From IMG/VR virus record IMGVR_UViG_3300027996_000021: a DNA stretch of 64,000 bases; one strand, given 5' to 3'. Positions 1-64,000 of the stretch are shown here, piece by piece. Made by a program: the position numbers and the translations under genes. This DNA comes from an uncultured virus (IMG/VR IMGVR_UViG_3300027996_000021). Its lineage: Duplodnaviria > Heunggongvirae > Uroviricota > Caudoviricetes. The notes under the pieces were generated by a model. That model searched no databases. It worked only from the letters and a program-made list of their open reading frames with translations, and had not been told where the DNA came from. The number at the start of each line of letters is the position of its first letter. The stretch's first letter is position 1.

Positions 1-26
1 CGCTTCCAAACCATCCCTTTAGGCCC

Positions 27-32
27 TACAAT
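27..32 (+). promoter_or_regulatory. sigma70-type -10 box (TACAAT), early promoter, possibly giving a leaderless mRNA
   Basis: CCC-TACAAT-AGCCAC-ATG; same layout as CCC-TATACT-GGCCAC-AT at 238-254. Confidence 0.6.
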
Positions 33-38
33 AGCCAC

Positions 39-227
39 ATGAACAAACTTCAACGATCCGCAGACGGCATCTTCCTGACCTCTGCAAACCCTTCCCCTCT
101 GATGCAGACCGTCATGGAGAAGATCCGCCAGCAACAGCAGGCAGAAAACGCCAGACGTGAGGCGATCCGCTCAGGTAAGATTGAGGTGTGCCACTCCACG
201 AACTGGAACATCTCAGATCGCCACTGA
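39..227 (+). CDS. hypothetical early protein (62 aa)
   Basis: ORF directly after a -10 box; C-ending codon bias typical of this region. Confidence 0.65.
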   Translation: MNKLQRSADGIFLTSANPSPLMQTVMEKIRQQQQAENARREAIRSGKIEVCHSTNWNISDRH

Positions 228-240
228 TCCCTTTTGGCCC

Positions 241-246
241 TATACT
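241..246 (+). promoter_or_regulatory. sigma70-type -10 box (TATACT), early promoter
   Basis: TATACT followed by an A/C-rich leader (CATACCAAACAAACC) and ATG at 286. Confidence 0.65.
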
Positions 247-285
247 GGCCACATACCAAACAAACCAATTCAACTCAGTTTCAAA

Positions 286-612
286 ATGCGTAAGATCGAA
301 TCCCAAATGAACGCCGCCATCCATGGCAATGCCAACTGGACCAAAGCAAACACATCCGTTACGACTCAGGACGGCGTGTCTGAGGTTCGCCTTCATGGAA
401 ACCTGATCGCTAAAGTGGGCGATGATTTCGTAACCGTATTTGATGGCGGTTGGCAGTCTAATACAACCAAATCACGCCTCAATGCAATCATCAACGAATT
501 CTGCAATGCATTCACTGATGGTGTCTTTCAGAAGGATTTTCAGTGGTTCATTCGTGACAACAAGGTCACCCATGATTTCGTTGATGGTTACACCTTCTGT
601 GAGTTCGCTTAA
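286..612 (+). CDS. hypothetical early protein (108 aa, MRKIESQM...)
   Basis: ATG 286 is in frame with the 157..612 ORF and lies downstream of the promoter. Confidence 0.75.
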   Translation: MRKIESQMNAAIHGNANWTKANTSVTTQDGVSEVRLHGNLIAKVGDDFVTVFDGGWQSNTTKSRLNAIINEFCNAFTDGVFQKDFQWFIRDNKVTHDFVDGYTFCEFA

Positions 613-678
613 GTTTCACACAGTGAAGCGATTAATCAACTCTAATCGCTTCATCATTCATTCACCTTATCTAACACT

Positions 679-807
679 ATGGACGACCTACTTTCAGAAA
701 TCATGGATTCCCCAGGTGAGATCTTCGATATCCCTGAACTTCGTGAGCTAGAGGAGGAGGAGAAGTTCAACGTTGAGAACTTCATTAACTCCAACATCGA
801 CTACTAA
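679..807 (+). CDS. small acidic hypothetical protein (42 aa, MDDLLSEIMDSPGEIFDIPELRELEEEEKFNVENFINSNIDY)
   Basis: Translated by hand; fills the gap; codon usage matches neighbours. Confidence 0.7.
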   Translation: MDDLLSEIMDSPGEIFDIPELRELEEEEKFNVENFINSNIDY

Positions 808-864
808 GTAACACCAACTCAAACAACACTAAGTAACACCAACTCAAACAACACTAACTAACAA
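803..864 (+). repeat. 25-bp tandem duplication ACTAAGTAACACCAACTCAAACAAC x2 plus a partial third copy
   Basis: 803-827 is identical to 828-852; ACTAACTAACAA follows. Confidence 0.9.
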
Positions 865-868
865 TCAA

Positions 869-1054
869 ATGGCAATCTTCTCAATGTGCTCTGACATCGC
901 AACCCAATCAATCCGTTGGGTAGAGCGTAACACTCAGACAGACATTCAACCCACCTTAGGTCAACTCTTCCCCTCTGAAGCTTCATTCTTTGCAGGTGTC
1001 TGTGCTGATAAGTATCAGCAGGAAGCATTAGATAAGATCCCTACATTTGAATAA
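869..1054 (+). CDS. hypothetical protein (61 aa)
   Basis: ORF with an A/C-rich leader; last gene of the early block. Confidence 0.65.
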   Translation: MAIFSMCSDIATQSIRWVERNTQTDIQPTLGQLFPSEASFFAGVCADKYQQEALDKIPTFE

Positions 1055-1060
1055 CATAGA

Positions 1061-1085
1061 GGGGGCTACATTGCCACCTTTTTTG
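1061..1085 (+). terminator. possible intrinsic terminator
   Basis: GGGGGC-TACATT-GCCACC followed by T7; the stem is imperfect. Confidence 0.45.
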
Positions 1086-1258
1086 ACAGTTAAGGGCGGC
1101 GCGGTTGTTGTTGATTAAGGCGGCGATGGCCCCCCCCGTTATTAAAACGCCTAACTACCCTAGTCTACAAAGTGTTACCCAAGAGGGCTTTATGTTATGC
1201 CGAATACTTTTTCAAAAACCCCCACCCCATATATAATTCCAAGAATGTAAATATCGAT

Positions 1259-1438
1259 ATGAAAAAAAATTCTGGGCCAATAAAATTAAACGTAGAGGTC
1301 GATCCAGTAACTCATGAGTATATGATATTACTTCCCGAGTATCTTGTAAATGATATGGGATGGTATGACGGAACGTGCCTCTCAGCGTCTCTAGATGGCA
1401 ATGATATTGTCATTGAAACGTGTGAAACGTTAGATTGA
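1259..1438 (+). CDS. AbrB/MazE-like small DNA-binding protein (59 aa)
   Basis: ATG 1259; motif ILLPEYLVNDMGWYDGTCL fits the swapped-hairpin pattern P-x3-L-x3-GW-x-(E/D)G. Confidence 0.6.
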   Translation: MKKNSGPIKLNVEVDPVTHEYMILLPEYLVNDMGWYDGTCLSASLDGNDIVIETCETLD

Positions 1439-1463
1439 CAGACGCTATATAATACGTTAGAAT
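1435..1463 (+). promoter_or_regulatory. sigma70 promoter TTGACA-17-TAGAAT
   Basis: Consensus -35, 17-nt spacer, near-consensus -10, 23 nt before the ATG at 1487. Confidence 0.8.
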
Positions 1464-1486
1464 AACTGAGTTCATCATTTCAGATT

Positions 1487-2245
1487 ATGGCGAAAGGATT
1501 TACGATCAAGGCGAAACCACCCGCTGCGAAAACAACAACCGAAGAGTGGGATTATACGAAAGCTCGTGAGATGGTAAAAGGGAAGACGATTGTCTTTTGT
1601 CTTCCTGGGCGTGGAGTATCCTACACGTATCTAAAGAACTTCGTACAACTCTGTTTTGACTTAGTGCAGGCAGGGGCAGCGATTCAGATCAGTCAGGACT
1701 ATAGTTCCATGGTCAACTTTGCTCGATGCAAGTGTCTTGGAGCGAACGTCCTACGTGGCCCTGATCAGATTCCCTGGGACGGCAAACTAAAGTATGATTA
1801 TCAACTATGGATTGATAGTGATATTGTGTTTAGCACCGAGAAGTTTTATCAGTTGGTACTAATGGATGAGGACATTGCTTCTGGGTGGTATTGTACCGAG
1901 GATGGAAAGACATCATCAGTTGCTCATTGGTTAGAAGAGGATGACTTCAAGAACAATGGTGGAGTCATGAATCATGAGACATTGGATACGATGAAGAATC
2001 GTAAGAAACCATTCACGGTTGATTATGCAGGCTTCGGATGGATCCTCATCAAGCACGGAGTGTTTGAGAACAATGAGATAAAGTATCCATGGTTTGCACC
2101 GAAGATGCAAGTCTTTGATAGTGGTGCAGTACAGGATATGTGTGGAGAGGATGTCTCCTTCTGTTTGGATGCAAAGGAAGCAGGTTATGAGATTTGGTGT
2201 GATCCCCGTATCAGGGTTGGTCACGAAAAAACTCGCGTTATTTAA
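1487..2245 (+). CDS. GT-A fold glycosyltransferase-like protein
   Basis: WIDSD (DxD) motif, GFGWILIK, GEDVSFC and C-terminal VGHEK, typical of GT2-like proteins. Confidence 0.7.
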   Translation: MAKGFTIKAKPPAAKTTTEEWDYTKAREMVKGKTIVFCLPGRGVSYTYLKNFVQLCFDLVQAGAAIQISQDYSSMVNFARCKCLGANVLRGPDQIPWDGKLKYDYQLWIDSDIVFSTEKFYQLVLMDEDIASGWYCTEDGKTSSVAHWLEEDDFKNNGGVMNHETLDTMKNRKKPFTVDYAGFGWILIKHGVFENNEIKYPWFAPKMQVFDSGAVQDMCGEDVSFCLDAKEAGYEIWCDPRIRVGHEKTRVI

Positions 2246-2255
2246 GGAGATCGCA

Positions 2256-2444
2256 ATGGCTAGAAAGAACAAGACTTATTATTACAATGTCTACCGTGGC
2301 TCGGAGTTACTTCATGAAGAACTTACCGAGACTGAATTCATGGATCAGATGGATTTCTATGCCCATGAATATTATATGACACAGGATCCTGCATTGAATC
2401 CTGGAAATTTCCGTCACGAAATGAAGCAATTATTAGAGGAGTGA
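2256..2444 (+). CDS. hypothetical protein (62 aa, MARKNKTYYY...)
   Basis: AAGGAG Shine-Dalgarno before ATG 2256. Confidence 0.75.
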   Translation: MARKNKTYYYNVYRGSELLHEELTETEFMDQMDFYAHEYYMTQDPALNPGNFRHEMKQLLEE

Positions 2445-2451
2445 ATTAATT

Positions 2452-2604
2452 ATGGCAGTACGTTCAAAAGTCGGTATCAGCAAAGATGGCTGGATGCCTG
2501 GTAAACCCAAAAGAACTCGTCAGGGTTCTGGCAAGAACACAAAATACGCGGCGTCGTCCCGTAACTCGGCTCGTAAGATGTATAGGGGTCAAGGTAAAGG
2601 ATGA
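2452..2604 (+). CDS. small very basic protein (50 aa, MAVRSKVG...KPKRTRQGSGKNTKYAASSRNSARKMYRGQGKG)
   Basis: Translated by hand; GAGGAG upstream; ATGA overlap with the next ORF. Confidence 0.75.
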   Translation: MAVRSKVGISKDGWMPGKPKRTRQGSGKNTKYAASSRNSARKMYRGQGKG

Positions 2605-2696
2605 CTAAATCATCCTATAGATGGGTACATAAGGGCGGGAAGTCTCGTCCTGATAAGCGTTTTAAAGCAAGCGCCGCACCTAAGAAGAAGAAATGA
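2601..2696 (+). CDS. small basic peptide (31 aa, MTKSSYRWVHKGGKSRPDKRFKASAAPKKKK)
   Basis: ATGA overlaps at both ends (2601-2604 and 2693-2696), indicating translational coupling. Confidence 0.65.
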   Translation: MTKSSYRWVHKGGKSRPDKRFKASAAPKKKK

Positions 2697-3238
2697 AACT
2701 TTTTACATATGATGCACCTTGTATTATCCACAAATTTTCAAGGCATGATGAATTAAGAGATATCATTTTAAGATGTATTGAAGACGATGCTCCAAATTTT
2801 CAGTATCGTCTCAAAAACAATTCATCTGATATTCAAACTGACTATGGTTCAACTTATGGATCATCAAGTTATTGGGAAATATTAGAAGGCCCTTTATATG
2901 ATTATATGGCCGAAATCTGTGATTTTATGGGATATGACCATGCAGAAATAGATTCGATTTGGTATCAGCAATATTATTATGGTGGCAAACATGGATGGCA
3001 CGTTCATCAATCTTGCACATTCACTTCTGTTTATTACGTTGAATATCCAGATGGATCGCCACCGACTGAGTTTATGAATCTAATGACAAAAGAATTGATT
3101 CAAATTGATTCTATTGAAGAGGGTGATATTTTAACCTTCCCAAGTTATATTGTTCATCGAGCCTCAGAAAATAAGAGTGATCATCGAAAGACAATTTTAT
3201 CTTGGCATAATAATGTTAGATATTCAGTTATTCAATAA
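2693..3238 (+). CDS. 2OG-Fe(II) oxygenase superfamily protein
   Basis: HGWHVH...SVYYV...EGDILTFPSYIVH...RKTILS; double-stranded beta-helix motif set. Confidence 0.8.
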   Translation: MKLFTYDAPCIIHKFSRHDELRDIILRCIEDDAPNFQYRLKNNSSDIQTDYGSTYGSSSYWEILEGPLYDYMAEICDFMGYDHAEIDSIWYQQYYYGGKHGWHVHQSCTFTSVYYVEYPDGSPPTEFMNLMTKELIQIDSIEEGDILTFPSYIVHRASENKSDHRKTILSWHNNVRYSVIQ

Positions 3239-3251
3239 TAGTTAAATATTA

Positions 3252-3848
3252 ATGGAACCTAAAGAAGAATGGGATCAAATACATCCACAAGATCTTTGGG
3301 TCTATAACAAGTTAATTTTAAATCAACATCTAAGGCATCTCTGTGGACCTACAGGGGTGCCTGTTCCATTTTCTGGGGATTATATCGTTCGACCTAGTAT
3401 GAACCTTTTAGGGATGGGTCGCTTTTCTCGTATAGAAACCATACAAGAGTCAACTGATCACTTTCATCCTGCAGAATTTTGGTGTGAGATCTTTAAAGGC
3501 CAACATATGAGTGTGGATTACCATCACAAAAAGTCAGAATTAGTCGTTCTTGGTGAAAGAGATTCATCGGATCCTCTTTACAAGTGGAAAAAATGGACTA
3601 AGATTGATGAAAAAATAAATTTCCCTTCAATTTTAGATAATTTGGTTGGTGAATACGAGTGGATTAATTGTGAATTCATCGGTGATCATCTAATTGAGGT
3701 ACATTTTCGCCAAAATCCAGACTTCAGGTATGGTAATTCCGTTGCAATACCTGTTTGGGAGGGTGAAAAAGTTGAAAAAAATGAAAATTTAGTTTTTATT
3801 GATGATCCAGATTATCTAAGAAAGGGATTTTATCTGGATTGCCTATAA
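3252..3848 (+). CDS. conserved phage protein, possibly ATP-grasp-like
   Basis: YIVRP-x2-NLLGMG, FWCE-x-F-x-G-x-H-x-SVDY and INCEFIG...IEVHFR resemble ATP-grasp motifs. Confidence 0.5.
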   Translation: MEPKEEWDQIHPQDLWVYNKLILNQHLRHLCGPTGVPVPFSGDYIVRPSMNLLGMGRFSRIETIQESTDHFHPAEFWCEIFKGQHMSVDYHHKKSELVVLGERDSSDPLYKWKKWTKIDEKINFPSILDNLVGEYEWINCEFIGDHLIEVHFRQNPDFRYGNSVAIPVWEGEKVEKNENLVFIDDPDYLRKGFYLDCL

Positions 3849-3851
3849 ATA
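3844..3851 (+). promoter_or_regulatory. T4-type late promoter TATAAATA
   Basis: Exact T4 gp55 consensus 21 nt before gp25. Confidence 0.8.
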
Positions 3852-3872
3852 CATAAAGTTCATGGTCGGTTA

Positions 3873-4274
3873 ATGGCAGTCAAGAGAGTTTCAAAGGCAT
3901 TTAAGGACATATCCTTGTCTTTTGAGCCTCACCCTGTTACAAAAGATCTTCCAATTTTAAAAAATGAGAGGGCGATTCAGAGAGCTGTTCGCAATTTAGT
4001 AGAAACACACTTCACTGAGAGATTTTTTGAACCAGAATTAGGTTCTCCAGTTGGTGATTTGCTTTTTGAGTTTGTAGATTATGGTTCTTCGGGTCAAATT
4101 CAGGAGCAAATAAGAACAGTAATCGAACAATTTGAACCCAGAGTTGATAATATTGAAATTGTAGTAAGGCCAATGCCTGATTTGAATGAATTTGAGTGTG
4201 TGATTGCATACGATATTATCGGATCACCAGCTCCTGCACAAGAATTTACGTTCATCTTAGAGGCAACAAGATAA
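3873..4274 (+). CDS. gp25: baseplate wedge subunit gp25
   Basis: FKDISLSF...ERFFEPELGS...FEPRV GPW/gp25 motifs; synteny. Confidence 0.92.
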   Translation: MAVKRVSKAFKDISLSFEPHPVTKDLPILKNERAIQRAVRNLVETHFTERFFEPELGSPVGDLLFEFVDYGSSGQIQEQIRTVIEQFEPRVDNIEIVVRPMPDLNEFECVIAYDIIGSPAPAQEFTFILEATR

Positions 4275-6184
4275 TGCCATTCACAAAGTATACAAATTTA
4301 GACTTTGATCAGATTAAGGATCAAATTAAAGACTATTTGAGAGCAAATTCGGACTTTACTGACTTTGATTTTGAAGGATCAAACTTTTCTGTCCTAATTG
4401 ATACTCTTGCATATAATACTTACATCACTGCCTTCAATACAAACATGGCGGTGAACGAATCTTTCATAGATTCCGCGACTTTAAGAGAGAATGTCGTCTC
4501 ACTTGCGCGAAATATTGGATATGTTCCGCGTTCTAAAACTTCATCCAAGGCAAAAGTATCGTTTCAGGTAAAATTTAACGGAGAAAGTTCAACAGTTACG
4601 CTAAAAGCGGGATTAGTTTGCGTAGGAACGACAAAAAATAGTAGTTTTGTATTCTCAATACCAGAAGATATTACTGCAGTTGCAACTCTTGACGACCCTA
4701 CAAACGGATTGATTGGTAATAGAACCGCTACATTCAGTAATATTGACATTTATCAGGGATCTTACGCAACTAAGAAGTTTAATGTCGATACTTCGTTGGA
4801 TCAAAGATTTATCATTGAAAATTCCTTTGTTGATACCGCAACATTAATTGTAAAAGTAAAAGGCCCTGGTGATACGGGATCTGGAAACGAATATATTAAA
4901 GCTGAAGGACTTGTTAATGTAAATGCCAACTCTGAAATTTATTTTGTTCAGGAAGTGAAAGATGAAAAATATGAACTTCTATTTGGTGATGGAATTTTAG
5001 GCAAAAAATTAGAGACTGGTGGTCAAATTATATCATCATATATCATTACTGATGGTATTGAGGGTAATGACGTAACTAACTTTAGTTTTTCTGGTGTATT
5101 AAGAGGATCTACGGATCAAACAATTTCCCCAATCGGATCTATCACTGTTACAACCAATTCTAAGGCACAGGGAGGCACCGAGATTGAGTCTTTACAGTCC
5201 GTTAAGTACTTTGCACCCAAAACATATTCATCGCAGTACAGGGCGGTTACGGCTAGTGATTACGAGTCCATAGTTAAGTTAATATATCCAGATGCAGAAT
5301 CAGTTTCTGTTGTTGGTGGTGAAGAGTTAGATCCCCCAAGATTTGGTGAAGTTCAGATCAGCATCAAACCGAAGAATGATTATTTCATATCAGACTTTAA
5401 CAAACAATCTATTTTAAATCGCCTGAAGAGTTACTCTCTAGCTGGCATCAAACAAACAATTGTAGACATTGAAGTTCTTTCAATTGAACTTGATACTTTT
5501 ATCTATTATAACAGCAGTAAAGTATCAAGTGTTAATGAACTAAAATCTAATGTTTCTTCAACACTCTCAGCTTTTTCAGAGTCTGAAGATCTGAATAATT
5601 TTGGTGGTAGATTTAAGTATAGTAAATTGCTCAAAATTATTGATGATACAAGTTCATCTATTACATCAAACATAACAAAGGTGAGGATTAGAAGGGATAT
5701 GAAGTCCCAACTGAATCGACCAGCACAATATGAACTATGCTTTGGTAACAAGTTTCATATAACACCATCAGGAAAAAATATTAAATCTACAGGATTTAAT
5801 ATTAGTGGAATTTCTGGAAAAGTTTATATGACAGATACTCCAAATGATGATATGAAAACTGGTATTATTTCATTCATTCAAATTGATACAAATGGTAATC
5901 CAGTTACAGTGGTCCAAAATGCTGGAATTGTTGATTATATTATTGGTGAAGTGAAACTCTTCACAATTAACGTTACTAATACAGATCTGCCATCTGGAAT
6001 AGTAGAAGTTCAGGCCTTCCCAGAAAGTAATGATGTCATTGGGTTGACAAACCTTTTCGTGGAATTATCCATCGCCAAAAGCACCATAAATATGTTGAAG
6101 GACACTATTAGTTCTGGTGAGCAGGTTTCGGGAATCGGATTCCCAGTCACTTCAAGTTATTCAAACGGAAATCTAACTAGGTAA
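4274..6184 (+). CDS. gp6: baseplate wedge subunit gp6
   Basis: Start MPFTKYTNLDFDQIK at 4274; DFDFEGSN, LAYNT, SATLRENVVSLA and RAVTASDY motifs. Confidence 0.93.
   Translation: MPFTKYTNLDFDQIKDQIKDYLRANSDFTDFDFEGSNFSVLIDTLAYNTYITAFNTNMAVNESFIDSATLRENVVSLARNIGYVPRSKTSSKAKVSFQVKFNGESSTVTLKAGLVCVGTTKNSSFVFSIPEDITAVATLDDPTNGLIGNRTATFSNIDIYQGSYATKKFNVDTSLDQRFIIENSFVDTATLIVKVKGPGDTGSGNEYIKAEGLVNVNANSEIYFVQEVKDEKYELLFGDGILGKKLETGGQIISSYIITDGIEGNDVTNFSFSGVLRGSTDQTISPIGSITVTTNSKAQGGTEIESLQSVKYFAPKTYSSQYRAVTASDYESIVKLIYPDAESVSVVGGEELDPPRFGEVQISIKPKNDYFISDFNKQSILNRLKSYSLAGIKQTIVDIEVLSIELDTFIYYNSSKVSSVNELKSNVSSTLSAFSESEDLNNFGGRFKYSKLLKIIDDTSSSITSNITKVRIRRDMKSQLNRPAQYELCFGNKFHITPSGKNIKSTGFNISGISGKVYMTDTPNDDMKTGIISFIQIDTNGNPVTVVQNAGIVDYIIGEVKLFTINVTNTDLPSGIVEVQAFPESNDVIGLTNLFVELSIAKSTINMLKDTISSGEQVSGIGFPVTSSYSNGNLTR
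6086..6092 (+). promoter_or_regulatory. late promoter ATAAATA within the gp6 3' end
   Basis: About 95 nt upstream of gp7. Confidence 0.5.
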
Positions 6185-6185
6185 A

Positions 6186-9100
6186 ATGATAGAGCCAGGA
6201 ATTGATAAGAGAGTAAAAGTAAGTCAAATCATTCAGGGTCAATTGCCATCTTATGTGGCAATTGAAAATCCAAAGTCTATAGATTTTTTAAAGCAGTATT
6301 ATCTTTCACAAGATTCTCAGGGACTCCCTGCAGATATCATTGATAATCTGGATCAATATTTAAAGTTTGATAGTTTGACACCAGAAGTTGTTAGTGGAAC
6401 AACTACTCTAACTGCAGATGTATCTGACGATGATTCTATATTTAATGTAGAATCTACAAAGGGATATCCAAACACTAATGGATTATTTAAAGTTGGTGAT
6501 GAAATCATCTACTATACTGGAAGCACCTCAAATTCTTTTACTGGATGTGTTCGTGGATTTAGTGGCATAACTGATTATTCTTCGGGTGAAGTTGTATTCA
6601 ATAAAACATCAGCTGAATCCCATAGCTCTGGGGATACTGTATCCAACCTTAATGTCCTTTTCCTTAGAGAATTTTTTAAGAGTTTAAAGGTTCTTTTTGC
6701 TCCTGGATTTGAAGACGAAAGTTTTAATTCTGATCTAAACGTAAATAATTTTGTAAAAAACCTAAGATCATTCTATCAGTCTAAAGGAACTAATGAGTCC
6801 TTTAACATTTTAATGTCATGCCTATTTGGCGAAAATGCAACTGTTAGAAATAATTCAGAGTCTTTATTTTCTTCATCAGAGTCTGAATTTAGAAGAAGAT
6901 TATTCCTAGTTGCCGAAAAAGTTTCTGGAGGAGATCCACTTTTACTATCTGGTCAGACATTATCCCAAGATAATAATTCAAATAGTTTAGTCATAAATGG
7001 AGCTTCTGCACCAATTTCTGAGGTTGAATATACTAATAGAGATGGAAAAGATTATTACAATATCTACCTATTCCAAAAATACTTAGATCCTTCTCCTGGA
7101 TTTGAGGGTGAATTTTCAATCACACCATCTACTAGATGTATTGGTGAAGTTTCAATTGGTGATAATGTAATTTCTGTAGACACCACCATTGGATTCCCTA
7201 AAAGTGGATTGTTGGTATCTGGAAATAATGTTATTACGTATACAGATAAAACTATTAACCAGTTTTTAAATTGTTCTGGTATTGAAAGGACTATTCTATC
7301 TGGTGATGATGTTAGGACAAATGATGTAATTTATGGATACACAAGAGGTGATAATGAAAAGGTAGAACTTCGTTTGACAGGAACGATTTCAAACTTTGAG
7401 CCAATTGCTGGTGAGAGGATTGCCAATACAAATTTGGGTGATGATTTTAGAACAAAATCAATTGGTAGAAAAATTATAAATCCAGATGAAAATAAGACGG
7501 TAATCGAAAATACTTTCAATTCATGGAAATATAATACAGCATCCAGAATACAAATCAGTAGTTTTGCTGGATCAGTTTTTGTATTGGGTATTGATATTGA
7601 TAAAGCATATCTTCGCAATGGTGATGTTGTTGAAGTTGTGCAGAGGGGTACAAATATTGTTCCAGTAAGTGAAGCCACAGTATCAATAACTGGTGATAAT
7701 GAAGTAGTTCTATCTGGAACTGGTATTAGTGATCTTAATACTGGCATCAGTTATGATATTAGAAGAAAACTTAAAAAAGCAAGTAGTTCTGGAATTGAAC
7801 TTCAATATGGTAATGATAAAATTACTTCAAATATTCTGAATACGTATATTACTAAGGATAGTAGTGAAATATTTGTAGCATCAAATTCACTTCCAGATTA
7901 TGAGATAAGTCTCGATACAATTAAAAGAACAATACCAGTAGCTTCTGTTGATTCTGGATCTATTCAGGATTTAAACAGTTATGGAACTTATAATATTCTA
8001 TCCTTTTCAGATACTGTTCCATTCATAACTGGAGATGAAATTGTTTACATCGCAGGGACAGCAGAAACTCCAATAAGTGGTCTTGAATTTGGTAGAAATT
8101 ATTTCGTCGAAGTTTTAAGTCCTGCAAATAAGATTAGATTATACGTTGCAAGATCATTCATTCAAGTATCCCAAAATATCAAAATAAATGAACCCATAGA
8201 TGAGGATACTGGAAGTCATAGTTTTATCGCTGCTTCACAATACAATAAAAAGATAAGAGGACAAAAATTACTCAAAAAATTTAGCCTAGAAAGATCATTT
8301 GACACTGGTAGTGAAATTAATACAATTCCCGGCCCAACGGGAATGTTAATTAATGGTGTCGAAGTTGTTAATTATAAAGTCGAAGATAAAATTTATTATG
8401 GTCCACTAGAAGAAATCACTCTTTTCAATGGTGGGGGTGGTTATGATGTTGTAAATCCACCAAAACTTAATATTACTGGTTCCAGTTCAACAACTGGAAC
8501 TAATGCTATAACTAACCTAGCGGTTACTGGTGTACTAAAAGACGTTTTAATTGATCCACAAGATTTCAATATTAATAAGATCAATAGTATTTCTATTGTT
8601 GGTGGAAATGGAACTGGTGCTGAAGTTGAACCAATTGTTATTGATTATTTCAGACAAGTTGGTTTTAATGGAAAATATACTGAATCTGGTGGTGGAGTTT
8701 CCATTTATGAAGACACAATTGAAACTATTAACAATCACAATTTTAAAGATGGTGAACCAATAGTCTATAGTTCAAATGGAAACCCATCAATTCCAATTAC
8801 TGGATTTGGACAAACTACCCTTACGGGCAATTTCTTAGAGACTGGTGGTGTTTACTATGCTGAAGTTATAGATTCACTTACCTTTAGGTTATATGAAACT
8901 GTTTCAGATTTCAATGGAGGAATCAATACTGTAGGATTCAGTACTGGATCAACTTCTGGTGGAAAACACATCTTTACATTACAAGAGTCCACCAAAAAAT
9001 TAACAGGAGTTAATGTACTAAATCCTGGATCTGGTTATTCAAATAGAGAAGTAGCTATTAAAACCACTGGAGTTTCAACGGTAACTAATTCTTTAGAATT

Positions 9101-12100
9101 TACATCTCATGGATACGAGACGGGTGAATTAGTAACGTATTCAACAACTGGAGATAATATTGTTGGATTGAATACGGATAATCAATATTTTATTATTAAG
9201 ATCAACAATAACAATTTCAGGTTATCAGATGCAGGCATAGGTGGAACAGATACTTCAGATTTTAATAGGAGACTTGTTCAAAAGTTCTCTGGTATTGGTA
9301 CGGGACTACATGTTTTCAATTACCAACCAATTGAAGTTGAGATTAATGCTTCAATTGCGAATACTGTTGGTGTTATAACTGGAACTCCAATTGTAACTGG
9401 TGAAATAGTAGATGTTTTATTATATGAAAAAGGTACTGATTATGGTTCCAAAATATTGAATTTTGAAAAGAGGCCAGGGATCAATGTTTTAAATGGCAAT
9501 GATGTAGAGTTTCAACCACTTATCATTGATGGACAAATAATTGATATTTTAGTTACACGATTTGGAGAAAATTATTTTTCACCACCAGATATAATCATTA
9601 CTAGCGAATCTGGTTTTGGTGCAGTAGGAAGAGCTGTTATTAATGATGTTGGAAATGTTATTGATGCTATAGTACTGAATTCTGGATCAAAATATGATGC
9701 TGGAGATACTTTTATTACTGGAGTATCTAGAGGATCAAATGCAACTTTTAATAGCAAAGTTAGAGGCCTATCATTAAATAATAGATCTAGATTCCCAGAA
9801 TATAATGGAGAAACTGTTTTTGATAAGGGTGAAAATGAATTACAATATGGTGTCATTGGTTATAATCAAAATCTAAAAAATAGTTTTGAAGATACCAATG
9901 AAAATGCACATTCTCCTTTAATTGGATATGCATATGACGGAAACCCAATTTATGGATCATATGGATATACAGATGCAAACAATTCAACATCTTTAATCAA
10001 AGAAATAAAATCTGGTTATGAGTTGGATGTCAGTCAGGTTGTAAACAGACCTTCAGGATTCCCAGCCGGTATCTTTGTTGAAGACTATTCATTTAAAGGA
10101 ACTGGTGATCTTGATGATCACAATGGAAGATTTTCAAAAACTCCCGAATATCCAAATGGAGTTTATGCATATTATGCCACAATTGAGAATGATCCAGGAA
10201 CTGGCGATATTATATCAAGTTTTCCATACTTTGTTGGTAATACTTATAGATCAACATTAGTAAGAGAAAATATTGCAGGATCTGAGGTTGAAATTAATCA
10301 AGATTTTGATTTTAATAACAATGGACTAATAAGAAATACATTCCCATATAATGTATCTGAATTATTTGCCAATTATGACTTCTTCACCCAACCATATCAG
10401 ACAGAATTACAAAGAGTCATAGTTAAATCCAAATTCAATGGTGGTATTGATAATATTGGTATTGTTAGTTTTGGATCGGACTACAAAGTTGGTGACAATA
10501 TTGTTTTTGATGATGAAGGAACTGGTGGTGGAGCATCTGCAGAGGTTCTTGAACTGATCGGAAAAGATGTTGAAAGTATTACTAAAGAAGTTTTATCTTA
10601 CGAGAACTTTACTTTTGAGAGATTAAATGGCAATCAGGTTGTTGGATACATTTCAACATATCATGATCTAGAAGCTACAAACATCATTAACATAAGTGGT
10701 CTGTCAACTTTCGTGGCTGGATTGGGTGGAAATAAAACTATTGGTGTTCCTGCAGATGATTTTAAAATGTTGACCAATATGCCAGCAGAGGCAGTTGGTG
10801 GCATGGCCACAGATATTCCAGTCGCTCCCATTCCAGAGTTCCTAAGACCGAATACTGATATTTTGATTGGCGATGAAACTCTAACTATACTGAATGTATT
10901 TGATTCCAAAAATGTTTTTGATAATTTTAGAGGAGTTGTAAGAGCAGTAAGAGGAATTTCTGGAAGTGGACATACCGTTGGAACTGCTATTACATCCAAA
11001 GCAAATAGAATTATATTTAATTATTCTGGAGAAAATTTAAATTCTAAAGCTGATACTGTATACTATTTCAATCCAACTGAAGTCATTGGATTTGGCACAG
11101 AAGTTGGAGTTTCTACAGTAAGAGATTATGAACTTCTTGGAGTAACTACGACTAGAGATATTCCAACTCAATCAATTTATATCCAAGACCACATTTTCAA
11201 AAATAACCAAAAAGTTGATTTTGTAAAGACATCTTCTGGAAATCCAGTATCTGTTTCCACAGTAAGTGCTGGATCAACATTTAACTTACCAGACTCTGGT
11301 GACATCCAAACTGTTTATATTACCAATAAGAGTAAAAATAACATTGGCATCAAAACAACGTTAGATTCCGATGAACTATTCTTTAGTAATTGTGACTCGG
11401 AAAGTTATGAATATTACATAACCAGTATTAATAATAAAATTACTGGAAATATTGATAGACTGACCGCAAGAGTTTCAACTGCATCATCTCATGGATTGCA
11501 AGTTGGAGATTCTGTAAACTTTACACTAAAATCAGATCTTTCTGTTGGAATCGGAACTTCAACATCTGTAAAAGTTTTATTTGAAGATTTCATTCAAAAT
11601 ATTACTGTAGATCCAATCGGATTCACTTCAACTTCTGTTGGCCTCACAAGTTCAAGGATTCTTGTTAATAGTCATGGTTTAGTTACTGGTGATCTAATTT
11701 TCTATGATGCGGATGAGTTACCTGCAGGAATTGAAACTGGAAAATATTTTGTATTTTCTGGAGATCCAGATAGTTTCTCTCTAGCTGAAACAAAGAGTGA
11801 TATTACTGGAGACACTTTAAATCTTATTGAATTTACTTCTGTGGGCGGAACCTCACATACAATATCTAAGGTAAATCCACAAATTCCTGTTATAAAAAAT
11901 AACGATTTGGTATTTGATGTTTCGGATTCATCTTTATCTGGATATAATTTTAAAATTTATTATGATCAAGAATATAGAAATAGAATTGTAGGAACTGGGC
12001 AATCAACTGTTTTTGAAGTTGAAACGGATGGAGCAATTGGAATTGGAACAACAACAGCAACAATAACAGTAAAATTCAATGAATACCTACCAAATCAACT

Positions 12101-15100
12101 TTATTATAATGTAGAAGAATTATCAACAGATACTCTAATCGAACCAGATTCTTCAGTTGATAACTATTCAAGAATACTATTCTCCGATAGTTCTTATACT
12201 AATAAATCTGCATCTGTTGTTGGAGTAGCTTCAACTTCATTCTTAGTAAATCTAAGAGAAGAACCCAAAAAGGATTCATATACATTATCTGAGTGTGACG
12301 TAATTTCATATACCACTAGATCTACAACAACTTCTGGCGGAATTGCAAAATCAAGGATTATATCAAAAGGAAGTGATTATAACATAACTCCAGGAATTTC
12401 CACAATAACAACTGAATCTGGAAGTAATGCTGAACTATTTGCAATTTCCAAAGAAATTGGAATTTTGGGCGCAACTGAAGTTCAAAAATCTGGATTTGAT
12501 TTTTCTGTTGATAAGACACTTAAGCCAATTGCAGATATTCCAACATATTATGAATTGAAAAGAAATAAAACTCTTGATACTGTAAAACCATCATTTGGCG
12601 GGAAAAATTATCTCTCTGTCCCAAATTTGACTCTTGTTGAATCTACAACGGGTAAACAAATTGATAATGCATCTTTGATTTGTAGCATCGATTCTGGATC
12701 AATCAATAAAGTTGATATTGTATCTCCAGGATTTGGACTAGCAGGTGTTGCTCATACTGTATATGCATTAACTGGTGATAATGGCCTGAGCATTATTACT
12801 GCAGATAGTGTTAATACAGGAATTGTCACGTTTACTGTTGTTACTCCAATTCTCGGATTTAGTACAAACCCATTACGTGCTGGTGATGAAGTATTTGTCG
12901 ATGGTATTGATGAGTACTCTAGCGATGGCCTCGGATTTAATTCAAAAGATTATAAATTCAATTTCTTTAAAGTTACCAGTTTTAATGGTGGTATTGTTCC
13001 ATCAACTGTAACTATAGATCTATCTGGAATTTCAACAAATCCTGGAATTGCAGTAACTACTGTAAACTTTGGTACTATTATTAAGAGAGAAAATTATCCA
13101 ATATTTAATGTGACTTTAAAGAGTGCGACGTTTATTGATAATGAATCTCTAATTGTTGTGAAGGGCAACAATAATGTCAAAACAAACCTAACAGTAGTTT
13201 ATTCAGATGATCTGAGATTAAGAACATTTGGTGATTACAAACTTGTAATTGGTGATGTGATTATCGGTGAAGTTTCTGGAACAAGAGCAACGGTAGAAAC
13301 TATTGATAGGTATGATGGACTATATGAAGTTAATTTTGGATCAACTATAAGATATGGTTGGACCGATAATAGAGGATTTTTAAATGATGATTCTCAGGTT
13401 GTTCCTGATAACAATTATTATCAGAAAATGGCTTACTCTATTAAGAGTCCAATTGAATTTGATGAACTTATCGATCCAGTAAACAGATTAGCTCATATTT
13501 CTGGAACGAAGAATTTTGCGGATACGCAAATTCAAACGGTTGCTGTTGCTGCTACAAATTTTGTGGATGCTGGAGCATCTACATTAGTTATTGATATTTT
13601 TGCTGATGCTGATGTCACAACCATTAATAATTTTGACTTTGCTGTAGATACTGATATTATTAACTCACCATCAGCCATTACAAACAGTATCAAATTTGGT
13701 AATAAAAAACTAACAAACTATATCGAATGTAAGACAAATAGAGTTCTTACAATTGATGATATTAGCTCAGAATTTATTGATTTTGAAAATACTGTTGGAA
13801 ACTTTAAAGATATTATTTCATACTCTGCTGGAACTGGAGTAAGTAGATTTATCATTATTGTAAGAGATGTTGTTGATAGAACTTCATATGAAGTTCATGA
13901 AATTGTTGTTCTTGTTGATGGTGAACCAAATACATTTATTTTACAAAAGAACAGAATAAAGGCAAACCCACAAGTCCCAGTAATTGATCCAGAGGCAGAA
14001 ATAACATCACTTGGTGAGATTGACTCTTTATATGATGATGTATCTGCAACTGTAAAAATAAGATTCACACCATCTAATCCACTTAAAACATATGATATCA
14101 AGGCTTTCCGTCAAGTATTTGACTCAAGAACAAGTGGTATTGGATCAGTAACTATTGGAGATACTGTTATATTTGGTTCCACAAACACAGTTGGAGTTGG
14201 TACAACAACATCTATTGTTGATCTTGGAATTGGTGATTTTAATTCAGCATTTGCATATGTTGAAATAACAAATCAAATAAACTCTGAAAGAGATTATGCT
14301 GAGGTAACAATTTTACATGATGGGGTAAATGCTTACATTGGTGAATTTGGATTCAATACTTCAGATAGATTACTATCATTCAATCCAATTGGTACATTTG
14401 GTGCTACTCTTGTATCCGATGTTCTCAATTTAAATTATACAAATAATTCATCAAATAGCACTTTAGTCAAAGCAAGCATAGTTGGATTTAAAACAACTAA
14501 TGTTGGATTGAGATCTGAATTCTTTAAACTAGAGACACAAGAAGGTGGATCTGAGAGAACTGCCAGACTAGAATCCAATGTAATTGAAGAAGTTGCAGCT
14601 GGATATGGCATCACTGTTGTTGGAATTTCAACACTGAACGATAGACTTGCAAAGTCTGTTATTAGAGTTTCATCTGGAAACACACAATCTTTGAGTCAAG
14701 TAATGTTTACTCAGGATTTCGGTTCTATTGAAACATTTGTTGTTGAATACCCACAACTTGGAATTAATACTGCTATTGGATTTGGTACATTTAGTTCTGA
14801 ATATAGTGGCCAGTTTGCAAATCTGGTGTTTATTCCAGATAGCAAATTTACTGGCGATACAATTAGAATTGAGGAATTCAGTGAAATTGTTTATATCGAC
14901 CAAGACACTAATATCACTTCAATTCCAGATTTTGGATTTGGTACTGTAATCGAAAATGTTTTTCAATCAAGATATACACCAAATGCAAAATTAGATTTTG
15001 AATTGGAGCATGAAGGATTCCAAATTTATGCCAGAAGATTCAACCCACAAAACTCTACTGTCTTCGACCAAACTACTGGAAATATCTTTATTGAAAGTCA

Positions 15101-18100
15101 TTTCTTACAAGATGGTCAGGATATTGTTTATGAGTCTGGATCAACAATTTCTGGTATCACATCTGAAGCAATTGGAATTGGAACAACAATTGCTGGTGGT
15201 ACTGAAGTAACAGGTGATATTTTTACCAATAGTAAAGTTGTTTCTTCTGCGAGCACAGATCAGGGTCTCAATATTGACGATGAATTCTTTGGTCCAGGTA
15301 TTGGAGATGGAGCAACAATTGTTAGTGTTGGGTCAACATTTAGATTCTTTGTTGGCAACTCTGATGGCACAAATGTCATTACTTCAATTGCAAATACATC
15401 GGTTCTTGCCATTGGGGATACAATCGTAGAAGAATTGACTCAAACTGGATTCGGCACAATTACTTCAATTGGAATCAATTCAATCGTAGTTGACAATAAT
15501 GTCCCCGTTGGAGTTGGCAGTACATATTATTCTGAAAGACTCGGAATTGGTATTTCTTTATCTGTAGTATCTACAGCTAATACCACCAGTCAAGTTTGCT
15601 TCTCTGGAGTTACAACTGACATTCTTCCATCAAATCTATTTGCCATTAGAATTGATAACAATAACATCAAATTGGCAACCAAGAAAGATTTTGCTCTCAG
15701 AGGAGTTGGAATTGAACCAACATCAACTGGATCTGGAAATGATCACCTGATCGATACAACGAAAAAACTTGAAAAATCCTTAATCATTCTTGATGGTGTT
15801 GTTCAGGCTCCAATTTCTAGAACACTCGTCGAGTATGATATTCAAGTTGATGCTGGTATCGGAAGAACATTCCTCCCTCTAACTGGAATTTCAACTCTAG
15901 TTCCAGATTATATTTTGAAAGTCGATGATGAGTTGATGAATATCCAAAACGTTGGTTTGGGAACATCTTCATCTGGCCCAATTAGTGGTGTTGGTACATT
16001 TAATCTAGTAAATGTCGAAAGAGGATTTGTTGGTACTGAAGAAGTTACTCATACTGATGGAACTAGAGCAATTGTACATAGAGGTGCATATAACATTGTA
16101 GAAAGCAAAGTCCATTTTGTTGATGCTCCCAAGGGTGCTGGTGGAGATTTTATTCTTGATGATAGAGGTCTAGAATTTTTAAGATCTGATTTTAGTGGAA
16201 GAGTTTATCTAAAACAAGACTATACAACGAATGAAATTTATGATGATATTTCCCCATCATTTACTGGCATTGCAAAGACTTTTGGATTAACTGTTGGTGG
16301 AAATTATCCAGTTGGATTGGATACAGGAAGTGGAAGTGGTGTTCTATTCATTAATGGAATACATCAAGGCCAAACAACAGATAATAACCCAAGTAATGTT
16401 TATGAATTAAATCCTAGCGACACTACTGTTGATGTAGAATTTAGTGGAACTAAGTTAATTAGTGGTGATCCATACTTAAGTGAGTTGGATGCTATTAAAA
16501 ACCAACTACCAGTGGGTGGTAGAATCGTCTCTATTGCATCTTCTGGCGGAACTGGCATCGCACCCCTAGTTGGTGCCAAAGTCATCGCTGAGGTTGGTAC
16601 AGGTGGCAGTATTACGAATATTCTTGGTGCAGACACTGTTGGAACATATACAACAATTACCGATTTTGTTTATGATGGTGTATCTGGAATCGCAACAGTA
16701 ACCACTGCAGTTGCTCACGGACTTGTATCTTCTGACTTCGTTTCACTGAGAGATATTGAATTTGATTGTACAAGTGGATATGACAGTCTGGTTGGTGTTT
16801 CTACACTAGATTATGATAATGTATCAGGTATTATGACTGTCACGACGAAAACAGATCACTTCCTGAACAAAGATATGGAAGTTAAGTTCAGAGATCTCAA
16901 GTTTGAGTGTGCTAAAGGATTTGACAATCTACTTGGAGTTTCTACTGCTAGTTACGATCATCTCTCTGGAATCATTACTGTAACTACAAGCTCTGCACAT
17001 GACCTGAATAGAAATATGAAGGTCAAGTTCCACGACCTGAAGTTTGAATGTACTAAAGAATTCTTACCTACGGTTGGAATCTACACAGCAGATTATGATA
17101 ATGTTTCTGGTATTATCACTGTTTCCACAATCGGTGATCACAAACTAAACAGAAACATGAAGGTCAAGTTCTATGATCTTGAAATGGAGTGTCAGAAGGG
17201 ATTTGACACCCAGTTGGGAATCTCCAGTACTGAGTATGATCATGTTTCTGGTATCCTAACTGTCACTACAAGCACGAATCATCTTCTCAATAAAGGAATG
17301 TCCTTGAGATTGGCTGATCTTGAATTTGCATGTACAGAAGAACATGCTGGTGTCACTACAACTATTTTCCCCGATGGCACAAATGGTAGAATCTTCAATA
17401 CCGTAGAGTCTGCTCTAAGCGCCACTCAGTTCACTACTCAGGTCGGTATAACGACTATTCCACATATTCCAATTGGTGGTGGAACAGTTGAAACTGGAAT
17501 CACAACAACTAAGTTCCCAAGCAAAGCTGGAATTCAATATGGAATTACTGGATTTGATTATACCGAGTCTACTGGTGTTGGTACAATTACCGTCAACAGA
17601 AACCACAACATAACTATTGGAGAAACAGTTGATATTAGAAACATTGAGTTTACATGTGCCGTAGAGCACGCTGGCGTTACTACAACAACATTCCCTGATG
17701 GCACTCAAGGATTTGAATATGAAGTTCTATCAGTTCCCTCTGCAACTGAACTAAAAGTCAACGTTGGTATTTCCACAATTGCACATACTTATGATAGTGG
17801 TGGTTTTGTCTCTGGTGTTAAGTATCTTGAGGGATACACAGTCACAAATGTAGGATCTGGTACAGAGTTTACGGCTCAGATAGACACTGTTGGATTTGCT
17901 CACACATATGTAAGTGGTGGTCTTGTTCAGTCTGGTGTTACTACTAATGTCTTCCCAAGTTCTGAAGGTAAGCAGTTTGCAATTGTCAACTTTGAATATA
18001 CTGAGAACAGTGGATCAAGCATAATCACACTATCTGGAAATCATGAAATTTCAGTTGGTACAGATGTCAAACTAGAAGATATTGAATTTATATGTTCTTC

Positions 18101-21100
18101 AGAACATGCTGGTGTAACAACAACTATCTTCCCTGATGGTACTCAAGGAGATACCTTTAAGGTAACTGGTGTTGGCGCTTCTACAATTAATATCAACGTT
18201 GGCATCTCAACTATCGCCCATACCTATTCCGCACATGGTATCCTATCTGAAGTTCAATATGATGAAGGATTCAATGTAACCAAGGTCAACTCCACTACTG
18301 AGTTTGAAGCTCAGATTCCAACTGTTGGATTTGCTCACACATACATTGCTCATAGTGGTGGAAACGTTGAAACTGGTATTACGACTAACGTATTCCCAAG
18401 TGATCTTGGAATTGAATGGGCAATTTCTGGATTCGATTATACTGAAGCAACTGGTGTCAGCACAATCGCAACCAGAAAGACTCACAATATTACTACTGGT
18501 GAGTTTGTAAGACTCAAGGATATTGAATTTACATGTTCCTCAGAACACTCTGGAGTAACTACAACTATCTTCCCAGACACAATTATTGATGAGTTTGAAG
18601 TTCTAGATGTTCCTTCTGGAACTGAGATTAAGATTAACGTTGGTCCTTCCACAATTGCACATACTTATTCAGCTAATGGTGTTGCCCAAGGTGTCAAATT
18701 TGTTGGTGGTTATAAAGTTGGAAACGTAATCGACTCTAAGAACTTCTCAGTAAATGCTCTACCAGTTGGATTTGCACATACTTATGTTGCTCATAGTGGA
18801 GGTGTTGTTGAGACTGGATTCACGACCACTAGATTCCCAGACAATAGAGGTATTCCTTTCGCAATCTCTAATTTTGAATATGATAAGACAACTGGTTTCT
18901 CAACTATTACTACTAAGAAAAATTACAGTGGTCTTGCCATTGGAGATGTAATTAATCTCTCTGGAATTGCAATGACTTGTCTTGCATATGGTAATGAGAT
19001 TGCTATCTATGACTTTGATTACACTGCATCAACTGGCGTTAGTACAATCCTAACAGCAGATAATCATGGTTTAAGTGATGGTGATTTGGTAATGCTTCGC
19101 GATATTGAATTCTCATGTGCAGCTCCTCATGCAGGCGTGACAACAACTATATTCCCAGATGGAACTCAAGGTTTCTACTTTAATGTTAATGCTGGAAGTT
19201 CTGGAACATCAATCGTTACAAACGTAGGTATTTCTACAATTGCTCACGATTATGTTTCTGGAACTGGTAAGGTTAGAATTGGCATCACAACTTCAATTTT
19301 CCCAGATGGAACTCAAGGATCTGAATTCAAAATCTTTGGTCTTCCTGCTCCTAATCAAATTATCACTAATGTAGGAGTTTCTACAATTGATCATATCTAT
19401 GATGATCATGGAATTGTACATGGAATCAAGACAGTTGGTCCATATGAAATTGAAACAATTAAGACGGATACTGAGTTTGAAGTTGATGTATTTAAGGTTG
19501 GTTTTGCCCATACCTTTGTTCCAAATAGAAGAAAGGGTGCAACTGTTGCCGAAGCTGCCAAATTCAATTATCTAACATTTGGTTCTGGTTATTTCAACGC
19601 AGCAACAGTTGTAGTTGAAGAGGATGGTCATTCTGGATCAGCTGCAACAATTATAACAACAGTTGGTGCAGGAGGATCTCTATCATTTACCATTGAAGAT
19701 GGTGGAACTGGATACACAGATCCAACCATTCAGGTATCCATCCCATCATATGCAAATCTTCCAATTGAAGGTATTAGCAGACTTGGTATTGGTGCTACTA
19801 CAGATACTGGAAAAGGAGTTACAGTATCACTAAGTGTCGGCCCCGCTGGAACGACTGGAATTGGAACAACTACTTTTGCAGTTAAAGGATTCACACTCAA
19901 TAATCCAGGATTTGCATTCCTAAGAGGTGATTTGTTTAGACCAGTTGGTCTAGTAACTGCTGTAGGAGTTGGAACAAATTATAGTGAATTTACTTTAGAG
20001 GTTCTCAATGTTCTAAACGATACATTCTCATCATGGAACTTTGGACAAATTGATTATATTGACTCAATCAGGAGTCTACAGGATGGCCAAAGAACAAGAT
20101 TCCCACTCAAGCTAAATGGAAATAGTTTAAGTTTCCAGAGAGATATTACAGACCAACAATCTGTAGAAATTGATTTGGACGCTGTTCTACTAATCTTTGT
20201 TAATGGCGTTGTTCAGGTGCCCAAGAAAGATTACTTCTTTGAAGGTGGTACAAGTTTCAACTTCAACTTTACATCTCCACCAAGAGTTGAGGATGATATT
20301 TCCCTCTACTTCTATAGAGGTACAAGAGGAACTGATAGTGCTCTAGTGACTGTATATGAAACAGTCAAACCAGGAGACAGAGTACAAATGCTCAGATCTA
20401 TTTCTGGTGATGTTCAATCTCAAGATACGAGAACCATTTTCTCAATTATTGATTCTACTGATATTGAAACGAATGTTTATCGTCAGCAGGGAATTGATGG
20501 AGATAAATTCCGTCCTCTCAACTTTACAAGACAAAAGAAAGATGTAATTATTTCTGAGCAGGTTCAATACAAGGTGAGAGATTCTTTGGAAGCACAAATT
20601 ATGCCTGTGGGCAAAGTTATTGGTAATTTTGGTTCTTCAGATACTGAAATTTTCTTAGATGATGCAAAATTCTTCCAATATGAAGAAGATGCTGATGGAT
20701 CCAACTTTGGAGAAATTGTTTGTGATGCACTTATTGTTGATTATAATGATCCAGTAGCAGCTGCAGTTACTGCAGGAGTTTCTGTAGCAGGTACGATCAC
20801 ATCTCTCACAATCAATGATGGTGGATCTGGATATCCTGATGGTGATGTTTCAATTAGAATTGCAAATCCACCAAAGGTTGATAATGCAAAATATGGAATT
20901 GTTGGTGTTGGTACTACTGCTATTGCAACAGCATCTGCCTCTGGAGGAATTCTAACTTCTGTTACAATTACAAATCCAGGATTTGGATATACAAATACAA
21001 ACTTACCCCTAGTTATTGTTGCAACCGCTGCACCTGTAACTGAAACAATTATAGATGCACCTATTATTCTTGGATACTCTGGTATCATCACTGGTATTGG

Positions 21101-21584
21101 AACTACAACAGGAGTTGGTGGTCATCCATTGGCCCTTAAATTCCAAGTTGATTTGAGCAATTCTGGTCAAGTATCATTGTTCCCAACTCTTTTACCTGGT
21201 TATCCAATTGTTGTTAAAGATACCGTAACTGGAACTGGAGTGACTTCTGTAGATTCTTCGGACTCAGAAATTGTTGGAATTGGATCCACTAATGTTGACA
21301 ATATTTACATTATCCAAGAGTACTTCATTGAAGGAACCACTGGTATTATCACATGTAATATTAAGTCCGATACTGATACTATTGGAATAATAACCACAAC
21401 AGGTGATGATATTGGTCAATTCTCTTGGGGCAAATTAAGTGATTTCACTAGAGGTGTGTCTCCAATTACTCTAACAGTTGAGGGTAATACTTTTGATGTT
21501 GGCCTAACAACCTATCCATCAATTACTAGAAGAGGTGTTGGTTTGAGAAACACTGGAAATATTAATAAGCAAGTTTCATCATAA
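6186..21584 (+). CDS. gp7: giant baseplate wedge initiator gp7-like structural protein (5132 aa)
   Basis: Lies between gp6 and gp8; FLKQYY, FYQSKGT and DNNYYQKMAYSIKS...AHISG motifs of cyanophage gp7; G/T/S/V-rich beta repeats. Confidence 0.85.
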   Translation: MIEPGIDKRVKVSQIIQGQLPSYVAIENPKSIDFLKQYYLSQDSQGLPADIIDNLDQYLKFDSLTPEVVSGTTTLTADVSDDDSIFNVESTKGYPNTNGLFKVGDEIIYYTGSTSNSFTGCVRGFSGITDYSSGEVVFNKTSAESHSSGDTVSNLNVLFLREFFKSLKVLFAPGFEDESFNSDLNVNNFVKNLRSFYQSKGTNESFNILMSCLFGENATVRNNSESLFSSSESEFRRRLFLVAEKVSGGDPLLLSGQTLSQDNNSNSLVINGASAPISEVEYTNRDGKDYYNIYLFQKYLDPSPGFEGEFSITPSTRCIGEVSIGDNVISVDTTIGFPKSGLLVSGNNVITYTDKTINQFLNCSGIERTILSGDDVRTNDVIYGYTRGDNEKVELRLTGTISNFEPIAGERIANTNLGDDFRTKSIGRKIINPDENKTVIENTFNSWKYNTASRIQISSFAGSVFVLGIDIDKAYLRNGDVVEVVQRGTNIVPVSEATVSITGDNEVVLSGTGISDLNTGISYDIRRKLKKASSSGIELQYGNDKITSNILNTYITKDSSEIFVASNSLPDYEISLDTIKRTIPVASVDSGSIQDLNSYGTYNILSFSDTVPFITGDEIVYIAGTAETPISGLEFGRNYFVEVLSPANKIRLYVARSFIQVSQNIKINEPIDEDTGSHSFIAASQYNKKIRGQKLLKKFSLERSFDTGSEINTIPGPTGMLINGVEVVNYKVEDKIYYGPLEEITLFNGGGGYDVVNPPKLNITGSSSTTGTNAITNLAVTGVLKDVLIDPQDFNINKINSISIVGGNGTGAEVEPIVIDYFRQVGFNGKYTESGGGVSIYEDTIETINNHNFKDGEPIVYSSNGNPSIPITGFGQTTLTGNFLETGGVYYAEVIDSLTFRLYETVSDFNGGINTVGFSTGSTSGGKHIFTLQESTKKLTGVNVLNPGSGYSNREVAIKTTGVSTVTNSLEFTSHGYETGELVTYSTTGDNIVGLNTDNQYFIIKINNNNFRLSDAGIGGTDTSDFNRRLVQKFSGIGTGLHVFNYQPIEVEINASIANTVGVITGTPIVTGEIVDVLLYEKGTDYGSKILNFEKRPGINVLNGNDVEFQPLIIDGQIIDILVTRFGENYFSPPDIIITSESGFGAVGRAVINDVGNVIDAIVLNSGSKYDAGDTFITGVSRGSNATFNSKVRGLSLNNRSRFPEYNGETVFDKGENELQYGVIGYNQNLKNSFEDTNENAHSPLIGYAYDGNPIYGSYGYTDANNSTSLIKEIKSGYELDVSQVVNRPSGFPAGIFVEDYSFKGTGDLDDHNGRFSKTPEYPNGVYAYYATIENDPGTGDIISSFPYFVGNTYRSTLVRENIAGSEVEINQDFDFNNNGLIRNTFPYNVSELFANYDFFTQPYQTELQRVIVKSKFNGGIDNIGIVSFGSDYKVGDNIVFDDEGTGGGASAEVLELIGKDVESITKEVLSYENFTFERLNGNQVVGYISTYHDLEATNIINISGLSTFVAGLGGNKTIGVPADDFKMLTNMPAEAVGGMATDIPVAPIPEFLRPNTDILIGDETLTILNVFDSKNVFDNFRGVVRAVRGISGSGHTVGTAITSKANRIIFNYSGENLNSKADTVYYFNPTEVIGFGTEVGVSTVRDYELLGVTTTRDIPTQSIYIQDHIFKNNQKVDFVKTSSGNPVSVSTVSAGSTFNLPDSGDIQTVYITNKSKNNIGIKTTLDSDELFFSNCDSESYEYYITSINNKITGNIDRLTARVSTASSHGLQVGDSVNFTLKSDLSVGIGTSTSVKVLFEDFIQNITVDPIGFTSTSVGLTSSRILVNSHGLVTGDLIFYDADELPAGIETGKYFVFSGDPDSFSLAETKSDITGDTLNLIEFTSVGGTSHTISKVNPQIPVIKNNDLVFDVSDSSLSGYNFKIYYDQEYRNRIVGTGQSTVFEVETDGAIGIGTTTATITVKFNEYLPNQLYYNVEELSTDTLIEPDSSVDNYSRILFSDSSYTNKSASVVGVASTSFLVNLREEPKKDSYTLSECDVISYTTRSTTTSGGIAKSRIISKGSDYNITPGISTITTESGSNAELFAISKEIGILGATEVQKSGFDFSVDKTLKPIADIPTYYELKRNKTLDTVKPSFGGKNYLSVPNLTLVESTTGKQIDNASLICSIDSGSINKVDIVSPGFGLAGVAHTVYALTGDNGLSIITADSVNTGIVTFTVVTPILGFSTNPLRAGDEVFVDGIDEYSSDGLGFNSKDYKFNFFKVTSFNGGIVPSTVTIDLSGISTNPGIAVTTVNFGTIIKRENYPIFNVTLKSATFIDNESLIVVKGNNNVKTNLTVVYSDDLRLRTFGDYKLVIGDVIIGEVSGTRATVETIDRYDGLYEVNFGSTIRYGWTDNRGFLNDDSQVVPDNNYYQKMAYSIKSPIEFDELIDPVNRLAHISGTKNFADTQIQTVAVAATNFVDAGASTLVIDIFADADVTTINNFDFAVDTDIINSPSAITNSIKFGNKKLTNYIECKTNRVLTIDDISSEFIDFENTVGNFKDIISYSAGTGVSRFIIIVRDVVDRTSYEVHEIVVLVDGEPNTFILQKNRIKANPQVPVIDPEAEITSLGEIDSLYDDVSATVKIRFTPSNPLKTYDIKAFRQVFDSRTSGIGSVTIGDTVIFGSTNTVGVGTTTSIVDLGIGDFNSAFAYVEITNQINSERDYAEVTILHDGVNAYIGEFGFNTSDRLLSFNPIGTFGATLVSDVLNLNYTNNSSNSTLVKASIVGFKTTNVGLRSEFFKLETQEGGSERTARLESNVIEEVAAGYGITVVGISTLNDRLAKSVIRVSSGNTQSLSQVMFTQDFGSIETFVVEYPQLGINTAIGFGTFSSEYSGQFANLVFIPDSKFTGDTIRIEEFSEIVYIDQDTNITSIPDFGFGTVIENVFQSRYTPNAKLDFELEHEGFQIYARRFNPQNSTVFDQTTGNIFIESHFLQDGQDIVYESGSTISGITSEAIGIGTTIAGGTEVTGDIFTNSKVVSSASTDQGLNIDDEFFGPGIGDGATIVSVGSTFRFFVGNSDGTNVITSIANTSVLAIGDTIVEELTQTGFGTITSIGINSIVVDNNVPVGVGSTYYSERLGIGISLSVVSTANTTSQVCFSGVTTDILPSNLFAIRIDNNNIKLATKKDFALRGVGIEPTSTGSGNDHLIDTTKKLEKSLIILDGVVQAPISRTLVEYDIQVDAGIGRTFLPLTGISTLVPDYILKVDDELMNIQNVGLGTSSSGPISGVGTFNLVNVERGFVGTEEVTHTDGTRAIVHRGAYNIVESKVHFVDAPKGAGGDFILDDRGLEFLRSDFSGRVYLKQDYTTNEIYDDISPSFTGIAKTFGLTVGGNYPVGLDTGSGSGVLFINGIHQGQTTDNNPSNVYELNPSDTTVDVEFSGTKLISGDPYLSELDAIKNQLPVGGRIVSIASSGGTGIAPLVGAKVIAEVGTGGSITNILGADTVGTYTTITDFVYDGVSGIATVTTAVAHGLVSSDFVSLRDIEFDCTSGYDSLVGVSTLDYDNVSGIMTVTTKTDHFLNKDMEVKFRDLKFECAKGFDNLLGVSTASYDHLSGIITVTTSSAHDLNRNMKVKFHDLKFECTKEFLPTVGIYTADYDNVSGIITVSTIGDHKLNRNMKVKFYDLEMECQKGFDTQLGISSTEYDHVSGILTVTTSTNHLLNKGMSLRLADLEFACTEEHAGVTTTIFPDGTNGRIFNTVESALSATQFTTQVGITTIPHIPIGGGTVETGITTTKFPSKAGIQYGITGFDYTESTGVGTITVNRNHNITIGETVDIRNIEFTCAVEHAGVTTTTFPDGTQGFEYEVLSVPSATELKVNVGISTIAHTYDSGGFVSGVKYLEGYTVTNVGSGTEFTAQIDTVGFAHTYVSGGLVQSGVTTNVFPSSEGKQFAIVNFEYTENSGSSIITLSGNHEISVGTDVKLEDIEFICSSEHAGVTTTIFPDGTQGDTFKVTGVGASTININVGISTIAHTYSAHGILSEVQYDEGFNVTKVNSTTEFEAQIPTVGFAHTYIAHSGGNVETGITTNVFPSDLGIEWAISGFDYTEATGVSTIATRKTHNITTGEFVRLKDIEFTCSSEHSGVTTTIFPDTIIDEFEVLDVPSGTEIKINVGPSTIAHTYSANGVAQGVKFVGGYKVGNVIDSKNFSVNALPVGFAHTYVAHSGGVVETGFTTTRFPDNRGIPFAISNFEYDKTTGFSTITTKKNYSGLAIGDVINLSGIAMTCLAYGNEIAIYDFDYTASTGVSTILTADNHGLSDGDLVMLRDIEFSCAAPHAGVTTTIFPDGTQGFYFNVNAGSSGTSIVTNVGISTIAHDYVSGTGKVRIGITTSIFPDGTQGSEFKIFGLPAPNQIITNVGVSTIDHIYDDHGIVHGIKTVGPYEIETIKTDTEFEVDVFKVGFAHTFVPNRRKGATVAEAAKFNYLTFGSGYFNAATVVVEEDGHSGSAATIITTVGAGGSLSFTIEDGGTGYTDPTIQVSIPSYANLPIEGISRLGIGATTDTGKGVTVSLSVGPAGTTGIGTTTFAVKGFTLNNPGFAFLRGDLFRPVGLVTAVGVGTNYSEFTLEVLNVLNDTFSSWNFGQIDYIDSIRSLQDGQRTRFPLKLNGNSLSFQRDITDQQSVEIDLDAVLLIFVNGVVQVPKKDYFFEGGTSFNFNFTSPPRVEDDISLYFYRGTRGTDSALVTVYETVKPGDRVQMLRSISGDVQSQDTRTIFSIIDSTDIETNVYRQQGIDGDKFRPLNFTRQKKDVIISEQVQYKVRDSLEAQIMPVGKVIGNFGSSDTEIFLDDAKFFQYEEDADGSNFGEIVCDALIVDYNDPVAAAVTAGVSVAGTITSLTINDGGSGYPDGDVSIRIANPPKVDNAKYGIVGVGTTAIATASASGGILTSVTITNPGFGYTNTNLPLVIVATAAPVTETIIDAPIILGYSGIITGIGTTTGVGGHPLALKFQVDLSNSGQVSLFPTLLPGYPIVVKDTVTGTGVTSVDSSDSEIVGIGSTNVDNIYIIQEYFIEGTTGIITCNIKSDTDTIGIITTTGDDIGQFSWGKLSDFTRGVSPITLTVEGNTFDVGLTTYPSITRRGVGLRNTGNINKQVSS
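16653..19545 (+). repeat. ten nested copies of a ~95-aa domain within gp7; the first five N-halves recur every 141 bp
   Basis: Cys codons at 16767, 16908, 17049, 17190, 17331, 17655, 18093, 18534, 18978 and 19116; recurring TTT-x-FP and H-T-Y motifs. Confidence 0.9.
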
Positions 21585-21587
21585 ATA
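21581..21587 (+). promoter_or_regulatory. late promoter ATAAATA
   Basis: Immediately upstream of gp8. Confidence 0.7.
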
Positions 21588-21611
21588 GAAAAAAAACCAC
21601 CCAAAATAGTA

Positions 21612-23174
21612 ATGGCGGCTATTGTAACGGACCAATTTAGGATACTGAATGTTAATAATTTTATTAACTCTGTAGAAAGTATTGAAAATTCATATTATGT
21701 TTTTACGTCCTTACCAAATCCAACTTTATCGGTTGGGTTTGGTAGAACGTCTGATTGGAATACAAACACATCTGGTCCACCAGCACCAATTGACAATTTT
21801 AATTATAGTAATCATGTCTATGATACTATGCTGTTCGGTAAGAAAATTACCCCAGCAAATATTCGTAGAGTTATAAGAAGAGTTGACTGGGAGCAGGGTA
21901 ATGTTTATGAACAATATCGCCATGATTATAGTACAAATAACTTATCTCCAATAACAGGATCAACCAGGTTGTATGATTCAAGATATTATGTAATGAACTC
22001 TGAATTTAGAGTTTATATTTGTATTGAAAATGGAGCAACCCCATCAAATCCAGCAGGAAATGCATCACAAGACGAACCAACATTCACAGATTTAGAACCA
22101 AATAGAGCTGGTGAAAGTGGTGATGGTTATATTTGGAAGTATCTTTTCACTATCTCACCATCAGACATCATTAAATTTGATTCTACTGAATATATTACCT
22201 TACCAGCAAATTGGATCACTTCAACTGATCCACAAATTGAAGCTGTTCGCAATAATGGTGATTCCGAAATCAATAGTAATCAAATCAAGACCATCTCCGT
22301 CAAAAAGGATGGATTTGGATATGGTCTTGGATTAAATGTTGAACTTGATATTTTGGGGGATGGTACTGGAGGAAAGGTAGTTGTTTCCACAGATAGTAGT
22401 GGAAGAATTACAAGCGCACAGGTTTCTTCTGGTGGTAAAGGATATAGTTACGGTATTGTTGATTTAGGCCCAGTTCAAAGTGGTAGTCTAACAGAATTTG
22501 CCGAGTTGATCCCAATCATTCCACCATCAAGAGGTCATGGTTATGATTTGTATAAAGAATTGGGAGCTGAGAAAGTTCTAGTCTACTCACGTTTTGATGA
22601 CTCCTCAAGAAATTTCCCAACTGATACTCAATTTGCACAGGTTGGTATTGTAAAAAATCCAACCTCATTTGGTTCTACGGCAGTCTTTAGTGCAAATAAC
22701 TATTCTGCAATGGGACAAATTAAGGTTACTAGTCCAAGTGGAAGTTTGGTTGTTGGTGATACCATTAAGCAAGTTGTTGGTACAACAACCGCTGTTGGAT
22801 ATGTAGCCTCTTTTGATGAGGAGACTAATGTGATCAAGTATATTCAAGATCGTTCATTGTACTTTAACAAGGCGACAGGAACACAGAGAGATTTTATTGG
22901 CGTCACATCAGAATCCAAATATGTTGATTTTGACTCAAGTGTTGAGTCTGTTACAACTGATGGTGGATTCTCTGCTTCTGTCGATACAAACTTCTCTGGA
23001 ATTACAACTGTTATTGGCAACAATACAATCAATCTCGGAGTGAACTTTACCGATGGACTTTCTAAGTCTCAGATAAATAAGAGGTCGGGAGAAATAATCT
23101 ATATTGATAATAGACCCACTATAGCGCGAAATTCTCGTCAAAAAGAAGACATCAAAGTAGTACTGGAATTCTGA
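21612..23174 (+). CDS. gp8: baseplate wedge subunit gp8
   Basis: YYVMNSEFRVYICIENG, DGYIWKYLFTI and C-terminal YIDNR...RQKEDIKVVLEF. Confidence 0.92.
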   Translation: MAAIVTDQFRILNVNNFINSVESIENSYYVFTSLPNPTLSVGFGRTSDWNTNTSGPPAPIDNFNYSNHVYDTMLFGKKITPANIRRVIRRVDWEQGNVYEQYRHDYSTNNLSPITGSTRLYDSRYYVMNSEFRVYICIENGATPSNPAGNASQDEPTFTDLEPNRAGESGDGYIWKYLFTISPSDIIKFDSTEYITLPANWITSTDPQIEAVRNNGDSEINSNQIKTISVKKDGFGYGLGLNVELDILGDGTGGKVVVSTDSSGRITSAQVSSGGKGYSYGIVDLGPVQSGSLTEFAELIPIIPPSRGHGYDLYKELGAEKVLVYSRFDDSSRNFPTDTQFAQVGIVKNPTSFGSTAVFSANNYSAMGQIKVTSPSGSLVVGDTIKQVVGTTTAVGYVASFDEETNVIKYIQDRSLYFNKATGTQRDFIGVTSESKYVDFDSSVESVTTDGGFSASVDTNFSGITTVIGNNTINLGVNFTDGLSKSQINKRSGEIIYIDNRPTIARNSRQKEDIKVVLEF

Positions 23175-23178
23175 AGCA

Positions 23179-26100
23179 ATGGCACAAAAAACAAATTTAA
23201 ATGTCTCACCCTATTTTGATGACTATGATCCAACTGATAATTTTTATAAGGTATTATTTAAACCTGGATTTCCAGTTCAAGCTAGGGAATTAAATAACTT
23301 ACAATCTATTCTTCAGAATCAGATTGAAAGTTTTGGCGATCACATATTTAAAGATGGATCTGTAGTAATTCCTGGTGGTGTTTCTTATGACAGAGAATAT
23401 TTTTCAGTAAAGATAAATTCTGATTTTCTTGGAATTCCAGTATCTGTATACATTAATGAATTTATTGGTACTGTTATTAAGGGCCAAACAACTCAAGTAA
23501 CAGCTAGAGTTGTAAATGTTTTATCTGCTGAAGATTCTGATGATGGGGAACTCACATTATATGTAAAATACTTGAATTCAAATGATGATGGGGAAGATGT
23601 AAGTTTTCTTGAGAGTGAATTACTTCTTGCTGAACAAAATATAACATATGGCAATACAACCATTACTGAAGGATCCTCTTTTGCACAGGTAATTTCTGAT
23701 AATGCAACTGCTATTGGTTCTGCAATTTCAATTGCCGATGGTGTATATTTTGTTCGTGGTTATTTTGTAGATGTTTATGCACAAACAATAATTCTTGATC
23801 AATATACAAATGAACCATCCTATAGGGTTGGATTGGATATTATTGAAAGGACAGTAAATGCAAATGAAAATGAATCTCTATTTGATAATGCCAGAGGATT
23901 TAATAATTATTCAGCTCCAGGAGCAGATAGATTCCAATTCGATCTAAAATTAGTCAAAAAAGATATTAATAATATTGATGATCGTTCGTTTGTAGAAATT
24001 TTAAGGATAGAAGAAGGAATAACAGCAAAATCTGAGCAAAAAACTCAGTATAATGTCATTAAAGATTATTTTGCAAAGAGAACTTATGAGGAATCTGGGG
24101 ATTATTCTGTAATTCCTTTCGATTTAACATTGGACGAATGTCTAAATGATGAAATTGGAAATGGTGGTGTATATGAAGAGTCACAAACAACTAGAGAAGG
24201 TAATGTTCCCTCAGATGATCTACTTTGCTTAGTTGTTGGCCCTGGAAAGGCATATGTAAATGGATATGATATTGACGTAGTTGGATCTAGAATTATTGAT
24301 GTCGATAAACCAAGAGATACTAAACCTGTAGAGAATGCTTTAGTTCCATTAGATCTTGGTAATATTCTAAAAGTAAATAATGTTTTTGGAACTCCAGTAA
24401 TAGGATTAAATAGAGACTCAACATACGTTGTAGAGTTGTATGACCAGAGAACATCAAGCAACACTGCTGGTACTGGAGAAAAAGTCGGTGAAGCTAGAGT
24501 ATACTCATTTTCTGTAACTGATGCATCATATGCAGATGATAGCACAGAGTGGGATTTAAGATTATTTGATATACAAACATATACACAATTAACATTAAAT
24601 GAAGAATATGAATATTCCAAGGGCACATACTTTAAAGGATTGAGTAGTGGTGCTAGTGGATACGCAAGTGAAGCATGGTCTAGTGGAAAATATGTAAAGT
24701 TACATCAAACATCTGGCACCTTCATGGAGGGTGAGCAGATTTCAATCGACGGTGTAACTGAAAATCCAAGAACAATTAAAGATATTATTTTATATTCTAT
24801 CAATGATGTAAAATCTGTATATCAGGATGCAAGTTCACTGGGACTTCAATCAGATTTTGTCGCTGATGTATCTCTAAAGTCTAGAGTTGCTGGAGGATTT
24901 AAAGCAACTGATAAAATTACCATCAATAGCGGAGGTACTGTAACATCCCCTGGAAATAAATTTACTGGAATTGCAACAAATACCATTATTAGATATCAAA
25001 ATACTTCAGATGCATATGCAGATGAGGTATTTAACAGAGTAAGTACAGTTTCCCCAGACGGAAACTCAATGACTGTTATAGCTGTTTCGGACATTGCTGG
25101 AGTCGCTACTGGATTACTTCCAACAACAGACATAACTGTTGATTTCAGGGTTGGTGAAACAGACTTTTCTATTGGTGATAATGGAGGATCACTCTTTATT
25201 CGATTTGATAATGATAATGTAAGTACAATTGATCTATCATCAGCAAATCTACCAATTTATGACCAAATTGATGGATTATCGACCGATGCGTTAGGAAACT
25301 TAACTGTAAACATAAGTTCAGTTGGAGTATCCAGTGCCCTATTTGAGAATTTTGACGCTGAAAGATATTCAATACACTATTCGGATGGATCTATTGAGGA
25401 TCTGACTTCTGATCAATTCAACATTAATACTGACGGTACGGAAGTTACTTTCACAGGATTAACTGCTAGTGAAACTGATGTCACGGTTATTGCAACCGCT
25501 AAAAAGATAGGTCTAAAATCAAAGATTAAACAGTTTACAAGAAGTACTAAACTGACTGTAGACAAGTCCAAAAATAAAGTTTCTGGTGTATCAACAAATC
25601 TTTCCAATGGTTTAGATTTCAACTCATTCTTCGGCCTAAGAGTTGAAGACGAAGAAATTTCTATAAATTATCCAGATGTTGTCAATATAGCTGCAATTTA
25701 TGAATCAAATACTAGTAGTGCTCCAGTTTTAGATAAATTAACTTTTGAAACAGGACTCGCATTAGATATTAATTCAATTCTTGGTGAATATATTAAAGGC
25801 CCAAATAATCAATCTGTAGCAAAAATTGTAACCAGATCTTCACCAACATCTGTAGAAATTGTTTATCTAAATGATGAACGTTTTATTGTTGGTGAAGAAG
25901 TAACATTCCAAGAATCTGGAATTATTGGAACAATTCAGTCAATTATATTTGGTGATTATGTCGATAGGACAAATGATTATATTTTGGATGATGGCCAAAG
26001 ACAAGACATCTATGATTATGCAAGACTTGTAAGAAATCCTGGAATTAAAATTCCAGCAAAACAACTTTTAGTTATATTTGATCATTACACTATCTTATCT

Positions 26101-29100
26101 ACGGATGAAGGTGATGCATTTACAGTTCTATCATATGATGCTGAAAGATATAAGACAGACATCCCAACCATATACAATCCAAATTCAACAAGTGCATTTA
26201 ATATAGTTAGAGCATCTGATACTATTGATTTTAGACCAAGAGTATCTCCATTTACTGGTACAACATCTTCACCATTTGATTACGATTCAAGAGATTTCTC
26301 TACTACTGGATCGACAACAAATCTGATTCCAAAGGCTGGTGAAAGTACTTTAATTGGTTATGAATATTACCTACCAAGAATGGATAGAGTAATTCTAACC
26401 GCTGATGGTCGTTTTAGAGTTGTAAAAGGACAGTCATCAGAGGATCCACAAACCCCAACAATTGTTGAGGAATCAATGACTTTGGCAACCATTCAATTGC
26501 CACCATATCTCTATGATATTGATGATGCACAAGTCACTCTCATAGATAATAAAAGATATACGATGAGGGATATTGGTGAAATTGAATCTAGAGTAAGTAA
26601 TCTTGAAGAAGTTACTTCACTTTCAATTCTAGAAAATGAAACCAAATCTTTACAAATTCAAGATGCTGATGGATTGAGCAGATTTAAGAGTGGATTCTTT
26701 GCTGATGATTTCAAAAACGGTGATCTATTTGATCAGGAATTTACAACTTGTGTTGTGGATGCTGGTATTAAGCAACTTTCTGTACCCACAAGTAGAATTA
26801 CATTATCACCACAAATTGCCCCAGCAGCTTCTAATCTGGCAAAAACTTTTGATTATACCACAAATTATGAATTGTTGGACAATGTTCTACAAAAGACTGG
26901 TAATGTTATCAGTCTGAGATATAATGAATCTCAATATCTAGCGCAAGAATTTGCTACCAGAATTGAAAATGTAAACCCATTCAATATTATCGAGTATACT
27001 GGAACTATAAGATTAGAACCTTCTACTGATACTTGGGTAACGAATAAAGCTGAAACCAAAAAAGTAACCAAAAAGAAATTCAAGACACTTACGAATAGGA
27101 GTAGACAGTTCAGAAGCAGAAATGTAGTTGGCAAACCCCGTACAGGGAGAACTACAATGACAACATCTACATCAAGTGATAGAAAAGTAACATCATCAAA
27201 ATCATCTGCAATCACGAATACATCTACTGATATTGATGTAAAAACGACTGATGATCCGTTTATCAGAAGTAGAAATGTTACTTTCTTTGCTGATGGACTA
27301 AAACCATTTACGAGATACTATTCTTTCTTAGATGGTTCCAAAAAACTTGACGTTTTTCCAAAATACGTGGAAATTAAAAGTGTTGTCGGATCATTTAAAG
27401 TTGGCGAAACTGTCGAAGGATTTATAACCACGAAAAGTGGCAAAGTTAAGAGAAGAATTATCTTTAGACTTTGTGTTCCTAATCATAAAACTGGAGACTT
27501 CAAAAACCCTGATCTGGCCCTAGACTTTAGTCCATATAATAAGAATCAATCATTAGAGAATACAACAACCTACAATACATCATCAAAATTCTTAAATATT
27601 GATTTAAATGCTCTCAGTTTGGCTGCTCAGGGTTCCTTCTTTGGACGTATTGTCACAGGAATGAAACTGATTGGTAAAACTAGTGGAGCTCAAGCAGTTG
27701 TTAAAGACAGCAGATTAATTTCTGATGGTCTTGGTAGTTTGTATGGATCATTCTTCTTTAGAACACCAACAATAGAAGAAAAAATTAAATTTAAAACTGG
27801 ATCAAAAACATTTAAATTGACAAATGTTGGTAATGATACTCTACCACTTCCTGGAGAGAAAAAACACAGTGAAGCAGAATCCATATATTCTGCTACTGGA
27901 ACTATTCAAAGAACTACTCTTACAACGACTCAAATAAGAACAATCACAACCACAAGAAATGTTGTGACCACGGTGACTCAAACAAATACTTTTAGATTCC
28001 AGAAACTACCACCACCAAGGATTATTAGAAGAACAACAGTTATTGATAGAACCAGAACCATTCGACCTCAAATTACTAACGTTAGAAATGTTACTAATGT
28101 AACGAATAATATTATTGAAGCTCCAAGAAGAGACCCACTAGCACAATCATTCTTAACAGACAAAAAAGGTGCATTTATTACATCCGTTGACATTTTTATG
28201 GCAACAAAAGATAATAAAGCACCATTAACAGTTGAGTTGAGAACCATTGATCTTGGTTTGCCCACAGGACAACTAGTATCTCTAGAGGCCCAAATTGTTC
28301 TAGATCCATCTCAAGTGAAAACCTCAGATGATGCATCTGCAGCAACTAGGATAACATTCTCATCACCAATCCCAGTTTTACCAGAAACTGAGTATGCAAT
28401 TGTTCTTCTTGCACCTACAAGTGACAAATATAATGCATGGATTGCAAAACTTGGTGAGAAAACTGTAAACACCAAGGAACTATCTGGTCCAGATCAACTT
28501 CAATATACTAAACAGTATGGTGCTGGTTCTTTATTCAAATCGCAGAATGGATCCACATGGACGCCAACACAATTTGAAGATTTGAAGTTTGTTGTCAATA
28601 GATGTGAATTTATAGCTCAAGAAGGAACTGCCACATTCTATAATCCAGATATTGATTATGATTCTGGAATCATACCAACATTACCTTCAAATCCAATTAA
28701 ATCTCTACCAAGACAATTGGATGTTGGGATTACCACTGTGGTAACAGATGATATGAAAAATCTTCTTAATATTGGAAGAAAAGTTGGTTCTGGAAACACT
28801 GTAACTGGATATATTGGTAATGTTGGTGGCCCAATTACAACTCTTAATGTAAACATTGCTGGAATTGGTTATTCTAATGGAACTTACAATGGAGTTTCAC
28901 TATTCACTATTAATGGCAATGGATCTGGAGCAACTGCCGATGTAACAGTTAGTGATAATGTGGTTTCATCAGTATCACTAGCAAGTACTGGAACTGGTTA
29001 TATCGTCGGAGAATCTTTGGGTATTACAACATCTGAGGTCTTTAAAGGATCGGACGCTCAGATTTCAGTATCTGAAATCTATGGATTTGATAAACTATAT

Positions 29101-30549
29101 CTAACGGCTGTTCAGGGTGAAGACTTCACTGCAGATGATCCACTAGTTTATTATGATGATTCCAGTACTGTAGTTTCTCTTGCAAATACTACTGTTGTAA
29201 GTTCAACAGTTTCCAATGAATTATACAGTGGAAATGTAATTCAAGTTCTACATCCTAATCATGCCATGAAGGATATTAGAAATAGTGTTGAAATTTATGA
29301 TGTAGAACCAACAAGAACACCAACAACATTGACAGGTGCTATTAATGCAACAAATACAACAGTTTCCGTTGCAGATACGACTCCATTTGCAACTTTCCAG
29401 GGAATCACAACATCTGCTGGTTTTGCTCTAATTGGTAATGAAGTTGTTTACTACAACAGCATTGGTAGTGGTACTCTTGGAATTAGCACAAGAGCCGCTG
29501 AAGGTTCATCTTCATCCGCACACCAAGTTGGTGATCAAATTTATCCATATGAATTTAATGGAATTTCCCTAACTGAAATTAATAAGACTCATGAAATGCC
29601 CAATGGAGTTACTTTCCAGGCTAACAAAACTATTGACACATATTATCTGGAAATTAATCGTGGAACAAGAGCAACTGGTGAAAATCAACTCAACTTTGAA
29701 TCTGAATTAGTGGCTGGTGGAGATGAAGTTTGGGCTTCCAGCAATATTCAATATGATAGAGTTAATGCAAGATTTGATATTGTTCTACCAAAAACAACTT
29801 CCATTGAAACTCGTATTAGAACCGTAACAGGAACTAGTGCTGGTGGAGTTGAAGCTTCATTTGTTGATAATGGATTTGCTGCTGCTGCAGCAAATGCAAC
29901 ACTTTTATTTACAGAACCAATGATGGTTGCATCCAAAGTGAATGAAGATGCACAACTTAATAGTTTGCCAAGAAATAAATCACTTGCGATTGAAGTTGAT
30001 TTTAATACTACTGATGGTAGATATTCACCATTCATCTATCTTGATAACTGTGCCGTAGACTTTGATAGAAGTAGAATTGATGCCCCAATTACAGATTATG
30101 TTAATGATCCAAGAGTCAATAGCCTTAATGATGATCCACATGCAGCAATCTATGTTTCTGATAGAATCGATATCAAAAATCCAGGAACTTCACTAAAAGT
30201 TCTGACAAGTGCATATGTTGATCTAACAAATGAGATGAGAGTTCTTTACAGGACATATCCTGTTGATAGTGCAAATACTGATCAGTCATTTGTATTATTC
30301 CCAGGTTATGACAACCTCAGAGATACTGATGGTAATGGATTTGGAGATCTTGTTATTGATTCAGCGAAAAATTCTGGACTTGAAGATCAGAAAGTTGTGA
30401 CTACTGGGGGCAGTGAACTCAGGGAGTATCAATATAGTGTTGATAACTTACCACCATTTACTGGATATCAAATTAAGATTGTATTCGCTGGCACAAGTGA
30501 AGCGTTTACTCCTAGACTAAATGATATCAGAGCCGTAGTACTTGCATAA
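23179..30549 (+). CDS. large virion structural protein, VrlC/DUF4815-like (2456 aa)
   Basis: N-terminal PYFDDY...LFKPGFPVQAREL, APGADR, KRYTMRDIG, GFFADDF, DPLAQSF and GSLFKSQN motifs. Confidence 0.85.
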   Translation: MAQKTNLNVSPYFDDYDPTDNFYKVLFKPGFPVQARELNNLQSILQNQIESFGDHIFKDGSVVIPGGVSYDREYFSVKINSDFLGIPVSVYINEFIGTVIKGQTTQVTARVVNVLSAEDSDDGELTLYVKYLNSNDDGEDVSFLESELLLAEQNITYGNTTITEGSSFAQVISDNATAIGSAISIADGVYFVRGYFVDVYAQTIILDQYTNEPSYRVGLDIIERTVNANENESLFDNARGFNNYSAPGADRFQFDLKLVKKDINNIDDRSFVEILRIEEGITAKSEQKTQYNVIKDYFAKRTYEESGDYSVIPFDLTLDECLNDEIGNGGVYEESQTTREGNVPSDDLLCLVVGPGKAYVNGYDIDVVGSRIIDVDKPRDTKPVENALVPLDLGNILKVNNVFGTPVIGLNRDSTYVVELYDQRTSSNTAGTGEKVGEARVYSFSVTDASYADDSTEWDLRLFDIQTYTQLTLNEEYEYSKGTYFKGLSSGASGYASEAWSSGKYVKLHQTSGTFMEGEQISIDGVTENPRTIKDIILYSINDVKSVYQDASSLGLQSDFVADVSLKSRVAGGFKATDKITINSGGTVTSPGNKFTGIATNTIIRYQNTSDAYADEVFNRVSTVSPDGNSMTVIAVSDIAGVATGLLPTTDITVDFRVGETDFSIGDNGGSLFIRFDNDNVSTIDLSSANLPIYDQIDGLSTDALGNLTVNISSVGVSSALFENFDAERYSIHYSDGSIEDLTSDQFNINTDGTEVTFTGLTASETDVTVIATAKKIGLKSKIKQFTRSTKLTVDKSKNKVSGVSTNLSNGLDFNSFFGLRVEDEEISINYPDVVNIAAIYESNTSSAPVLDKLTFETGLALDINSILGEYIKGPNNQSVAKIVTRSSPTSVEIVYLNDERFIVGEEVTFQESGIIGTIQSIIFGDYVDRTNDYILDDGQRQDIYDYARLVRNPGIKIPAKQLLVIFDHYTILSTDEGDAFTVLSYDAERYKTDIPTIYNPNSTSAFNIVRASDTIDFRPRVSPFTGTTSSPFDYDSRDFSTTGSTTNLIPKAGESTLIGYEYYLPRMDRVILTADGRFRVVKGQSSEDPQTPTIVEESMTLATIQLPPYLYDIDDAQVTLIDNKRYTMRDIGEIESRVSNLEEVTSLSILENETKSLQIQDADGLSRFKSGFFADDFKNGDLFDQEFTTCVVDAGIKQLSVPTSRITLSPQIAPAASNLAKTFDYTTNYELLDNVLQKTGNVISLRYNESQYLAQEFATRIENVNPFNIIEYTGTIRLEPSTDTWVTNKAETKKVTKKKFKTLTNRSRQFRSRNVVGKPRTGRTTMTTSTSSDRKVTSSKSSAITNTSTDIDVKTTDDPFIRSRNVTFFADGLKPFTRYYSFLDGSKKLDVFPKYVEIKSVVGSFKVGETVEGFITTKSGKVKRRIIFRLCVPNHKTGDFKNPDLALDFSPYNKNQSLENTTTYNTSSKFLNIDLNALSLAAQGSFFGRIVTGMKLIGKTSGAQAVVKDSRLISDGLGSLYGSFFFRTPTIEEKIKFKTGSKTFKLTNVGNDTLPLPGEKKHSEAESIYSATGTIQRTTLTTTQIRTITTTRNVVTTVTQTNTFRFQKLPPPRIIRRTTVIDRTRTIRPQITNVRNVTNVTNNIIEAPRRDPLAQSFLTDKKGAFITSVDIFMATKDNKAPLTVELRTIDLGLPTGQLVSLEAQIVLDPSQVKTSDDASAATRITFSSPIPVLPETEYAIVLLAPTSDKYNAWIAKLGEKTVNTKELSGPDQLQYTKQYGAGSLFKSQNGSTWTPTQFEDLKFVVNRCEFIAQEGTATFYNPDIDYDSGIIPTLPSNPIKSLPRQLDVGITTVVTDDMKNLLNIGRKVGSGNTVTGYIGNVGGPITTLNVNIAGIGYSNGTYNGVSLFTINGNGSGATADVTVSDNVVSSVSLASTGTGYIVGESLGITTSEVFKGSDAQISVSEIYGFDKLYLTAVQGEDFTADDPLVYYDDSSTVVSLANTTVVSSTVSNELYSGNVIQVLHPNHAMKDIRNSVEIYDVEPTRTPTTLTGAINATNTTVSVADTTPFATFQGITTSAGFALIGNEVVYYNSIGSGTLGISTRAAEGSSSSAHQVGDQIYPYEFNGISLTEINKTHEMPNGVTFQANKTIDTYYLEINRGTRATGENQLNFESELVAGGDEVWASSNIQYDRVNARFDIVLPKTTSIETRIRTVTGTSAGGVEASFVDNGFAAAAANATLLFTEPMMVASKVNEDAQLNSLPRNKSLAIEVDFNTTDGRYSPFIYLDNCAVDFDRSRIDAPITDYVNDPRVNSLNDDPHAAIYVSDRIDIKNPGTSLKVLTSAYVDLTNEMRVLYRTYPVDSANTDQSFVLFPGYDNLRDTDGNGFGDLVIDSAKNSGLEDQKVVTTGGSELREYQYSVDNLPPFTGYQIKIVFAGTSEAFTPRLNDIRAVVLA

Positions 30550-30550
30550 A

Positions 30551-30757
30551 ATGAAGTTAAGAAAAGTTGAGGAAGATTCTGATTTTTCTAGAGATATGAA
30601 TACGGGTGCTATTGTCAATACAAATGACGTGGCATACCAAAATTATATAAAATCCAAAAAACTTAGAAATAGCAAGAGACAAGAAATAGAAGATCTTAAG
30701 GGTGAAATATCTGAAATCAAAGATCTTCTAAAGACTCTTATTGATAATAATAAATAA
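30551..30757 (+). CDS. hypothetical coiled-coil protein
   Basis: RDMNTGAIVN...EIKDLLKTL; usual position after the VrlC-like gene; start uncertain (30542 or 30551). Confidence 0.75.
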   Translation: MKLRKVEEDSDFSRDMNTGAIVNTNDVAYQNYIKSKKLRNSKRQEIEDLKGEISEIKDLLKTLIDNNK

Positions 30758-30780
30758 TAATATATCCGACAGTGTGAAAA

Positions 30781-31116
30781 ATGGCAGTATATGTCCACAA
30801 TATTACAATTGATCAAGGTGCAGATTTTTCTGTTAATTTCAATGTAGAAGGAACTCAGTCAAATGCGGCTAAAGATCTAAGTGGATATTCTGTCTCAGCC
30901 CAATTAAAGAAGACATATACTAGTTCAACTTCAACTTCATTTGCATCTACAATATCATCACCAAGTGATGGCACGATTTCCATCTCCATGGGATCTTCAG
31001 TCACTTCTAATTTGAAATATGGAAGATATGTTTATGATGTAAAAATCACAGATCCATCAGAAACTGTCAGAGTAGTTGAAGGAACAGCAATAGTCAGAGC
31101 AGGAGTTACAACATGA
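30781..31116 (+). CDS. virion structural protein (BppU N-terminal-like)
   Basis: IDQGADF...GRYVYDV...RVVEG; ATAAATA late promoter at 30750-30756. Confidence 0.75.
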   Translation: MAVYVHNITIDQGADFSVNFNVEGTQSNAAKDLSGYSVSAQLKKTYTSSTSTSFASTISSPSDGTISISMGSSVTSNLKYGRYVYDVKITDPSETVRVVEGTAIVRAGVTT

Positions 31117-31313
31117 CTTATACTGTAAGAATTGGACAATCAAACGCAACTAAAGTCTTAAGGTCAGATGTGAATGCAAATCTAAAAGACTTAAGGGATG
31201 TTGATACCAGTTCAGTTGTTGATGGTTCAATTCTTGCTTATGACAGTTCTTCCACAAAATGGACTGCAACAACTACTTTAGATAATGTTATCATCGATGG
31301 AGGAAGTTTCTGA
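31113..31313 (+). CDS. small structural protein
   Basis: LKDLRDVD...GSILAYD...KW...IDGGSF, a fibre-type motif. Confidence 0.7.
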   Translation: MTYTVRIGQSNATKVLRSDVNANLKDLRDVDTSSVVDGSILAYDSSSTKWTATTTLDNVIIDGGSF

Positions 31314-32152
31314 TGGCAAGTCCAGCAACAAGACAAGAACTCATAGATTATTCTCTAAGAAGACTTGGAGCTCCAGTTTTAGAGATAAATGTTGATGATG
31401 ATCAGATTGATGATCTAGTCGATGATGCTATTCAATATTTTCAGGAACGTCATTATGATGGTTCTGAGAGAATGTATCTAAAATATAAAATCACTCAAGA
31501 TGACATTGATCGTGGAAGAGGCCCCAATGCATCTGGAGTAAGTGGGATTACAACCACAACTGTAACAGAGTCTGTAGGAATTACAAGCGAATTTAAATAT
31601 GAGGAGAATAATAATTATATAAAGGTTCCCGATCAAGTTTTGGGTATCAATAAGATCTTTAAATTTGACACAAATTCCATCTCTGGTGGAATGTTTAGTA
31701 TCAAGTATCAGTTATTTTTAAACGATCTGTATTCTTTTAGTAGTGTTGATCTTCTCCAATACGCTATGACCAAGAGTTATCTAGAAGATATTGATTTTCT
31801 ATTAACTACAGATAAACAAATTAGATATAGTAAGAGACAAGGAAGATTATATCTCGATATTGATTGGACAGCTCAGAGTGTTGGAGACTATATTGTTATT
31901 GATTGTGAAAGAGCTCTAAATCCATCAGACTTTCCAAAAATATATAATGATAGTTGGTTAAAAAGATATCTTACTGCAATGCTTAAGAAGCAGTGGGGTA
32001 TGAACATGATCAAATTCAGTGGAACCAAACTTCCTGGTGGAGTAGAACTGAATGGAAGACAATATTATGATGATGCTGTATCTGAACTGAGAGAAATTGA
32101 AGATAAGATGCAGTCAACATATGAATTACCACCCCTCGATATGATCGGATAA
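31313..32152 (+). CDS. gp13: neck protein gp13
   Basis: LRRLGAPVLEINV, KKQWGMN and LPGGVELNG motifs. Confidence 0.93.
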   Translation: MASPATRQELIDYSLRRLGAPVLEINVDDDQIDDLVDDAIQYFQERHYDGSERMYLKYKITQDDIDRGRGPNASGVSGITTTTVTESVGITSEFKYEENNNYIKVPDQVLGINKIFKFDTNSISGGMFSIKYQLFLNDLYSFSSVDLLQYAMTKSYLEDIDFLLTTDKQIRYSKRQGRLYLDIDWTAQSVGDYIVIDCERALNPSDFPKIYNDSWLKRYLTAMLKKQWGMNMIKFSGTKLPGGVELNGRQYYDDAVSELREIEDKMQSTYELPPLDMIG

Positions 32153-33531
32153 TGGCACTCAATCCCTTTTTCCTACAAGGATCTGCTAACGAACAGTTTT
32201 TGGTGCAGGATCTTGTTAATGAACAACTTAAAATGTATGGGTTGGATGTTTATTACATACCAAGAAAAATTTTAGGCACTGAAACATTATCAAGAGAAGT
32301 TACTTTATCAAAACTTGATGATAATTTTATCATTGAAGCCTACCTCAATAATTATGAGGGATATGGAGCAAATAGTGAAATTCTTTCAAAATTTGGTGTT
32401 CAACTAAAAAGTGAAATCTCTCTTACAATTTCTGAGGAAAGATTTCAACTTTTTATTGAACCATTTTTAAAAGATTTACAAAAAGCAGATCCAACTGAAA
32501 TTATAGTTACAGATAGACCTAGAGAGGGTGATGTAATATATTTCCCACTTGGAGAAAGATTATATGAAATTAAAAATGTAGAGCACGAAAAACCATTCTT
32601 CCAGTTGGGTAAAAACTACATTTATGAATTATCATGCGAACTCTTAGAACTCGAAGATGAGATCATTGAAACATCTGTTGATGAAATTGATTCTGCTGTT
32701 GAGAATTATGGATATATTACAACTCTAACATTTGTTTCATCTGGCATTAATGCGACAGCTACGGCAACAATTGCAAATGAAGGATCTGTAAGACAGATTA
32801 CTCTTACAAATGATGGTTATGATTATACATCAGCACCAACAGTTTCAATTTCTACAGCACCAGTTGGTGGAACCAATGCTACTGCAGTTGCAATAAAAAC
32901 GGATAGTTCTGTATATGAGGTTCTAATCACAAACGCTGGTGCTGGATACACAGAAACCCCAACAGTAACGTTCTCTGGTGCTGGAGGGGCAGGAGCAGCG
33001 GCAACAGCAACTCTAGGAGATGGGTCTGTACAATACATTAGTATTGCAAATACTGGAGCGAATTACGTTGTAACTCCAACAATAACTTTAACTGGCCCAT
33101 CAACAATATCTGCAGGATCATCTGCAACGGCTCAGGCAGTTATAGGTGCTGGTGGTAGCGTTACTGATATTAGACTTTCAAATGCTGGTTTTGGATATAC
33201 ATCAGCACCTGTTGTTGCCATTTCTTCGGCACCATCCGCTGGAATTGGCACTTTCCAAGTCAATGAAATTGTTACTGGAAGTCTTTCTGGAACTACTGCA
33301 AGAGTCAAGAAGTATGATCAGGACGACAATACTCTGAATGTCTACATAAATAGTGGTAACTTTACCGCTGGCGAAACAATTACTGGATCCGATTCTGGAG
33401 CATCTTACACTCTACTATCTTATAATTCCGATCCAGGGATTGAAATTGAATATTCTCAGAATGAAGAGATTGAAGAATTAGCGGATGATATATTAGACTT
33501 TACAGAATCGAATCCATTTGGTACATACTGA
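32152..33531 (+). CDS. gp14: neck protein gp14 with inserted beta repeats
   Basis: RPREGDVIYFPL, PFFQLGK and C-terminal ILDFTESNPFG. Confidence 0.92.
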   Translation: MALNPFFLQGSANEQFLVQDLVNEQLKMYGLDVYYIPRKILGTETLSREVTLSKLDDNFIIEAYLNNYEGYGANSEILSKFGVQLKSEISLTISEERFQLFIEPFLKDLQKADPTEIIVTDRPREGDVIYFPLGERLYEIKNVEHEKPFFQLGKNYIYELSCELLELEDEIIETSVDEIDSAVENYGYITTLTFVSSGINATATATIANEGSVRQITLTNDGYDYTSAPTVSISTAPVGGTNATAVAIKTDSSVYEVLITNAGAGYTETPTVTFSGAGGAGAAATATLGDGSVQYISIANTGANYVVTPTITLTGPSTISAGSSATAQAVIGAGGSVTDIRLSNAGFGYTSAPVVAISSAPSAGIGTFQVNEIVTGSLSGTTARVKKYDQDDNTLNVYINSGNFTAGETITGSDSGASYTLLSYNSDPGIEIEYSQNEEIEELADDILDFTESNPFGTY

Positions 33532-34328
33532 TGTTAGGAACTTATTACTATCACGAAATACTGAGGAAGACAATCATTGCGTTTGGTAGTGTCTTCAATG
33601 ATATTCATATAAGACATACTAGCACTGATTCTGATACAGTTAGTGATATTACAGTTCCTTTAGCATATGCACCACAACAAAAGTTCTTAGCTAGACTAGA
33701 GCAGCAGGCAAGACTAGATAAACCAGTTGCAATAACTTTACCAAGAATGTCATTTGAAATGACAGGTATTAGTTATGACCCATCAAGAAAATCAAATATT
33801 ACAAAAACATTTAAAGCCGTTGATGGTGAGAACTTAAAGAAAGTTTTTTTCCCAGTTCCATATAATGTGGAATTTCAACTATCAATTTATGCAAAACTCA
33901 ATGAAGATGCTCTACAAATTATAGAGCAAATTTTACCATATTTCCAACCAACATTCAAGGTAACTGTAGATCTTATTAGTTCAATTGGCGAAAAGAGAGA
34001 TATTCCAATTGGTCTAAACAATATTTCGATGCAGGATGAATATGAGGGGAATTTTGAGTCAAGAAGAGCAATTATCTATACTTTAAGTTTCACAGCAAAT
34101 ACATATCTATTTGGCCCAATCGCAGAGACAACAGACGGTCTCATCCGTAAGGTACAAGTTGATTACTATAATAGCGTTGACACACAAAATGCCAAGAGAG
34201 AGGTTAGATATACTGCAGTACCAGATCCAATAGATGCTGAGCCTGGGGATGACTTTGGATTTAGTGAAACTTTAGAAGTCTTCAATGATAGTAAGAAGTA
34301 TAGTCCAACTCAGGACAAAGACATCTAG
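33531..34328 (+). CDS. gp15: tail sheath stabilizer/terminator gp15
   Basis: YYYHEILRKTIIAFG, LPRMSFE and QIIEQILPYFQP. Confidence 0.93.
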   Translation: MLGTYYYHEILRKTIIAFGSVFNDIHIRHTSTDSDTVSDITVPLAYAPQQKFLARLEQQARLDKPVAITLPRMSFEMTGISYDPSRKSNITKTFKAVDGENLKKVFFPVPYNVEFQLSIYAKLNEDALQIIEQILPYFQPTFKVTVDLISSIGEKRDIPIGLNNISMQDEYEGNFESRRAIIYTLSFTANTYLFGPIAETTDGLIRKVQVDYYNSVDTQNAKREVRYTAVPDPIDAEPGDDFGFSETLEVFNDSKKYSPTQDKDI

Positions 34329-34339
34329 TATGAACTCCC

Positions 34340-34753
34340 ATGAAAAAAACATTTGACAAAATTAGTGAATCACTCAACACAGAAACCGACATTGTTGATG
34401 TTACTCCCAAGGAATCTGAAATTATTCCAGTTGTTTCTGATGAAAGAATTGAACAGTCTAAAAAAGACTATGAATATACAAGAGGAAATCTTTATTCTTT
34501 AATTGAAAAAGGTCAAGAAAGTTTAAACGGAATTATGGAATTAGCTCAGGAGTCAGATTCTCCTAGAGCATATGAAGTTGCTGGACAGATTATAAAAAGT
34601 GTTGCAGATACAACTGATAAACTTATAGATTTGCAGAAAAAAATGAAGGAACTAAATAAAGATGAGGACTCTGGTCCAAAATCTATTACAAATAATTCAT
34701 TATTTGTAGGGTCTACTGCAGAACTAGCTAAATTTCTTAAAAACCAACAATGA
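34340..34753 (+). CDS. gp16: terminase small subunit gp16
   Basis: DYEYTRGNL, SPRAYEVAGQ and NNSLFVGST. Confidence 0.9.
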   Translation: MKKTFDKISESLNTETDIVDVTPKESEIIPVVSDERIEQSKKDYEYTRGNLYSLIEKGQESLNGIMELAQESDSPRAYEVAGQIIKSVADTTDKLIDLQKKMKELNKDEDSGPKSITNNSLFVGSTAELAKFLKNQQ

Positions 34754-36348
34754 CGGAATCTAAGAAATGTAAAATTGGTTATTACTACTGTTTTACAGAC
34801 AAAAAATGTAAGAAGATTCCTATGGGATACCATATTGGTTCTCGTGGATATCTTGCAAAAGATGAAGAAGGTGATGATTCCGAGAATAAAAAGAATGGTA
34901 ATGGTGGAAATGGTAACGGTGGCGGTGGAATATCTGAAGAAGGGCTACGTGATTGGTTTGGTAAATCTAAATCAAAAGGTGGTAAAAGAGGATGGGTTAA
35001 TGTTGTAACAGGAGGAACCTGTGCAAGTGATAAACCTGGAGAAGGTATACCCAAATGTGTTTCTTCTTCTAAAAGGGCAAGTATGTCAAAAAAAGAAAGA
35101 GTTGCTGCTAAGGCAGCAAAGAGAAGAGAAGATCCTGGTCAACAGAAAAAAACTGGAGCAGCTGCACCTACCATGGTAAAAACTGACAGAAAAATCAGAA
35201 ACGAAGAAGCAGTTTCTAAAAAACAGCAAAGATTTTTTGGAATGGTGAGAGCAACTCAAAAAGGTGAAATGGAAAATCCATCACCTGAGGTTGCTAAAGC
35301 TGCATCCAGTATGAAGTTAAAAGATGTAAAGGATTTTGCAAAAACAAAGCACAAAGATTTACCAGAAAAGAAGAAAGAATCAATGAAAGAAGCAAAGGAT
35401 ACACCAGGAAAAGGTAGTGGTAAGAAAGACGCTTGCTACCATAAAGTCAAGTCTCGTTATTCTGTATGGCCCTCTGCTTATGCTTCTGGTGCTTTGGTAA
35501 AGTGTCGTAAGGCTGGTGCTGCTAACTGGGGCAATAGCACAAAAGAAGAAACAGAGATTGGTGAAGCATGTTGGAAAGGTTATGAGAAGAAAGGCATGAA
35601 GACTATGTTTGGAAAGAGATATCCAAACTGTGTTAAGAAAACTAAGAAAGAAGAAGTAAATCTCAGTGACAATCTCAATCTACATGTAGAGGGTATGGGA
35701 AATGTTCGTTATTGCCCTCAATGTGAGAAGAATGAAACTAGAGAAGAATGTTCATATGGACCAAAAAATTGGGATATGAATTCAAGTCCTGTTGCGCTTG
35801 GATCAAAAAATACATTTAATATTGCTTCTGTTACTCCATCAAATGAAGAGTATGTTGAAGAAAAATATGAAAGAATTCAAAAAATGGGAAGAACTTATAC
35901 AATGTTCTTTACCTTTAGAGGCCAATACAAGTCACTTCAATTTTTCTTTCCAACATCAAAACGACCTTCTAGAGAAGATGTATTAATTCAACTCAGAAAA
36001 ATTTTTCCTGAAGCTGTATTGGTAAATTTCTTTGAAAGAGATCGTATTGAAAATGAGCCGCTTGTAACTGTAGAAGGTGTTAAAAGTTTTGGACAATTTA
36101 TGCCAGAAGGTGCATCATGGACTAAGAAGTCTGGTCAGAACAGTGAGGGTGGACTCAATGAGAAGGGACGCAAGTCTTACGAAAAAGAGAATCCTGGTTC
36201 TGATCTAAAAGCACCTTCTAAGAAAGTTGGTAACAAGAGAAGGGCATCATTCTGTGCAAGGATGAAAGGAATGCGTAAGAGACAAAAACCTTCTAACAAC
36301 ACAGGCGATGATCGTCTATCAAAATCACTAAGAGCTTGGAATTGCTGA
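34750..36348 (+). CDS. modular Lys-rich protein (532 aa), candidate internal head polyprotein
   Basis: A string of short basic, often Cys-containing modules separated by x-x-E sites. Confidence 0.75.
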   Translation: MTESKKCKIGYYYCFTDKKCKKIPMGYHIGSRGYLAKDEEGDDSENKKNGNGGNGNGGGGISEEGLRDWFGKSKSKGGKRGWVNVVTGGTCASDKPGEGIPKCVSSSKRASMSKKERVAAKAAKRREDPGQQKKTGAAAPTMVKTDRKIRNEEAVSKKQQRFFGMVRATQKGEMENPSPEVAKAASSMKLKDVKDFAKTKHKDLPEKKKESMKEAKDTPGKGSGKKDACYHKVKSRYSVWPSAYASGALVKCRKAGAANWGNSTKEETEIGEACWKGYEKKGMKTMFGKRYPNCVKKTKKEEVNLSDNLNLHVEGMGNVRYCPQCEKNETREECSYGPKNWDMNSSPVALGSKNTFNIASVTPSNEEYVEEKYERIQKMGRTYTMFFTFRGQYKSLQFFFPTSKRPSREDVLIQLRKIFPEAVLVNFFERDRIENEPLVTVEGVKSFGQFMPEGASWTKKSGQNSEGGLNEKGRKSYEKENPGSDLKAPSKKVGNKRRASFCARMKGMRKRQKPSNNTGDDRLSKSLRAWNC

Positions 36349-36361
36349 AACAATAATTATT

Positions 36362-38008
36362 ATGAGTGAAAGCATTTATCTTGGTAATCCCAATCTAAAA
36401 AAAGCAAATACAAAGATTCAATTTTCTGAAGATGATATTCGGGAATTCTTGAAGTGTAAAAAAGATCCTGTATATTTTGCTAGAAATTATATCAAAATTG
36501 TTTCTCTAGATGAGGGTCTTGTACCATTTAAGATGTACAAGTTTCAAGAGAGACTTGTAAAAAACTTTCATAAGAATAGATTCAACATCTGTAAGATGCC
36601 ACGTCAGACTGGTAAGTCTACAACATGTGTGTCTTATCTACTTCATTATGCAGTCTTTAATGACAATGTTAATATTGCTATCTTGGCAAACAAAGCAGCT
36701 ACTGCAAAGGATCTTCTTGGAAGATTGCAACTTGCATATGAAAATTTACCAAAGTGGATGCAACAGGGTATTGTTTCTTGGAATAAACAATCATTAGAAT
36801 TGGAGAATGGATCTAAAATTATAGCCGCATCTACATCTGCATCTGCTGTTCGTGGTGGTTCTTATAATATCATCTTTCTTGACGAGTTTGCTTTCATCCC
36901 AAATCATATTGCTGACCAATTCTTTGCCTCTGTTTATCCTACTATCTCGTCTGGTAAAAACACCAAGGTAATTATTGTATCTACACCACATGGTATGAAT
37001 CATTTCTACCGAATGTGGCATGATGCCGAAAGAAATAAAAATGAATATATACCAACTGCAGTACACTGGTCTGAAGTTCCTGGAAGGAATACTAAGTGGA
37101 AATCTCAAACTATTGCAAACACATCAGAGCAACAGTTCAAAGTTGAGTTTGAATGTGAATTCTTAGGATCTGTTGATACTCTTATTGATGTAACTAAACT
37201 AAAGAATTTAGTATATGATGATCCAATAAAAAGAAATAAAGGGTTAGATATTTACCAAGATCCTTTAAAGGATCATAATTACATGATGACAGTTGACGTT
37301 GCTAGAGGAGTAGAACGTGACTATTCAGCTTTCATCGTATATGATATAACACAATTTCCATATAGGATAGTTGCAAAATATAGAAATAATGAAATAAAAC
37401 CGATGGTATTTCCAAGTATCATCAAACAAGTTGCAGACGGATATAATCAATCTTTTGTTTTAGTCGAAGTCAATGATATTGGGGATCAAGTTGCATCTAT
37501 TCTTTATTTTGATCTTGAGTATGAAAATTTACTCATGTGTTCTATGAGAGGTAGAGCAGGTCAAGTTGTTGGATCTGGATTTTCTGGCAAAAAATCTCAA
37601 TTGGGTGTCAGAATGACATCAGCAGTAAAAAAATTGGGATGTTCTAATTTAAAAACTTTATTAGAAGATGATAAACTTATAACAAGTGATTATGATATTA
37701 TTTCTGAACTAACTACGTTTGTTCAAAAGAGGCAATCATTTGAAGCTGAAGAAGGATGTAATGATGATCTAGCGATGTGTTTAGTTATATTCTCATGGTT
37801 AGTTGCACAAGATTATTTCAAAGAAATGACTGATAATGATGTTCGTAAAAGAATTTATGAAGAGCAAAAAAATCAAATCGATCAAGATATGGCTCCGTTT
37901 GGTTTTCTCTCTGATGGTTTAGATATTGAAAGTGAAGTTGATAATGATGGAGATAGATGGTTTGCCGATGAATATGGTGATAGATCTTATATGTGGGATT
38001 ATAGATAA
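36362..38008 (+). CDS. gp17: terminase large subunit gp17
   Basis: PRQTGKST Walker A, IIFLDEFAF Walker B, nuclease DVARG...DDLAM. Confidence 0.96.
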   Translation: MSESIYLGNPNLKKANTKIQFSEDDIREFLKCKKDPVYFARNYIKIVSLDEGLVPFKMYKFQERLVKNFHKNRFNICKMPRQTGKSTTCVSYLLHYAVFNDNVNIAILANKAATAKDLLGRLQLAYENLPKWMQQGIVSWNKQSLELENGSKIIAASTSASAVRGGSYNIIFLDEFAFIPNHIADQFFASVYPTISSGKNTKVIIVSTPHGMNHFYRMWHDAERNKNEYIPTAVHWSEVPGRNTKWKSQTIANTSEQQFKVEFECEFLGSVDTLIDVTKLKNLVYDDPIKRNKGLDIYQDPLKDHNYMMTVDVARGVERDYSAFIVYDITQFPYRIVAKYRNNEIKPMVFPSIIKQVADGYNQSFVLVEVNDIGDQVASILYFDLEYENLLMCSMRGRAGQVVGSGFSGKKSQLGVRMTSAVKKLGCSNLKTLLEDDKLITSDYDIISELTTFVQKRQSFEAEEGCNDDLAMCLVIFSWLVAQDYFKEMTDNDVRKRIYEEQKNQIDQDMAPFGFLSDGLDIESEVDNDGDRWFADEYGDRSYMWDYR

Positions 38009-38232
38009 TGGACTTTAATGATCAATTATCCTTAGAGCATTTACTATTTAAAGAACGGAAGTGTAGAACCTGCAAAAAGACAAAGGACTTGATTGAAGGA
38101 TATTACTTGACCAGAAGAGACAGGGGAGAGTTTCCATCATCATATTCTTACGAATGTAAAGAATGCACTATTCGTAGAATTCTAAAATCAAGAAAATCTG
38201 ACATTGAAAGATGGGAATATCCTGACTGGTAG
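38008..38232 (+). CDS. small zinc-binding protein (CxxC...CxxC)
   Basis: RKCRTC...YECKEC. Confidence 0.75.
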   Translation: MDFNDQLSLEHLLFKERKCRTCKKTKDLIEGYYLTRRDRGEFPSSYSYECKECTIRRILKSRKSDIERWEYPDW

Positions 38233-38271
38233 TGTTCACGCACCGTTTCCCCAGTCAAAACACTCCAAACA

Positions 38272-38278
38272 ATAAATA
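38272..38278 (+). promoter_or_regulatory. late promoter ATAAATA
   Basis: Upstream of gp18. Confidence 0.7.
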
Positions 38279-38318
38279 AGTTTAGATTAATTTTGGACCT
38301 CATAGGGGAGAGTAAAAG

Positions 38319-40499
38319 ATGCCGCTCAATTTAGCATCTCCTGGTATCGTAGTAAGAGAGGTTGATCTTACTTTAGGGAGAGTAGATCCCGTATCCGATA
38401 AAGTTGCTGCTGTGGTGGCACCTTTTGCACAGGGACCAGTAGAAGTTCCAACTCTTGTTGAGAACGAATCAGACCTACTTGCAAACTTTGGCAAGTCATA
38501 CGAAGTTGATAGACATTATGAGCATTGGTTGAATGCTTCATCATATCTAGCATATGGTGGCTCACTACGTGTAATCAGAGCAGACGATTCTGATTTGAAG
38601 AATGCTTTCTTTGGATCAACAACCACAGCACCCAAGATCAAGAGTGTTGATCACTACGAAGATCTTGGATATTCTGATAACACCATTTCTGGTGTAACCT
38701 TTGCTGCCAGAAACCCTGGATCCTGGGGTAATGGGATGAAGGTTGCCATCATTGATGGCCGTGCTGATCAGGTCATCACTGGAATCGCAACCACTGGAAT
38801 CTCAGTCGGTATGGGTGTCAGTCAGTCTGTTCTTGATGGAACTGTTGTTCCTGGAATCGGATCAACCGCACTTCTAGACGGATCTTTCAAAGGAGTTGTT
38901 TCTGGTGTAGGAACCAATTCTATTGATATTAAGTTTGTACAGCACGTTTCCTCTGCTGGAATCCTAACTCAAAAAGATTATCAAGAAAACGGCATCTATA
39001 GATTTGCCAATCCATCAGACAAAGATCTAGTTGTTTTTAACAACTCTGGTGTCGCTATCGCCACTGTCACTACTAACGCAACTCCAACTGATTGGTTCGA
39101 TGCTCAGAAGATTGAACTAACTGGTTCTGAACTATTCTGGAATCAACTTGCACCAAGACCTGGAACCTCAGAGTTTGCCGCAAATAGAAATTCTAGATTC
39201 GATGAAACTCATATCGTTGTTGTAGATGACGATGGAGACATCACTGGAAATCCTGGAACTATCCTTGAGAAGCATCTAAATCTTTCTAAAGCTAAAGACG
39301 CACTATTTGAAAGTGGTTCAATCTCTTACTATAGAGAGTTTGTAAGATCTGGTTCTGGTTACATTTATGCTGGCGGAGCTCCAGATGGAACTACTGCAAT
39401 TGACTTTAAGACTGGTTCTGCTGTTGGCAATGGATTTGTTAAGGTAACTGATATTGCCTGGGATCAAAACACTTCTGGCATTTCCTTCGCTGGATATGGA
39501 AATACTACAGCAACACTGTCATCTGGCGTAAACTATGATGGAAACTCTGGATTAACAACAACTGGAGCACTACAAGCATCAGTCGCAAATCTAAATGCTG
39601 GATACGAATTACTCAACAATCCAGATGAGTATTCGGTAGACTTTATTCTACAAGGATCTGGCAACTTCACTAAGGAAGAGACTCAAGCAATTGGTCAAAA
39701 GGCCATCGACATTGCCGAAAGAAGAAAGGATGCTATTGCATTCCTCTCACCACATAGAGCTGCCCTATTTAATGATAGTGCAACTGAAGCAGTTGTAAGA
39801 CCTGTTGATACAATTACCGATAACGTAATTGGTCACTTCTCACCAGTCACTTCAAGTTCCTTTGCGATCTTTGATAGTGGTTATAAGTACATGTATGATC
39901 GTTTTGCTGACAAGTTCAGATATATTCCCCTAAATGGTGACGTTGCTGGAACTTGTGCCAGAACAGATATTAACCAGTTCCCTTGGTTCTCACCCGCTGG
40001 AACTCAGAGAGGTTCAATTCTAAATGCAGTAAAACTTCCATATAATCCCAATAAGTCACAAAGAGATCGCCTCTATTCAAATAGAATCAATCCAGTAACA
40101 TTCATTCCTGGATCTGGTATTGTTCTATTCGGTGATAAGACTGGTCTTGCTAAGGCTTCCGCCTTCGATAGAATCAACGTTCGTAGATTGTTCCTCTATC
40201 TAGAGAAAGCAATTTCCGCAGTTGCTAGAGATCAACTCTTTGAGTTTAACGATGAAATCACTAGAACTAATTTTGTAAATGCGGTTGAACCTTTCCTACG
40301 TGAAGTTCAGTCCAACCGTGGTGTCCAGGATTTCGTAGTTGTTTGTGACCAGACAAACAACACATCTGCTGTAATTGATCGCAACGAATTCGTTGCGGAC
40401 ATCTTCATCAAACCAGCTCGCTCCATCAACTTCGTTGGCCTCACCTTTGTTGCTACCCGCACAGGTGTTTCCTTTGAAGAAGTCATCGGAAACGTTTAA
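38319..40499 (+). CDS. gp18: tail sheath protein gp18
   Basis: SPGIVVREVDL, PWFSPAG, FDRINVRRLF and IKPARSINF. Confidence 0.96.
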   Translation: MPLNLASPGIVVREVDLTLGRVDPVSDKVAAVVAPFAQGPVEVPTLVENESDLLANFGKSYEVDRHYEHWLNASSYLAYGGSLRVIRADDSDLKNAFFGSTTTAPKIKSVDHYEDLGYSDNTISGVTFAARNPGSWGNGMKVAIIDGRADQVITGIATTGISVGMGVSQSVLDGTVVPGIGSTALLDGSFKGVVSGVGTNSIDIKFVQHVSSAGILTQKDYQENGIYRFANPSDKDLVVFNNSGVAIATVTTNATPTDWFDAQKIELTGSELFWNQLAPRPGTSEFAANRNSRFDETHIVVVDDDGDITGNPGTILEKHLNLSKAKDALFESGSISYYREFVRSGSGYIYAGGAPDGTTAIDFKTGSAVGNGFVKVTDIAWDQNTSGISFAGYGNTTATLSSGVNYDGNSGLTTTGALQASVANLNAGYELLNNPDEYSVDFILQGSGNFTKEETQAIGQKAIDIAERRKDAIAFLSPHRAALFNDSATEAVVRPVDTITDNVIGHFSPVTSSSFAIFDSGYKYMYDRFADKFRYIPLNGDVAGTCARTDINQFPWFSPAGTQRGSILNAVKLPYNPNKSQRDRLYSNRINPVTFIPGSGIVLFGDKTGLAKASAFDRINVRRLFLYLEKAISAVARDQLFEFNDEITRTNFVNAVEPFLREVQSNRGVQDFVVVCDQTNNTSAVIDRNEFVADIFIKPARSINFVGLTFVATRTGVSFEEVIGNV

Positions 40500-40519
40500 T
40501 TTAGGAGTCTAAACCGAAA

Positions 40520-41110
40520 ATGGCATCGAAAAATCAACAAAACCCTCCTGCATTAAGGACTATCTCAGACTTCAAAAATAAACTGTCAGGAGGTGGCGCA
40601 AGGCCTAATCTATTTGAAGTTGTTCTTTCATTCCCAGGTGATCTGGGAATCGGAGAAAATGTTTTAACTGAATCAAGATTTCTAGTAAAAACAGCTGCTC
40701 TACCCGCATCTAACGTTGCACCTATTGACGTTGCTTTCCGTGGTCGTCTCCTCAAAATTGCAGGGGACAGAACCTTTGATACTTGGACAATCACTATCAT
40801 CAACGATACTGATTTCAGTATCAGAGGTGCTTTTGAAAGATGGATGAATAGCATCAATAATGTTGTGAATGCTACGGGTTCCACAAACCCAGCAGACTAT
40901 CAAGCTGATGCATTTGTATATCAATTAGATAGAGATGGTTCTGTACTAAGAAAGTATAAGTTCCACGATGTGTTCCCAACAAACATCAGTCAGATCGATC
41001 TTTCTTATGATTCTTCTGACACCATTGAAGAATTCACCGTTGAACTACAAGTTCAGTATTGGACAGCTGCTGGTGACAACGCTGGTGCTGGCGCAGGTGA
41101 CATTGCATAA
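40520..41110 (+). CDS. gp19: tail tube protein gp19
   Basis: GGARPNLFEV, FRGR-x-LKIAGDRTF and IEEFTV. Confidence 0.95.
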   Translation: MASKNQQNPPALRTISDFKNKLSGGGARPNLFEVVLSFPGDLGIGENVLTESRFLVKTAALPASNVAPIDVAFRGRLLKIAGDRTFDTWTITIINDTDFSIRGAFERWMNSINNVVNATGSTNPADYQADAFVYQLDRDGSVLRKYKFHDVFPTNISQIDLSYDSSDTIEEFTVELQVQYWTAAGDNAGAGAGDIA

Positions 41111-41115
41111 GTTTG

Positions 41116-41122
41116 ATAAATA
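41116..41122 (+). promoter_or_regulatory. late promoter ATAAATA
   Basis: Upstream of gp20. Confidence 0.7.
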
Positions 41123-41149
41123 AGGTTACTACAGTAGTTTCTTTATAAC

Positions 41150-42814
41150 ATGGCGAGACTTTTTGGATTCTCTATTGATGATAGCGAGAAAAAATCTAAA
41201 GGTATAGTATCCCCCGTTCCTCAAAATAATGAGGACGGGGTTGACCATTATATCGCTAGTAATTTTTATGGTCAATATCTTGACCTAGAAGGCGTATATA
41301 AATCGGAGTTTGAACTAGTAAAAAGATATCGTGAAATGGCTCTTCATCCTGAATCGGATGGTGCCATTGAAGATGTTGTAAATGAAGCTATTGTTAGTGA
41401 TTTAAATGACACTCCCGTTACTATTAATCTTGATAATCTGCCAGCTAGCGATGGTATTAAAAATAGAATTAGGGAAGAATTTAAAAATGTCAAAGATCTT
41501 CTAAACTTTGATGCAAAGTCACATGAGATCTTTAGAAACTGGTATGTTGATGGAAGACTTTATTACCATAAAGTAATTGACATCAAAAATCCACATGAAG
41601 GGATCAAAGAGCTAAGATATATTGATCCCCTCAAGATGAGATATGTTCGCGAAGAAAAGAAAAAGCAAGGAGAGGGTTCTGCAATCTTCAGGCAACCAAA
41701 TGGTTCAAGTGCAAATGATGTTGTTCAGTTTCCAGAAATTGAAGAATACTTCATGTATACACCAAAACCAACCTATGCTGGAGCTAGTGGTAGTCAGTAT
41801 TCTCCATCAAAGGGAGTAAAATTTACTAAAGATTCAATTACATATTGCACATCTGGATTAGTTGATAGAAATAAAGGTATAGTTCTATCATATCTTCATA
41901 AAGCAATTAAATCACTCAATCAACTTCGCATGATTGAGGATTCCCTAGTTATCTACAGACTATCAAGAGCTCCAGAACGTAGAATTTTCTATATTGATGT
42001 AGGCAATCTACCTAAGATCAAAGCTGAGCAATATCTTCGTGATGTAATGAATAGATATAGAAATAAACTTACCTATGATGCTTCTACTGGAGAAGTTCGT
42101 GATGATAAAAAATACATGTCTATGCTAGAAGATTTCTGGCTACCAAGACGTGAAGGTGGTAGAGGAACTGAAATCTCTACACTTCCTGGTGGTCAGAATC
42201 TTGGTGAACTAAATGATGTTCAGTATTTCCTGAAAAAACTATACAGATCACTAGGAGTTCCAGAATCAAGAATTGCAGCTGAAGGTGGATTCAATCTTGG
42301 CCGTTCTTCAGAGATCCTAAGAGATGAACTCAAGTTTTCTAAATTTGTTGGCCGTCTTAGAAAGCGTTTCAGCAACATGTTTATTGACATGCTGAAAACT
42401 CAATGTCTTCTTAAGAATATTTGCACCACTCAAGATTGGGCAATGCTTGAGGAGCACATCCAATTTGATTACATGTATGATAATCATTTTGCCGAACTTA
42501 AGGAGAAAGAACTTCTTGAAGGTAGATTGAGCCTTGCACAACTATCAGAACCATATCTTGGCAAGTATTATTCTGTTGAATATCTTCGCAGAAAAGTTCT
42601 TCGTCAGACAGATGAAGAGATCATTGAAATTGATAAGCAAATTCAAGATGAGATTGAAAAAGGAATTTTGCCAGATCCAAACGTTCCCACGGATGAATTT
42701 GGTAATCCAATTCAAGATCCTAACATGATGGGAGCAACACCAATGGATATGGATGTTGATGCAAGTTCAACTGAAACTACCGATCCAGTTGATCTAGAAG
42801 GTGGAAAAATCTAA
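41150..42814 (+). CDS. gp20: portal protein gp20
   Basis: RAPERRIFYIDVGN, EDFWLPRREGGRGTEI and ILRDELKF. Confidence 0.97.
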   Translation: MARLFGFSIDDSEKKSKGIVSPVPQNNEDGVDHYIASNFYGQYLDLEGVYKSEFELVKRYREMALHPESDGAIEDVVNEAIVSDLNDTPVTINLDNLPASDGIKNRIREEFKNVKDLLNFDAKSHEIFRNWYVDGRLYYHKVIDIKNPHEGIKELRYIDPLKMRYVREEKKKQGEGSAIFRQPNGSSANDVVQFPEIEEYFMYTPKPTYAGASGSQYSPSKGVKFTKDSITYCTSGLVDRNKGIVLSYLHKAIKSLNQLRMIEDSLVIYRLSRAPERRIFYIDVGNLPKIKAEQYLRDVMNRYRNKLTYDASTGEVRDDKKYMSMLEDFWLPRREGGRGTEISTLPGGQNLGELNDVQYFLKKLYRSLGVPESRIAAEGGFNLGRSSEILRDELKFSKFVGRLRKRFSNMFIDMLKTQCLLKNICTTQDWAMLEEHIQFDYMYDNHFAELKEKELLEGRLSLAQLSEPYLGKYYSVEYLRRKVLRQTDEEIIEIDKQIQDEIEKGILPDPNVPTDEFGNPIQDPNMMGATPMDMDVDASSTETTDPVDLEGGKI

Positions 42815-42851
42815 GAGAATAAATACTTTCTAGTTAGTTGATACCATTTTC

Positions 42852-43034
42852 ATGGAAAATATTATAGATTTGATTTTTTCGGATGCAAGTGCATCTGAAA
42901 TCAGTGATAGCATTAAAGACACGCTATACGCAAAATCTGCAGAAAAAATTGATACCCTTCGTCCATACGCTGCAGCTTCCTTATTTGGTGATGAATCTAT
43001 CGAAACTGCAACCGAAGAACCTGGAGAAGAGTAA
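42852..43034 (+). CDS. small acidic head-region protein
   Basis: Follows ATAAATA at 42819-42825; lies between gp20 and gp21. Confidence 0.75.
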   Translation: MENIIDLIFSDASASEISDSIKDTLYAKSAEKIDTLRPYAAASLFGDESIETATEEPGEE

Positions 43035-43303
43035 TGGCAAGAACTTTGCTATTGGCAGATGAAATTGCTCTGCCAACAACAACTGGAACAGCTACAAGTT
43101 TCGCCCAAGCTACTGTAGTTCGCCTTGCAAATCCAACAGCTAACGATCACGTTATTACTGTGGTTGAAACTCAAAGCGGAGCTGGTATTGGATCAATGAC
43201 ACTATTATCTAATACTGTTGAATATCTTGAAAAGTCACATGCACATTGTGTATTTTCAGACTCAGCTTTGGTTTTGGGTGCAAAAGTAGGATTTACCGTT
43301 TAA
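43034..43303 (+). CDS. hypothetical head-region protein
   Basis: Coupled ORF (TAATG overlap). Confidence 0.75.
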   Translation: MARTLLLADEIALPTTTGTATSFAQATVVRLANPTANDHVITVVETQSGAGIGSMTLLSNTVEYLEKSHAHCVFSDSALVLGAKVGFTV

Positions 43304-43307
43304 ACAA

Positions 43308-43958
43308 ATGAAACTGATTAGAGAAGAAATCGAACAAGTAGAGATTATCGTTGAACAACGCAACGGTAAAAAGAATCTCTACATTGAAGGAGTTTTCCTT
43401 CAGGGAAACATGCCCAATAGAAACAAGAGGATGTATGACTGCTCTCTCCTAGAAAGAGAAGTAGGACGATACAACGAAAACTTTGTATCTAAAGGCAGAG
43501 CTCTTGGAGAACTGGGGCATCCTGATGGCCCTTCTATCAATCTTGATCGAGTTTCCCATAAGATTGTTTCTCTTCACAGAGAAGGAAATAATTTTATTGG
43601 TAAGGCAAAAATTCTTTCTACCCCAATGGGTAAAATTGCCGAATCTCTTCTAAATGATGGTGTCAAACTTGGAGTTTCTTCTCGCGGAATTGGAACACTT
43701 TCTCCTACTAAAGAAGGATATAGTTTGGTTAATGATGACTTTGCTTTAGCAACTGCTGCTGATATTGTAGCGGATCCTTCCGCACCTGATGCTTTTGTTG
43801 ACGGTATTATGGAAGGTAGAGATTGGATTTGGGATGGAGGAATTCTCCGCGAAAAACTTGCAGAAAGAACCTACAAGCAAATCAACACTTTGGTAGATCA
43901 GAAAAAATTGGAAGAAAATAAAATTAATTTGTTTCAAAATTTTCTATCAAGTTTATAA
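43308..43958 (+). CDS. gp21: prohead protease gp21
   Basis: ALGELGHP, LGVSSRG and DIVADPSAPDA. Confidence 0.95.
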   Translation: MKLIREEIEQVEIIVEQRNGKKNLYIEGVFLQGNMPNRNKRMYDCSLLEREVGRYNENFVSKGRALGELGHPDGPSINLDRVSHKIVSLHREGNNFIGKAKILSTPMGKIAESLLNDGVKLGVSSRGIGTLSPTKEGYSLVNDDFALATAADIVADPSAPDAFVDGIMEGRDWIWDGGILREKLAERTYKQINTLVDQKKLEENKINLFQNFLSSL

Positions 43959-43960
43959 TT

Positions 43961-43968
43961 TATAAATA
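43961..43968 (+). promoter_or_regulatory. late promoter TATAAATA
   Basis: Exact consensus upstream of gp22. Confidence 0.8.
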
Positions 43969-44013
43969 AGTATAGTCAACTTACCAATATAGATTTACTT
44001 TCGGAGAGTCTAA

Positions 44014-44973
44014 ATGTCCGCTAATTTACAAGAAATGGATAACGTCGTGAGCAAAGGCGCAGCTGCTCCAGTACCAATGGTTGCTGGTGGCGCTCAAATC
44101 GAAGATCTCGGTGGTCCTACCCCAGAGAACTATCGTCCTGACGACGATTCCGCCAAACTAAAAGATCCCGCTGCATCTCTTGGTAGAGCACCTGTTCCTA
44201 CTGCTAAAAGTGCAACTAAAAAAGAAGAAGTCGAAGCAGTAGAGAATACCATCGAAGAGGTCAACGTCGAAGAAGATGTTGCCGCTCTATTCGCTGGTGA
44301 AGAACTCTCCGAAGAGTTCCAAGCAAAAGCAAAAACTGTTTTTGAAGCTGCCCTTCACATGCGTGTTGAGCAAGTCAAAGCACAAGTCGAAGAGCAATCA
44401 CAAGCAGCTCTTGCAGAAGAACTAGAAGGCATGAAGTCCGAAATAGTTGAAAGAGTCGATTCCTACCTTGAGTATGTTTCTCAAGAATGGATCGAAGAAA
44501 ATTCACTTCAGATCGAGCACGGTTTGAAGTCTGAGATGACCGAATCATTCCTACATGGAATGAAGAGTCTTTTTGAAGATCATTATGTATCAATCCCTGA
44601 AGATAAATATGATGTTGTTGAGAATATGGTAGAAAAACTTGATGACATGGAGACCAAGCTCAACGAACAAATCGAGAGAAATATCCAACTGAATCGCAGA
44701 CTTGGAGATACTACTGCTGAAGGAATCTTCGCATCAGTTTCCGAAGGTCTAGCACTTACTCAGAAGGAGAAACTCGCTTCTCTAGCAGAAGGTGTTGAGT
44801 TTGAGGGTGAAGAATCTTACCGTGATAAGTTAGCGACTCTAAGGGAATCATACTTCCCCGCTGATAAAAAAGGTGAAACTACCGAAACCCTTTCTGAAGG
44901 TGTAGACGCTGCTGGCCCAGATTTTACTGGTTCAATGTCTCGCTATCTAGAAACACTTTCAAGAATTAAGTGA
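44014..44973 (+). CDS. gp22: prohead scaffold protein gp22
   Basis: LSEEFQAKAKTVFEAA, VDSYLEYV and LRESYF; acidic coiled coil. Confidence 0.93.
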   Translation: MSANLQEMDNVVSKGAAAPVPMVAGGAQIEDLGGPTPENYRPDDDSAKLKDPAASLGRAPVPTAKSATKKEEVEAVENTIEEVNVEEDVAALFAGEELSEEFQAKAKTVFEAALHMRVEQVKAQVEEQSQAALAEELEGMKSEIVERVDSYLEYVSQEWIEENSLQIEHGLKSEMTESFLHGMKSLFEDHYVSIPEDKYDVVENMVEKLDDMETKLNEQIERNIQLNRRLGDTTAEGIFASVSEGLALTQKEKLASLAEGVEFEGEESYRDKLATLRESYFPADKKGETTETLSEGVDAAGPDFTGSMSRYLETLSRIK

Positions 44974-45021
44974 TCGTTAACCTAAATTATTTTCATAAAA
45001 CCTTAAACTTACTCAAGTAAA

Positions 45022-46440
45022 ATGTATAACAATCCCCAACTCCTAGAGAAGTGGGCTCCCCTTCTAGATTATGAAGGTTGCGACTCCATCAAGGATACTC
45101 ACAGACGTGCAGTAACCGCCCAACTTCTAGAAAACCAAGAGCGTTTCCTCAACGAAGAGCGTTCTTTCTCTGAAGGTTATGACCTCCAGGAACAACCCAC
45201 CAACTCTTTCTCCACTGGTGGTGGTGCATACTACCGTGGTTCTGGTGGTACTGACAGTGGTTCACCCACTGGTGGTTTCGATCCCGTACTAATCAGCCTC
45301 ATCCGTCGCTCCATGCCCAACTTGGTCGCTTATGACCTCGCTGGTGTGCAGCCCATGAACGGACCTACTGGACTCATCTTCGCGATGCGCTCCAAGTACA
45401 AGGGCATGGACGGTCAGGAAGCACTATTCAACGAAGCAGATACTGCTTTCTCTGCACAGAACTCTGGTAACAGTGCAACTCAGGGCGACTACACTGGCGG
45501 CGCTGACAGCAATGGCACCGTTGGTTTCGGTACTACCCTACAGCGTGGTTCCAATCCTGGTGTTCTTGATCCTAATGCTGCTCCTAGCACCTACAGCGTA
45601 GGTCAGGGTATGGCAGTTACCGACTCTGAAGCCCTAGGCGAGAGCGGAACTGACTTCAACCAGATGGCATTCTCAATCGAGAAAGTCACCGTAACCGCTA
45701 AGTCCAGAGCACTCAAGGCTGAGTACTCCTTGGAACTTGCACAAGACCTTAAGGCAATTCATGGTCTAAACGCCGAGGCTGAACTCGCCAACATTCTCTC
45801 TACTGAGATTATGGCTGAGATCAACCGCGAAGTTATCAGAACCATCTATAAGTCTGCTGAGGCTGGTGCTCAACTCAACACCGCTACCGCTGGTCAGTTC
45901 GACCTAGACATCGACAGCAACGGTCGCTGGAGCGTTGAGAAGTTCAAGGGTCTACTATTCCAGATCGAGCGCGATGCTAACCAGATCGCTCAGAGAACTC
46001 GTCGTGGAAAGGGTAACATCATCCTAACTTCTGCTGATGTTGCTTCTGCTCTAACCATGGCTGGTGTACTTGATTACACCCCCGCCCTCAACGCTAACCT
46101 TAACGTTGATGACACTGGCAACACCTTTGCTGGTACTATCAATGGTAAGTATCGCGTATACATCGATCCCTACGCTTCCAACAATACTGCACTCCAGTAT
46201 TACGTTGTTGGTTATAAAGGTTCTTCACCTTATGACGCTGGTCTATTCTACTGCCCATACGTTCCTCTTCAGATGGTTCGTGCAGTTGGACAAGACACCT
46301 TCCAACCCAAGATTGGATTTAAGACTCGCTACGGCATGGTCGCTAATCCTTTCTCCGAAGGTACTGATGCTGCAGTTGGTGCTGTCAAGGCTGGCACCAA
46401 CCGTTACTACAGAAGAGTTTCTGTGAAGAATCTAATGTGA
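45022..46440 (+). CDS. gp23: major capsid protein gp23
   Basis: LLEKWAPLL, GVQPMNGPTGLIFAMR, SRALKAEYS and FQPKIGFKTRYG. Confidence 0.98.
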   Translation: MYNNPQLLEKWAPLLDYEGCDSIKDTHRRAVTAQLLENQERFLNEERSFSEGYDLQEQPTNSFSTGGGAYYRGSGGTDSGSPTGGFDPVLISLIRRSMPNLVAYDLAGVQPMNGPTGLIFAMRSKYKGMDGQEALFNEADTAFSAQNSGNSATQGDYTGGADSNGTVGFGTTLQRGSNPGVLDPNAAPSTYSVGQGMAVTDSEALGESGTDFNQMAFSIEKVTVTAKSRALKAEYSLELAQDLKAIHGLNAEAELANILSTEIMAEINREVIRTIYKSAEAGAQLNTATAGQFDLDIDSNGRWSVEKFKGLLFQIERDANQIAQRTRRGKGNIILTSADVASALTMAGVLDYTPALNANLNVDDTGNTFAGTINGKYRVYIDPYASNNTALQYYVVGYKGSSPYDAGLFYCPYVPLQMVRAVGQDTFQPKIGFKTRYGMVANPFSEGTDAAVGAVKAGTNRYYRRVSVKNLM

Positions 46441-46466
46441 TTCAAACGAGACATACTGTCTCTTCT

Positions 46467-46494
46467 AGACCCCTCTCAGAGGGGTCTTTTTTTA
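46467..46494 (+). terminator. intrinsic terminator after gp23
   Basis: AGACCCCTCT-C-AGAGGGGTCT followed by a T run. Confidence 0.85.
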
Positions 46495-46640
46495 TGTCTA
46501 GGTATAAATTAGTAGGCAATAATTTTCATTGCATAAAGTTAGTTAAGTTAGCATATGCTGACTATATACTACAGCATTAGGAAGAAAAATATGATCTGAA
46601 AGTTCAAATATATTATGCCAGTTAAAACGGAGCTTGAAAA

Positions 46641-46814
46641 ATGCACAGTCTACTATCCAGATCTCAATTTGATGAATGGAGACACCTCGAACAAACAGTA
46701 ACTGACGTAGAAACGGAGGATCAAAAAATTAATGATTATTATGAATGTTTAATTGAATGTGATGTTGATGGCAAACGTGAATGTAAAAGAATATGTAAGG
46801 AAATTCTTATGTGA
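46641..46814 (+). CDS. small Cys-rich protein (57 aa; C-x3-C-x7-C-x3-C)
   Basis: Translated by hand: MHSLLSRSQFDEW...YYECLIECDVDGKRECKRICKEILM; GGAG upstream; flanked by terminators. Confidence 0.75.
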   Translation: MHSLLSRSQFDEWRHLEQTVTDVETEDQKINDYYECLIECDVDGKRECKRICKEILM

Positions 46815-46838
46815 TATGAGAAATTTACAGTAAAGAAC

Positions 46839-46866
46839 AGGGACTCCTTCGGGGGTCCTTTTTTTT
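46839..46866 (+). terminator. intrinsic terminator
   Basis: GGGACTCC-TTCG-GGGGTCCT followed by a T run (UUCG loop). Confidence 0.85.
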
Positions 46867-46884
46867 ATCTAAATAAAAATAAAA

Positions 46885-47433
46885 ATGGCGTCCCCATATC
46901 AAAAACAAATTCAGAATAGGAACTTTTTAAGCCCTACTGGATTTGAGTTTACGATTAATAAAAACCCAAAAATAAATTTCTTTTGTCAGACGGCAAACAT
47001 TCCAGAAATTTCATTGGGGACGGCCATTCAACCAACATATCTAAAAAATCTTGATGTTCCTGGTGATAAACTGCAATATTCAGATTTCACTATGTCATTT
47101 CTTGTTGATGAAGATTTTGAAAATTACATGGCCGTACATAACTGGTTGACTGGGTTGGGATTTCCAAAAACACCACAACAGTTTGAGGATCTAACTACAA
47201 ATTCTGAAGGCATTGCTGATGAATATCAGGAGCAATTTTCAGATGGAACTCTTATTGTACTAAGTAGTAATCTCAGACCAAATTTTAAGATTAATTTTAG
47301 AGACTTGTTTCCAGTGAGTTTAACTGGATTGGACTTTGATAGTAAACTTCAAAGTGAAGAGTTCTTTACAGCACAGGCTGTTTTCAAGTATAGTATATAC
47401 GAAGTATCTAATTTGTTCGGAACTAATTTATGA
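46885..47433 (+). CDS. gp3: tail completion/tube terminator gp3
   Basis: NFLSPTGF, ANIPEISLG, FLVDEDFENY and FPVSL; CTAAATA late promoter at 46869-46875. Confidence 0.85.
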   Translation: MASPYQKQIQNRNFLSPTGFEFTINKNPKINFFCQTANIPEISLGTAIQPTYLKNLDVPGDKLQYSDFTMSFLVDEDFENYMAVHNWLTGLGFPKTPQQFEDLTTNSEGIADEYQEQFSDGTLIVLSSNLRPNFKINFRDLFPVSLTGLDFDSKLQSEEFFTAQAVFKYSIYEVSNLFGTNL

Positions 47434-47858
47434 ATCTTGAGGACATCCAGAAGATGTGGACTCGTGATTCTGTAATTGATCGAGATGATCTAGCAACAGA
47501 ATCGCTGAAAACTTCACAACTTCATGCAAAATATTATGAACTTTACAACACAACTTTATTACTAAGAGAAAGAGCTAAAGAGACTTACGATATGGTATAT
47601 CTTGAGCGTTACAACTACTACACTGGAAAGGCGGATCCAGAGGTTTACGAGGAAGAACCATTTCCGTATAGGGTAAGAGAGAAAGACGCCATACAGAGGC
47701 ATATGAGTGCCGATGAGAGACTTTCTAAAGTAGACCTCAAGATCAAATACTATGACACGATGCTTCGCTTTTTGGAAGAAATTATCAAATCACTTTCAAA
47801 CCGTAACTATGCAATCAAAAACGCAATCGATTGGATGAAGTTTCAGGCAGGTATGTAA
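47430..47858 (+). CDS. uvsY: recombination mediator UvsY
   Basis: LHAKY...YYTGKA...IKNAIDWMKF; synteny. Confidence 0.88.
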   Translation: MNLEDIQKMWTRDSVIDRDDLATESLKTSQLHAKYYELYNTTLLLRERAKETYDMVYLERYNYYTGKADPEVYEEEPFPYRVREKDAIQRHMSADERLSKVDLKIKYYDTMLRFLEEIIKSLSNRNYAIKNAIDWMKFQAGM

Positions 47859-48076
47859 TGAGTAATTATGAGAGAGATCCCTGGATAGATGATGAAAATG
47901 TTCCATATGTGGAACTAGAACTTGATATTGTGGATTTATATACAGTTTACAAATCAGTCTGTTTTCATCTAGAAAAGTGGCCAGGAGGTATTGCAGAAGA
48001 GCAGGAAAGATTGATTGCTCTGAAAAACTTCTTCTATCGTATTGTTTTAGAATATAAGTATAAAATTGACGACTAA
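47858..48076 (+). CDS. hypothetical protein (72 aa)
   Basis: TAATG-coupled start at 47858; LEKWPGG-x3-EQE motif. Confidence 0.7.
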   Translation: MSNYERDPWIDDENVPYVELELDIVDLYTVYKSVCFHLEKWPGGIAEEQERLIALKNFFYRIVLEYKYKIDD

Positions 48077-48101
48077 ATATTTTAGGTGAATCCTTTAATA
48101 T

Positions 48102-49565
48102 ATGTCTGATTTGATTATTTCTAAGAAAAATGAAGTATTTCTTAGGGTAAAGACTGAACCACACATTAAACACGAACTATCTGATCAATTTACTTTCGAT
48201 GTTGAGGGGGCAAAGTATATGCCCCAATATAGAAACAGATGGTGGGATGGAAAAATCAGATTATTCAATATTCAGACAGGAGAGATCTACATCGGCCTCT
48301 TGGACAAGTTGCTGAGATTTTGTGATGATCACGGATACAAATATAAGTTTGAAGATAACAAATATTATGGTCATCCGATTGACTTGAATCAGATGATTTC
48401 CTATGAGGGCGTCAAAGATTACATGACAAAGATCTCTGTACACAAACCCAGAGAATATCAGATTCAAGCAGTCTATGACGCTTTGAAGTGCAGTAGAAGA
48501 CTTATCGTATCACCAACAGGCTCAGGCAAATCATTGATGATTTATTCTGTTGTTAGATATTATGTTGAAAAAGGAAAAGATACTTTAATCATTGTCCCAA
48601 CAACTTCCCTTGTAGAACAGATGTACAAGGACTTTGCTGACTATGGATGGGACGTTGGATCTTACTGCCATAAGATCTATGGTGGCAAAGAAAGAGAAAC
48701 TGATAATCAGGTCATCATTACAACTTGGCAATCCATCTACAAACTCGACAGAAAATACTTTGAAAGATTTGAAGTTGTAGTTGGCGATGAAGCGCATCTA
48801 TTTAAATCTAAATCTCTAGTCAGCATCATGACTAAACTTGCTGATGCAAAATATAGATTTGGATTTACGGGTACACTTGATGGCAGTCAGACTCACAAGT
48901 GGATCCTGGAGGGTTTGTTTGGCCCATCATATTCAACAATCAAAACAAAAGAGTTAATCAAGGATAAGCATCTGTCAGACCTCGACGTAAAGATTATTAG
49001 ATTGCAGCATAAACCAAGAATCTTCGATAGTTATCAAGAAGAGATTCGATATCTTTGTGAAAATCCCCAGAGAAATAAGTTTATTAAAAACTTAGCTTTA
49101 ATTCAAAAAGGAAATACTTTGGTACTGTTTACCAGAGTTGAAACTCATGGTGAACCGCTATTTGAATTAATAAATAATTCGGTAAAAAATAATAGAAAAG
49201 TTTTCTTTGTTTATGGTGGGGTAGATACCGAAGACAGGGAAGAAATTAGAAGAATAACTGAAATGGAAGAAAACGCTATTATCGTCGCATCTTATGGAAC
49301 TTTTTCTACTGGCATCAACATTCGTAATCTTCATAATGTTATTTTTGCCTCACCGTCCAAGTCAAGAGTTAGAAACCTGCAAAGTATTGGTAGAGTCCTC
49401 AGAAAGAGTGAGAAGAAACTGAAGGCTACTCTTTTTGATATTGCGGATGATATTACCTTCAACAAAAAAAGAAATTACACTCTCAACCATTTAGTTGAAA
49501 GATTGAAATTATACAAAGAAGAAAAATTTAATTATGAGATTATAAACGTTGCTTTGAATCAATAA
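48102..49565 (+). CDS. uvsW: RNA-DNA/DNA helicase UvsW
   Basis: SPTGSGKS, GDEAH, GFTGT and QSIGRVLR SF2 motifs. Confidence 0.95.
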   Translation: MSDLIISKKNEVFLRVKTEPHIKHELSDQFTFDVEGAKYMPQYRNRWWDGKIRLFNIQTGEIYIGLLDKLLRFCDDHGYKYKFEDNKYYGHPIDLNQMISYEGVKDYMTKISVHKPREYQIQAVYDALKCSRRLIVSPTGSGKSLMIYSVVRYYVEKGKDTLIIVPTTSLVEQMYKDFADYGWDVGSYCHKIYGGKERETDNQVIITTWQSIYKLDRKYFERFEVVVGDEAHLFKSKSLVSIMTKLADAKYRFGFTGTLDGSQTHKWILEGLFGPSYSTIKTKELIKDKHLSDLDVKIIRLQHKPRIFDSYQEEIRYLCENPQRNKFIKNLALIQKGNTLVLFTRVETHGEPLFELINNSVKNNRKVFFVYGGVDTEDREEIRRITEMEENAIIVASYGTFSTGINIRNLHNVIFASPSKSRVRNLQSIGRVLRKSEKKLKATLFDIADDITFNKKRNYTLNHLVERLKLYKEEKFNYEIINVALNQ

Positions 49566-50020
49566 TGAATTCAGACTTAGCTAAGGAATTTTATTGCACA
49601 TTAAAATTAGTTTCTGGTGAGGAGATTGTATCTCTCATCATGGTTGATGATTCTAATGAAGAAGATCCTATTCTCATCTTACAGGAACCCATTGTAATTA
49701 AATACACAACTCAAGGAAGTTACACTCAATTAAAAATTGAGCCTTGGATGAAATTATGCAATGATGATATCTATTTCATAAGATTATCAAATATAATTGT
49801 CATGAGTGAAATTAGTGACATTGAATTGATTGATATGTACAAAGAATTTAATGAATCAAGACATGAGTACAACAATCAAAGTGATGAATATGATATTGAG
49901 TTAACTGACAAAAGAATTGTAACAAAGAATATGGGATTTTTAGGATCTGTATCTGAGATGAAAAAGAATCTAGAGAGTCTTTATAATATAGATATTAAAG
50001 ATAATCATAAAGAGCTTTAA
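49565..50020 (+). CDS. conserved hypothetical protein (Sm-like N-terminus)
   Basis: LKLVSGEEIV...PWM; usual position before gp55. Confidence 0.75.
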   Translation: MNSDLAKEFYCTLKLVSGEEIVSLIMVDDSNEEDPILILQEPIVIKYTTQGSYTQLKIEPWMKLCNDDIYFIRLSNIIVMSEISDIELIDMYKEFNESRHEYNNQSDEYDIELTDKRIVTKNMGFLGSVSEMKKNLESLYNIDIKDNHKEL

Positions 50021-50045
50021 TTTCTTTTCATCCTGGACAAGCCAG

Positions 50046-50074
50046 ATTGTACTTGATTTTGAGTACCTTGTCAA
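50046..50074 (-). promoter_or_regulatory. antisense sigma70 promoter TTGACA-17-TACAAT
   Basis: Reverse complement of TGTCAA (50069-50074) and ATTGTA (50046-50051). Confidence 0.65.
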
Positions 50075-50096
50075 GCTTTGTTTTGTATGTTATAAT
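50068..50096 (+). promoter_or_regulatory. sigma70 promoter TTGTCA-17-TATAAT (extended TGn -10) for gp55
   Basis: Seen directly; 24 nt before the ATG at 50121. Confidence 0.75.
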
Positions 50097-50120
50097 ATTA
50101 TCAATAGACAGTATACGATA

Positions 50121-50627
50121 ATGCCCAAAAAGAAACCAGAACATTATGTAAACAATAAAGAGTTCCTTGCTGAAATCAACAAATATAAAGGTTTTTTGAA
50201 AGTAGCTGAGGAAGAGGGAAAAACAAAGTCAGATTTATTGAGGGAATCGAGAGAGTTTAGGAAAACTCACGAATATCTTGGCACCTGCTTTAAAAAGATT
50301 GGTGATCACCTATCACATAAACCGAACTTTGTAAATTACATGTTCAAAGAGGATATGATCTCTGATGGCCTAGAAAATTGTATTGAATATGTCACAAACT
50401 TTGATCCAGAGAAGAGTTCAAACCCCTTTGCATACTTTACTCAGATTATTTACTTCGCATTCCTAAGAAGAATTGGTAAGGAAAAGAAGCAACTTGAGAT
50501 CAAGAATCGTATCATTGAAAAGTCTGGATTTGCCGAAGTTATGACAGTTGACGATAGCTTGCTTTCTGGCACCAGTTCAGACTATAATACGATCAAGGAA
50601 AACATTCAGACGAAAATGAACCGATGA
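50121..50627 (+). CDS. gp55: late transcription sigma factor gp55
   Basis: HYVNNKEFL, KPNFVNY, DMISDGLENC and NPFAYFTQIIYFAFLRRI. Confidence 0.95.
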   Translation: MPKKKPEHYVNNKEFLAEINKYKGFLKVAEEEGKTKSDLLRESREFRKTHEYLGTCFKKIGDHLSHKPNFVNYMFKEDMISDGLENCIEYVTNFDPEKSSNPFAYFTQIIYFAFLRRIGKEKKQLEIKNRIIEKSGFAEVMTVDDSLLSGTSSDYNTIKENIQTKMNR

Positions 50628-50884
50628 CTCACGAAGAAATGCTGGATGAAGCACAACGTCGCGAAGAAAACAACTACGAATGGATTGATGATTGTTTTCG
50701 TGTATGGGAAACCAGATACGGTATGTGGTCATCAGAAACAAAAGAAGGCAGAAAGATGCTAACAGGTATGCATAAAGATAATGTTATTATAATGACAAGA
50801 TGGCACCTAAAGTGTGAGCAAGAAGGATGGCCAGAAGGTAGTGTTCGTGTTGTGAATTCTGCTGTTATGGGAGTTAAACTTTGA
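50624..50884 (+). CDS. hypothetical protein
   Basis: Coupled ORF between gp55 and gp47. Confidence 0.75.
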   Translation: MTHEEMLDEAQRREENNYEWIDDCFRVWETRYGMWSSETKEGRKMLTGMHKDNVIIMTRWHLKCEQEGWPEGSVRVVNSAVMGVKL

Positions 50885-51930
50885 AAATTGCAATCATAAC
50901 TGACCAGCACTTTGGAGCTAGAAAAGGAAACAAGAACCTTCATGAATACTTCAAAAAATTCTACGACACCATCTTCTTCCCAACCCTTGAAAAAGAAGGA
51001 ATCGATACTGTTATCGATATGGGTGACACTTTCGACACTCGTAAAGGAATTGATTTTTGGTCTCTTGATTGGGCTAAGAAGAACTACTATGACCGTCTTC
51101 AGTCTATGGGTGTCACTGTGCATACAATTGTCGGAAATCACACGGCTTATTACAAAGACACTAACGACATTAACTCTGTTGACTTACTATTGCGAGAGTA
51201 TGATAACGTTGTTGTTTATGGAAGTCCTACCGAAGTTAAATTTGAGAATCTAAAAACATTTTTTATTCCTTGGATCAATGATGAGAATCGTCAAGAGACG
51301 ATTGATTTAATGGCAAGGACAGATTCAAGAGTTGTTTTTGGTCATCTTGAGATGAGAGGATTTTTTGCAAATAAAACTTATATTTGTGAACATGGCGAAG
51401 ATAAAACAAACTATAAGAAGTTTGAAAAGGTTTTTTCTGGACACTATCATCATAGAAATTTTCAAGATAATATCTACTACCTTGGAAATCCATATGAAAT
51501 TTATTGGCATGATGTAGAAGAAACTAGAGGATGTCACATTTTTGATACCGAAACTTTAGAGCATACTCCAGTAAATAATCCACATAGATTATTTCATATT
51601 ATTTCATATGAAGATACTCCACATCAAACCTTTAATGCAGAACCATATAAAGATAAAATTGTTAAAGTTGTAGTTAATAAAAAAACTAACGGATCTAAGT
51701 TTGAAAGATTTATTGATAAACTTTATCAAGCTGGAGTGAATGACTTGAAGATTATTGAAAATTTTGATTTTAATGGTTTTTATCAAAGTGATGAATTTAC
51801 AACTGATGAGTCAGAAAATACACTCTCTATTTTGAATAGATATGTTGATGAATCTGAATGTAGTTTAAATACTTCAAAGGTAAAATCAATTTTAGAAAAA
51901 GTTTACGCTTCAGCTTGCGAGGTTGATTAA
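50881..51930 (+). CDS. gp47: recombination endonuclease gp47 (Mre11/SbcD-like)
   Basis: DQHFG, MGDTFD, GNH, GHL and SGHYH metallophosphoesterase motifs; TTG start. Confidence 0.95.
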   Translation: MKIAIITDQHFGARKGNKNLHEYFKKFYDTIFFPTLEKEGIDTVIDMGDTFDTRKGIDFWSLDWAKKNYYDRLQSMGVTVHTIVGNHTAYYKDTNDINSVDLLLREYDNVVVYGSPTEVKFENLKTFFIPWINDENRQETIDLMARTDSRVVFGHLEMRGFFANKTYICEHGEDKTNYKKFEKVFSGHYHHRNFQDNIYYLGNPYEIYWHDVEETRGCHIFDTETLEHTPVNNPHRLFHIISYEDTPHQTFNAEPYKDKIVKVVVNKKTNGSKFERFIDKLYQAGVNDLKIIENFDFNGFYQSDEFTTDESENTLSILNRYVDESECSLNTSKVKSILEKVYASACEVD

Positions 51931-52193
51931 TGTATATGCTTATTCATAAAAAAAGAAAAATGGAAGGTGCTTATGCAGTCTACAATAGAAAGCGTGAGAA
52001 AATTTTATTTTTCTTTGAAGAAGCAGATGATGCCGAAAGATATGCTATGATGTTGGAAACTCAGGATGAGGAAACTGGTTCAGTAGAAGCAGTAGAAGTT
52101 GATTCTGAACTTGCCATTAAAACTTGTGTGTTAAAAGGAGTAAATTATATAATTATTACACCCGATGATTTTGTTGTTCCACCAGTAAAATAG
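51930..52193 (+). CDS. hypothetical protein (DUF3110-like)
   Basis: EGAYAV...FEEADDAERYAMML...VVPP. Confidence 0.7.
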   Translation: MYMLIHKKRKMEGAYAVYNRKREKILFFFEEADDAERYAMMLETQDEETGSVEAVEVDSELAIKTCVLKGVNYIIITPDDFVVPPVK

Positions 52194-52194
52194 T

Positions 52195-53904
52195 ATGATT
52201 TTATTTGAGAGTATTCGTTGGCGCAATTTTTTGTCAACAGGTGATCAATGGACTGAAATAAATTTTGTTGAAAACAGTAATACTATTATTATTGGTTCCA
52301 ATGGATCTGGAAAATCAACTTTGCTAGATGCATTGTCTTTTTCCTTATTCAATAAACCATTCCGCAAAATTAATAAACCACAATTAGTCAACACAGTCAA
52401 TGAAAAGACTTGTCTTGTGGAGGTTAAATTTGAGGTTGGAAATAAAAAATATTTTGTTCGGAGAGGAATGAAACCGAACGTCTTTGATATTGAAGTCAAT
52501 GGAGTAGCTCTTCATAAAGAAGCAGATGATAGATCAAATCAAAGAATATTAGAAGAGAATATTTTAAAACTAAATCATAAATCTTTTACTCAAGTTGTAA
52601 TTCTGGGAAGCTCAACATTTGTTCCCTTTATGCAATTGTCTAGTGGTCATCGTAGAGAAGTTATTGAGGATATTTTAGACATTAGAATTTTCTCTGCAAT
52701 GAATTCACTCATCAAAGAAAACATTAAAACCTATAGAGAAAAAACAAAAATTCTTGATGTAAAAAAAGAATCTTTTCTTGAAAAAATTAGGATGCAACAA
52801 AATTTTATTGATGAGTTAGAAAATCGTAGTAAACAAAATATTAAACAGAAAGAAGATGGTATTCAAAATCTTCTTGTGGAAGAGAATGATACTATTAATA
52901 ACAATTCTGAAACTCAAATTAAAGTCAATGATCTTCAGAAAGATTTGGAATTATATTCTAGTGCTTCTATAAAGTTGCGTAAACTAGGGAATCTTAGAGG
53001 TAAAATATCTCAAAAGGTATCTACCATTACTAAAGAGCATAAGTTCTTCACAGAAAATACGGTCTGCCCTACATGTACACAAGACATAGAAGAAGAGTTT
53101 CGATTAAATAGAATTAGTGCTGCTCAAAATAAAGCACAAGAGTTGCAATCTGGTTTCAATGAACTGGAGAGTGCAATTAAAGAGGAAGAACAACGAGAGC
53201 AGCAATTCAAAACTATTAGTAGGGAGATTGTAAACCTCAACCATGAGATTTCTAAAAACAATTCAACAATATCTAGTTTTCAGAGGCAGGTACGTCAACT
53301 CGAATCTGAAATTCAAACTATTGCCAGTCAGCTCGAGAATAGAAATTCTGAACATGAGAAATTAATTTCATTTCAGACACAATTAGATAAACTCTATACA
53401 GATCTTTCTGAGCATAAAGAATCTCTAAAATACTACGACTTTGCGTTTTCACTTCTCAAAGATGGTGGGGTCAAGAGACAAATCATTAAAAAATATTTGC
53501 CTCTAATAAATCAACAAGTTAATCGTTACTTGAGGATGATGGATTTTTACATCAACTTCCAGTTAGATGAAGAATTTAATGAGACTATTCAATCCCCTAT
53601 TCATGACAAATTCTCATATGCATCTTTCAGTGAAGGTGAAAAAATGAGAATTGATCTTGCATTGTTGTTTACCTGGAGAGAGATTGCTAGATCTAAAAAT
53701 TCTGTCAATACTAATCTTCTTGTCATGGATGAAGTTTTTGATAGTTCTCTAGATGGATTTGGTACAGAAGAATTTTTAAAGATTATCAAATATGTTATTA
53801 AGGGTGCAAATACCTTTGTAATCTCCCATAAAGACGGCCTTTATGATAAATTTGATAACGTAATTAAATTTGATAAGGTAAAAGGTTTTAGTAAAATAGT
53901 CTAA
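52195..53904 (+). CDS. gp46: recombination ATPase gp46 (Rad50/SbcC-like)
   Basis: GSNGSGKST, CPTC zinc hook, FSEGEKMR and MDEVFDSSLD. Confidence 0.96.
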   Translation: MILFESIRWRNFLSTGDQWTEINFVENSNTIIIGSNGSGKSTLLDALSFSLFNKPFRKINKPQLVNTVNEKTCLVEVKFEVGNKKYFVRRGMKPNVFDIEVNGVALHKEADDRSNQRILEENILKLNHKSFTQVVILGSSTFVPFMQLSSGHRREVIEDILDIRIFSAMNSLIKENIKTYREKTKILDVKKESFLEKIRMQQNFIDELENRSKQNIKQKEDGIQNLLVEENDTINNNSETQIKVNDLQKDLELYSSASIKLRKLGNLRGKISQKVSTITKEHKFFTENTVCPTCTQDIEEEFRLNRISAAQNKAQELQSGFNELESAIKEEEQREQQFKTISREIVNLNHEISKNNSTISSFQRQVRQLESEIQTIASQLENRNSEHEKLISFQTQLDKLYTDLSEHKESLKYYDFAFSLLKDGGVKRQIIKKYLPLINQQVNRYLRMMDFYINFQLDEEFNETIQSPIHDKFSYASFSEGEKMRIDLALLFTWREIARSKNSVNTNLLVMDEVFDSSLDGFGTEEFLKIIKYVIKGANTFVISHKDGLYDKFDNVIKFDKVKGFSKIV

Positions 53905-53928
53905 ATAATCAGGATATGACTTAGGTTT

Positions 53929-54243
53929 ATGCTTTCTACACAGTACAGACTGCGCCTAGAATTCATCTGCAAGTGTATCGCAAATGGGGAAGAAGTAAAG
54001 TTGTCTGATATGATTTGGGCAAATAAACTTGCAAAGGCAAATACCTCTGCCAATGAAATGTTAAAGATGGCCCGCCGTCAAATTACACATAAGATTGAAG
54101 AAGGTAGTGCAGATGATTTTCTGAATAGGATGGGATTAGGTGATCCCGACCCATCTAACCATAGAACAGGATTCACTGATGCTGATGATATTAAAGACTG
54201 GTTCAAACAAGACAAACCAGACGACTGGCGTCAGAGAGATTGA
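53929..54243 (+). CDS. conserved hypothetical protein
   Basis: MLSTQYRLRL...DDWRQRD; CTAAATA at 53901-53907. Confidence 0.75.
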   Translation: MLSTQYRLRLEFICKCIANGEEVKLSDMIWANKLAKANTSANEMLKMARRQITHKIEEGSADDFLNRMGLGDPDPSNHRTGFTDADDIKDWFKQDKPDDWRQRD

Positions 54244-54363
54244 TTATGTTTGTATCTGCACATGGGACCCTATTTTTGAGATGATGCGGTATCATTGGGT
54301 ACACAAGTCAGAAAAGGATCCTGTGCAATTCGTAAAAAATCTCAACCCAGAGCAAAAAGTGTT

Positions 54364-54657
54364 ATGAAGCAACTTTTTCTAGTTCCTGATGGTGATGACA
54401 GATGTGTCACTCATGATGGACATGTCCAGATGGGTAGTTTCAATCACTCAGTAGAAAAGCATCTTGAGTTATGTCCTGATCAAGACTGGCAGGTAACATA
54501 CTGGATGCCCGATCCATTGGGGTTGAGGTATAAGCGAGCAAACTTCCAGCATACTATGAAAGCAAACGAAGGTTCTGCTAGAACTGATAATGCTGGTGAT
54601 AGTCGTCCTAGGGACTTTCCTGGTCAAGCAGAAAATCGATTGGAGAGAACATTATGA
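54364..54657 (+). CDS. hypothetical protein (97 aa)
   Basis: ATG 54364 in an ATGA overlap. Confidence 0.7.
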   Translation: MKQLFLVPDGDDRCVTHDGHVQMGSFNHSVEKHLELCPDQDWQVTYWMPDPLGLRYKRANFQHTMKANEGSARTDNAGDSRPRDFPGQAENRLERTL

Positions 54658-54794
54658 AGATGTGGGAGACAAAGTGTGTTGGGTGTGGTAAAATGGTTCC
54701 AGCGAATCAAACACCTCAAGTAGGACACCAAGCACCTGACGGTAGTTGGACAAATTCGTTATGTAAAACTTGCTGGATAAAATCTAAGAAATGA
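54654..54794 (+). CDS. small zinc-finger-like protein (46 aa; CVGC...CKTC)
   Basis: Translated by hand; GGAG upstream; ATGA overlaps at both ends. Confidence 0.7.
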   Translation: MKMWETKCVGCGKMVPANQTPQVGHQAPDGSWTNSLCKTCWIKSKK

Positions 54795-55066
54795 AATTTC
54801 AAGCATTAGTATTCATCCGATTACGATCTCAGGTAGATGACTCACCAGGCAACGCCGTGAGAGATGCCTGTAAGCGATTGTCCGAGTTAGACATCAAGAA
54901 ACTGAGACTTGGTAAGGTCATTGATGTTTGGTTGGAAGCAGAGAGCAGAGCGGCAGCTGCGAGGGAACTTGAAATGCTATCTGATAGATTCCTTGCTAAC
55001 ACAGTCATGGAAGACTGGGACTACGAACTGACTGAGATTGACACTTTCCCTGAAGGTATTGAATAA
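54791..55066 (+). CDS. purS: phosphoribosylformylglycinamidine synthase subunit PurS (auxiliary metabolic gene)
   Basis: LRSQVDDSPGNAV...LRLGKVI...LANTVMEDW, the PurS signature. Confidence 0.85.
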   Translation: MKFQALVFIRLRSQVDDSPGNAVRDACKRLSELDIKKLRLGKVIDVWLEAESRAAAARELEMLSDRFLANTVMEDWDYELTEIDTFPEGIE

Positions 55067-55269
55067 TGGATGATTTTAACACACCAGGATCTAATAAATC
55101 TTGGATGGACGATGGGTTCAAAAAATATATAACTGAGTATCAACTAGATAATGTTGTGAAATTACTAGATGCTAAAATAGAACGTTGTCGTGTTTACAAT
55201 AGCGACAATAGAGATGAAGTATATAATCAAATCACCATTACTTACAAAGAAGACACATGCAAGCAGTAA
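55066..55269 (+). CDS. hypothetical protein
   Basis: Coupled ORF. Confidence 0.65.
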   Translation: MDDFNTPGSNKSWMDDGFKKYITEYQLDNVVKLLDAKIERCRVYNSDNRDEVYNQITITYKEDTCKQ

Positions 55270-55520
55270 TCTATTCTAACGGTAGTCAAGAGTGTGAGCG
55301 TATCACAGCATTACTTAAGTCAATGGGCGGAGAGTTCCATGAGTATAACCTCAACGAACACTTTACTCAAAGAGCGTTTGAAGCAGAGTTTGGACCTGAG
55401 GCTACATATCCCCAGGTTGCCATTGGTGCCAAGCATCTTGGTAGTCTAAAAGATGTGCTACACTTCCTAAAGGAGAACCATTTGTTAAATGAAAGTCCCC
55501 AATTGGCAACATCACTCTAA
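55257..55520 (+). CDS. glutaredoxin-like protein
   Basis: VIYSNGSQECER...ATYPQVAIG..HLG; thioredoxin fold with a single Cys. Confidence 0.75.
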   Translation: MQAVIYSNGSQECERITALLKSMGGEFHEYNLNEHFTQRAFEAEFGPEATYPQVAIGAKHLGSLKDVLHFLKENHLLNESPQLATSL

Positions 55521-55710
55521 GAAGAGTCAAAAAAGAAAACTCAAACCGCAGGCGATGAGATCTCGTCGCGCTGCCTTGAGCCACTTTAAAAAGTGTCACA
55601 GTACCTCGCCCAAAAAGCGAGGTTCTTTTGTATACTACGTTCATACGAAACAAATCAATGGCAGTTTCTCACGAAATCAAATCTCAACTTGCCAAACTTC
55701 TAGCAACTGA
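55489..55710 (+). CDS. small basic hypothetical protein
   Basis: AAGGAG upstream; MKVPNWQHHSKK...; 3' extent doubtful because it runs through a terminator and promoter. Confidence 0.5.
   Translation: MKVPNWQHHSKKSQKRKLKPQAMRSRRAALSHFKKCHSTSPKKRGSFVYYVHTKQINGSFSRNQISTCQTSSN
55603..55629 (+). terminator. intrinsic terminator
   Basis: ACCTCGC-CCAAAAA-GCGAGGT-TCTTTT. Confidence 0.65.
55631..55636 (+). promoter_or_regulatory. early/middle -10 box TATACT
   Basis: Followed by a CATACGAAACAAATC leader like the one at 252-266. Confidence 0.6.
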
Positions 55711-57820
55711 AGATCTGGTTGTTGAGCATAAGAAGGTTCGTACTGCTTCCTTTAACGTCCATACACGGGTCCTAACTCTTCCTATGTGGGAAAAGGCGTC
55801 TAATATCGTTTATGATCTTCTGGTGGGTCATGAAGTGGGCCATGCATTGTATACTCCTGATATAGATTGGAGTAAAGATAGAGTTATCCCACCATCTTTT
55901 GTAAATATTGTTGAAGATGCTCGTATCGAAAAGATGATGAAGCGTCGTTATGGTGGTCTATCTAAAACTTTCTTCGCTGGTTATCAAGAACTTTCAGACG
56001 AAGATTTTTTTGAAGTTGAAGATGAAGATATTAGTAAAATGAGTCTTGCAGATCGTGCAAATCTATACTTCAAAATTGGAAACTATGTTGATATTCCTTT
56101 TGCTAATCAGGAGGAGGATCGTCTGATCCAAGCAGTTGCAAATTGTGAAACATTTGATGATGTTCTTGATGTGTCCGAAGAAATTTATAATTACTGTAAA
56201 GAGACTCAAGAAAATAATTCTGTAGATTTAAAACCAACATCACAAAATCAAGACCCTAATGGTCAACAGGATAGTGATCAACAGCAAGATAAAGAATGGT
56301 TTACTGAAGAAAATCCTGATGAAAAGGGTGAAGAATTAGAAAGAACTGATCCAGATCTTGATACTCCAAGTTATCAGCAGGAAGATCAACCCTCTGATAA
56401 TGAACCAGAAGTTAAGACTGATGCAGCTTTCGATAAAAATATTGAAGATCTTATTGATGATTTATCTACTACTGAGAATAATTATGTTGAACTTCCAAAA
56501 CTTGATCTGAATAAAATCATTGTAGATACTACAAAGTTTCATGATTATCTAAACAAATCTTTTGATGATATGCAAGAAGAATCTGATAGTAGACATATCA
56601 TGTATGAAAGAACTCCAGTTAATATCTATGAAATAGCTGATACTCAGTATAAAAAATTTAAAAAATCTGCTCAGAAAGAAGTCAGTTATCTTGTAAAAGA
56701 ATTTGAATGTAAAAAATCTGCTGCTTCTTATTCCCGAGCAACTACTGCTCGTACTGGAGTTTTAGATTGTTCCAAACTACACACCTATAAGTACAACGAA
56801 GATCTCTTTAAGAAAGTTACAACTCTTGCTGATGGTAAGAACCATGGTTTGGTGTTTGTTCTTGATTGGAGTGGTTCAATGTCAGGAACTCTTTTGGACA
56901 CTATCAAACAACTATTCAACTTGATTTGGTTTTGTAAAAAAACTAATATTCCTTTTGAAGTCTATGCGTTCACTAACAACTGGAGAGAACCTGATCCTAA
57001 TCACAATGGATATTTTAAAATGCCAGATCCATCTTATGAATTAAAAGATGGTATTCTACAAGTCAGTAAAGACTTTAATCTACTTAATATGCTCAGTAAT
57101 AGAATCAAAACTTCCGAGTTTGAAAATTGTATGAAAAATGTCTGGAGACTTTGTGCTGCATATAGTAACACATCTAGCATGTATGATGTTCCATCTCATG
57201 CTGGATTATCTGGAACACCTCTCAATGAAGCAATTGTTTGCCTAAATCAAATTCTTCCAGACTTTAAAAAGAAAAACAAACTTGAAAAAGTTCAATGTGT
57301 TATTTTGACTGATGGTGAAGCTCATCCTCTAAATCGTCACGTTGAAATCTCATATGCATATAATAAAGAAGAAAGTTTTATTGGCACTAGGTCTGTTTAT
57401 CCAAATGCAACTTTTCTTCGTGATCGTAAACTTGGTAAAACCTATTGTTTTGGTTATGGGTATCATAAGTTCACGGAAACTCTTTTAAATAATCTTCGTG
57501 ATCGTTATCCAGATATTAACTTTATTGGTATTCGTGTTCTTGGTCCTCGCGAAGCAACAAAATTCATGCAAATGTATTTAAAATCTGAAGAGTTTCTTAA
57601 TGCAGAAAAATCTTGGAAAAATAATCGTAGTTTTTCTATGAAAAATGTGGGATACACTGCATACTTTGGGTTATCTTCTAACGGACTTTCCCAGAATTCT
57701 GAATTTGAAGTTAATGATAATGCAACTAAAGGTCAAATCCGAAGTGCATTCAAGAAGTCTTTAAACTCTAAGAAAATGAACAAGAAAGTTCTTTCAGAAT
57801 TCATCTCTCTTGTTTGCTGA
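55658..57820 (+). CDS. HExxH metallopeptidase-like plus vWA domain protein (CobT-like)
   Basis: HEVGH...NIVEDARIE; acidic linker; MIDAS DWSGS, GTPL and LTDGE. Confidence 0.85.
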   Translation: MAVSHEIKSQLAKLLATEDLVVEHKKVRTASFNVHTRVLTLPMWEKASNIVYDLLVGHEVGHALYTPDIDWSKDRVIPPSFVNIVEDARIEKMMKRRYGGLSKTFFAGYQELSDEDFFEVEDEDISKMSLADRANLYFKIGNYVDIPFANQEEDRLIQAVANCETFDDVLDVSEEIYNYCKETQENNSVDLKPTSQNQDPNGQQDSDQQQDKEWFTEENPDEKGEELERTDPDLDTPSYQQEDQPSDNEPEVKTDAAFDKNIEDLIDDLSTTENNYVELPKLDLNKIIVDTTKFHDYLNKSFDDMQEESDSRHIMYERTPVNIYEIADTQYKKFKKSAQKEVSYLVKEFECKKSAASYSRATTARTGVLDCSKLHTYKYNEDLFKKVTTLADGKNHGLVFVLDWSGSMSGTLLDTIKQLFNLIWFCKKTNIPFEVYAFTNNWREPDPNHNGYFKMPDPSYELKDGILQVSKDFNLLNMLSNRIKTSEFENCMKNVWRLCAAYSNTSSMYDVPSHAGLSGTPLNEAIVCLNQILPDFKKKNKLEKVQCVILTDGEAHPLNRHVEISYAYNKEESFIGTRSVYPNATFLRDRKLGKTYCFGYGYHKFTETLLNNLRDRYPDINFIGIRVLGPREATKFMQMYLKSEEFLNAEKSWKNNRSFSMKNVGYTAYFGLSSNGLSQNSEFEVNDNATKGQIRSAFKKSLNSKKMNKKVLSEFISLVC

Positions 57821-57870
57821 TCCAGTTTAGAAACTGGCGGCCACCCCTTCCATTTTTATTCATTATCCCC

Positions 57871-57876
57871 TATAAT
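57871..57876 (+). promoter_or_regulatory. early/middle -10 box TATAAT
   Basis: CCCC-TATAAT-AAGTAC-ATCAAACAAACC. Confidence 0.65.
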
Positions 57877-57898
57877 AAGTACATCAAACAAACCACCC

Positions 57899-58966
57899 AT
57901 GGCAATTTCCTCCGAGTATATCGTTTCATCTCTTCAGCAAATCTATGGAGATAAAATTTCTTCTGGAGATCTACGTGCATGGTCTGCACTAAATGGAGTT
58001 AGTTATCAGACTATCACTAATAAACTTGCTGATCGTAAAATTGGTCGTGGTAAGTGGAATCTAGAAGTAACACAAGAAACTGTGAAAGAGTTGGAAGTAA
58101 CTTATAGTGCTCCTGCAGCATTACCCGCAATCGAGCAAAATCTTGTTCCTGAAAAAGATGCTAACTTCGTCCAGTTTGGTAACTTTAAAGATCTTAAAAA
58201 AATTATTAACTCCCGTAATTTTTATCCAACGTTCATCACGGGTCTTTCGGGTAATGGTAAAACGTTCTCTGTGGAGCAAGCATGTGCTATTCTAAATAGA
58301 GAGTTAATTCGCGTGAACATCACGATTGAAACCGACGAAGATGATCTTATTGGTGGGTTCCGTCTGGTTAATGGCGAAACTGTTTGGCATAATGGTCCTG
58401 TCATCGAAGCTTTGGAACGTGGAGCTGTGTTGCTTCTAGACGAGGTTGACCTTGCATCAAACAAGATCCTATGTCTACAATCTGTTCTTGAAGGAAGAGG
58501 TGTTTTTCTTAAAAAGACTGGTCGTTTTGTAAAACCTGCTGCTGGTTTTAACATCATTGCCACTGCTAATACTAAAGGTAAGGGATCTGAGGACGGACGA
58601 TTTATTGGAACTAACGTTCTTAATGAAGCATTCCTTGAAAGATTTCCAGTAACATTTGAACAAGAGTATCCTCTACCTGCAACAGAGCAGAAGATTCTTA
58701 CTTCTATGATTGATGATAATCAATTTTGTAAGAATCTTGTAGATTGGGCAGACATCATCCGCAAAACATTCTTTGACGGGGGTGTTGAGGAAGTGATCAG
58801 TACACGTCGTTTAGTTCATATTGTTCAAGCCTATATCATCTTTGGTGATAAGGCAAAGGCTATTCAAATTTGTCTGAATCGCTTTGATGATGAAACCAAA
58901 CAAGCATTTCTTGAACTATATGACAAAGTTGATACTGATGTAAATTTTGAAGAAAATGAACTATAG
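57899..58966 (+). CDS. MoxR-family AAA+ ATPase (often labelled CobS-like)
   Basis: GLSGNGKT, LLLDEVD, TANTKG and NEAFLERF. Confidence 0.88.
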   Translation: MAISSEYIVSSLQQIYGDKISSGDLRAWSALNGVSYQTITNKLADRKIGRGKWNLEVTQETVKELEVTYSAPAALPAIEQNLVPEKDANFVQFGNFKDLKKIINSRNFYPTFITGLSGNGKTFSVEQACAILNRELIRVNITIETDEDDLIGGFRLVNGETVWHNGPVIEALERGAVLLLDEVDLASNKILCLQSVLEGRGVFLKKTGRFVKPAAGFNIIATANTKGKGSEDGRFIGTNVLNEAFLERFPVTFEQEYPLPATEQKILTSMIDDNQFCKNLVDWADIIRKTFFDGGVEEVISTRRLVHIVQAYIIFGDKAKAIQICLNRFDDETKQAFLELYDKVDTDVNFEENEL

Positions 58967-59531
58967 TCAATTATCTGATGAAGTTTTCTGGGTGAAACAA
59001 ATTTACTCAGAAGATTACTTTCAAACTATAAGTGAAGAGTTTGATCTAAGATATAATCATGTGGCATTCACTAAAAGAGAAATCTTAGGTCAACCTTGCT
59101 TTGGAACTTTGCAGGATACTGCCACGTATTTTTCTGGATCGGCTTCCAATAATAATCTTGGATGGAATTACAAATTTATCGATGCATCGATACGTGCCAG
59201 ACTCTACGTTCAAAAAATTCTCAAAAGAAATGTAAAACTTTCGAGAGTAAATACCAATTTGCAATTCTTTGGGCAAGAGTCTGATTGGCATACTGATTAT
59301 GTAGAAGATGGTAATGCTTGGTCATTTGTAATCTATGTAAATCAAAACTGGGATTTAACTTGGGATGGTCAATTTGTTGTTGAAACGAATGATGGGGAGT
59401 ATATTAATGTAAGCCCAATCCCCAATACTGGAGTTCTGTTTAATGCTAAATTAGAACACCGAGGAGGAGCTCCAAATAGATTTGCTATGGATTCACGATG
59501 GTCTATTGCTTTTTTGTTTGAAGAGGTGTAG
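58947..59531 (+). CDS. 2OG-Fe(II) oxygenase (prolyl-4-hydroxylase-like)
   Basis: WHTD...PNTGVLF...EHRG...RWSIAF. Confidence 0.8.
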   Translation: MKKMNYSQLSDEVFWVKQIYSEDYFQTISEEFDLRYNHVAFTKREILGQPCFGTLQDTATYFSGSASNNNLGWNYKFIDASIRARLYVQKILKRNVKLSRVNTNLQFFGQESDWHTDYVEDGNAWSFVIYVNQNWDLTWDGQFVVETNDGEYINVSPIPNTGVLFNAKLEHRGGAPNRFAMDSRWSIAFLFEEV

Positions 59532-59534
59532 AAT

Positions 59535-60077
59535 ATGACTAATTCTTGGGGTTTTCTTTACGACGAAATGAATAATGGGGATGATATTATGAGCGATGAT
59601 CCTTTGGATAAACTAGCTCAGGATACATATGCAAGATATGTGTCCGCATATGATGATGGATGGACTGCACAATCTAAACAAAACACTATGAATGACAATG
59701 ACAATATGCCACCTTGGGGGCATAGCGATATGGAAGCACTTGGAAATCAAATTGATTTAAATCTTGAAAGTACTTCTAATAATCGTTTTTGGAAGTATGA
59801 AGAAGATTTGACCCTGAAAGAAATTCGTGACTATCTTTCAGGAACTTATAAATCACACTATACTTCTCTAGAATCAAAAACTCAGACTCTTGATCTTATT
59901 GAAGGTATTGGTGATGCAGAACCATTCTGCCGATCAAATGCAATCAAATACCTATCTCGGTTTGGCAAAAAGAATGGTAAGTCACGTCTTGACATTTTGA
60001 AGGCAATCCATTATTGTATCCTTCTCTACCATTTCTCTGGACTACACAAAAACAACTCTTCTGACTTCCCTTATTGA
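59535..60077 (+). CDS. DUF3310 / T7 gp1.7-like protein (possible nucleotide kinase)
   Basis: SHY...FCRSNAIKYLSRFGKKNG...DILKAIHY; start uncertain. Confidence 0.7.
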   Translation: MTNSWGFLYDEMNNGDDIMSDDPLDKLAQDTYARYVSAYDDGWTAQSKQNTMNDNDNMPPWGHSDMEALGNQIDLNLESTSNNRFWKYEEDLTLKEIRDYLSGTYKSHYTSLESKTQTLDLIEGIGDAEPFCRSNAIKYLSRFGKKNGKSRLDILKAIHYCILLYHFSGLHKNNSSDFPY

Positions 60078-60078
60078 T

Positions 60079-60753
60079 ATGAAACTTTCCAAGCAAACTA
60101 TTGCCATCTTGAACAACTTTTCTGACATCAACCAGTCTCTTCTAGTCAAGAAAGGCAATCAACTTCGTACTATCTCTGTCATGAAGAATATTTTGGCCGA
60201 GTGTACAATCAATGAAGAGTTTGCAAAAGACTTTGCAATTTATGATCTACCACAGTTCCTAAAAGTTCTACGCCTCTATCAGGATCCAGAACTTGATTTC
60301 ACTGAAGACAGCTATGTCACAATTCGTGAAGGTAAGAATCGTTCTCGTTACTTCTTCGCTGATCCTAATGTAATCGTTTCCCCTCCAGAAAAAGCATTGG
60401 TACTTCCTAGTAAAGATGTATCCTTCACGATTACTCCAAGTCATTTGAGTCAGCTGCTTCAGGCAGCAAATACTCTAGATCTTCCAGATCTATCTGTAAT
60501 TGGCGATGCAGGTGTGATTCGTTTGTCTGCTCGGGACAAAAAGAATGATACTTCTAATGATCACTCAATTGTTGTTGGTGAAACTGATAAGGAGTTTGCA
60601 TTCAATTTCAAGGTTGAGAATATAAAGATTCTTCCTGGAAACTATGTTGTAACCATTTCCAGGAAGTGTTTGGCACAATTCACCAACACTGTAGAGTCTC
60701 AGGCCCTCAACTACTTCATTGCACTAGAACCAGATTCGGTATATAATGGGTGA
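60079..60753 (+). CDS. gp45: DNA polymerase sliding clamp gp45
   Basis: LNNFSDINQS, FAIYDLPQFL and YFIALEPDS. Confidence 0.95.
   Translation: MKLSKQTIAILNNFSDINQSLLVKKGNQLRTISVMKNILAECTINEEFAKDFAIYDLPQFLKVLRLYQDPELDFTEDSYVTIREGKNRSRYFFADPNVIVSPPEKALVLPSKDVSFTITPSHLSQLLQAANTLDLPDLSVIGDAGVIRLSARDKKNDTSNDHSIVVGETDKEFAFNFKVENIKILPGNYVVTISRKCLAQFTNTVESQALNYFIALEPDSVYNG
60719..60747 (+). promoter_or_regulatory. sigma70 promoter TTGCAC-17-TATAAT within the gp45 3' end
   Basis: Seen directly; 40 nt before the next ATG. Confidence 0.6.
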
Positions 60754-60787
60754 GAGGACTCATCTCTACACTTCACCAAATGGTTAA

Positions 60788-61315
60788 ATGAATATCTTTG
60801 TTACTGATCCCGATCCTTGGAAGTCTGCACAAGTTCTCCCCGACAAACACATCGTCAAGATGCCTCTAGAGACCTGTCAGATGCTTGCCATTGTTTGTTC
60901 GGATAAATGGGGTCATGGATTCGGCACTCTTCCCAAGGCAGACGGTACACCCTATGCCACTGAGAAGGGTGCTTTTCGTAATCATCCCTGTACTGTATGG
61001 GCTAATGAGTTTGTGATGAACTGGCAGTGGTTGCTTGCTCATGGCATTGCACTCTGTGATGAGTACAAAATGCGCTATGGGAAGGTTCACACCTGCTTTC
61101 ATACTCTGATGGCAGCAAAGGAAATTTTGCCCACAGGAGATCCTACAGGGCGCTCTGGTAATGGTCCAACATCTTTTGTTTTTGCTGGTCCTGATGAGTT
61201 CAAATATGATACGAGCATTGATATCTTCACTGCTTACAAACGCTATATTGCATCTAAACCTTGGGTGTGCGACAATTACCTTCGTCTCCCCCATCGCAAA
61301 CCTGATTGGGCATAA
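60788..61315 (+). CDS. pyrimidine-dimer DNA glycosylase (DenV superfamily)-like protein
   Basis: MNIF...DKHIVKMPLETCQML...NHPCTVW...EY..RYGKVH. Confidence 0.75.
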   Translation: MNIFVTDPDPWKSAQVLPDKHIVKMPLETCQMLAIVCSDKWGHGFGTLPKADGTPYATEKGAFRNHPCTVWANEFVMNWQWLLAHGIALCDEYKMRYGKVHTCFHTLMAAKEILPTGDPTGRSGNGPTSFVFAGPDEFKYDTSIDIFTAYKRYIASKPWVCDNYLRLPHRKPDWA

Positions 61316-61464
61316 TGTATACTACTCTGACCGTTGATGAAAACGGAATTCTAACATTCCCCGAAAAGTTTCTTGAAGAGCTTGGATGGAAAGAGGGAGA
61401 CCTTCTGGAATGGATTCCTAATGATGACAACTCATTTACTTTGGTGAAAAAAGAACATGCGTAA
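61315..61464 (+). CDS. AbrB/MazE-like small protein (49 aa)
   Basis: Translated by hand: MYYSLTVDENGILTFPEKFLEELGWKEGDLLEWIPNDDNSFTLVKKEHA. Confidence 0.75.
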   Translation: MYTTLTVDENGILTFPEKFLEELGWKEGDLLEWIPNDDNSFTLVKKEHA

Positions 61465-62401
61465 TGAATTCCTTTGGGTCGAGAAGTATCGCCCCCAAAC
61501 AATTGAAGAATGTATTCTCCCTGAGAATATCAAAAAGACATTTCAGGATTTCCTAGATAAGGGAGAGGTTCCTAATCTTCTTCTGTCGGGACCTGCTGGT
61601 TGTGGTAAAACCACTGTCGCAAAAGCACTTTGTAATGAACTGGGAGTTGATTGTTATGTCATTAATGGATCTGATGAGGGACGGTTCTTGGACACGGTAC
61701 GGAACCAGGCCAAGAACTTTGCTTCGACCGTTTCACTTCAAGGAAATGGTAAACCAAAAGTCATCATTATTGACGAAGCTGACAACACAACCCATGATGT
61801 ACAACTCCTCTTACGGGCGAATATTGAGGCATTTCATAACAACTGCCGATTCATCTTCACCTGTAACTACAAAAACCGTATCATTGAACCGCTTCATTCT
61901 CGGTGTGCCGTCGTTGAGTTCACAACAAACAAATCAGACAAACCAAAAATTGCATCCCAGTTCTTTAAGCGCATCCAAGAAATCTTGGGTACAGAGGGTA
62001 TTGAATATGATGACAAGATCCTGGTAGAACTCATCAACAAACACTTCCCAGACTGGCGTCGTGTTTTGAATGAGTGTCAGCGTTATGCTGTTGGTGGTAA
62101 GATTGATGCAGGTATTCTTGCATCTTTCTCTGACATTAACATCGATGGTCTGATGCGATCTCTCGCAGCAAAGAACTTCAAGGAGGTCCGTAAATGGGTC
62201 GTAAACAACCTGGACAACGATCCAGGTACAATTCTTCGGAACGTCTATGACGCGCTCTACGAGCGCCTTGAGGGTCCATCTATCGCTGCAGCAGTCCTCA
62301 TCATAGCTAAATACCAATATCAGATCGCCTTCGTTGCCGATCAGGAAATCAACTTGCTGGCAGCACTAACCGAAATCATGGTAGAATGTAATTTCAAATG
62401 A
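61457..62401 (+). CDS. gp44: clamp loader ATPase subunit gp44
   Basis: LWVEKYRP, GPAGCGKTT, IIDEAD and SRC. Confidence 0.96.
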   Translation: MRNEFLWVEKYRPQTIEECILPENIKKTFQDFLDKGEVPNLLLSGPAGCGKTTVAKALCNELGVDCYVINGSDEGRFLDTVRNQAKNFASTVSLQGNGKPKVIIIDEADNTTHDVQLLLRANIEAFHNNCRFIFTCNYKNRIIEPLHSRCAVVEFTTNKSDKPKIASQFFKRIQEILGTEGIEYDDKILVELINKHFPDWRRVLNECQRYAVGGKIDAGILASFSDINIDGLMRSLAAKNFKEVRKWVVNNLDNDPGTILRNVYDALYERLEGPSIAAAVLIIAKYQYQIAFVADQEINLLAALTEIMVECNFK

Positions 62402-62685
62402 ATGTAAAATTGATCCGTATGTGGTCTGGCGAAGATGTCGTTACAGACCTAGTTGATGAGACAGATGATTCTGTTGTCATCTGCAATCCTATTGTTGCTG
62501 TTCCTGCTGGAAATGGCCAAATGGGATTTGCTCCATGGTCACCTATCCTCAAAGGAAAGGGTGAAGAAATCAATGTAACCAAAAAGTATGTGGTATACAT
62601 TGCAGAAACTCAAGAACAGATAGTTGAGCAATATGAGGAAATGTTTTCTATCTTGAAAACTCCTAGCAAAAAATTGATTGTTTGA
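62398..62685 (+). CDS. hypothetical protein (Sm-like)
   Basis: KLIRMWSGEDVV...FAPWSP. Confidence 0.75.
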   Translation: MNVKLIRMWSGEDVVTDLVDETDDSVVICNPIVAVPAGNGQMGFAPWSPILKGKGEEINVTKKYVVYIAETQEQIVEQYEEMFSILKTPSKKLIV

Positions 62686-63802
62686 ACACATGATTAATAC
62701 GGTATCCCATGATGATGCAGTTTGGGCTGCAGATGAATTCATCTCCTACTTTGAAAACCTTAATGGTATTGAGGACTATCTTCGCTATGTGAAGAAAGAA
62801 GTACTTGATGGTATGTCTTCCGTGTCATCATTTTCTGAGGATATCTTTAACTTTGATATTCACCCAGAAGACATGGAATTTTCTATGATTCCTGTTGGCA
62901 AAGGTGGACTTGATCAAAAGTACTATAAGAGTTTACTTGCATCCGTCTCTTCTCACAATAATGAATCTAATATTCCTGGAAGAGAACACAAGTGGATTGT
63001 AAAAGAGACCACGACTAATACTATTGTTGGATTCATCCGTCTTGGATCTCCAACAATTAATTCCAAACCTAGGAATCTATGGCTTGGTAAGGCACCAGAT
63101 CTTAGTCTGTTCAATCGTCATGCCTGTATGGGTTTTGTAATTGTTCCGACTCAACCTTTTGGATATAACTTTCTGGGTGGTAAGTTGCTTTCACTTATGT
63201 GCTGCTCTCACTTTGCCAGGGAGTTTATCAGTGAGAAATTTGATAAAGATATTGCTCTATTTGAAACTACATCTCTTTATGGATCAACCACATCAGCGTC
63301 TCAATATGACGGTCTGAAACCTTTTGTTAGGTATCGTGGTTTGACTGAGAGTAAATTTACTCCATTACTTCATGATGCTCAATTTCATAAGTTACATGAT
63401 CGTTTCACGTATCTGAATGATGGTAATCCTCTTACTGACAACAAAGCTTCATCTAAAAAAATGAAGCGTCAAACAAAGATGATTTCCATCATTAAAAACT
63501 CTCTCGATGACGCAGATAAGTTGACTCGTTTCAATCAAGTCATTGCACAGGCATTTGCACTAACAGAAAAGAAGAGATTCTATACTTCTGAATTTGGTTA
63601 TGAGAATGTTCGGGAGGTTCTATCTGGTGAAGAGAAGACTCTTCGCCATGGACAGAACTGGGAGAAACATGATCTTGATAACATTATCAAGTGGTGGAAA
63701 AGGAAAGCAGGTAAGCGTTATGAAAAACTCAAGTCTGAAGGGAGATTTCGTAATGTGATCGAACTCTGGACTGAAACTGACGACATTCAAATTATTCGAT
63801 GA
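62678..63802 (+). CDS. DUF4338 / Druantia DruA-like protein
   Basis: PGRE...VGFIRLGSP...PRN...VPTQPFGYNFLGGKLL...ETTSLYG...SQY; start 62678 or 62690. Confidence 0.6.
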   Translation: MFEHMINTVSHDDAVWAADEFISYFENLNGIEDYLRYVKKEVLDGMSSVSSFSEDIFNFDIHPEDMEFSMIPVGKGGLDQKYYKSLLASVSSHNNESNIPGREHKWIVKETTTNTIVGFIRLGSPTINSKPRNLWLGKAPDLSLFNRHACMGFVIVPTQPFGYNFLGGKLLSLMCCSHFAREFISEKFDKDIALFETTSLYGSTTSASQYDGLKPFVRYRGLTESKFTPLLHDAQFHKLHDRFTYLNDGNPLTDNKASSKKMKRQTKMISIIKNSLDDADKLTRFNQVIAQAFALTEKKRFYTSEFGYENVREVLSGEEKTLRHGQNWEKHDLDNIIKWWKRKAGKRYEKLKSEGRFRNVIELWTETDDIQIIR

Positions 63803-63808
63803 AAACCA

Positions 63809-63949
63809 ATGAAATGTGAAGTTACTCTCTACAAAGTGGGCACTGTGTTCAAAGAACAAGTGATAGCTCGTGATTATGAAGATGCAAAAAGGGTTGCTAT
63901 TGCAAGAAACCCTGGATCAACAATTGTCTCTGTTACCGCTAAATTTTAA
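63809..63949 (+). CDS. small hypothetical protein (46 aa)
   Basis: Translated by hand: MKCEVTLYKVGTVFKEQVIARDYEDAKRVAIARNPGSTIVSVTAKF. Confidence 0.7.
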   Translation: MKCEVTLYKVGTVFKEQVIARDYEDAKRVAIARNPGSTIVSVTAKF

Positions 63950-63951
63950 TT

Positions 63952-64000
63952 ATGGAATTGAAGGATTGGTTAAACTCTATTAACTTCAACAAAAACAATC
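63952..64000 (+). CDS. gp62: clamp loader small subunit gp62 (partial, runs off the window)
   Basis: MELKDWLNSINFNK N-terminus; synteny after gp44. Confidence 0.75.
   Translation, partial: MELKDWLNSINFNKNN

Follow-up and report, generated by a model that had tools for sequence, protein, structure and literature searches.

A putative self-nested array of FCCH-like beta-barrel domains in the gp7-type baseplate protein of a T4-like cyanomyovirus

Domain insertion is common among proteins, and the FCCH domain, the endosialidase barrel and the coat-protein I-domain all occur as insertions in the proteins that carry them. The barrel of the phi92 and K1F endosialidases and the coat I-domain of P22 and Sf6 are, however, inserted singly into an unrelated host domain and not into one of their own kind, and we know of no self-nesting of the FCCH domain of the E1 ubiquitin-activating enzyme. 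Deep self-recursion of one domain is, in the literature searched, documented only for Si3 of the cyanobacterial RNA polymerase β′ subunit. The crystal structure report describes eight sandwich-barrel hybrid motifs (SBHMs) in Si3, of which SBHM-2 to SBHM-5 are formed from distant stretches of the chain (PMC10895346), and another account describes these eight domains as inserted recursively over six levels, with nodes that bifurcate (PMC13114784). Nested barrels in cyanophage gp7 were not described in the literature searched; most subscription journals lay outside its coverage, and absence is thereby unproven.

Here we analysed a 64,000-nucleotide stretch of DNA from an uncultured virus of the Caudoviricetes (IMG/VR IMGVR_UViG_3300027996_000021; the window). 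It contains a giant ORF with a product of 5132 aa, both halves of which match the phrog_2885 family 'baseplate wedge subunit' (E = 0 and 3e-303). The upstream neighbour (4196–6184) is gp6-like and the downstream neighbour (21612–23174) gp8-like according to their Pfam and PHROG matches. This family match, together with the two flanking genes, identifies the giant ORF as the probable T4-type gp7 baseplate wedge subunit. It shares with T4 gp7 the gene slot between gp6 and gp8, and gp197 of S-T4 is annotated, like the PHROG family of the giant ORF, as a baseplate wedge subunit. The literature searched yielded neither a proteome nor a structure for this phage or for S-T4. T4 gp7 is 1032 aa long, whereas the product described here is about five times longer. 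The nested domains proposed below would account for part of the large size of cyanophage baseplate proteins.

A preliminary description of this DNA had noticed a domain in three parts, A, B and C, that occurs ten times between 16653 and 19545 with its parts out of tandem order. This region is in frame with the giant ORF and corresponds to aa 3490–4453. A regular-expression scan of the whole 5133-residue translation, using [DNG][ILM][EKA][FM].C for the end of A, G.TT[TNS].FP for B and VG.[ST]T[IL].H or VGFAHT for C, gave ten matches per motif, all confined to aa 3523–4438 of the product. Shuffling the protein 1000 times gave a mean of 0.0 matches for B and 0.01 for the end of A. The parts follow one another as AAAAABCBABCCBABCCBABCCBAABCBCC, exactly the order first read, and this word is balanced like brackets under the rule D → A [..] B [..] C. 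Of the 5.55e12 arrangements of ten parts of each kind, only 1,430,715 are balanced (chance 2.6e-7). The sequence observation, ten copies of each part in bracket order, is thus confirmed.

Most details of the motifs could likewise be reproduced. The codons of the Cys residues ending A1–A5 lie at 16767, 16908, 17049, 17190 and 17331 (aa 3528, 3575, 3622, 3669 and 3716, a spacing of 47 aa). The intact loop C...H[AS]GVTTT.FPD has five matches, one in each of the five leaf domains, and the distinct closing strand VGFAHT has four, one in each of the four doubly interrupted domains. The A motif needed amending: its start reads Y-x4-G and not Y-x3-G, which has no literal match, and V-x3-D-x-EF-x-C is literal in four of the ten A parts, the other six having conservative replacements. 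Part A of D9 has a Tyr in place of the His conserved in the other A parts. Combining HMM envelopes with the bracket parse gives the tree D1(D2(D3(D4(D5/D6)/D7)/D8)/D9(D10/-)), where the name before a slash stands for the domain in site 1, which follows the Cys, and the name behind it for the domain in site 2, which follows FP. The positions are listed in Table 1.

Table 1. Giant ORF, predicted nested array and its domain parts (positions in the window).
Feature	Position	Strand	Basis
Giant ORF, putative gp7-position baseplate wedge subunit, T4-like cyanomyovirus	6186..21584	+	ORF list, phrog_2885, gene position
Predicted nested array of ten FCCH-like beta-barrel domains, aa 3493–4454	16662..19547	+	HMM envelopes and bracket parse
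D1 part A	16662..16769	+	HMM envelope
D2 part A	16803..16910	+	HMM envelope
D3 part A	16944..17051	+	HMM envelope
D4 part A	17085..17192	+	HMM envelope
D5 leaf domain, putative stalk tip	17226..17492 (A 17226–17333, B 17343–17381, C 17388–17492)	+	HMM envelope
D4 part B	17490..17528	+	HMM envelope
D6 leaf domain, A/B/C contiguous, in site 2 of D4	17550..17813	+	HMM envelope
D4 part C, VGFAHT type	17832..17930	+	HMM envelope, motif scan
D3 part B	17928..17966	+	HMM envelope
D7 leaf domain, in site 2 of D3; extra domain inside it in relative P0005	17988..18248	+	
D3 part C, VGFAHT type	18264..18371	+	HMM envelope, motif scan
D2 part B	18369..18407	+	HMM envelope
D8 leaf domain, in site 2 of D2; extra domain inside it in relative P0005	18429..18689	+	
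D2 part C, VGFAHT type	18708..18812	+	HMM envelope, motif scan
D1 part B	18810..18848	+	HMM envelope
D9 part A, putative side branch of D1	18870..18980	+	HMM envelope
D10 leaf domain, in site 1 of D9	19011..19277	+	HMM envelope, AF2 pLDDT 92.8
D9 parts B (19275–19313) and C (19317–19421)	19275..19421	+	HMM envelope
D1 part C, VGFAHT type, closes whole array	19440..19547	+	HMM envelope, motif scan

The ten copies of each part can be aligned with one another, as expected of one domain family, and the leaf copies are mutually 46–57% identical. At the DNA level the repeat units are 50–70% identical, and no tandem repeat was found in the region with TRF. No further copies of the domain were found outside the same gene in the nearest record, a 46.8-kb fragment (G001).

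The fold of an uninterrupted domain was predicted with AF2 for D10 plus 3–5 flanking residues (18996–19286; 63-row alignment). The model has nine strands in a single closed beta-barrel that draws on A, B and C (mean pLDDT 92.8, pTM 0.83), and its least confident stretch, residues 41–50 with a pLDDT of 76, coincides with site 1. As the uninterrupted A-B-C unit is confidently predicted to form one barrel, an A part is only a portion of a domain. The whole-domain profile run on the nearest record fits this, with five full-length matches, five to positions 1–40/41 only and one to positions 43–89 only, and Pfam E1_FCCH (PF16190) weakly matches the A10 part only (24.7 bits, E 2.4e-5), below its gathering threshold of 29.5. 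The earlier suggestion that A, B and C make up one domain is supported by these three results. Annotators should be aware that 'half-domain' profile matches in such proteins would be real parts of discontinuous domains, not fragments.

The best solved look-alikes of the leaf barrel are the E1 FCCH domain (2v31, 4p22) and the phage endosialidase barrel. The endosialidase barrel carries a sialic-acid site. The leaf model contains a six-stranded closed beta-barrel that can be superposed on a solved FCCH domain, and precomputed PF16190 matches exist for 3 of 120 homologues. Foldseek of the leaf model against the PDB gave no match at E ≤ 0.001, and PDB sequence searches with the region and the leaf profile gave only chance-level matches (HLA-DQ with E 0.3, Ask1 with E 1.3). 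The phage domain differs from the E1 FCCH domain in its strand 4/5 hairpin, C-x3-H-x-GVTTT-x-FPD, for which a counterpart could not be shown there.

For the whole region (964 aa, 19-row alignment) AF2 returned isolated hairpins with a mean pLDDT of 46.7 and a pTM of 0.22, a confidence at which the model is uninformative on topology and contacts from A to C are not directly visible. Each A part is a separate hairpin in this low-confidence model. This, and the exact 47-aa period of A1–A5, would also suit an array in which the A parts are self-sufficient tandem beta-hairpins of 47 aa and B-C a second kind of repeat, the two sharing a barrel only by adjacency. Against such an array stand the closed barrel of the leaf model, built from all three parts, and the way in which A and C similarities mirror each other. 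Pairwise identities among the five nested A parts correlate with those among their bracket-paired C parts (r 0.92, the top of 120 pairings), and D1–D4 alone give r 0.79, the best of 24. The mirroring appears under bracket pairing only: pairing A and C first-in-first-out (the reversed pairing for D1–D4) gave r -0.06 for the five nested domains and -0.54 for D1–D4.

The same preference was seen in a permutation test on 519 domains, with pair statistics trained on uninterrupted domains only and permutation within C-type classes. Set against the remaining nested C parts in its own protein, the bracket partner was preferred with z 6.8, a value reached by 0 of 2000 permutations, although the proteins are mutually related and the pooled z therefore overstates the independent support. 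Both the grammar and the covariation tests are blind to whether an A part pairs within its chain or with an identical chain. The T4 baseplate contains several copies of each wedge protein, and the stack of A parts might thus be completed by B and C of a neighbouring gp7, as in domain swapping between wedges. We find this improbable: the linkers at both insertion sites are just a few residues long and the leaf fold resembles barrels that are inserted domains in their own proteins, which together favour closure within the chain, and the same word structure is present in other contexts, e.g., tail-fibre-like proteins.

Relatives of the giant ORF were compared for their words. Among 120 listed homologues, 18 are balanced in A, B and C and give six words, with 3, 4, 5, 6, 10 and 12 domains. 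A six-domain region, with three predicted levels, is present in gp197 of S-T4, a cultured Synechococcus phage related to this one. The region span in these 18 equals 96.0 aa times the number of copies minus 3.8 (r 0.9999). The expectation that homologues keep equal numbers of the parts thus held in these 18, where all three parts are detectable, but the other 102 were unbalanced by the HMMs. The relative with 12 copies, P0005, is 70% identical to the window, and its extra 95 aa (47 + 48 aa) flank the C-x3-H-x-G hairpin in both D7 and D8. What varies among these relatives is thus the whole domain. The iterated B HMM recovered only 6 of the 10 B parts of the window and, finding too few, left 0 of 120 homologues balanced in all three parts; owing to this insensitivity the ABC words were taken from the window-derived HMMs, and iterated models were used for A and C only.

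These two more sensitive models find A and C in balance in 119 of 263 proteins, which show 41 different words. Among them are ~4-kaa proteins with 30–33 A and 30–33 C parts nested 8 deep. A search for related loci with the ~4-kaa protein of S-CAM7 gave none, and these proteins therefore entered the counts but not the fold alignments. Under the merged HMMs 144 of the 263 are unbalanced. Comparing A with C counts in 265 proteins gave an excess of A in 106, an excess of C in 32 and equality in 127. The excess of A would favour independent A hairpins, but in all five unbalanced cases inspected the unmatched A was followed by a diverged contiguous variant (F-x-C...YPR..DP), including diverged C parts. 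Diverged parts missed by the HMMs would thus explain the unbalanced homologues at least in part. As equal counts and balanced order also persist across six words, and the region measures 96 aa per A regardless of the arrangement, we regard self-sufficient tandem hairpins as quite unlikely.

Nesting of the ten domains in aa 3490–4454 is well supported, though indirectly, by the balanced relatives, the hairpin insertions of P0005 and the mirroring of A and C. Several independent, indirect lines agree with the initial proposal, in which domains 1–5 are nested through the loop after the Cys, domains 6–9 follow TTT-x-FP and domain 10 lies within 9. It is thus quite probable that aa 3493–4454 consist of ten beta-barrels of ~96 aa, FCCH-like or like the coat-protein I-domain, that are inserted into one another and not arranged in tandem. 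The P0005 comparison agrees with the earlier idea that the array grew as the domain was repeatedly inserted into itself, but the similarity of A2–A4 and of the three return units of 147 aa also suggests that whole levels were duplicated.

In the nested arrangement each barrel would need all three parts, with A supplying strands 1–4, B strand 5 and C strands 6–9, and two of its loops could each accept one whole further domain. Site 1 would be the tip of the strand 4/5 hairpin, which reads C-x3-H-x-G in uninterrupted copies, and site 2 the loop past TTT-x-FP between strands 5 and 6. With two such loops the chain would run outward through A1–A5, complete D5 and then return, closing D4, D3, D2 and D1 in turn with a detour at each level through a side domain (D6, D7, D8 and D9, the last with D10 inside). 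Judged from strand order, site 1 should lie at the pole opposite the termini of the domain and site 2 at the pole of the termini. These positions would line up five barrels as a linear stalk, each joint bearing one side barrel. Strand order alone thus suggests a five-domain stalk with four side branches.

The array may serve as a rigid and extensible structural arm on the outer rim of the baseplate, and phages would adjust its length and its number of exposed barrels by gaining or losing whole domains. There is a modest chance, well short of even, that the exposed leaf barrels bind host surface glycans; multivalent receptor-binding tips are speculation. Host binding by the exposed barrels would make the array a tunable multivalent adhesin. 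It may also be that the nesting is right and that the module acts only as a passive spacer or decoration and binds nothing, to which we give a close to even chance. One report describes some siphovirus tail tubes as decorated by outward-facing FCCH domains (PMC13576161), and the conserved residues of the phage domain are mostly at core or turn positions. A purely passive role may be less easily matched with the enrichment of the domain in proteins that depositors named tail fibres, endosialidase or baseplate proteins, or with a copy number that varies among close relatives, as is common for host-contact parts.

We tentatively offer a more general model, which as a whole is rather doubtful. The FCCH-like barrel of marine cyanomyoviruses would be a two-port, self-inserting block from which baseplate and fibre proteins grow branched, tree-like appendages of 1 to >30 barrels with a nesting depth of up to 8. 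Length and number of exposed tips would change by single whole domains, and an invariant Cys at the end of A and an invariant His in C would form a site stapling together the two distant halves of every barrel. If this is true, no natural recursive protein architecture would be larger or more regular, and the block would offer ready-made scaffolding for multivalent display. The natural series of 3, 4, 5, 6, 10 and 12 copies in gp7-like proteins, with ~30 in another cyanophage protein, also lends itself to testing how interrupted domains fold and in what way arrays grow while being kept foldable.

Self-nesting with side branches is a rare way to build a protein. Recursive nesting as such is already known from Si3, and the gp7 array would add a new case that is larger, branched and part of a virion protein. 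In Si3 and, on the present reading, in the gp7 array, copies of a single small beta domain family are inserted into one another recursively. The folds are unrelated, being a sandwich-barrel hybrid motif in Si3 and an FCCH-like closed barrel in the gp7 array, and Si3 belongs to a cellular enzyme. The nesting is solved for Si3, whereas for the gp7 array it is deduced. The gp7 array further differs in its two fixed insertion sites, which give a regular three-part grammar, and in a domain copy number that ranges from 1 to about 33 in phages and varies among close relatives. The principle of self-nesting would thus recur with another, unrelated fold, this time in a virion protein and with two ports that give branching.

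The array is in frame with the giant baseplate wedge ORF, as the preliminary description had placed it. Searched with relaxed motifs over the whole gp7 protein, parts A, B and C of the ~96-aa domain each occur exactly ten times, all within aa 3523-4438, and matches are essentially absent when the protein is shuffled. The proposed order, AAAAABCBABCCBABCCBABCCBAABCBCC, was recovered, as were the five Cys codons at the claimed positions, spaced 47 aa. The motif given for part A is real, but its spacing is Y-x4-G and its literal end fits only 4 of the 10 parts. C-x3-H-[AS]-GVTTT-x-FPD is kept in all five uninterrupted (leaf) domains and VGFAHT ends all four doubly interrupted ones, both as described. 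The presence of ten A, B and C parts in the claimed order is confirmed.

When a domain is defined as A then B then C, with further whole domains allowed after A (site 1, following the Cys) and after B (site 2, following FP), the word of the window has a single parse, D1(D2(D3(D4(D5|D6)|D7)|D8)|D9(D10|-)), where X|Y denotes X in site 1 and Y in site 2. Ten A, ten B and ten C parts can be ordered in 5.55e12 ways, of which 1,430,715 are balanced (2.6e-7). A nested, branched topology is quite probably the best explanation of the array, and it is supported by four indirect lines: the balance of the word in relatives, the length per domain, a natural insertion and partner statistics.

An AF2 run of the whole region was poor (pLDDT 46.7, pTM 0.22). 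The uninterrupted domain D10 (97 aa), folded with an alignment of 63 uninterrupted copies from the window, IMG/VR loci and six small database proteins, gave a confident model (mean pLDDT 92.8, pTM 0.83; five of five models at least 87). It has nine strands (2-9, 15-20, 31-35, 37-45, 48-53, 61-64, 72-76, 84-86 and 92-94), part A forming strands 1-4 (residues 1-41, with the Cys at its end), part B strand 5 and part C strands 6-9. Foldseek found no match to the model in the PDB at E ≤ 0.001. With VIA-align against 48,161 representative chains, the best rows were single small barrels, each covering model residues 1..97: the E1 FCCH domain (4p22_B 218-296; 8.0, rmsd 2.4, 77 aligned), the phi92 endosialidase barrel (7.8), mouse FCCH (2v31; 7.5), a chain of the phage FCWL1 head-to-tail interface (7.5), the Sf6 coat I-domain (6.1) and FNR-type FAD barrels (5-7.6). 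Since these rows match single whole barrels, part A alone is under half of a closed barrel. Among predicted viral structures (BFVD), 16 proteins match the leaf model (E ≤ 0.001; highest TM 0.91). Those with a name come from Synechococcus phages and are called endosialidase, long tail fiber, tail fiber-like, baseplate wedge initiator, tail protein or structural protein. A search of 1.84 billion proteins with the leaf-domain profile gave 363 cluster representatives at E ≤ 0.001, and the family is therefore small.

The Cys at the end of part A and the part C His (..AH..) are present in 10/10 domains. The part A His (H24, leaf numbering) is found in 9/10, with Tyr in D9, and the His of C-x3-H (H45) only in the five leaf domains. 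These residues may form a metal site or other structural site tying distant halves together.

The preliminary description expected A, B and C counts to stay equal in homologues of other copy number. HMMs built from the parts of the window only found 18 of 120 listed homologues to be balanced. Six words occur among them, the shortest with 3 domains and the longest with 12: AABCBABCC, AABCBAABCBCC, AAABCBABCCBABCC, AAABCBABCCBAABCBCC, the word of the window and AAAAABCBABCCBAABCBCCBAABCBCCBAABCBCC. Of the frames from loci and the window that have three or more hits, 71/102 are balanced (37 single ABC units, 8 AABCBC, 2 ABABCC and one tandem ABCABCABC among them), the frames not being independent because many loci are the same contigs taken twice. 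More sensitive A and C models gave 119/263 proteins A/C-balanced, with 41 words, including ~4-kaa proteins of the S-CAM7 gp208 / ACG-2014f gp262 type, in which A and C parts each number 30-33 and nesting reaches up to eight levels; an iterated B model was too weak, no protein being ABC-balanced with it. The remaining 144/263 proteins are unbalanced by the A/C models, and parts are in excess for A in 106/265 proteins and for C in 32/265. In the five unbalanced cases inspected, the domain part after the unmatched A is a contiguous but diverged variant (F-x-C...YPR..DP...) with a C part that goes undetected, so some 'unbalanced' words are due to the C model missing this sister form. The variant follows the last A part in the homologues P0050, P0041, P0108, P0088 and P0113, with '...YPR..DP...' in place of B and a C part without His. 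No trailing diverged copy follows the array in the window's own protein.

In the 18 balanced gp7-like proteins the array spans 96.0 aa per domain (intercept -3.8, r 0.9999), and protein length increases by 94 aa per domain. The homologue P0005 has 12 domains and is 70% identical to the window over the region. Its alignment to the window shows 47+48 additional aa around the D7 hairpin C-x3-H-x-G (window aa 3966-3976), with a second such insertion at D8 (window aa 4115-4125). Two domains that are leaves in the window thus host a further domain in this homologue, exactly at the predicted site. Confidence in the leaf model is lowest at this hairpin (residues 41-50, pLDDT 76).

Growth by insertion of the domain into itself, as had been proposed, holds in part. 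The P0005 comparison shows growth by whole-domain insertion, with the array staying foldable at each step. But identity is 60-64% within A2-A4, as against 36-40% between these and A1. It is 56-59% among the three 147-aa return units (B, side leaf, C), and the closest C-part pair is C3 and C4; these part similarities point to duplication of whole levels. Such duplication needs matched changes on the outgoing and returning limb, for which two unequal crossovers with selection for balance would be a possible route.

Identities among the five interrupted A parts of the window correlate with those of their bracket-matched C parts (r 0.92, the best of 120 pairings). With D1-D4 alone r is 0.79 (best of 24), versus -0.54 for reversed pairing. 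Pairing A and C parts in order of occurrence was rejected (r -0.06 in the window). Bracket pairing exceeds in-order pairing in 32/41 proteins with at least 4 interrupted domains, and is better than at least 95% of random pairings in 17/41. Log-odds over the 20 most informative A-column/C-column pairs were trained on uninterrupted domains only (465 domains, effective number 340). On interrupted domains they favour the bracket partner over the remaining interrupted C parts within one protein, with z 6.0 and 6.5 for two groups and z 6.8 when permuted within same-type C parts (0/2000 permutations reaching the observed value). Because the proteins are relatives, the pooled z values make the evidence look more independent than it is.

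In such an array the chain would run out through A1-A5 and then back, closing one barrel per level. From strand order, and assuming that direction reverses at each connection, strand 1 would begin and strand 9 would end at the same pole of the barrel as loop 5-6 (site 2), with the tip of the strand 4/5 hairpin (site 1) at the opposite pole. Insertion in site 1 would then stack barrels end to end into a rod of five, D1-D5. Domains in site 2 would come out next to the joint with the lower level and form the side knobs D6, D7, D8 and D9+D10. This picture, which is not computed geometry, would agree with the stalk with branches of the preliminary description. We infer a rigid peripheral appendage of adjustable length from two facts: proteins named as fibres or baseplate parts contain the domain, and copy number changes between close relatives. 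Binding of host glycans by the exposed barrels is a tentative candidate role. The structurally similar endosialidase barrel presumably has a sialic-acid site.

PHROG and Pfam scans identify the window as the structural module of a cyanomyovirus of the T4-like kind, with the giant ORF between gp6 and gp8 and further genes for neck proteins, sheath stabiliser, large terminase, sheath, tube, portal, prohead protease, scaffold and major head protein. Relatives of the region occur in 84 named-phage records, by name all cyanophages (Synechococcus 76, Marine 4, Cyanophage 2, Prochlorococcus 2). Synechococcus phage S-T4 is the best named relative, with a 4749-aa gene that is annotated as baseplate wedge subunit and has the same gene order; the S-T4 counterpart of the second giant protein is annotated 'virulence-associated VriC protein'. 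The YHYH domain is common to nearly all gp7-like homologues. By eye, the N-terminal two thirds of the giant ORF hold several contiguous stretches with a part-A-like signature ('H-G-x3-GD-x-V ... Y-x-V ... F-x-L'). They gave no match with the A/B/C part HMMs; judging from the signature, they probably represent related small barrels without interruption.

Features of the window around and within the barrel array
Feature	Window position	Protein position	Assignment
Auxiliary-type gene flanking the module	2693-3238		2OG-Fe(II) oxygenase
gp6-like wedge protein	4196-6184		PHROG/Pfam
Giant wedge ORF	6186-21584 (+)	5132 aa	both halves phrog_2885 'baseplate wedge subunit'
Part-A-like stretches	6186-16650	e.g. 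around aa 860-1000, 1950-2070	
YHYH domain	9873-10187	aa 1230-1334	PF14240, E 2e-28
Barrel array	16653-19545	aa 3490-4453	
Conserved Cys and part C His	16767-19500	C41, H84 (leaf numbering)	
Leaf D10	18996-19286		
gp8-like wedge protein	21612-23174		PHROG/Pfam
Second giant protein, directly after gp8-like ORF	23179-30549	2456 aa	phrog_358 (function unknown), DUF4815
Head closure (gp14-like) ORF	32152-33531	C-terminal extension aa ~180-360	extension matches virion structural/tail fibre families phrog_701, 19630, 5342
Auxiliary-type gene flanking the module	55628-57820	730 aa	peptidase (phrog_459)
Auxiliary-type gene flanking the module	57899-58966		family annotated porphyrin biosynthesis / ATPase

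The same barrel makes up almost the entire ~4-kaa gp262 of Synechococcus phage ACG-2014f_Syn7803C8 ('hypothetical protein', 6693-18596 of the related locus L022) and like proteins (P0006-P0030), which are not at the gp7 position and whose balanced words start with a run of eight A parts.

A literature search, mostly outside subscription journals, found no description of nested barrels in cyanophage gp7. The array, with ten copies of one barrel, two fixed interruption points, balance conserved across copy-number variants and a confident fold for the uninterrupted copies, is of clear interest for protein architecture and phage-tail studies. According to the available text of a survey from 2026 that covered 2.7 million classified domains, in which the words phage and virus do not occur, single-level insertions dominate, and the extreme case is Si3 of Prochlorococcus RpoC2, with eight domains, six-level recursive insertion and bifurcating nodes (PMC13114784). 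In the crystal structure of Thermosynechococcus Si3, as far as the available text describes it, SBHM-2 to -5 are built from distant chain parts (PMC10895346). Recursive self-nesting is thus of a known kind, since Si3 has it. The present case differs from Si3 in its fold and in being a virion protein with inferred nesting; the cyanophage grammar has a regular two-port form, the scale is larger (10 copies here and about 30 in a related cyanophage protein), and copy number is polymorphic among close relatives of the window phage.
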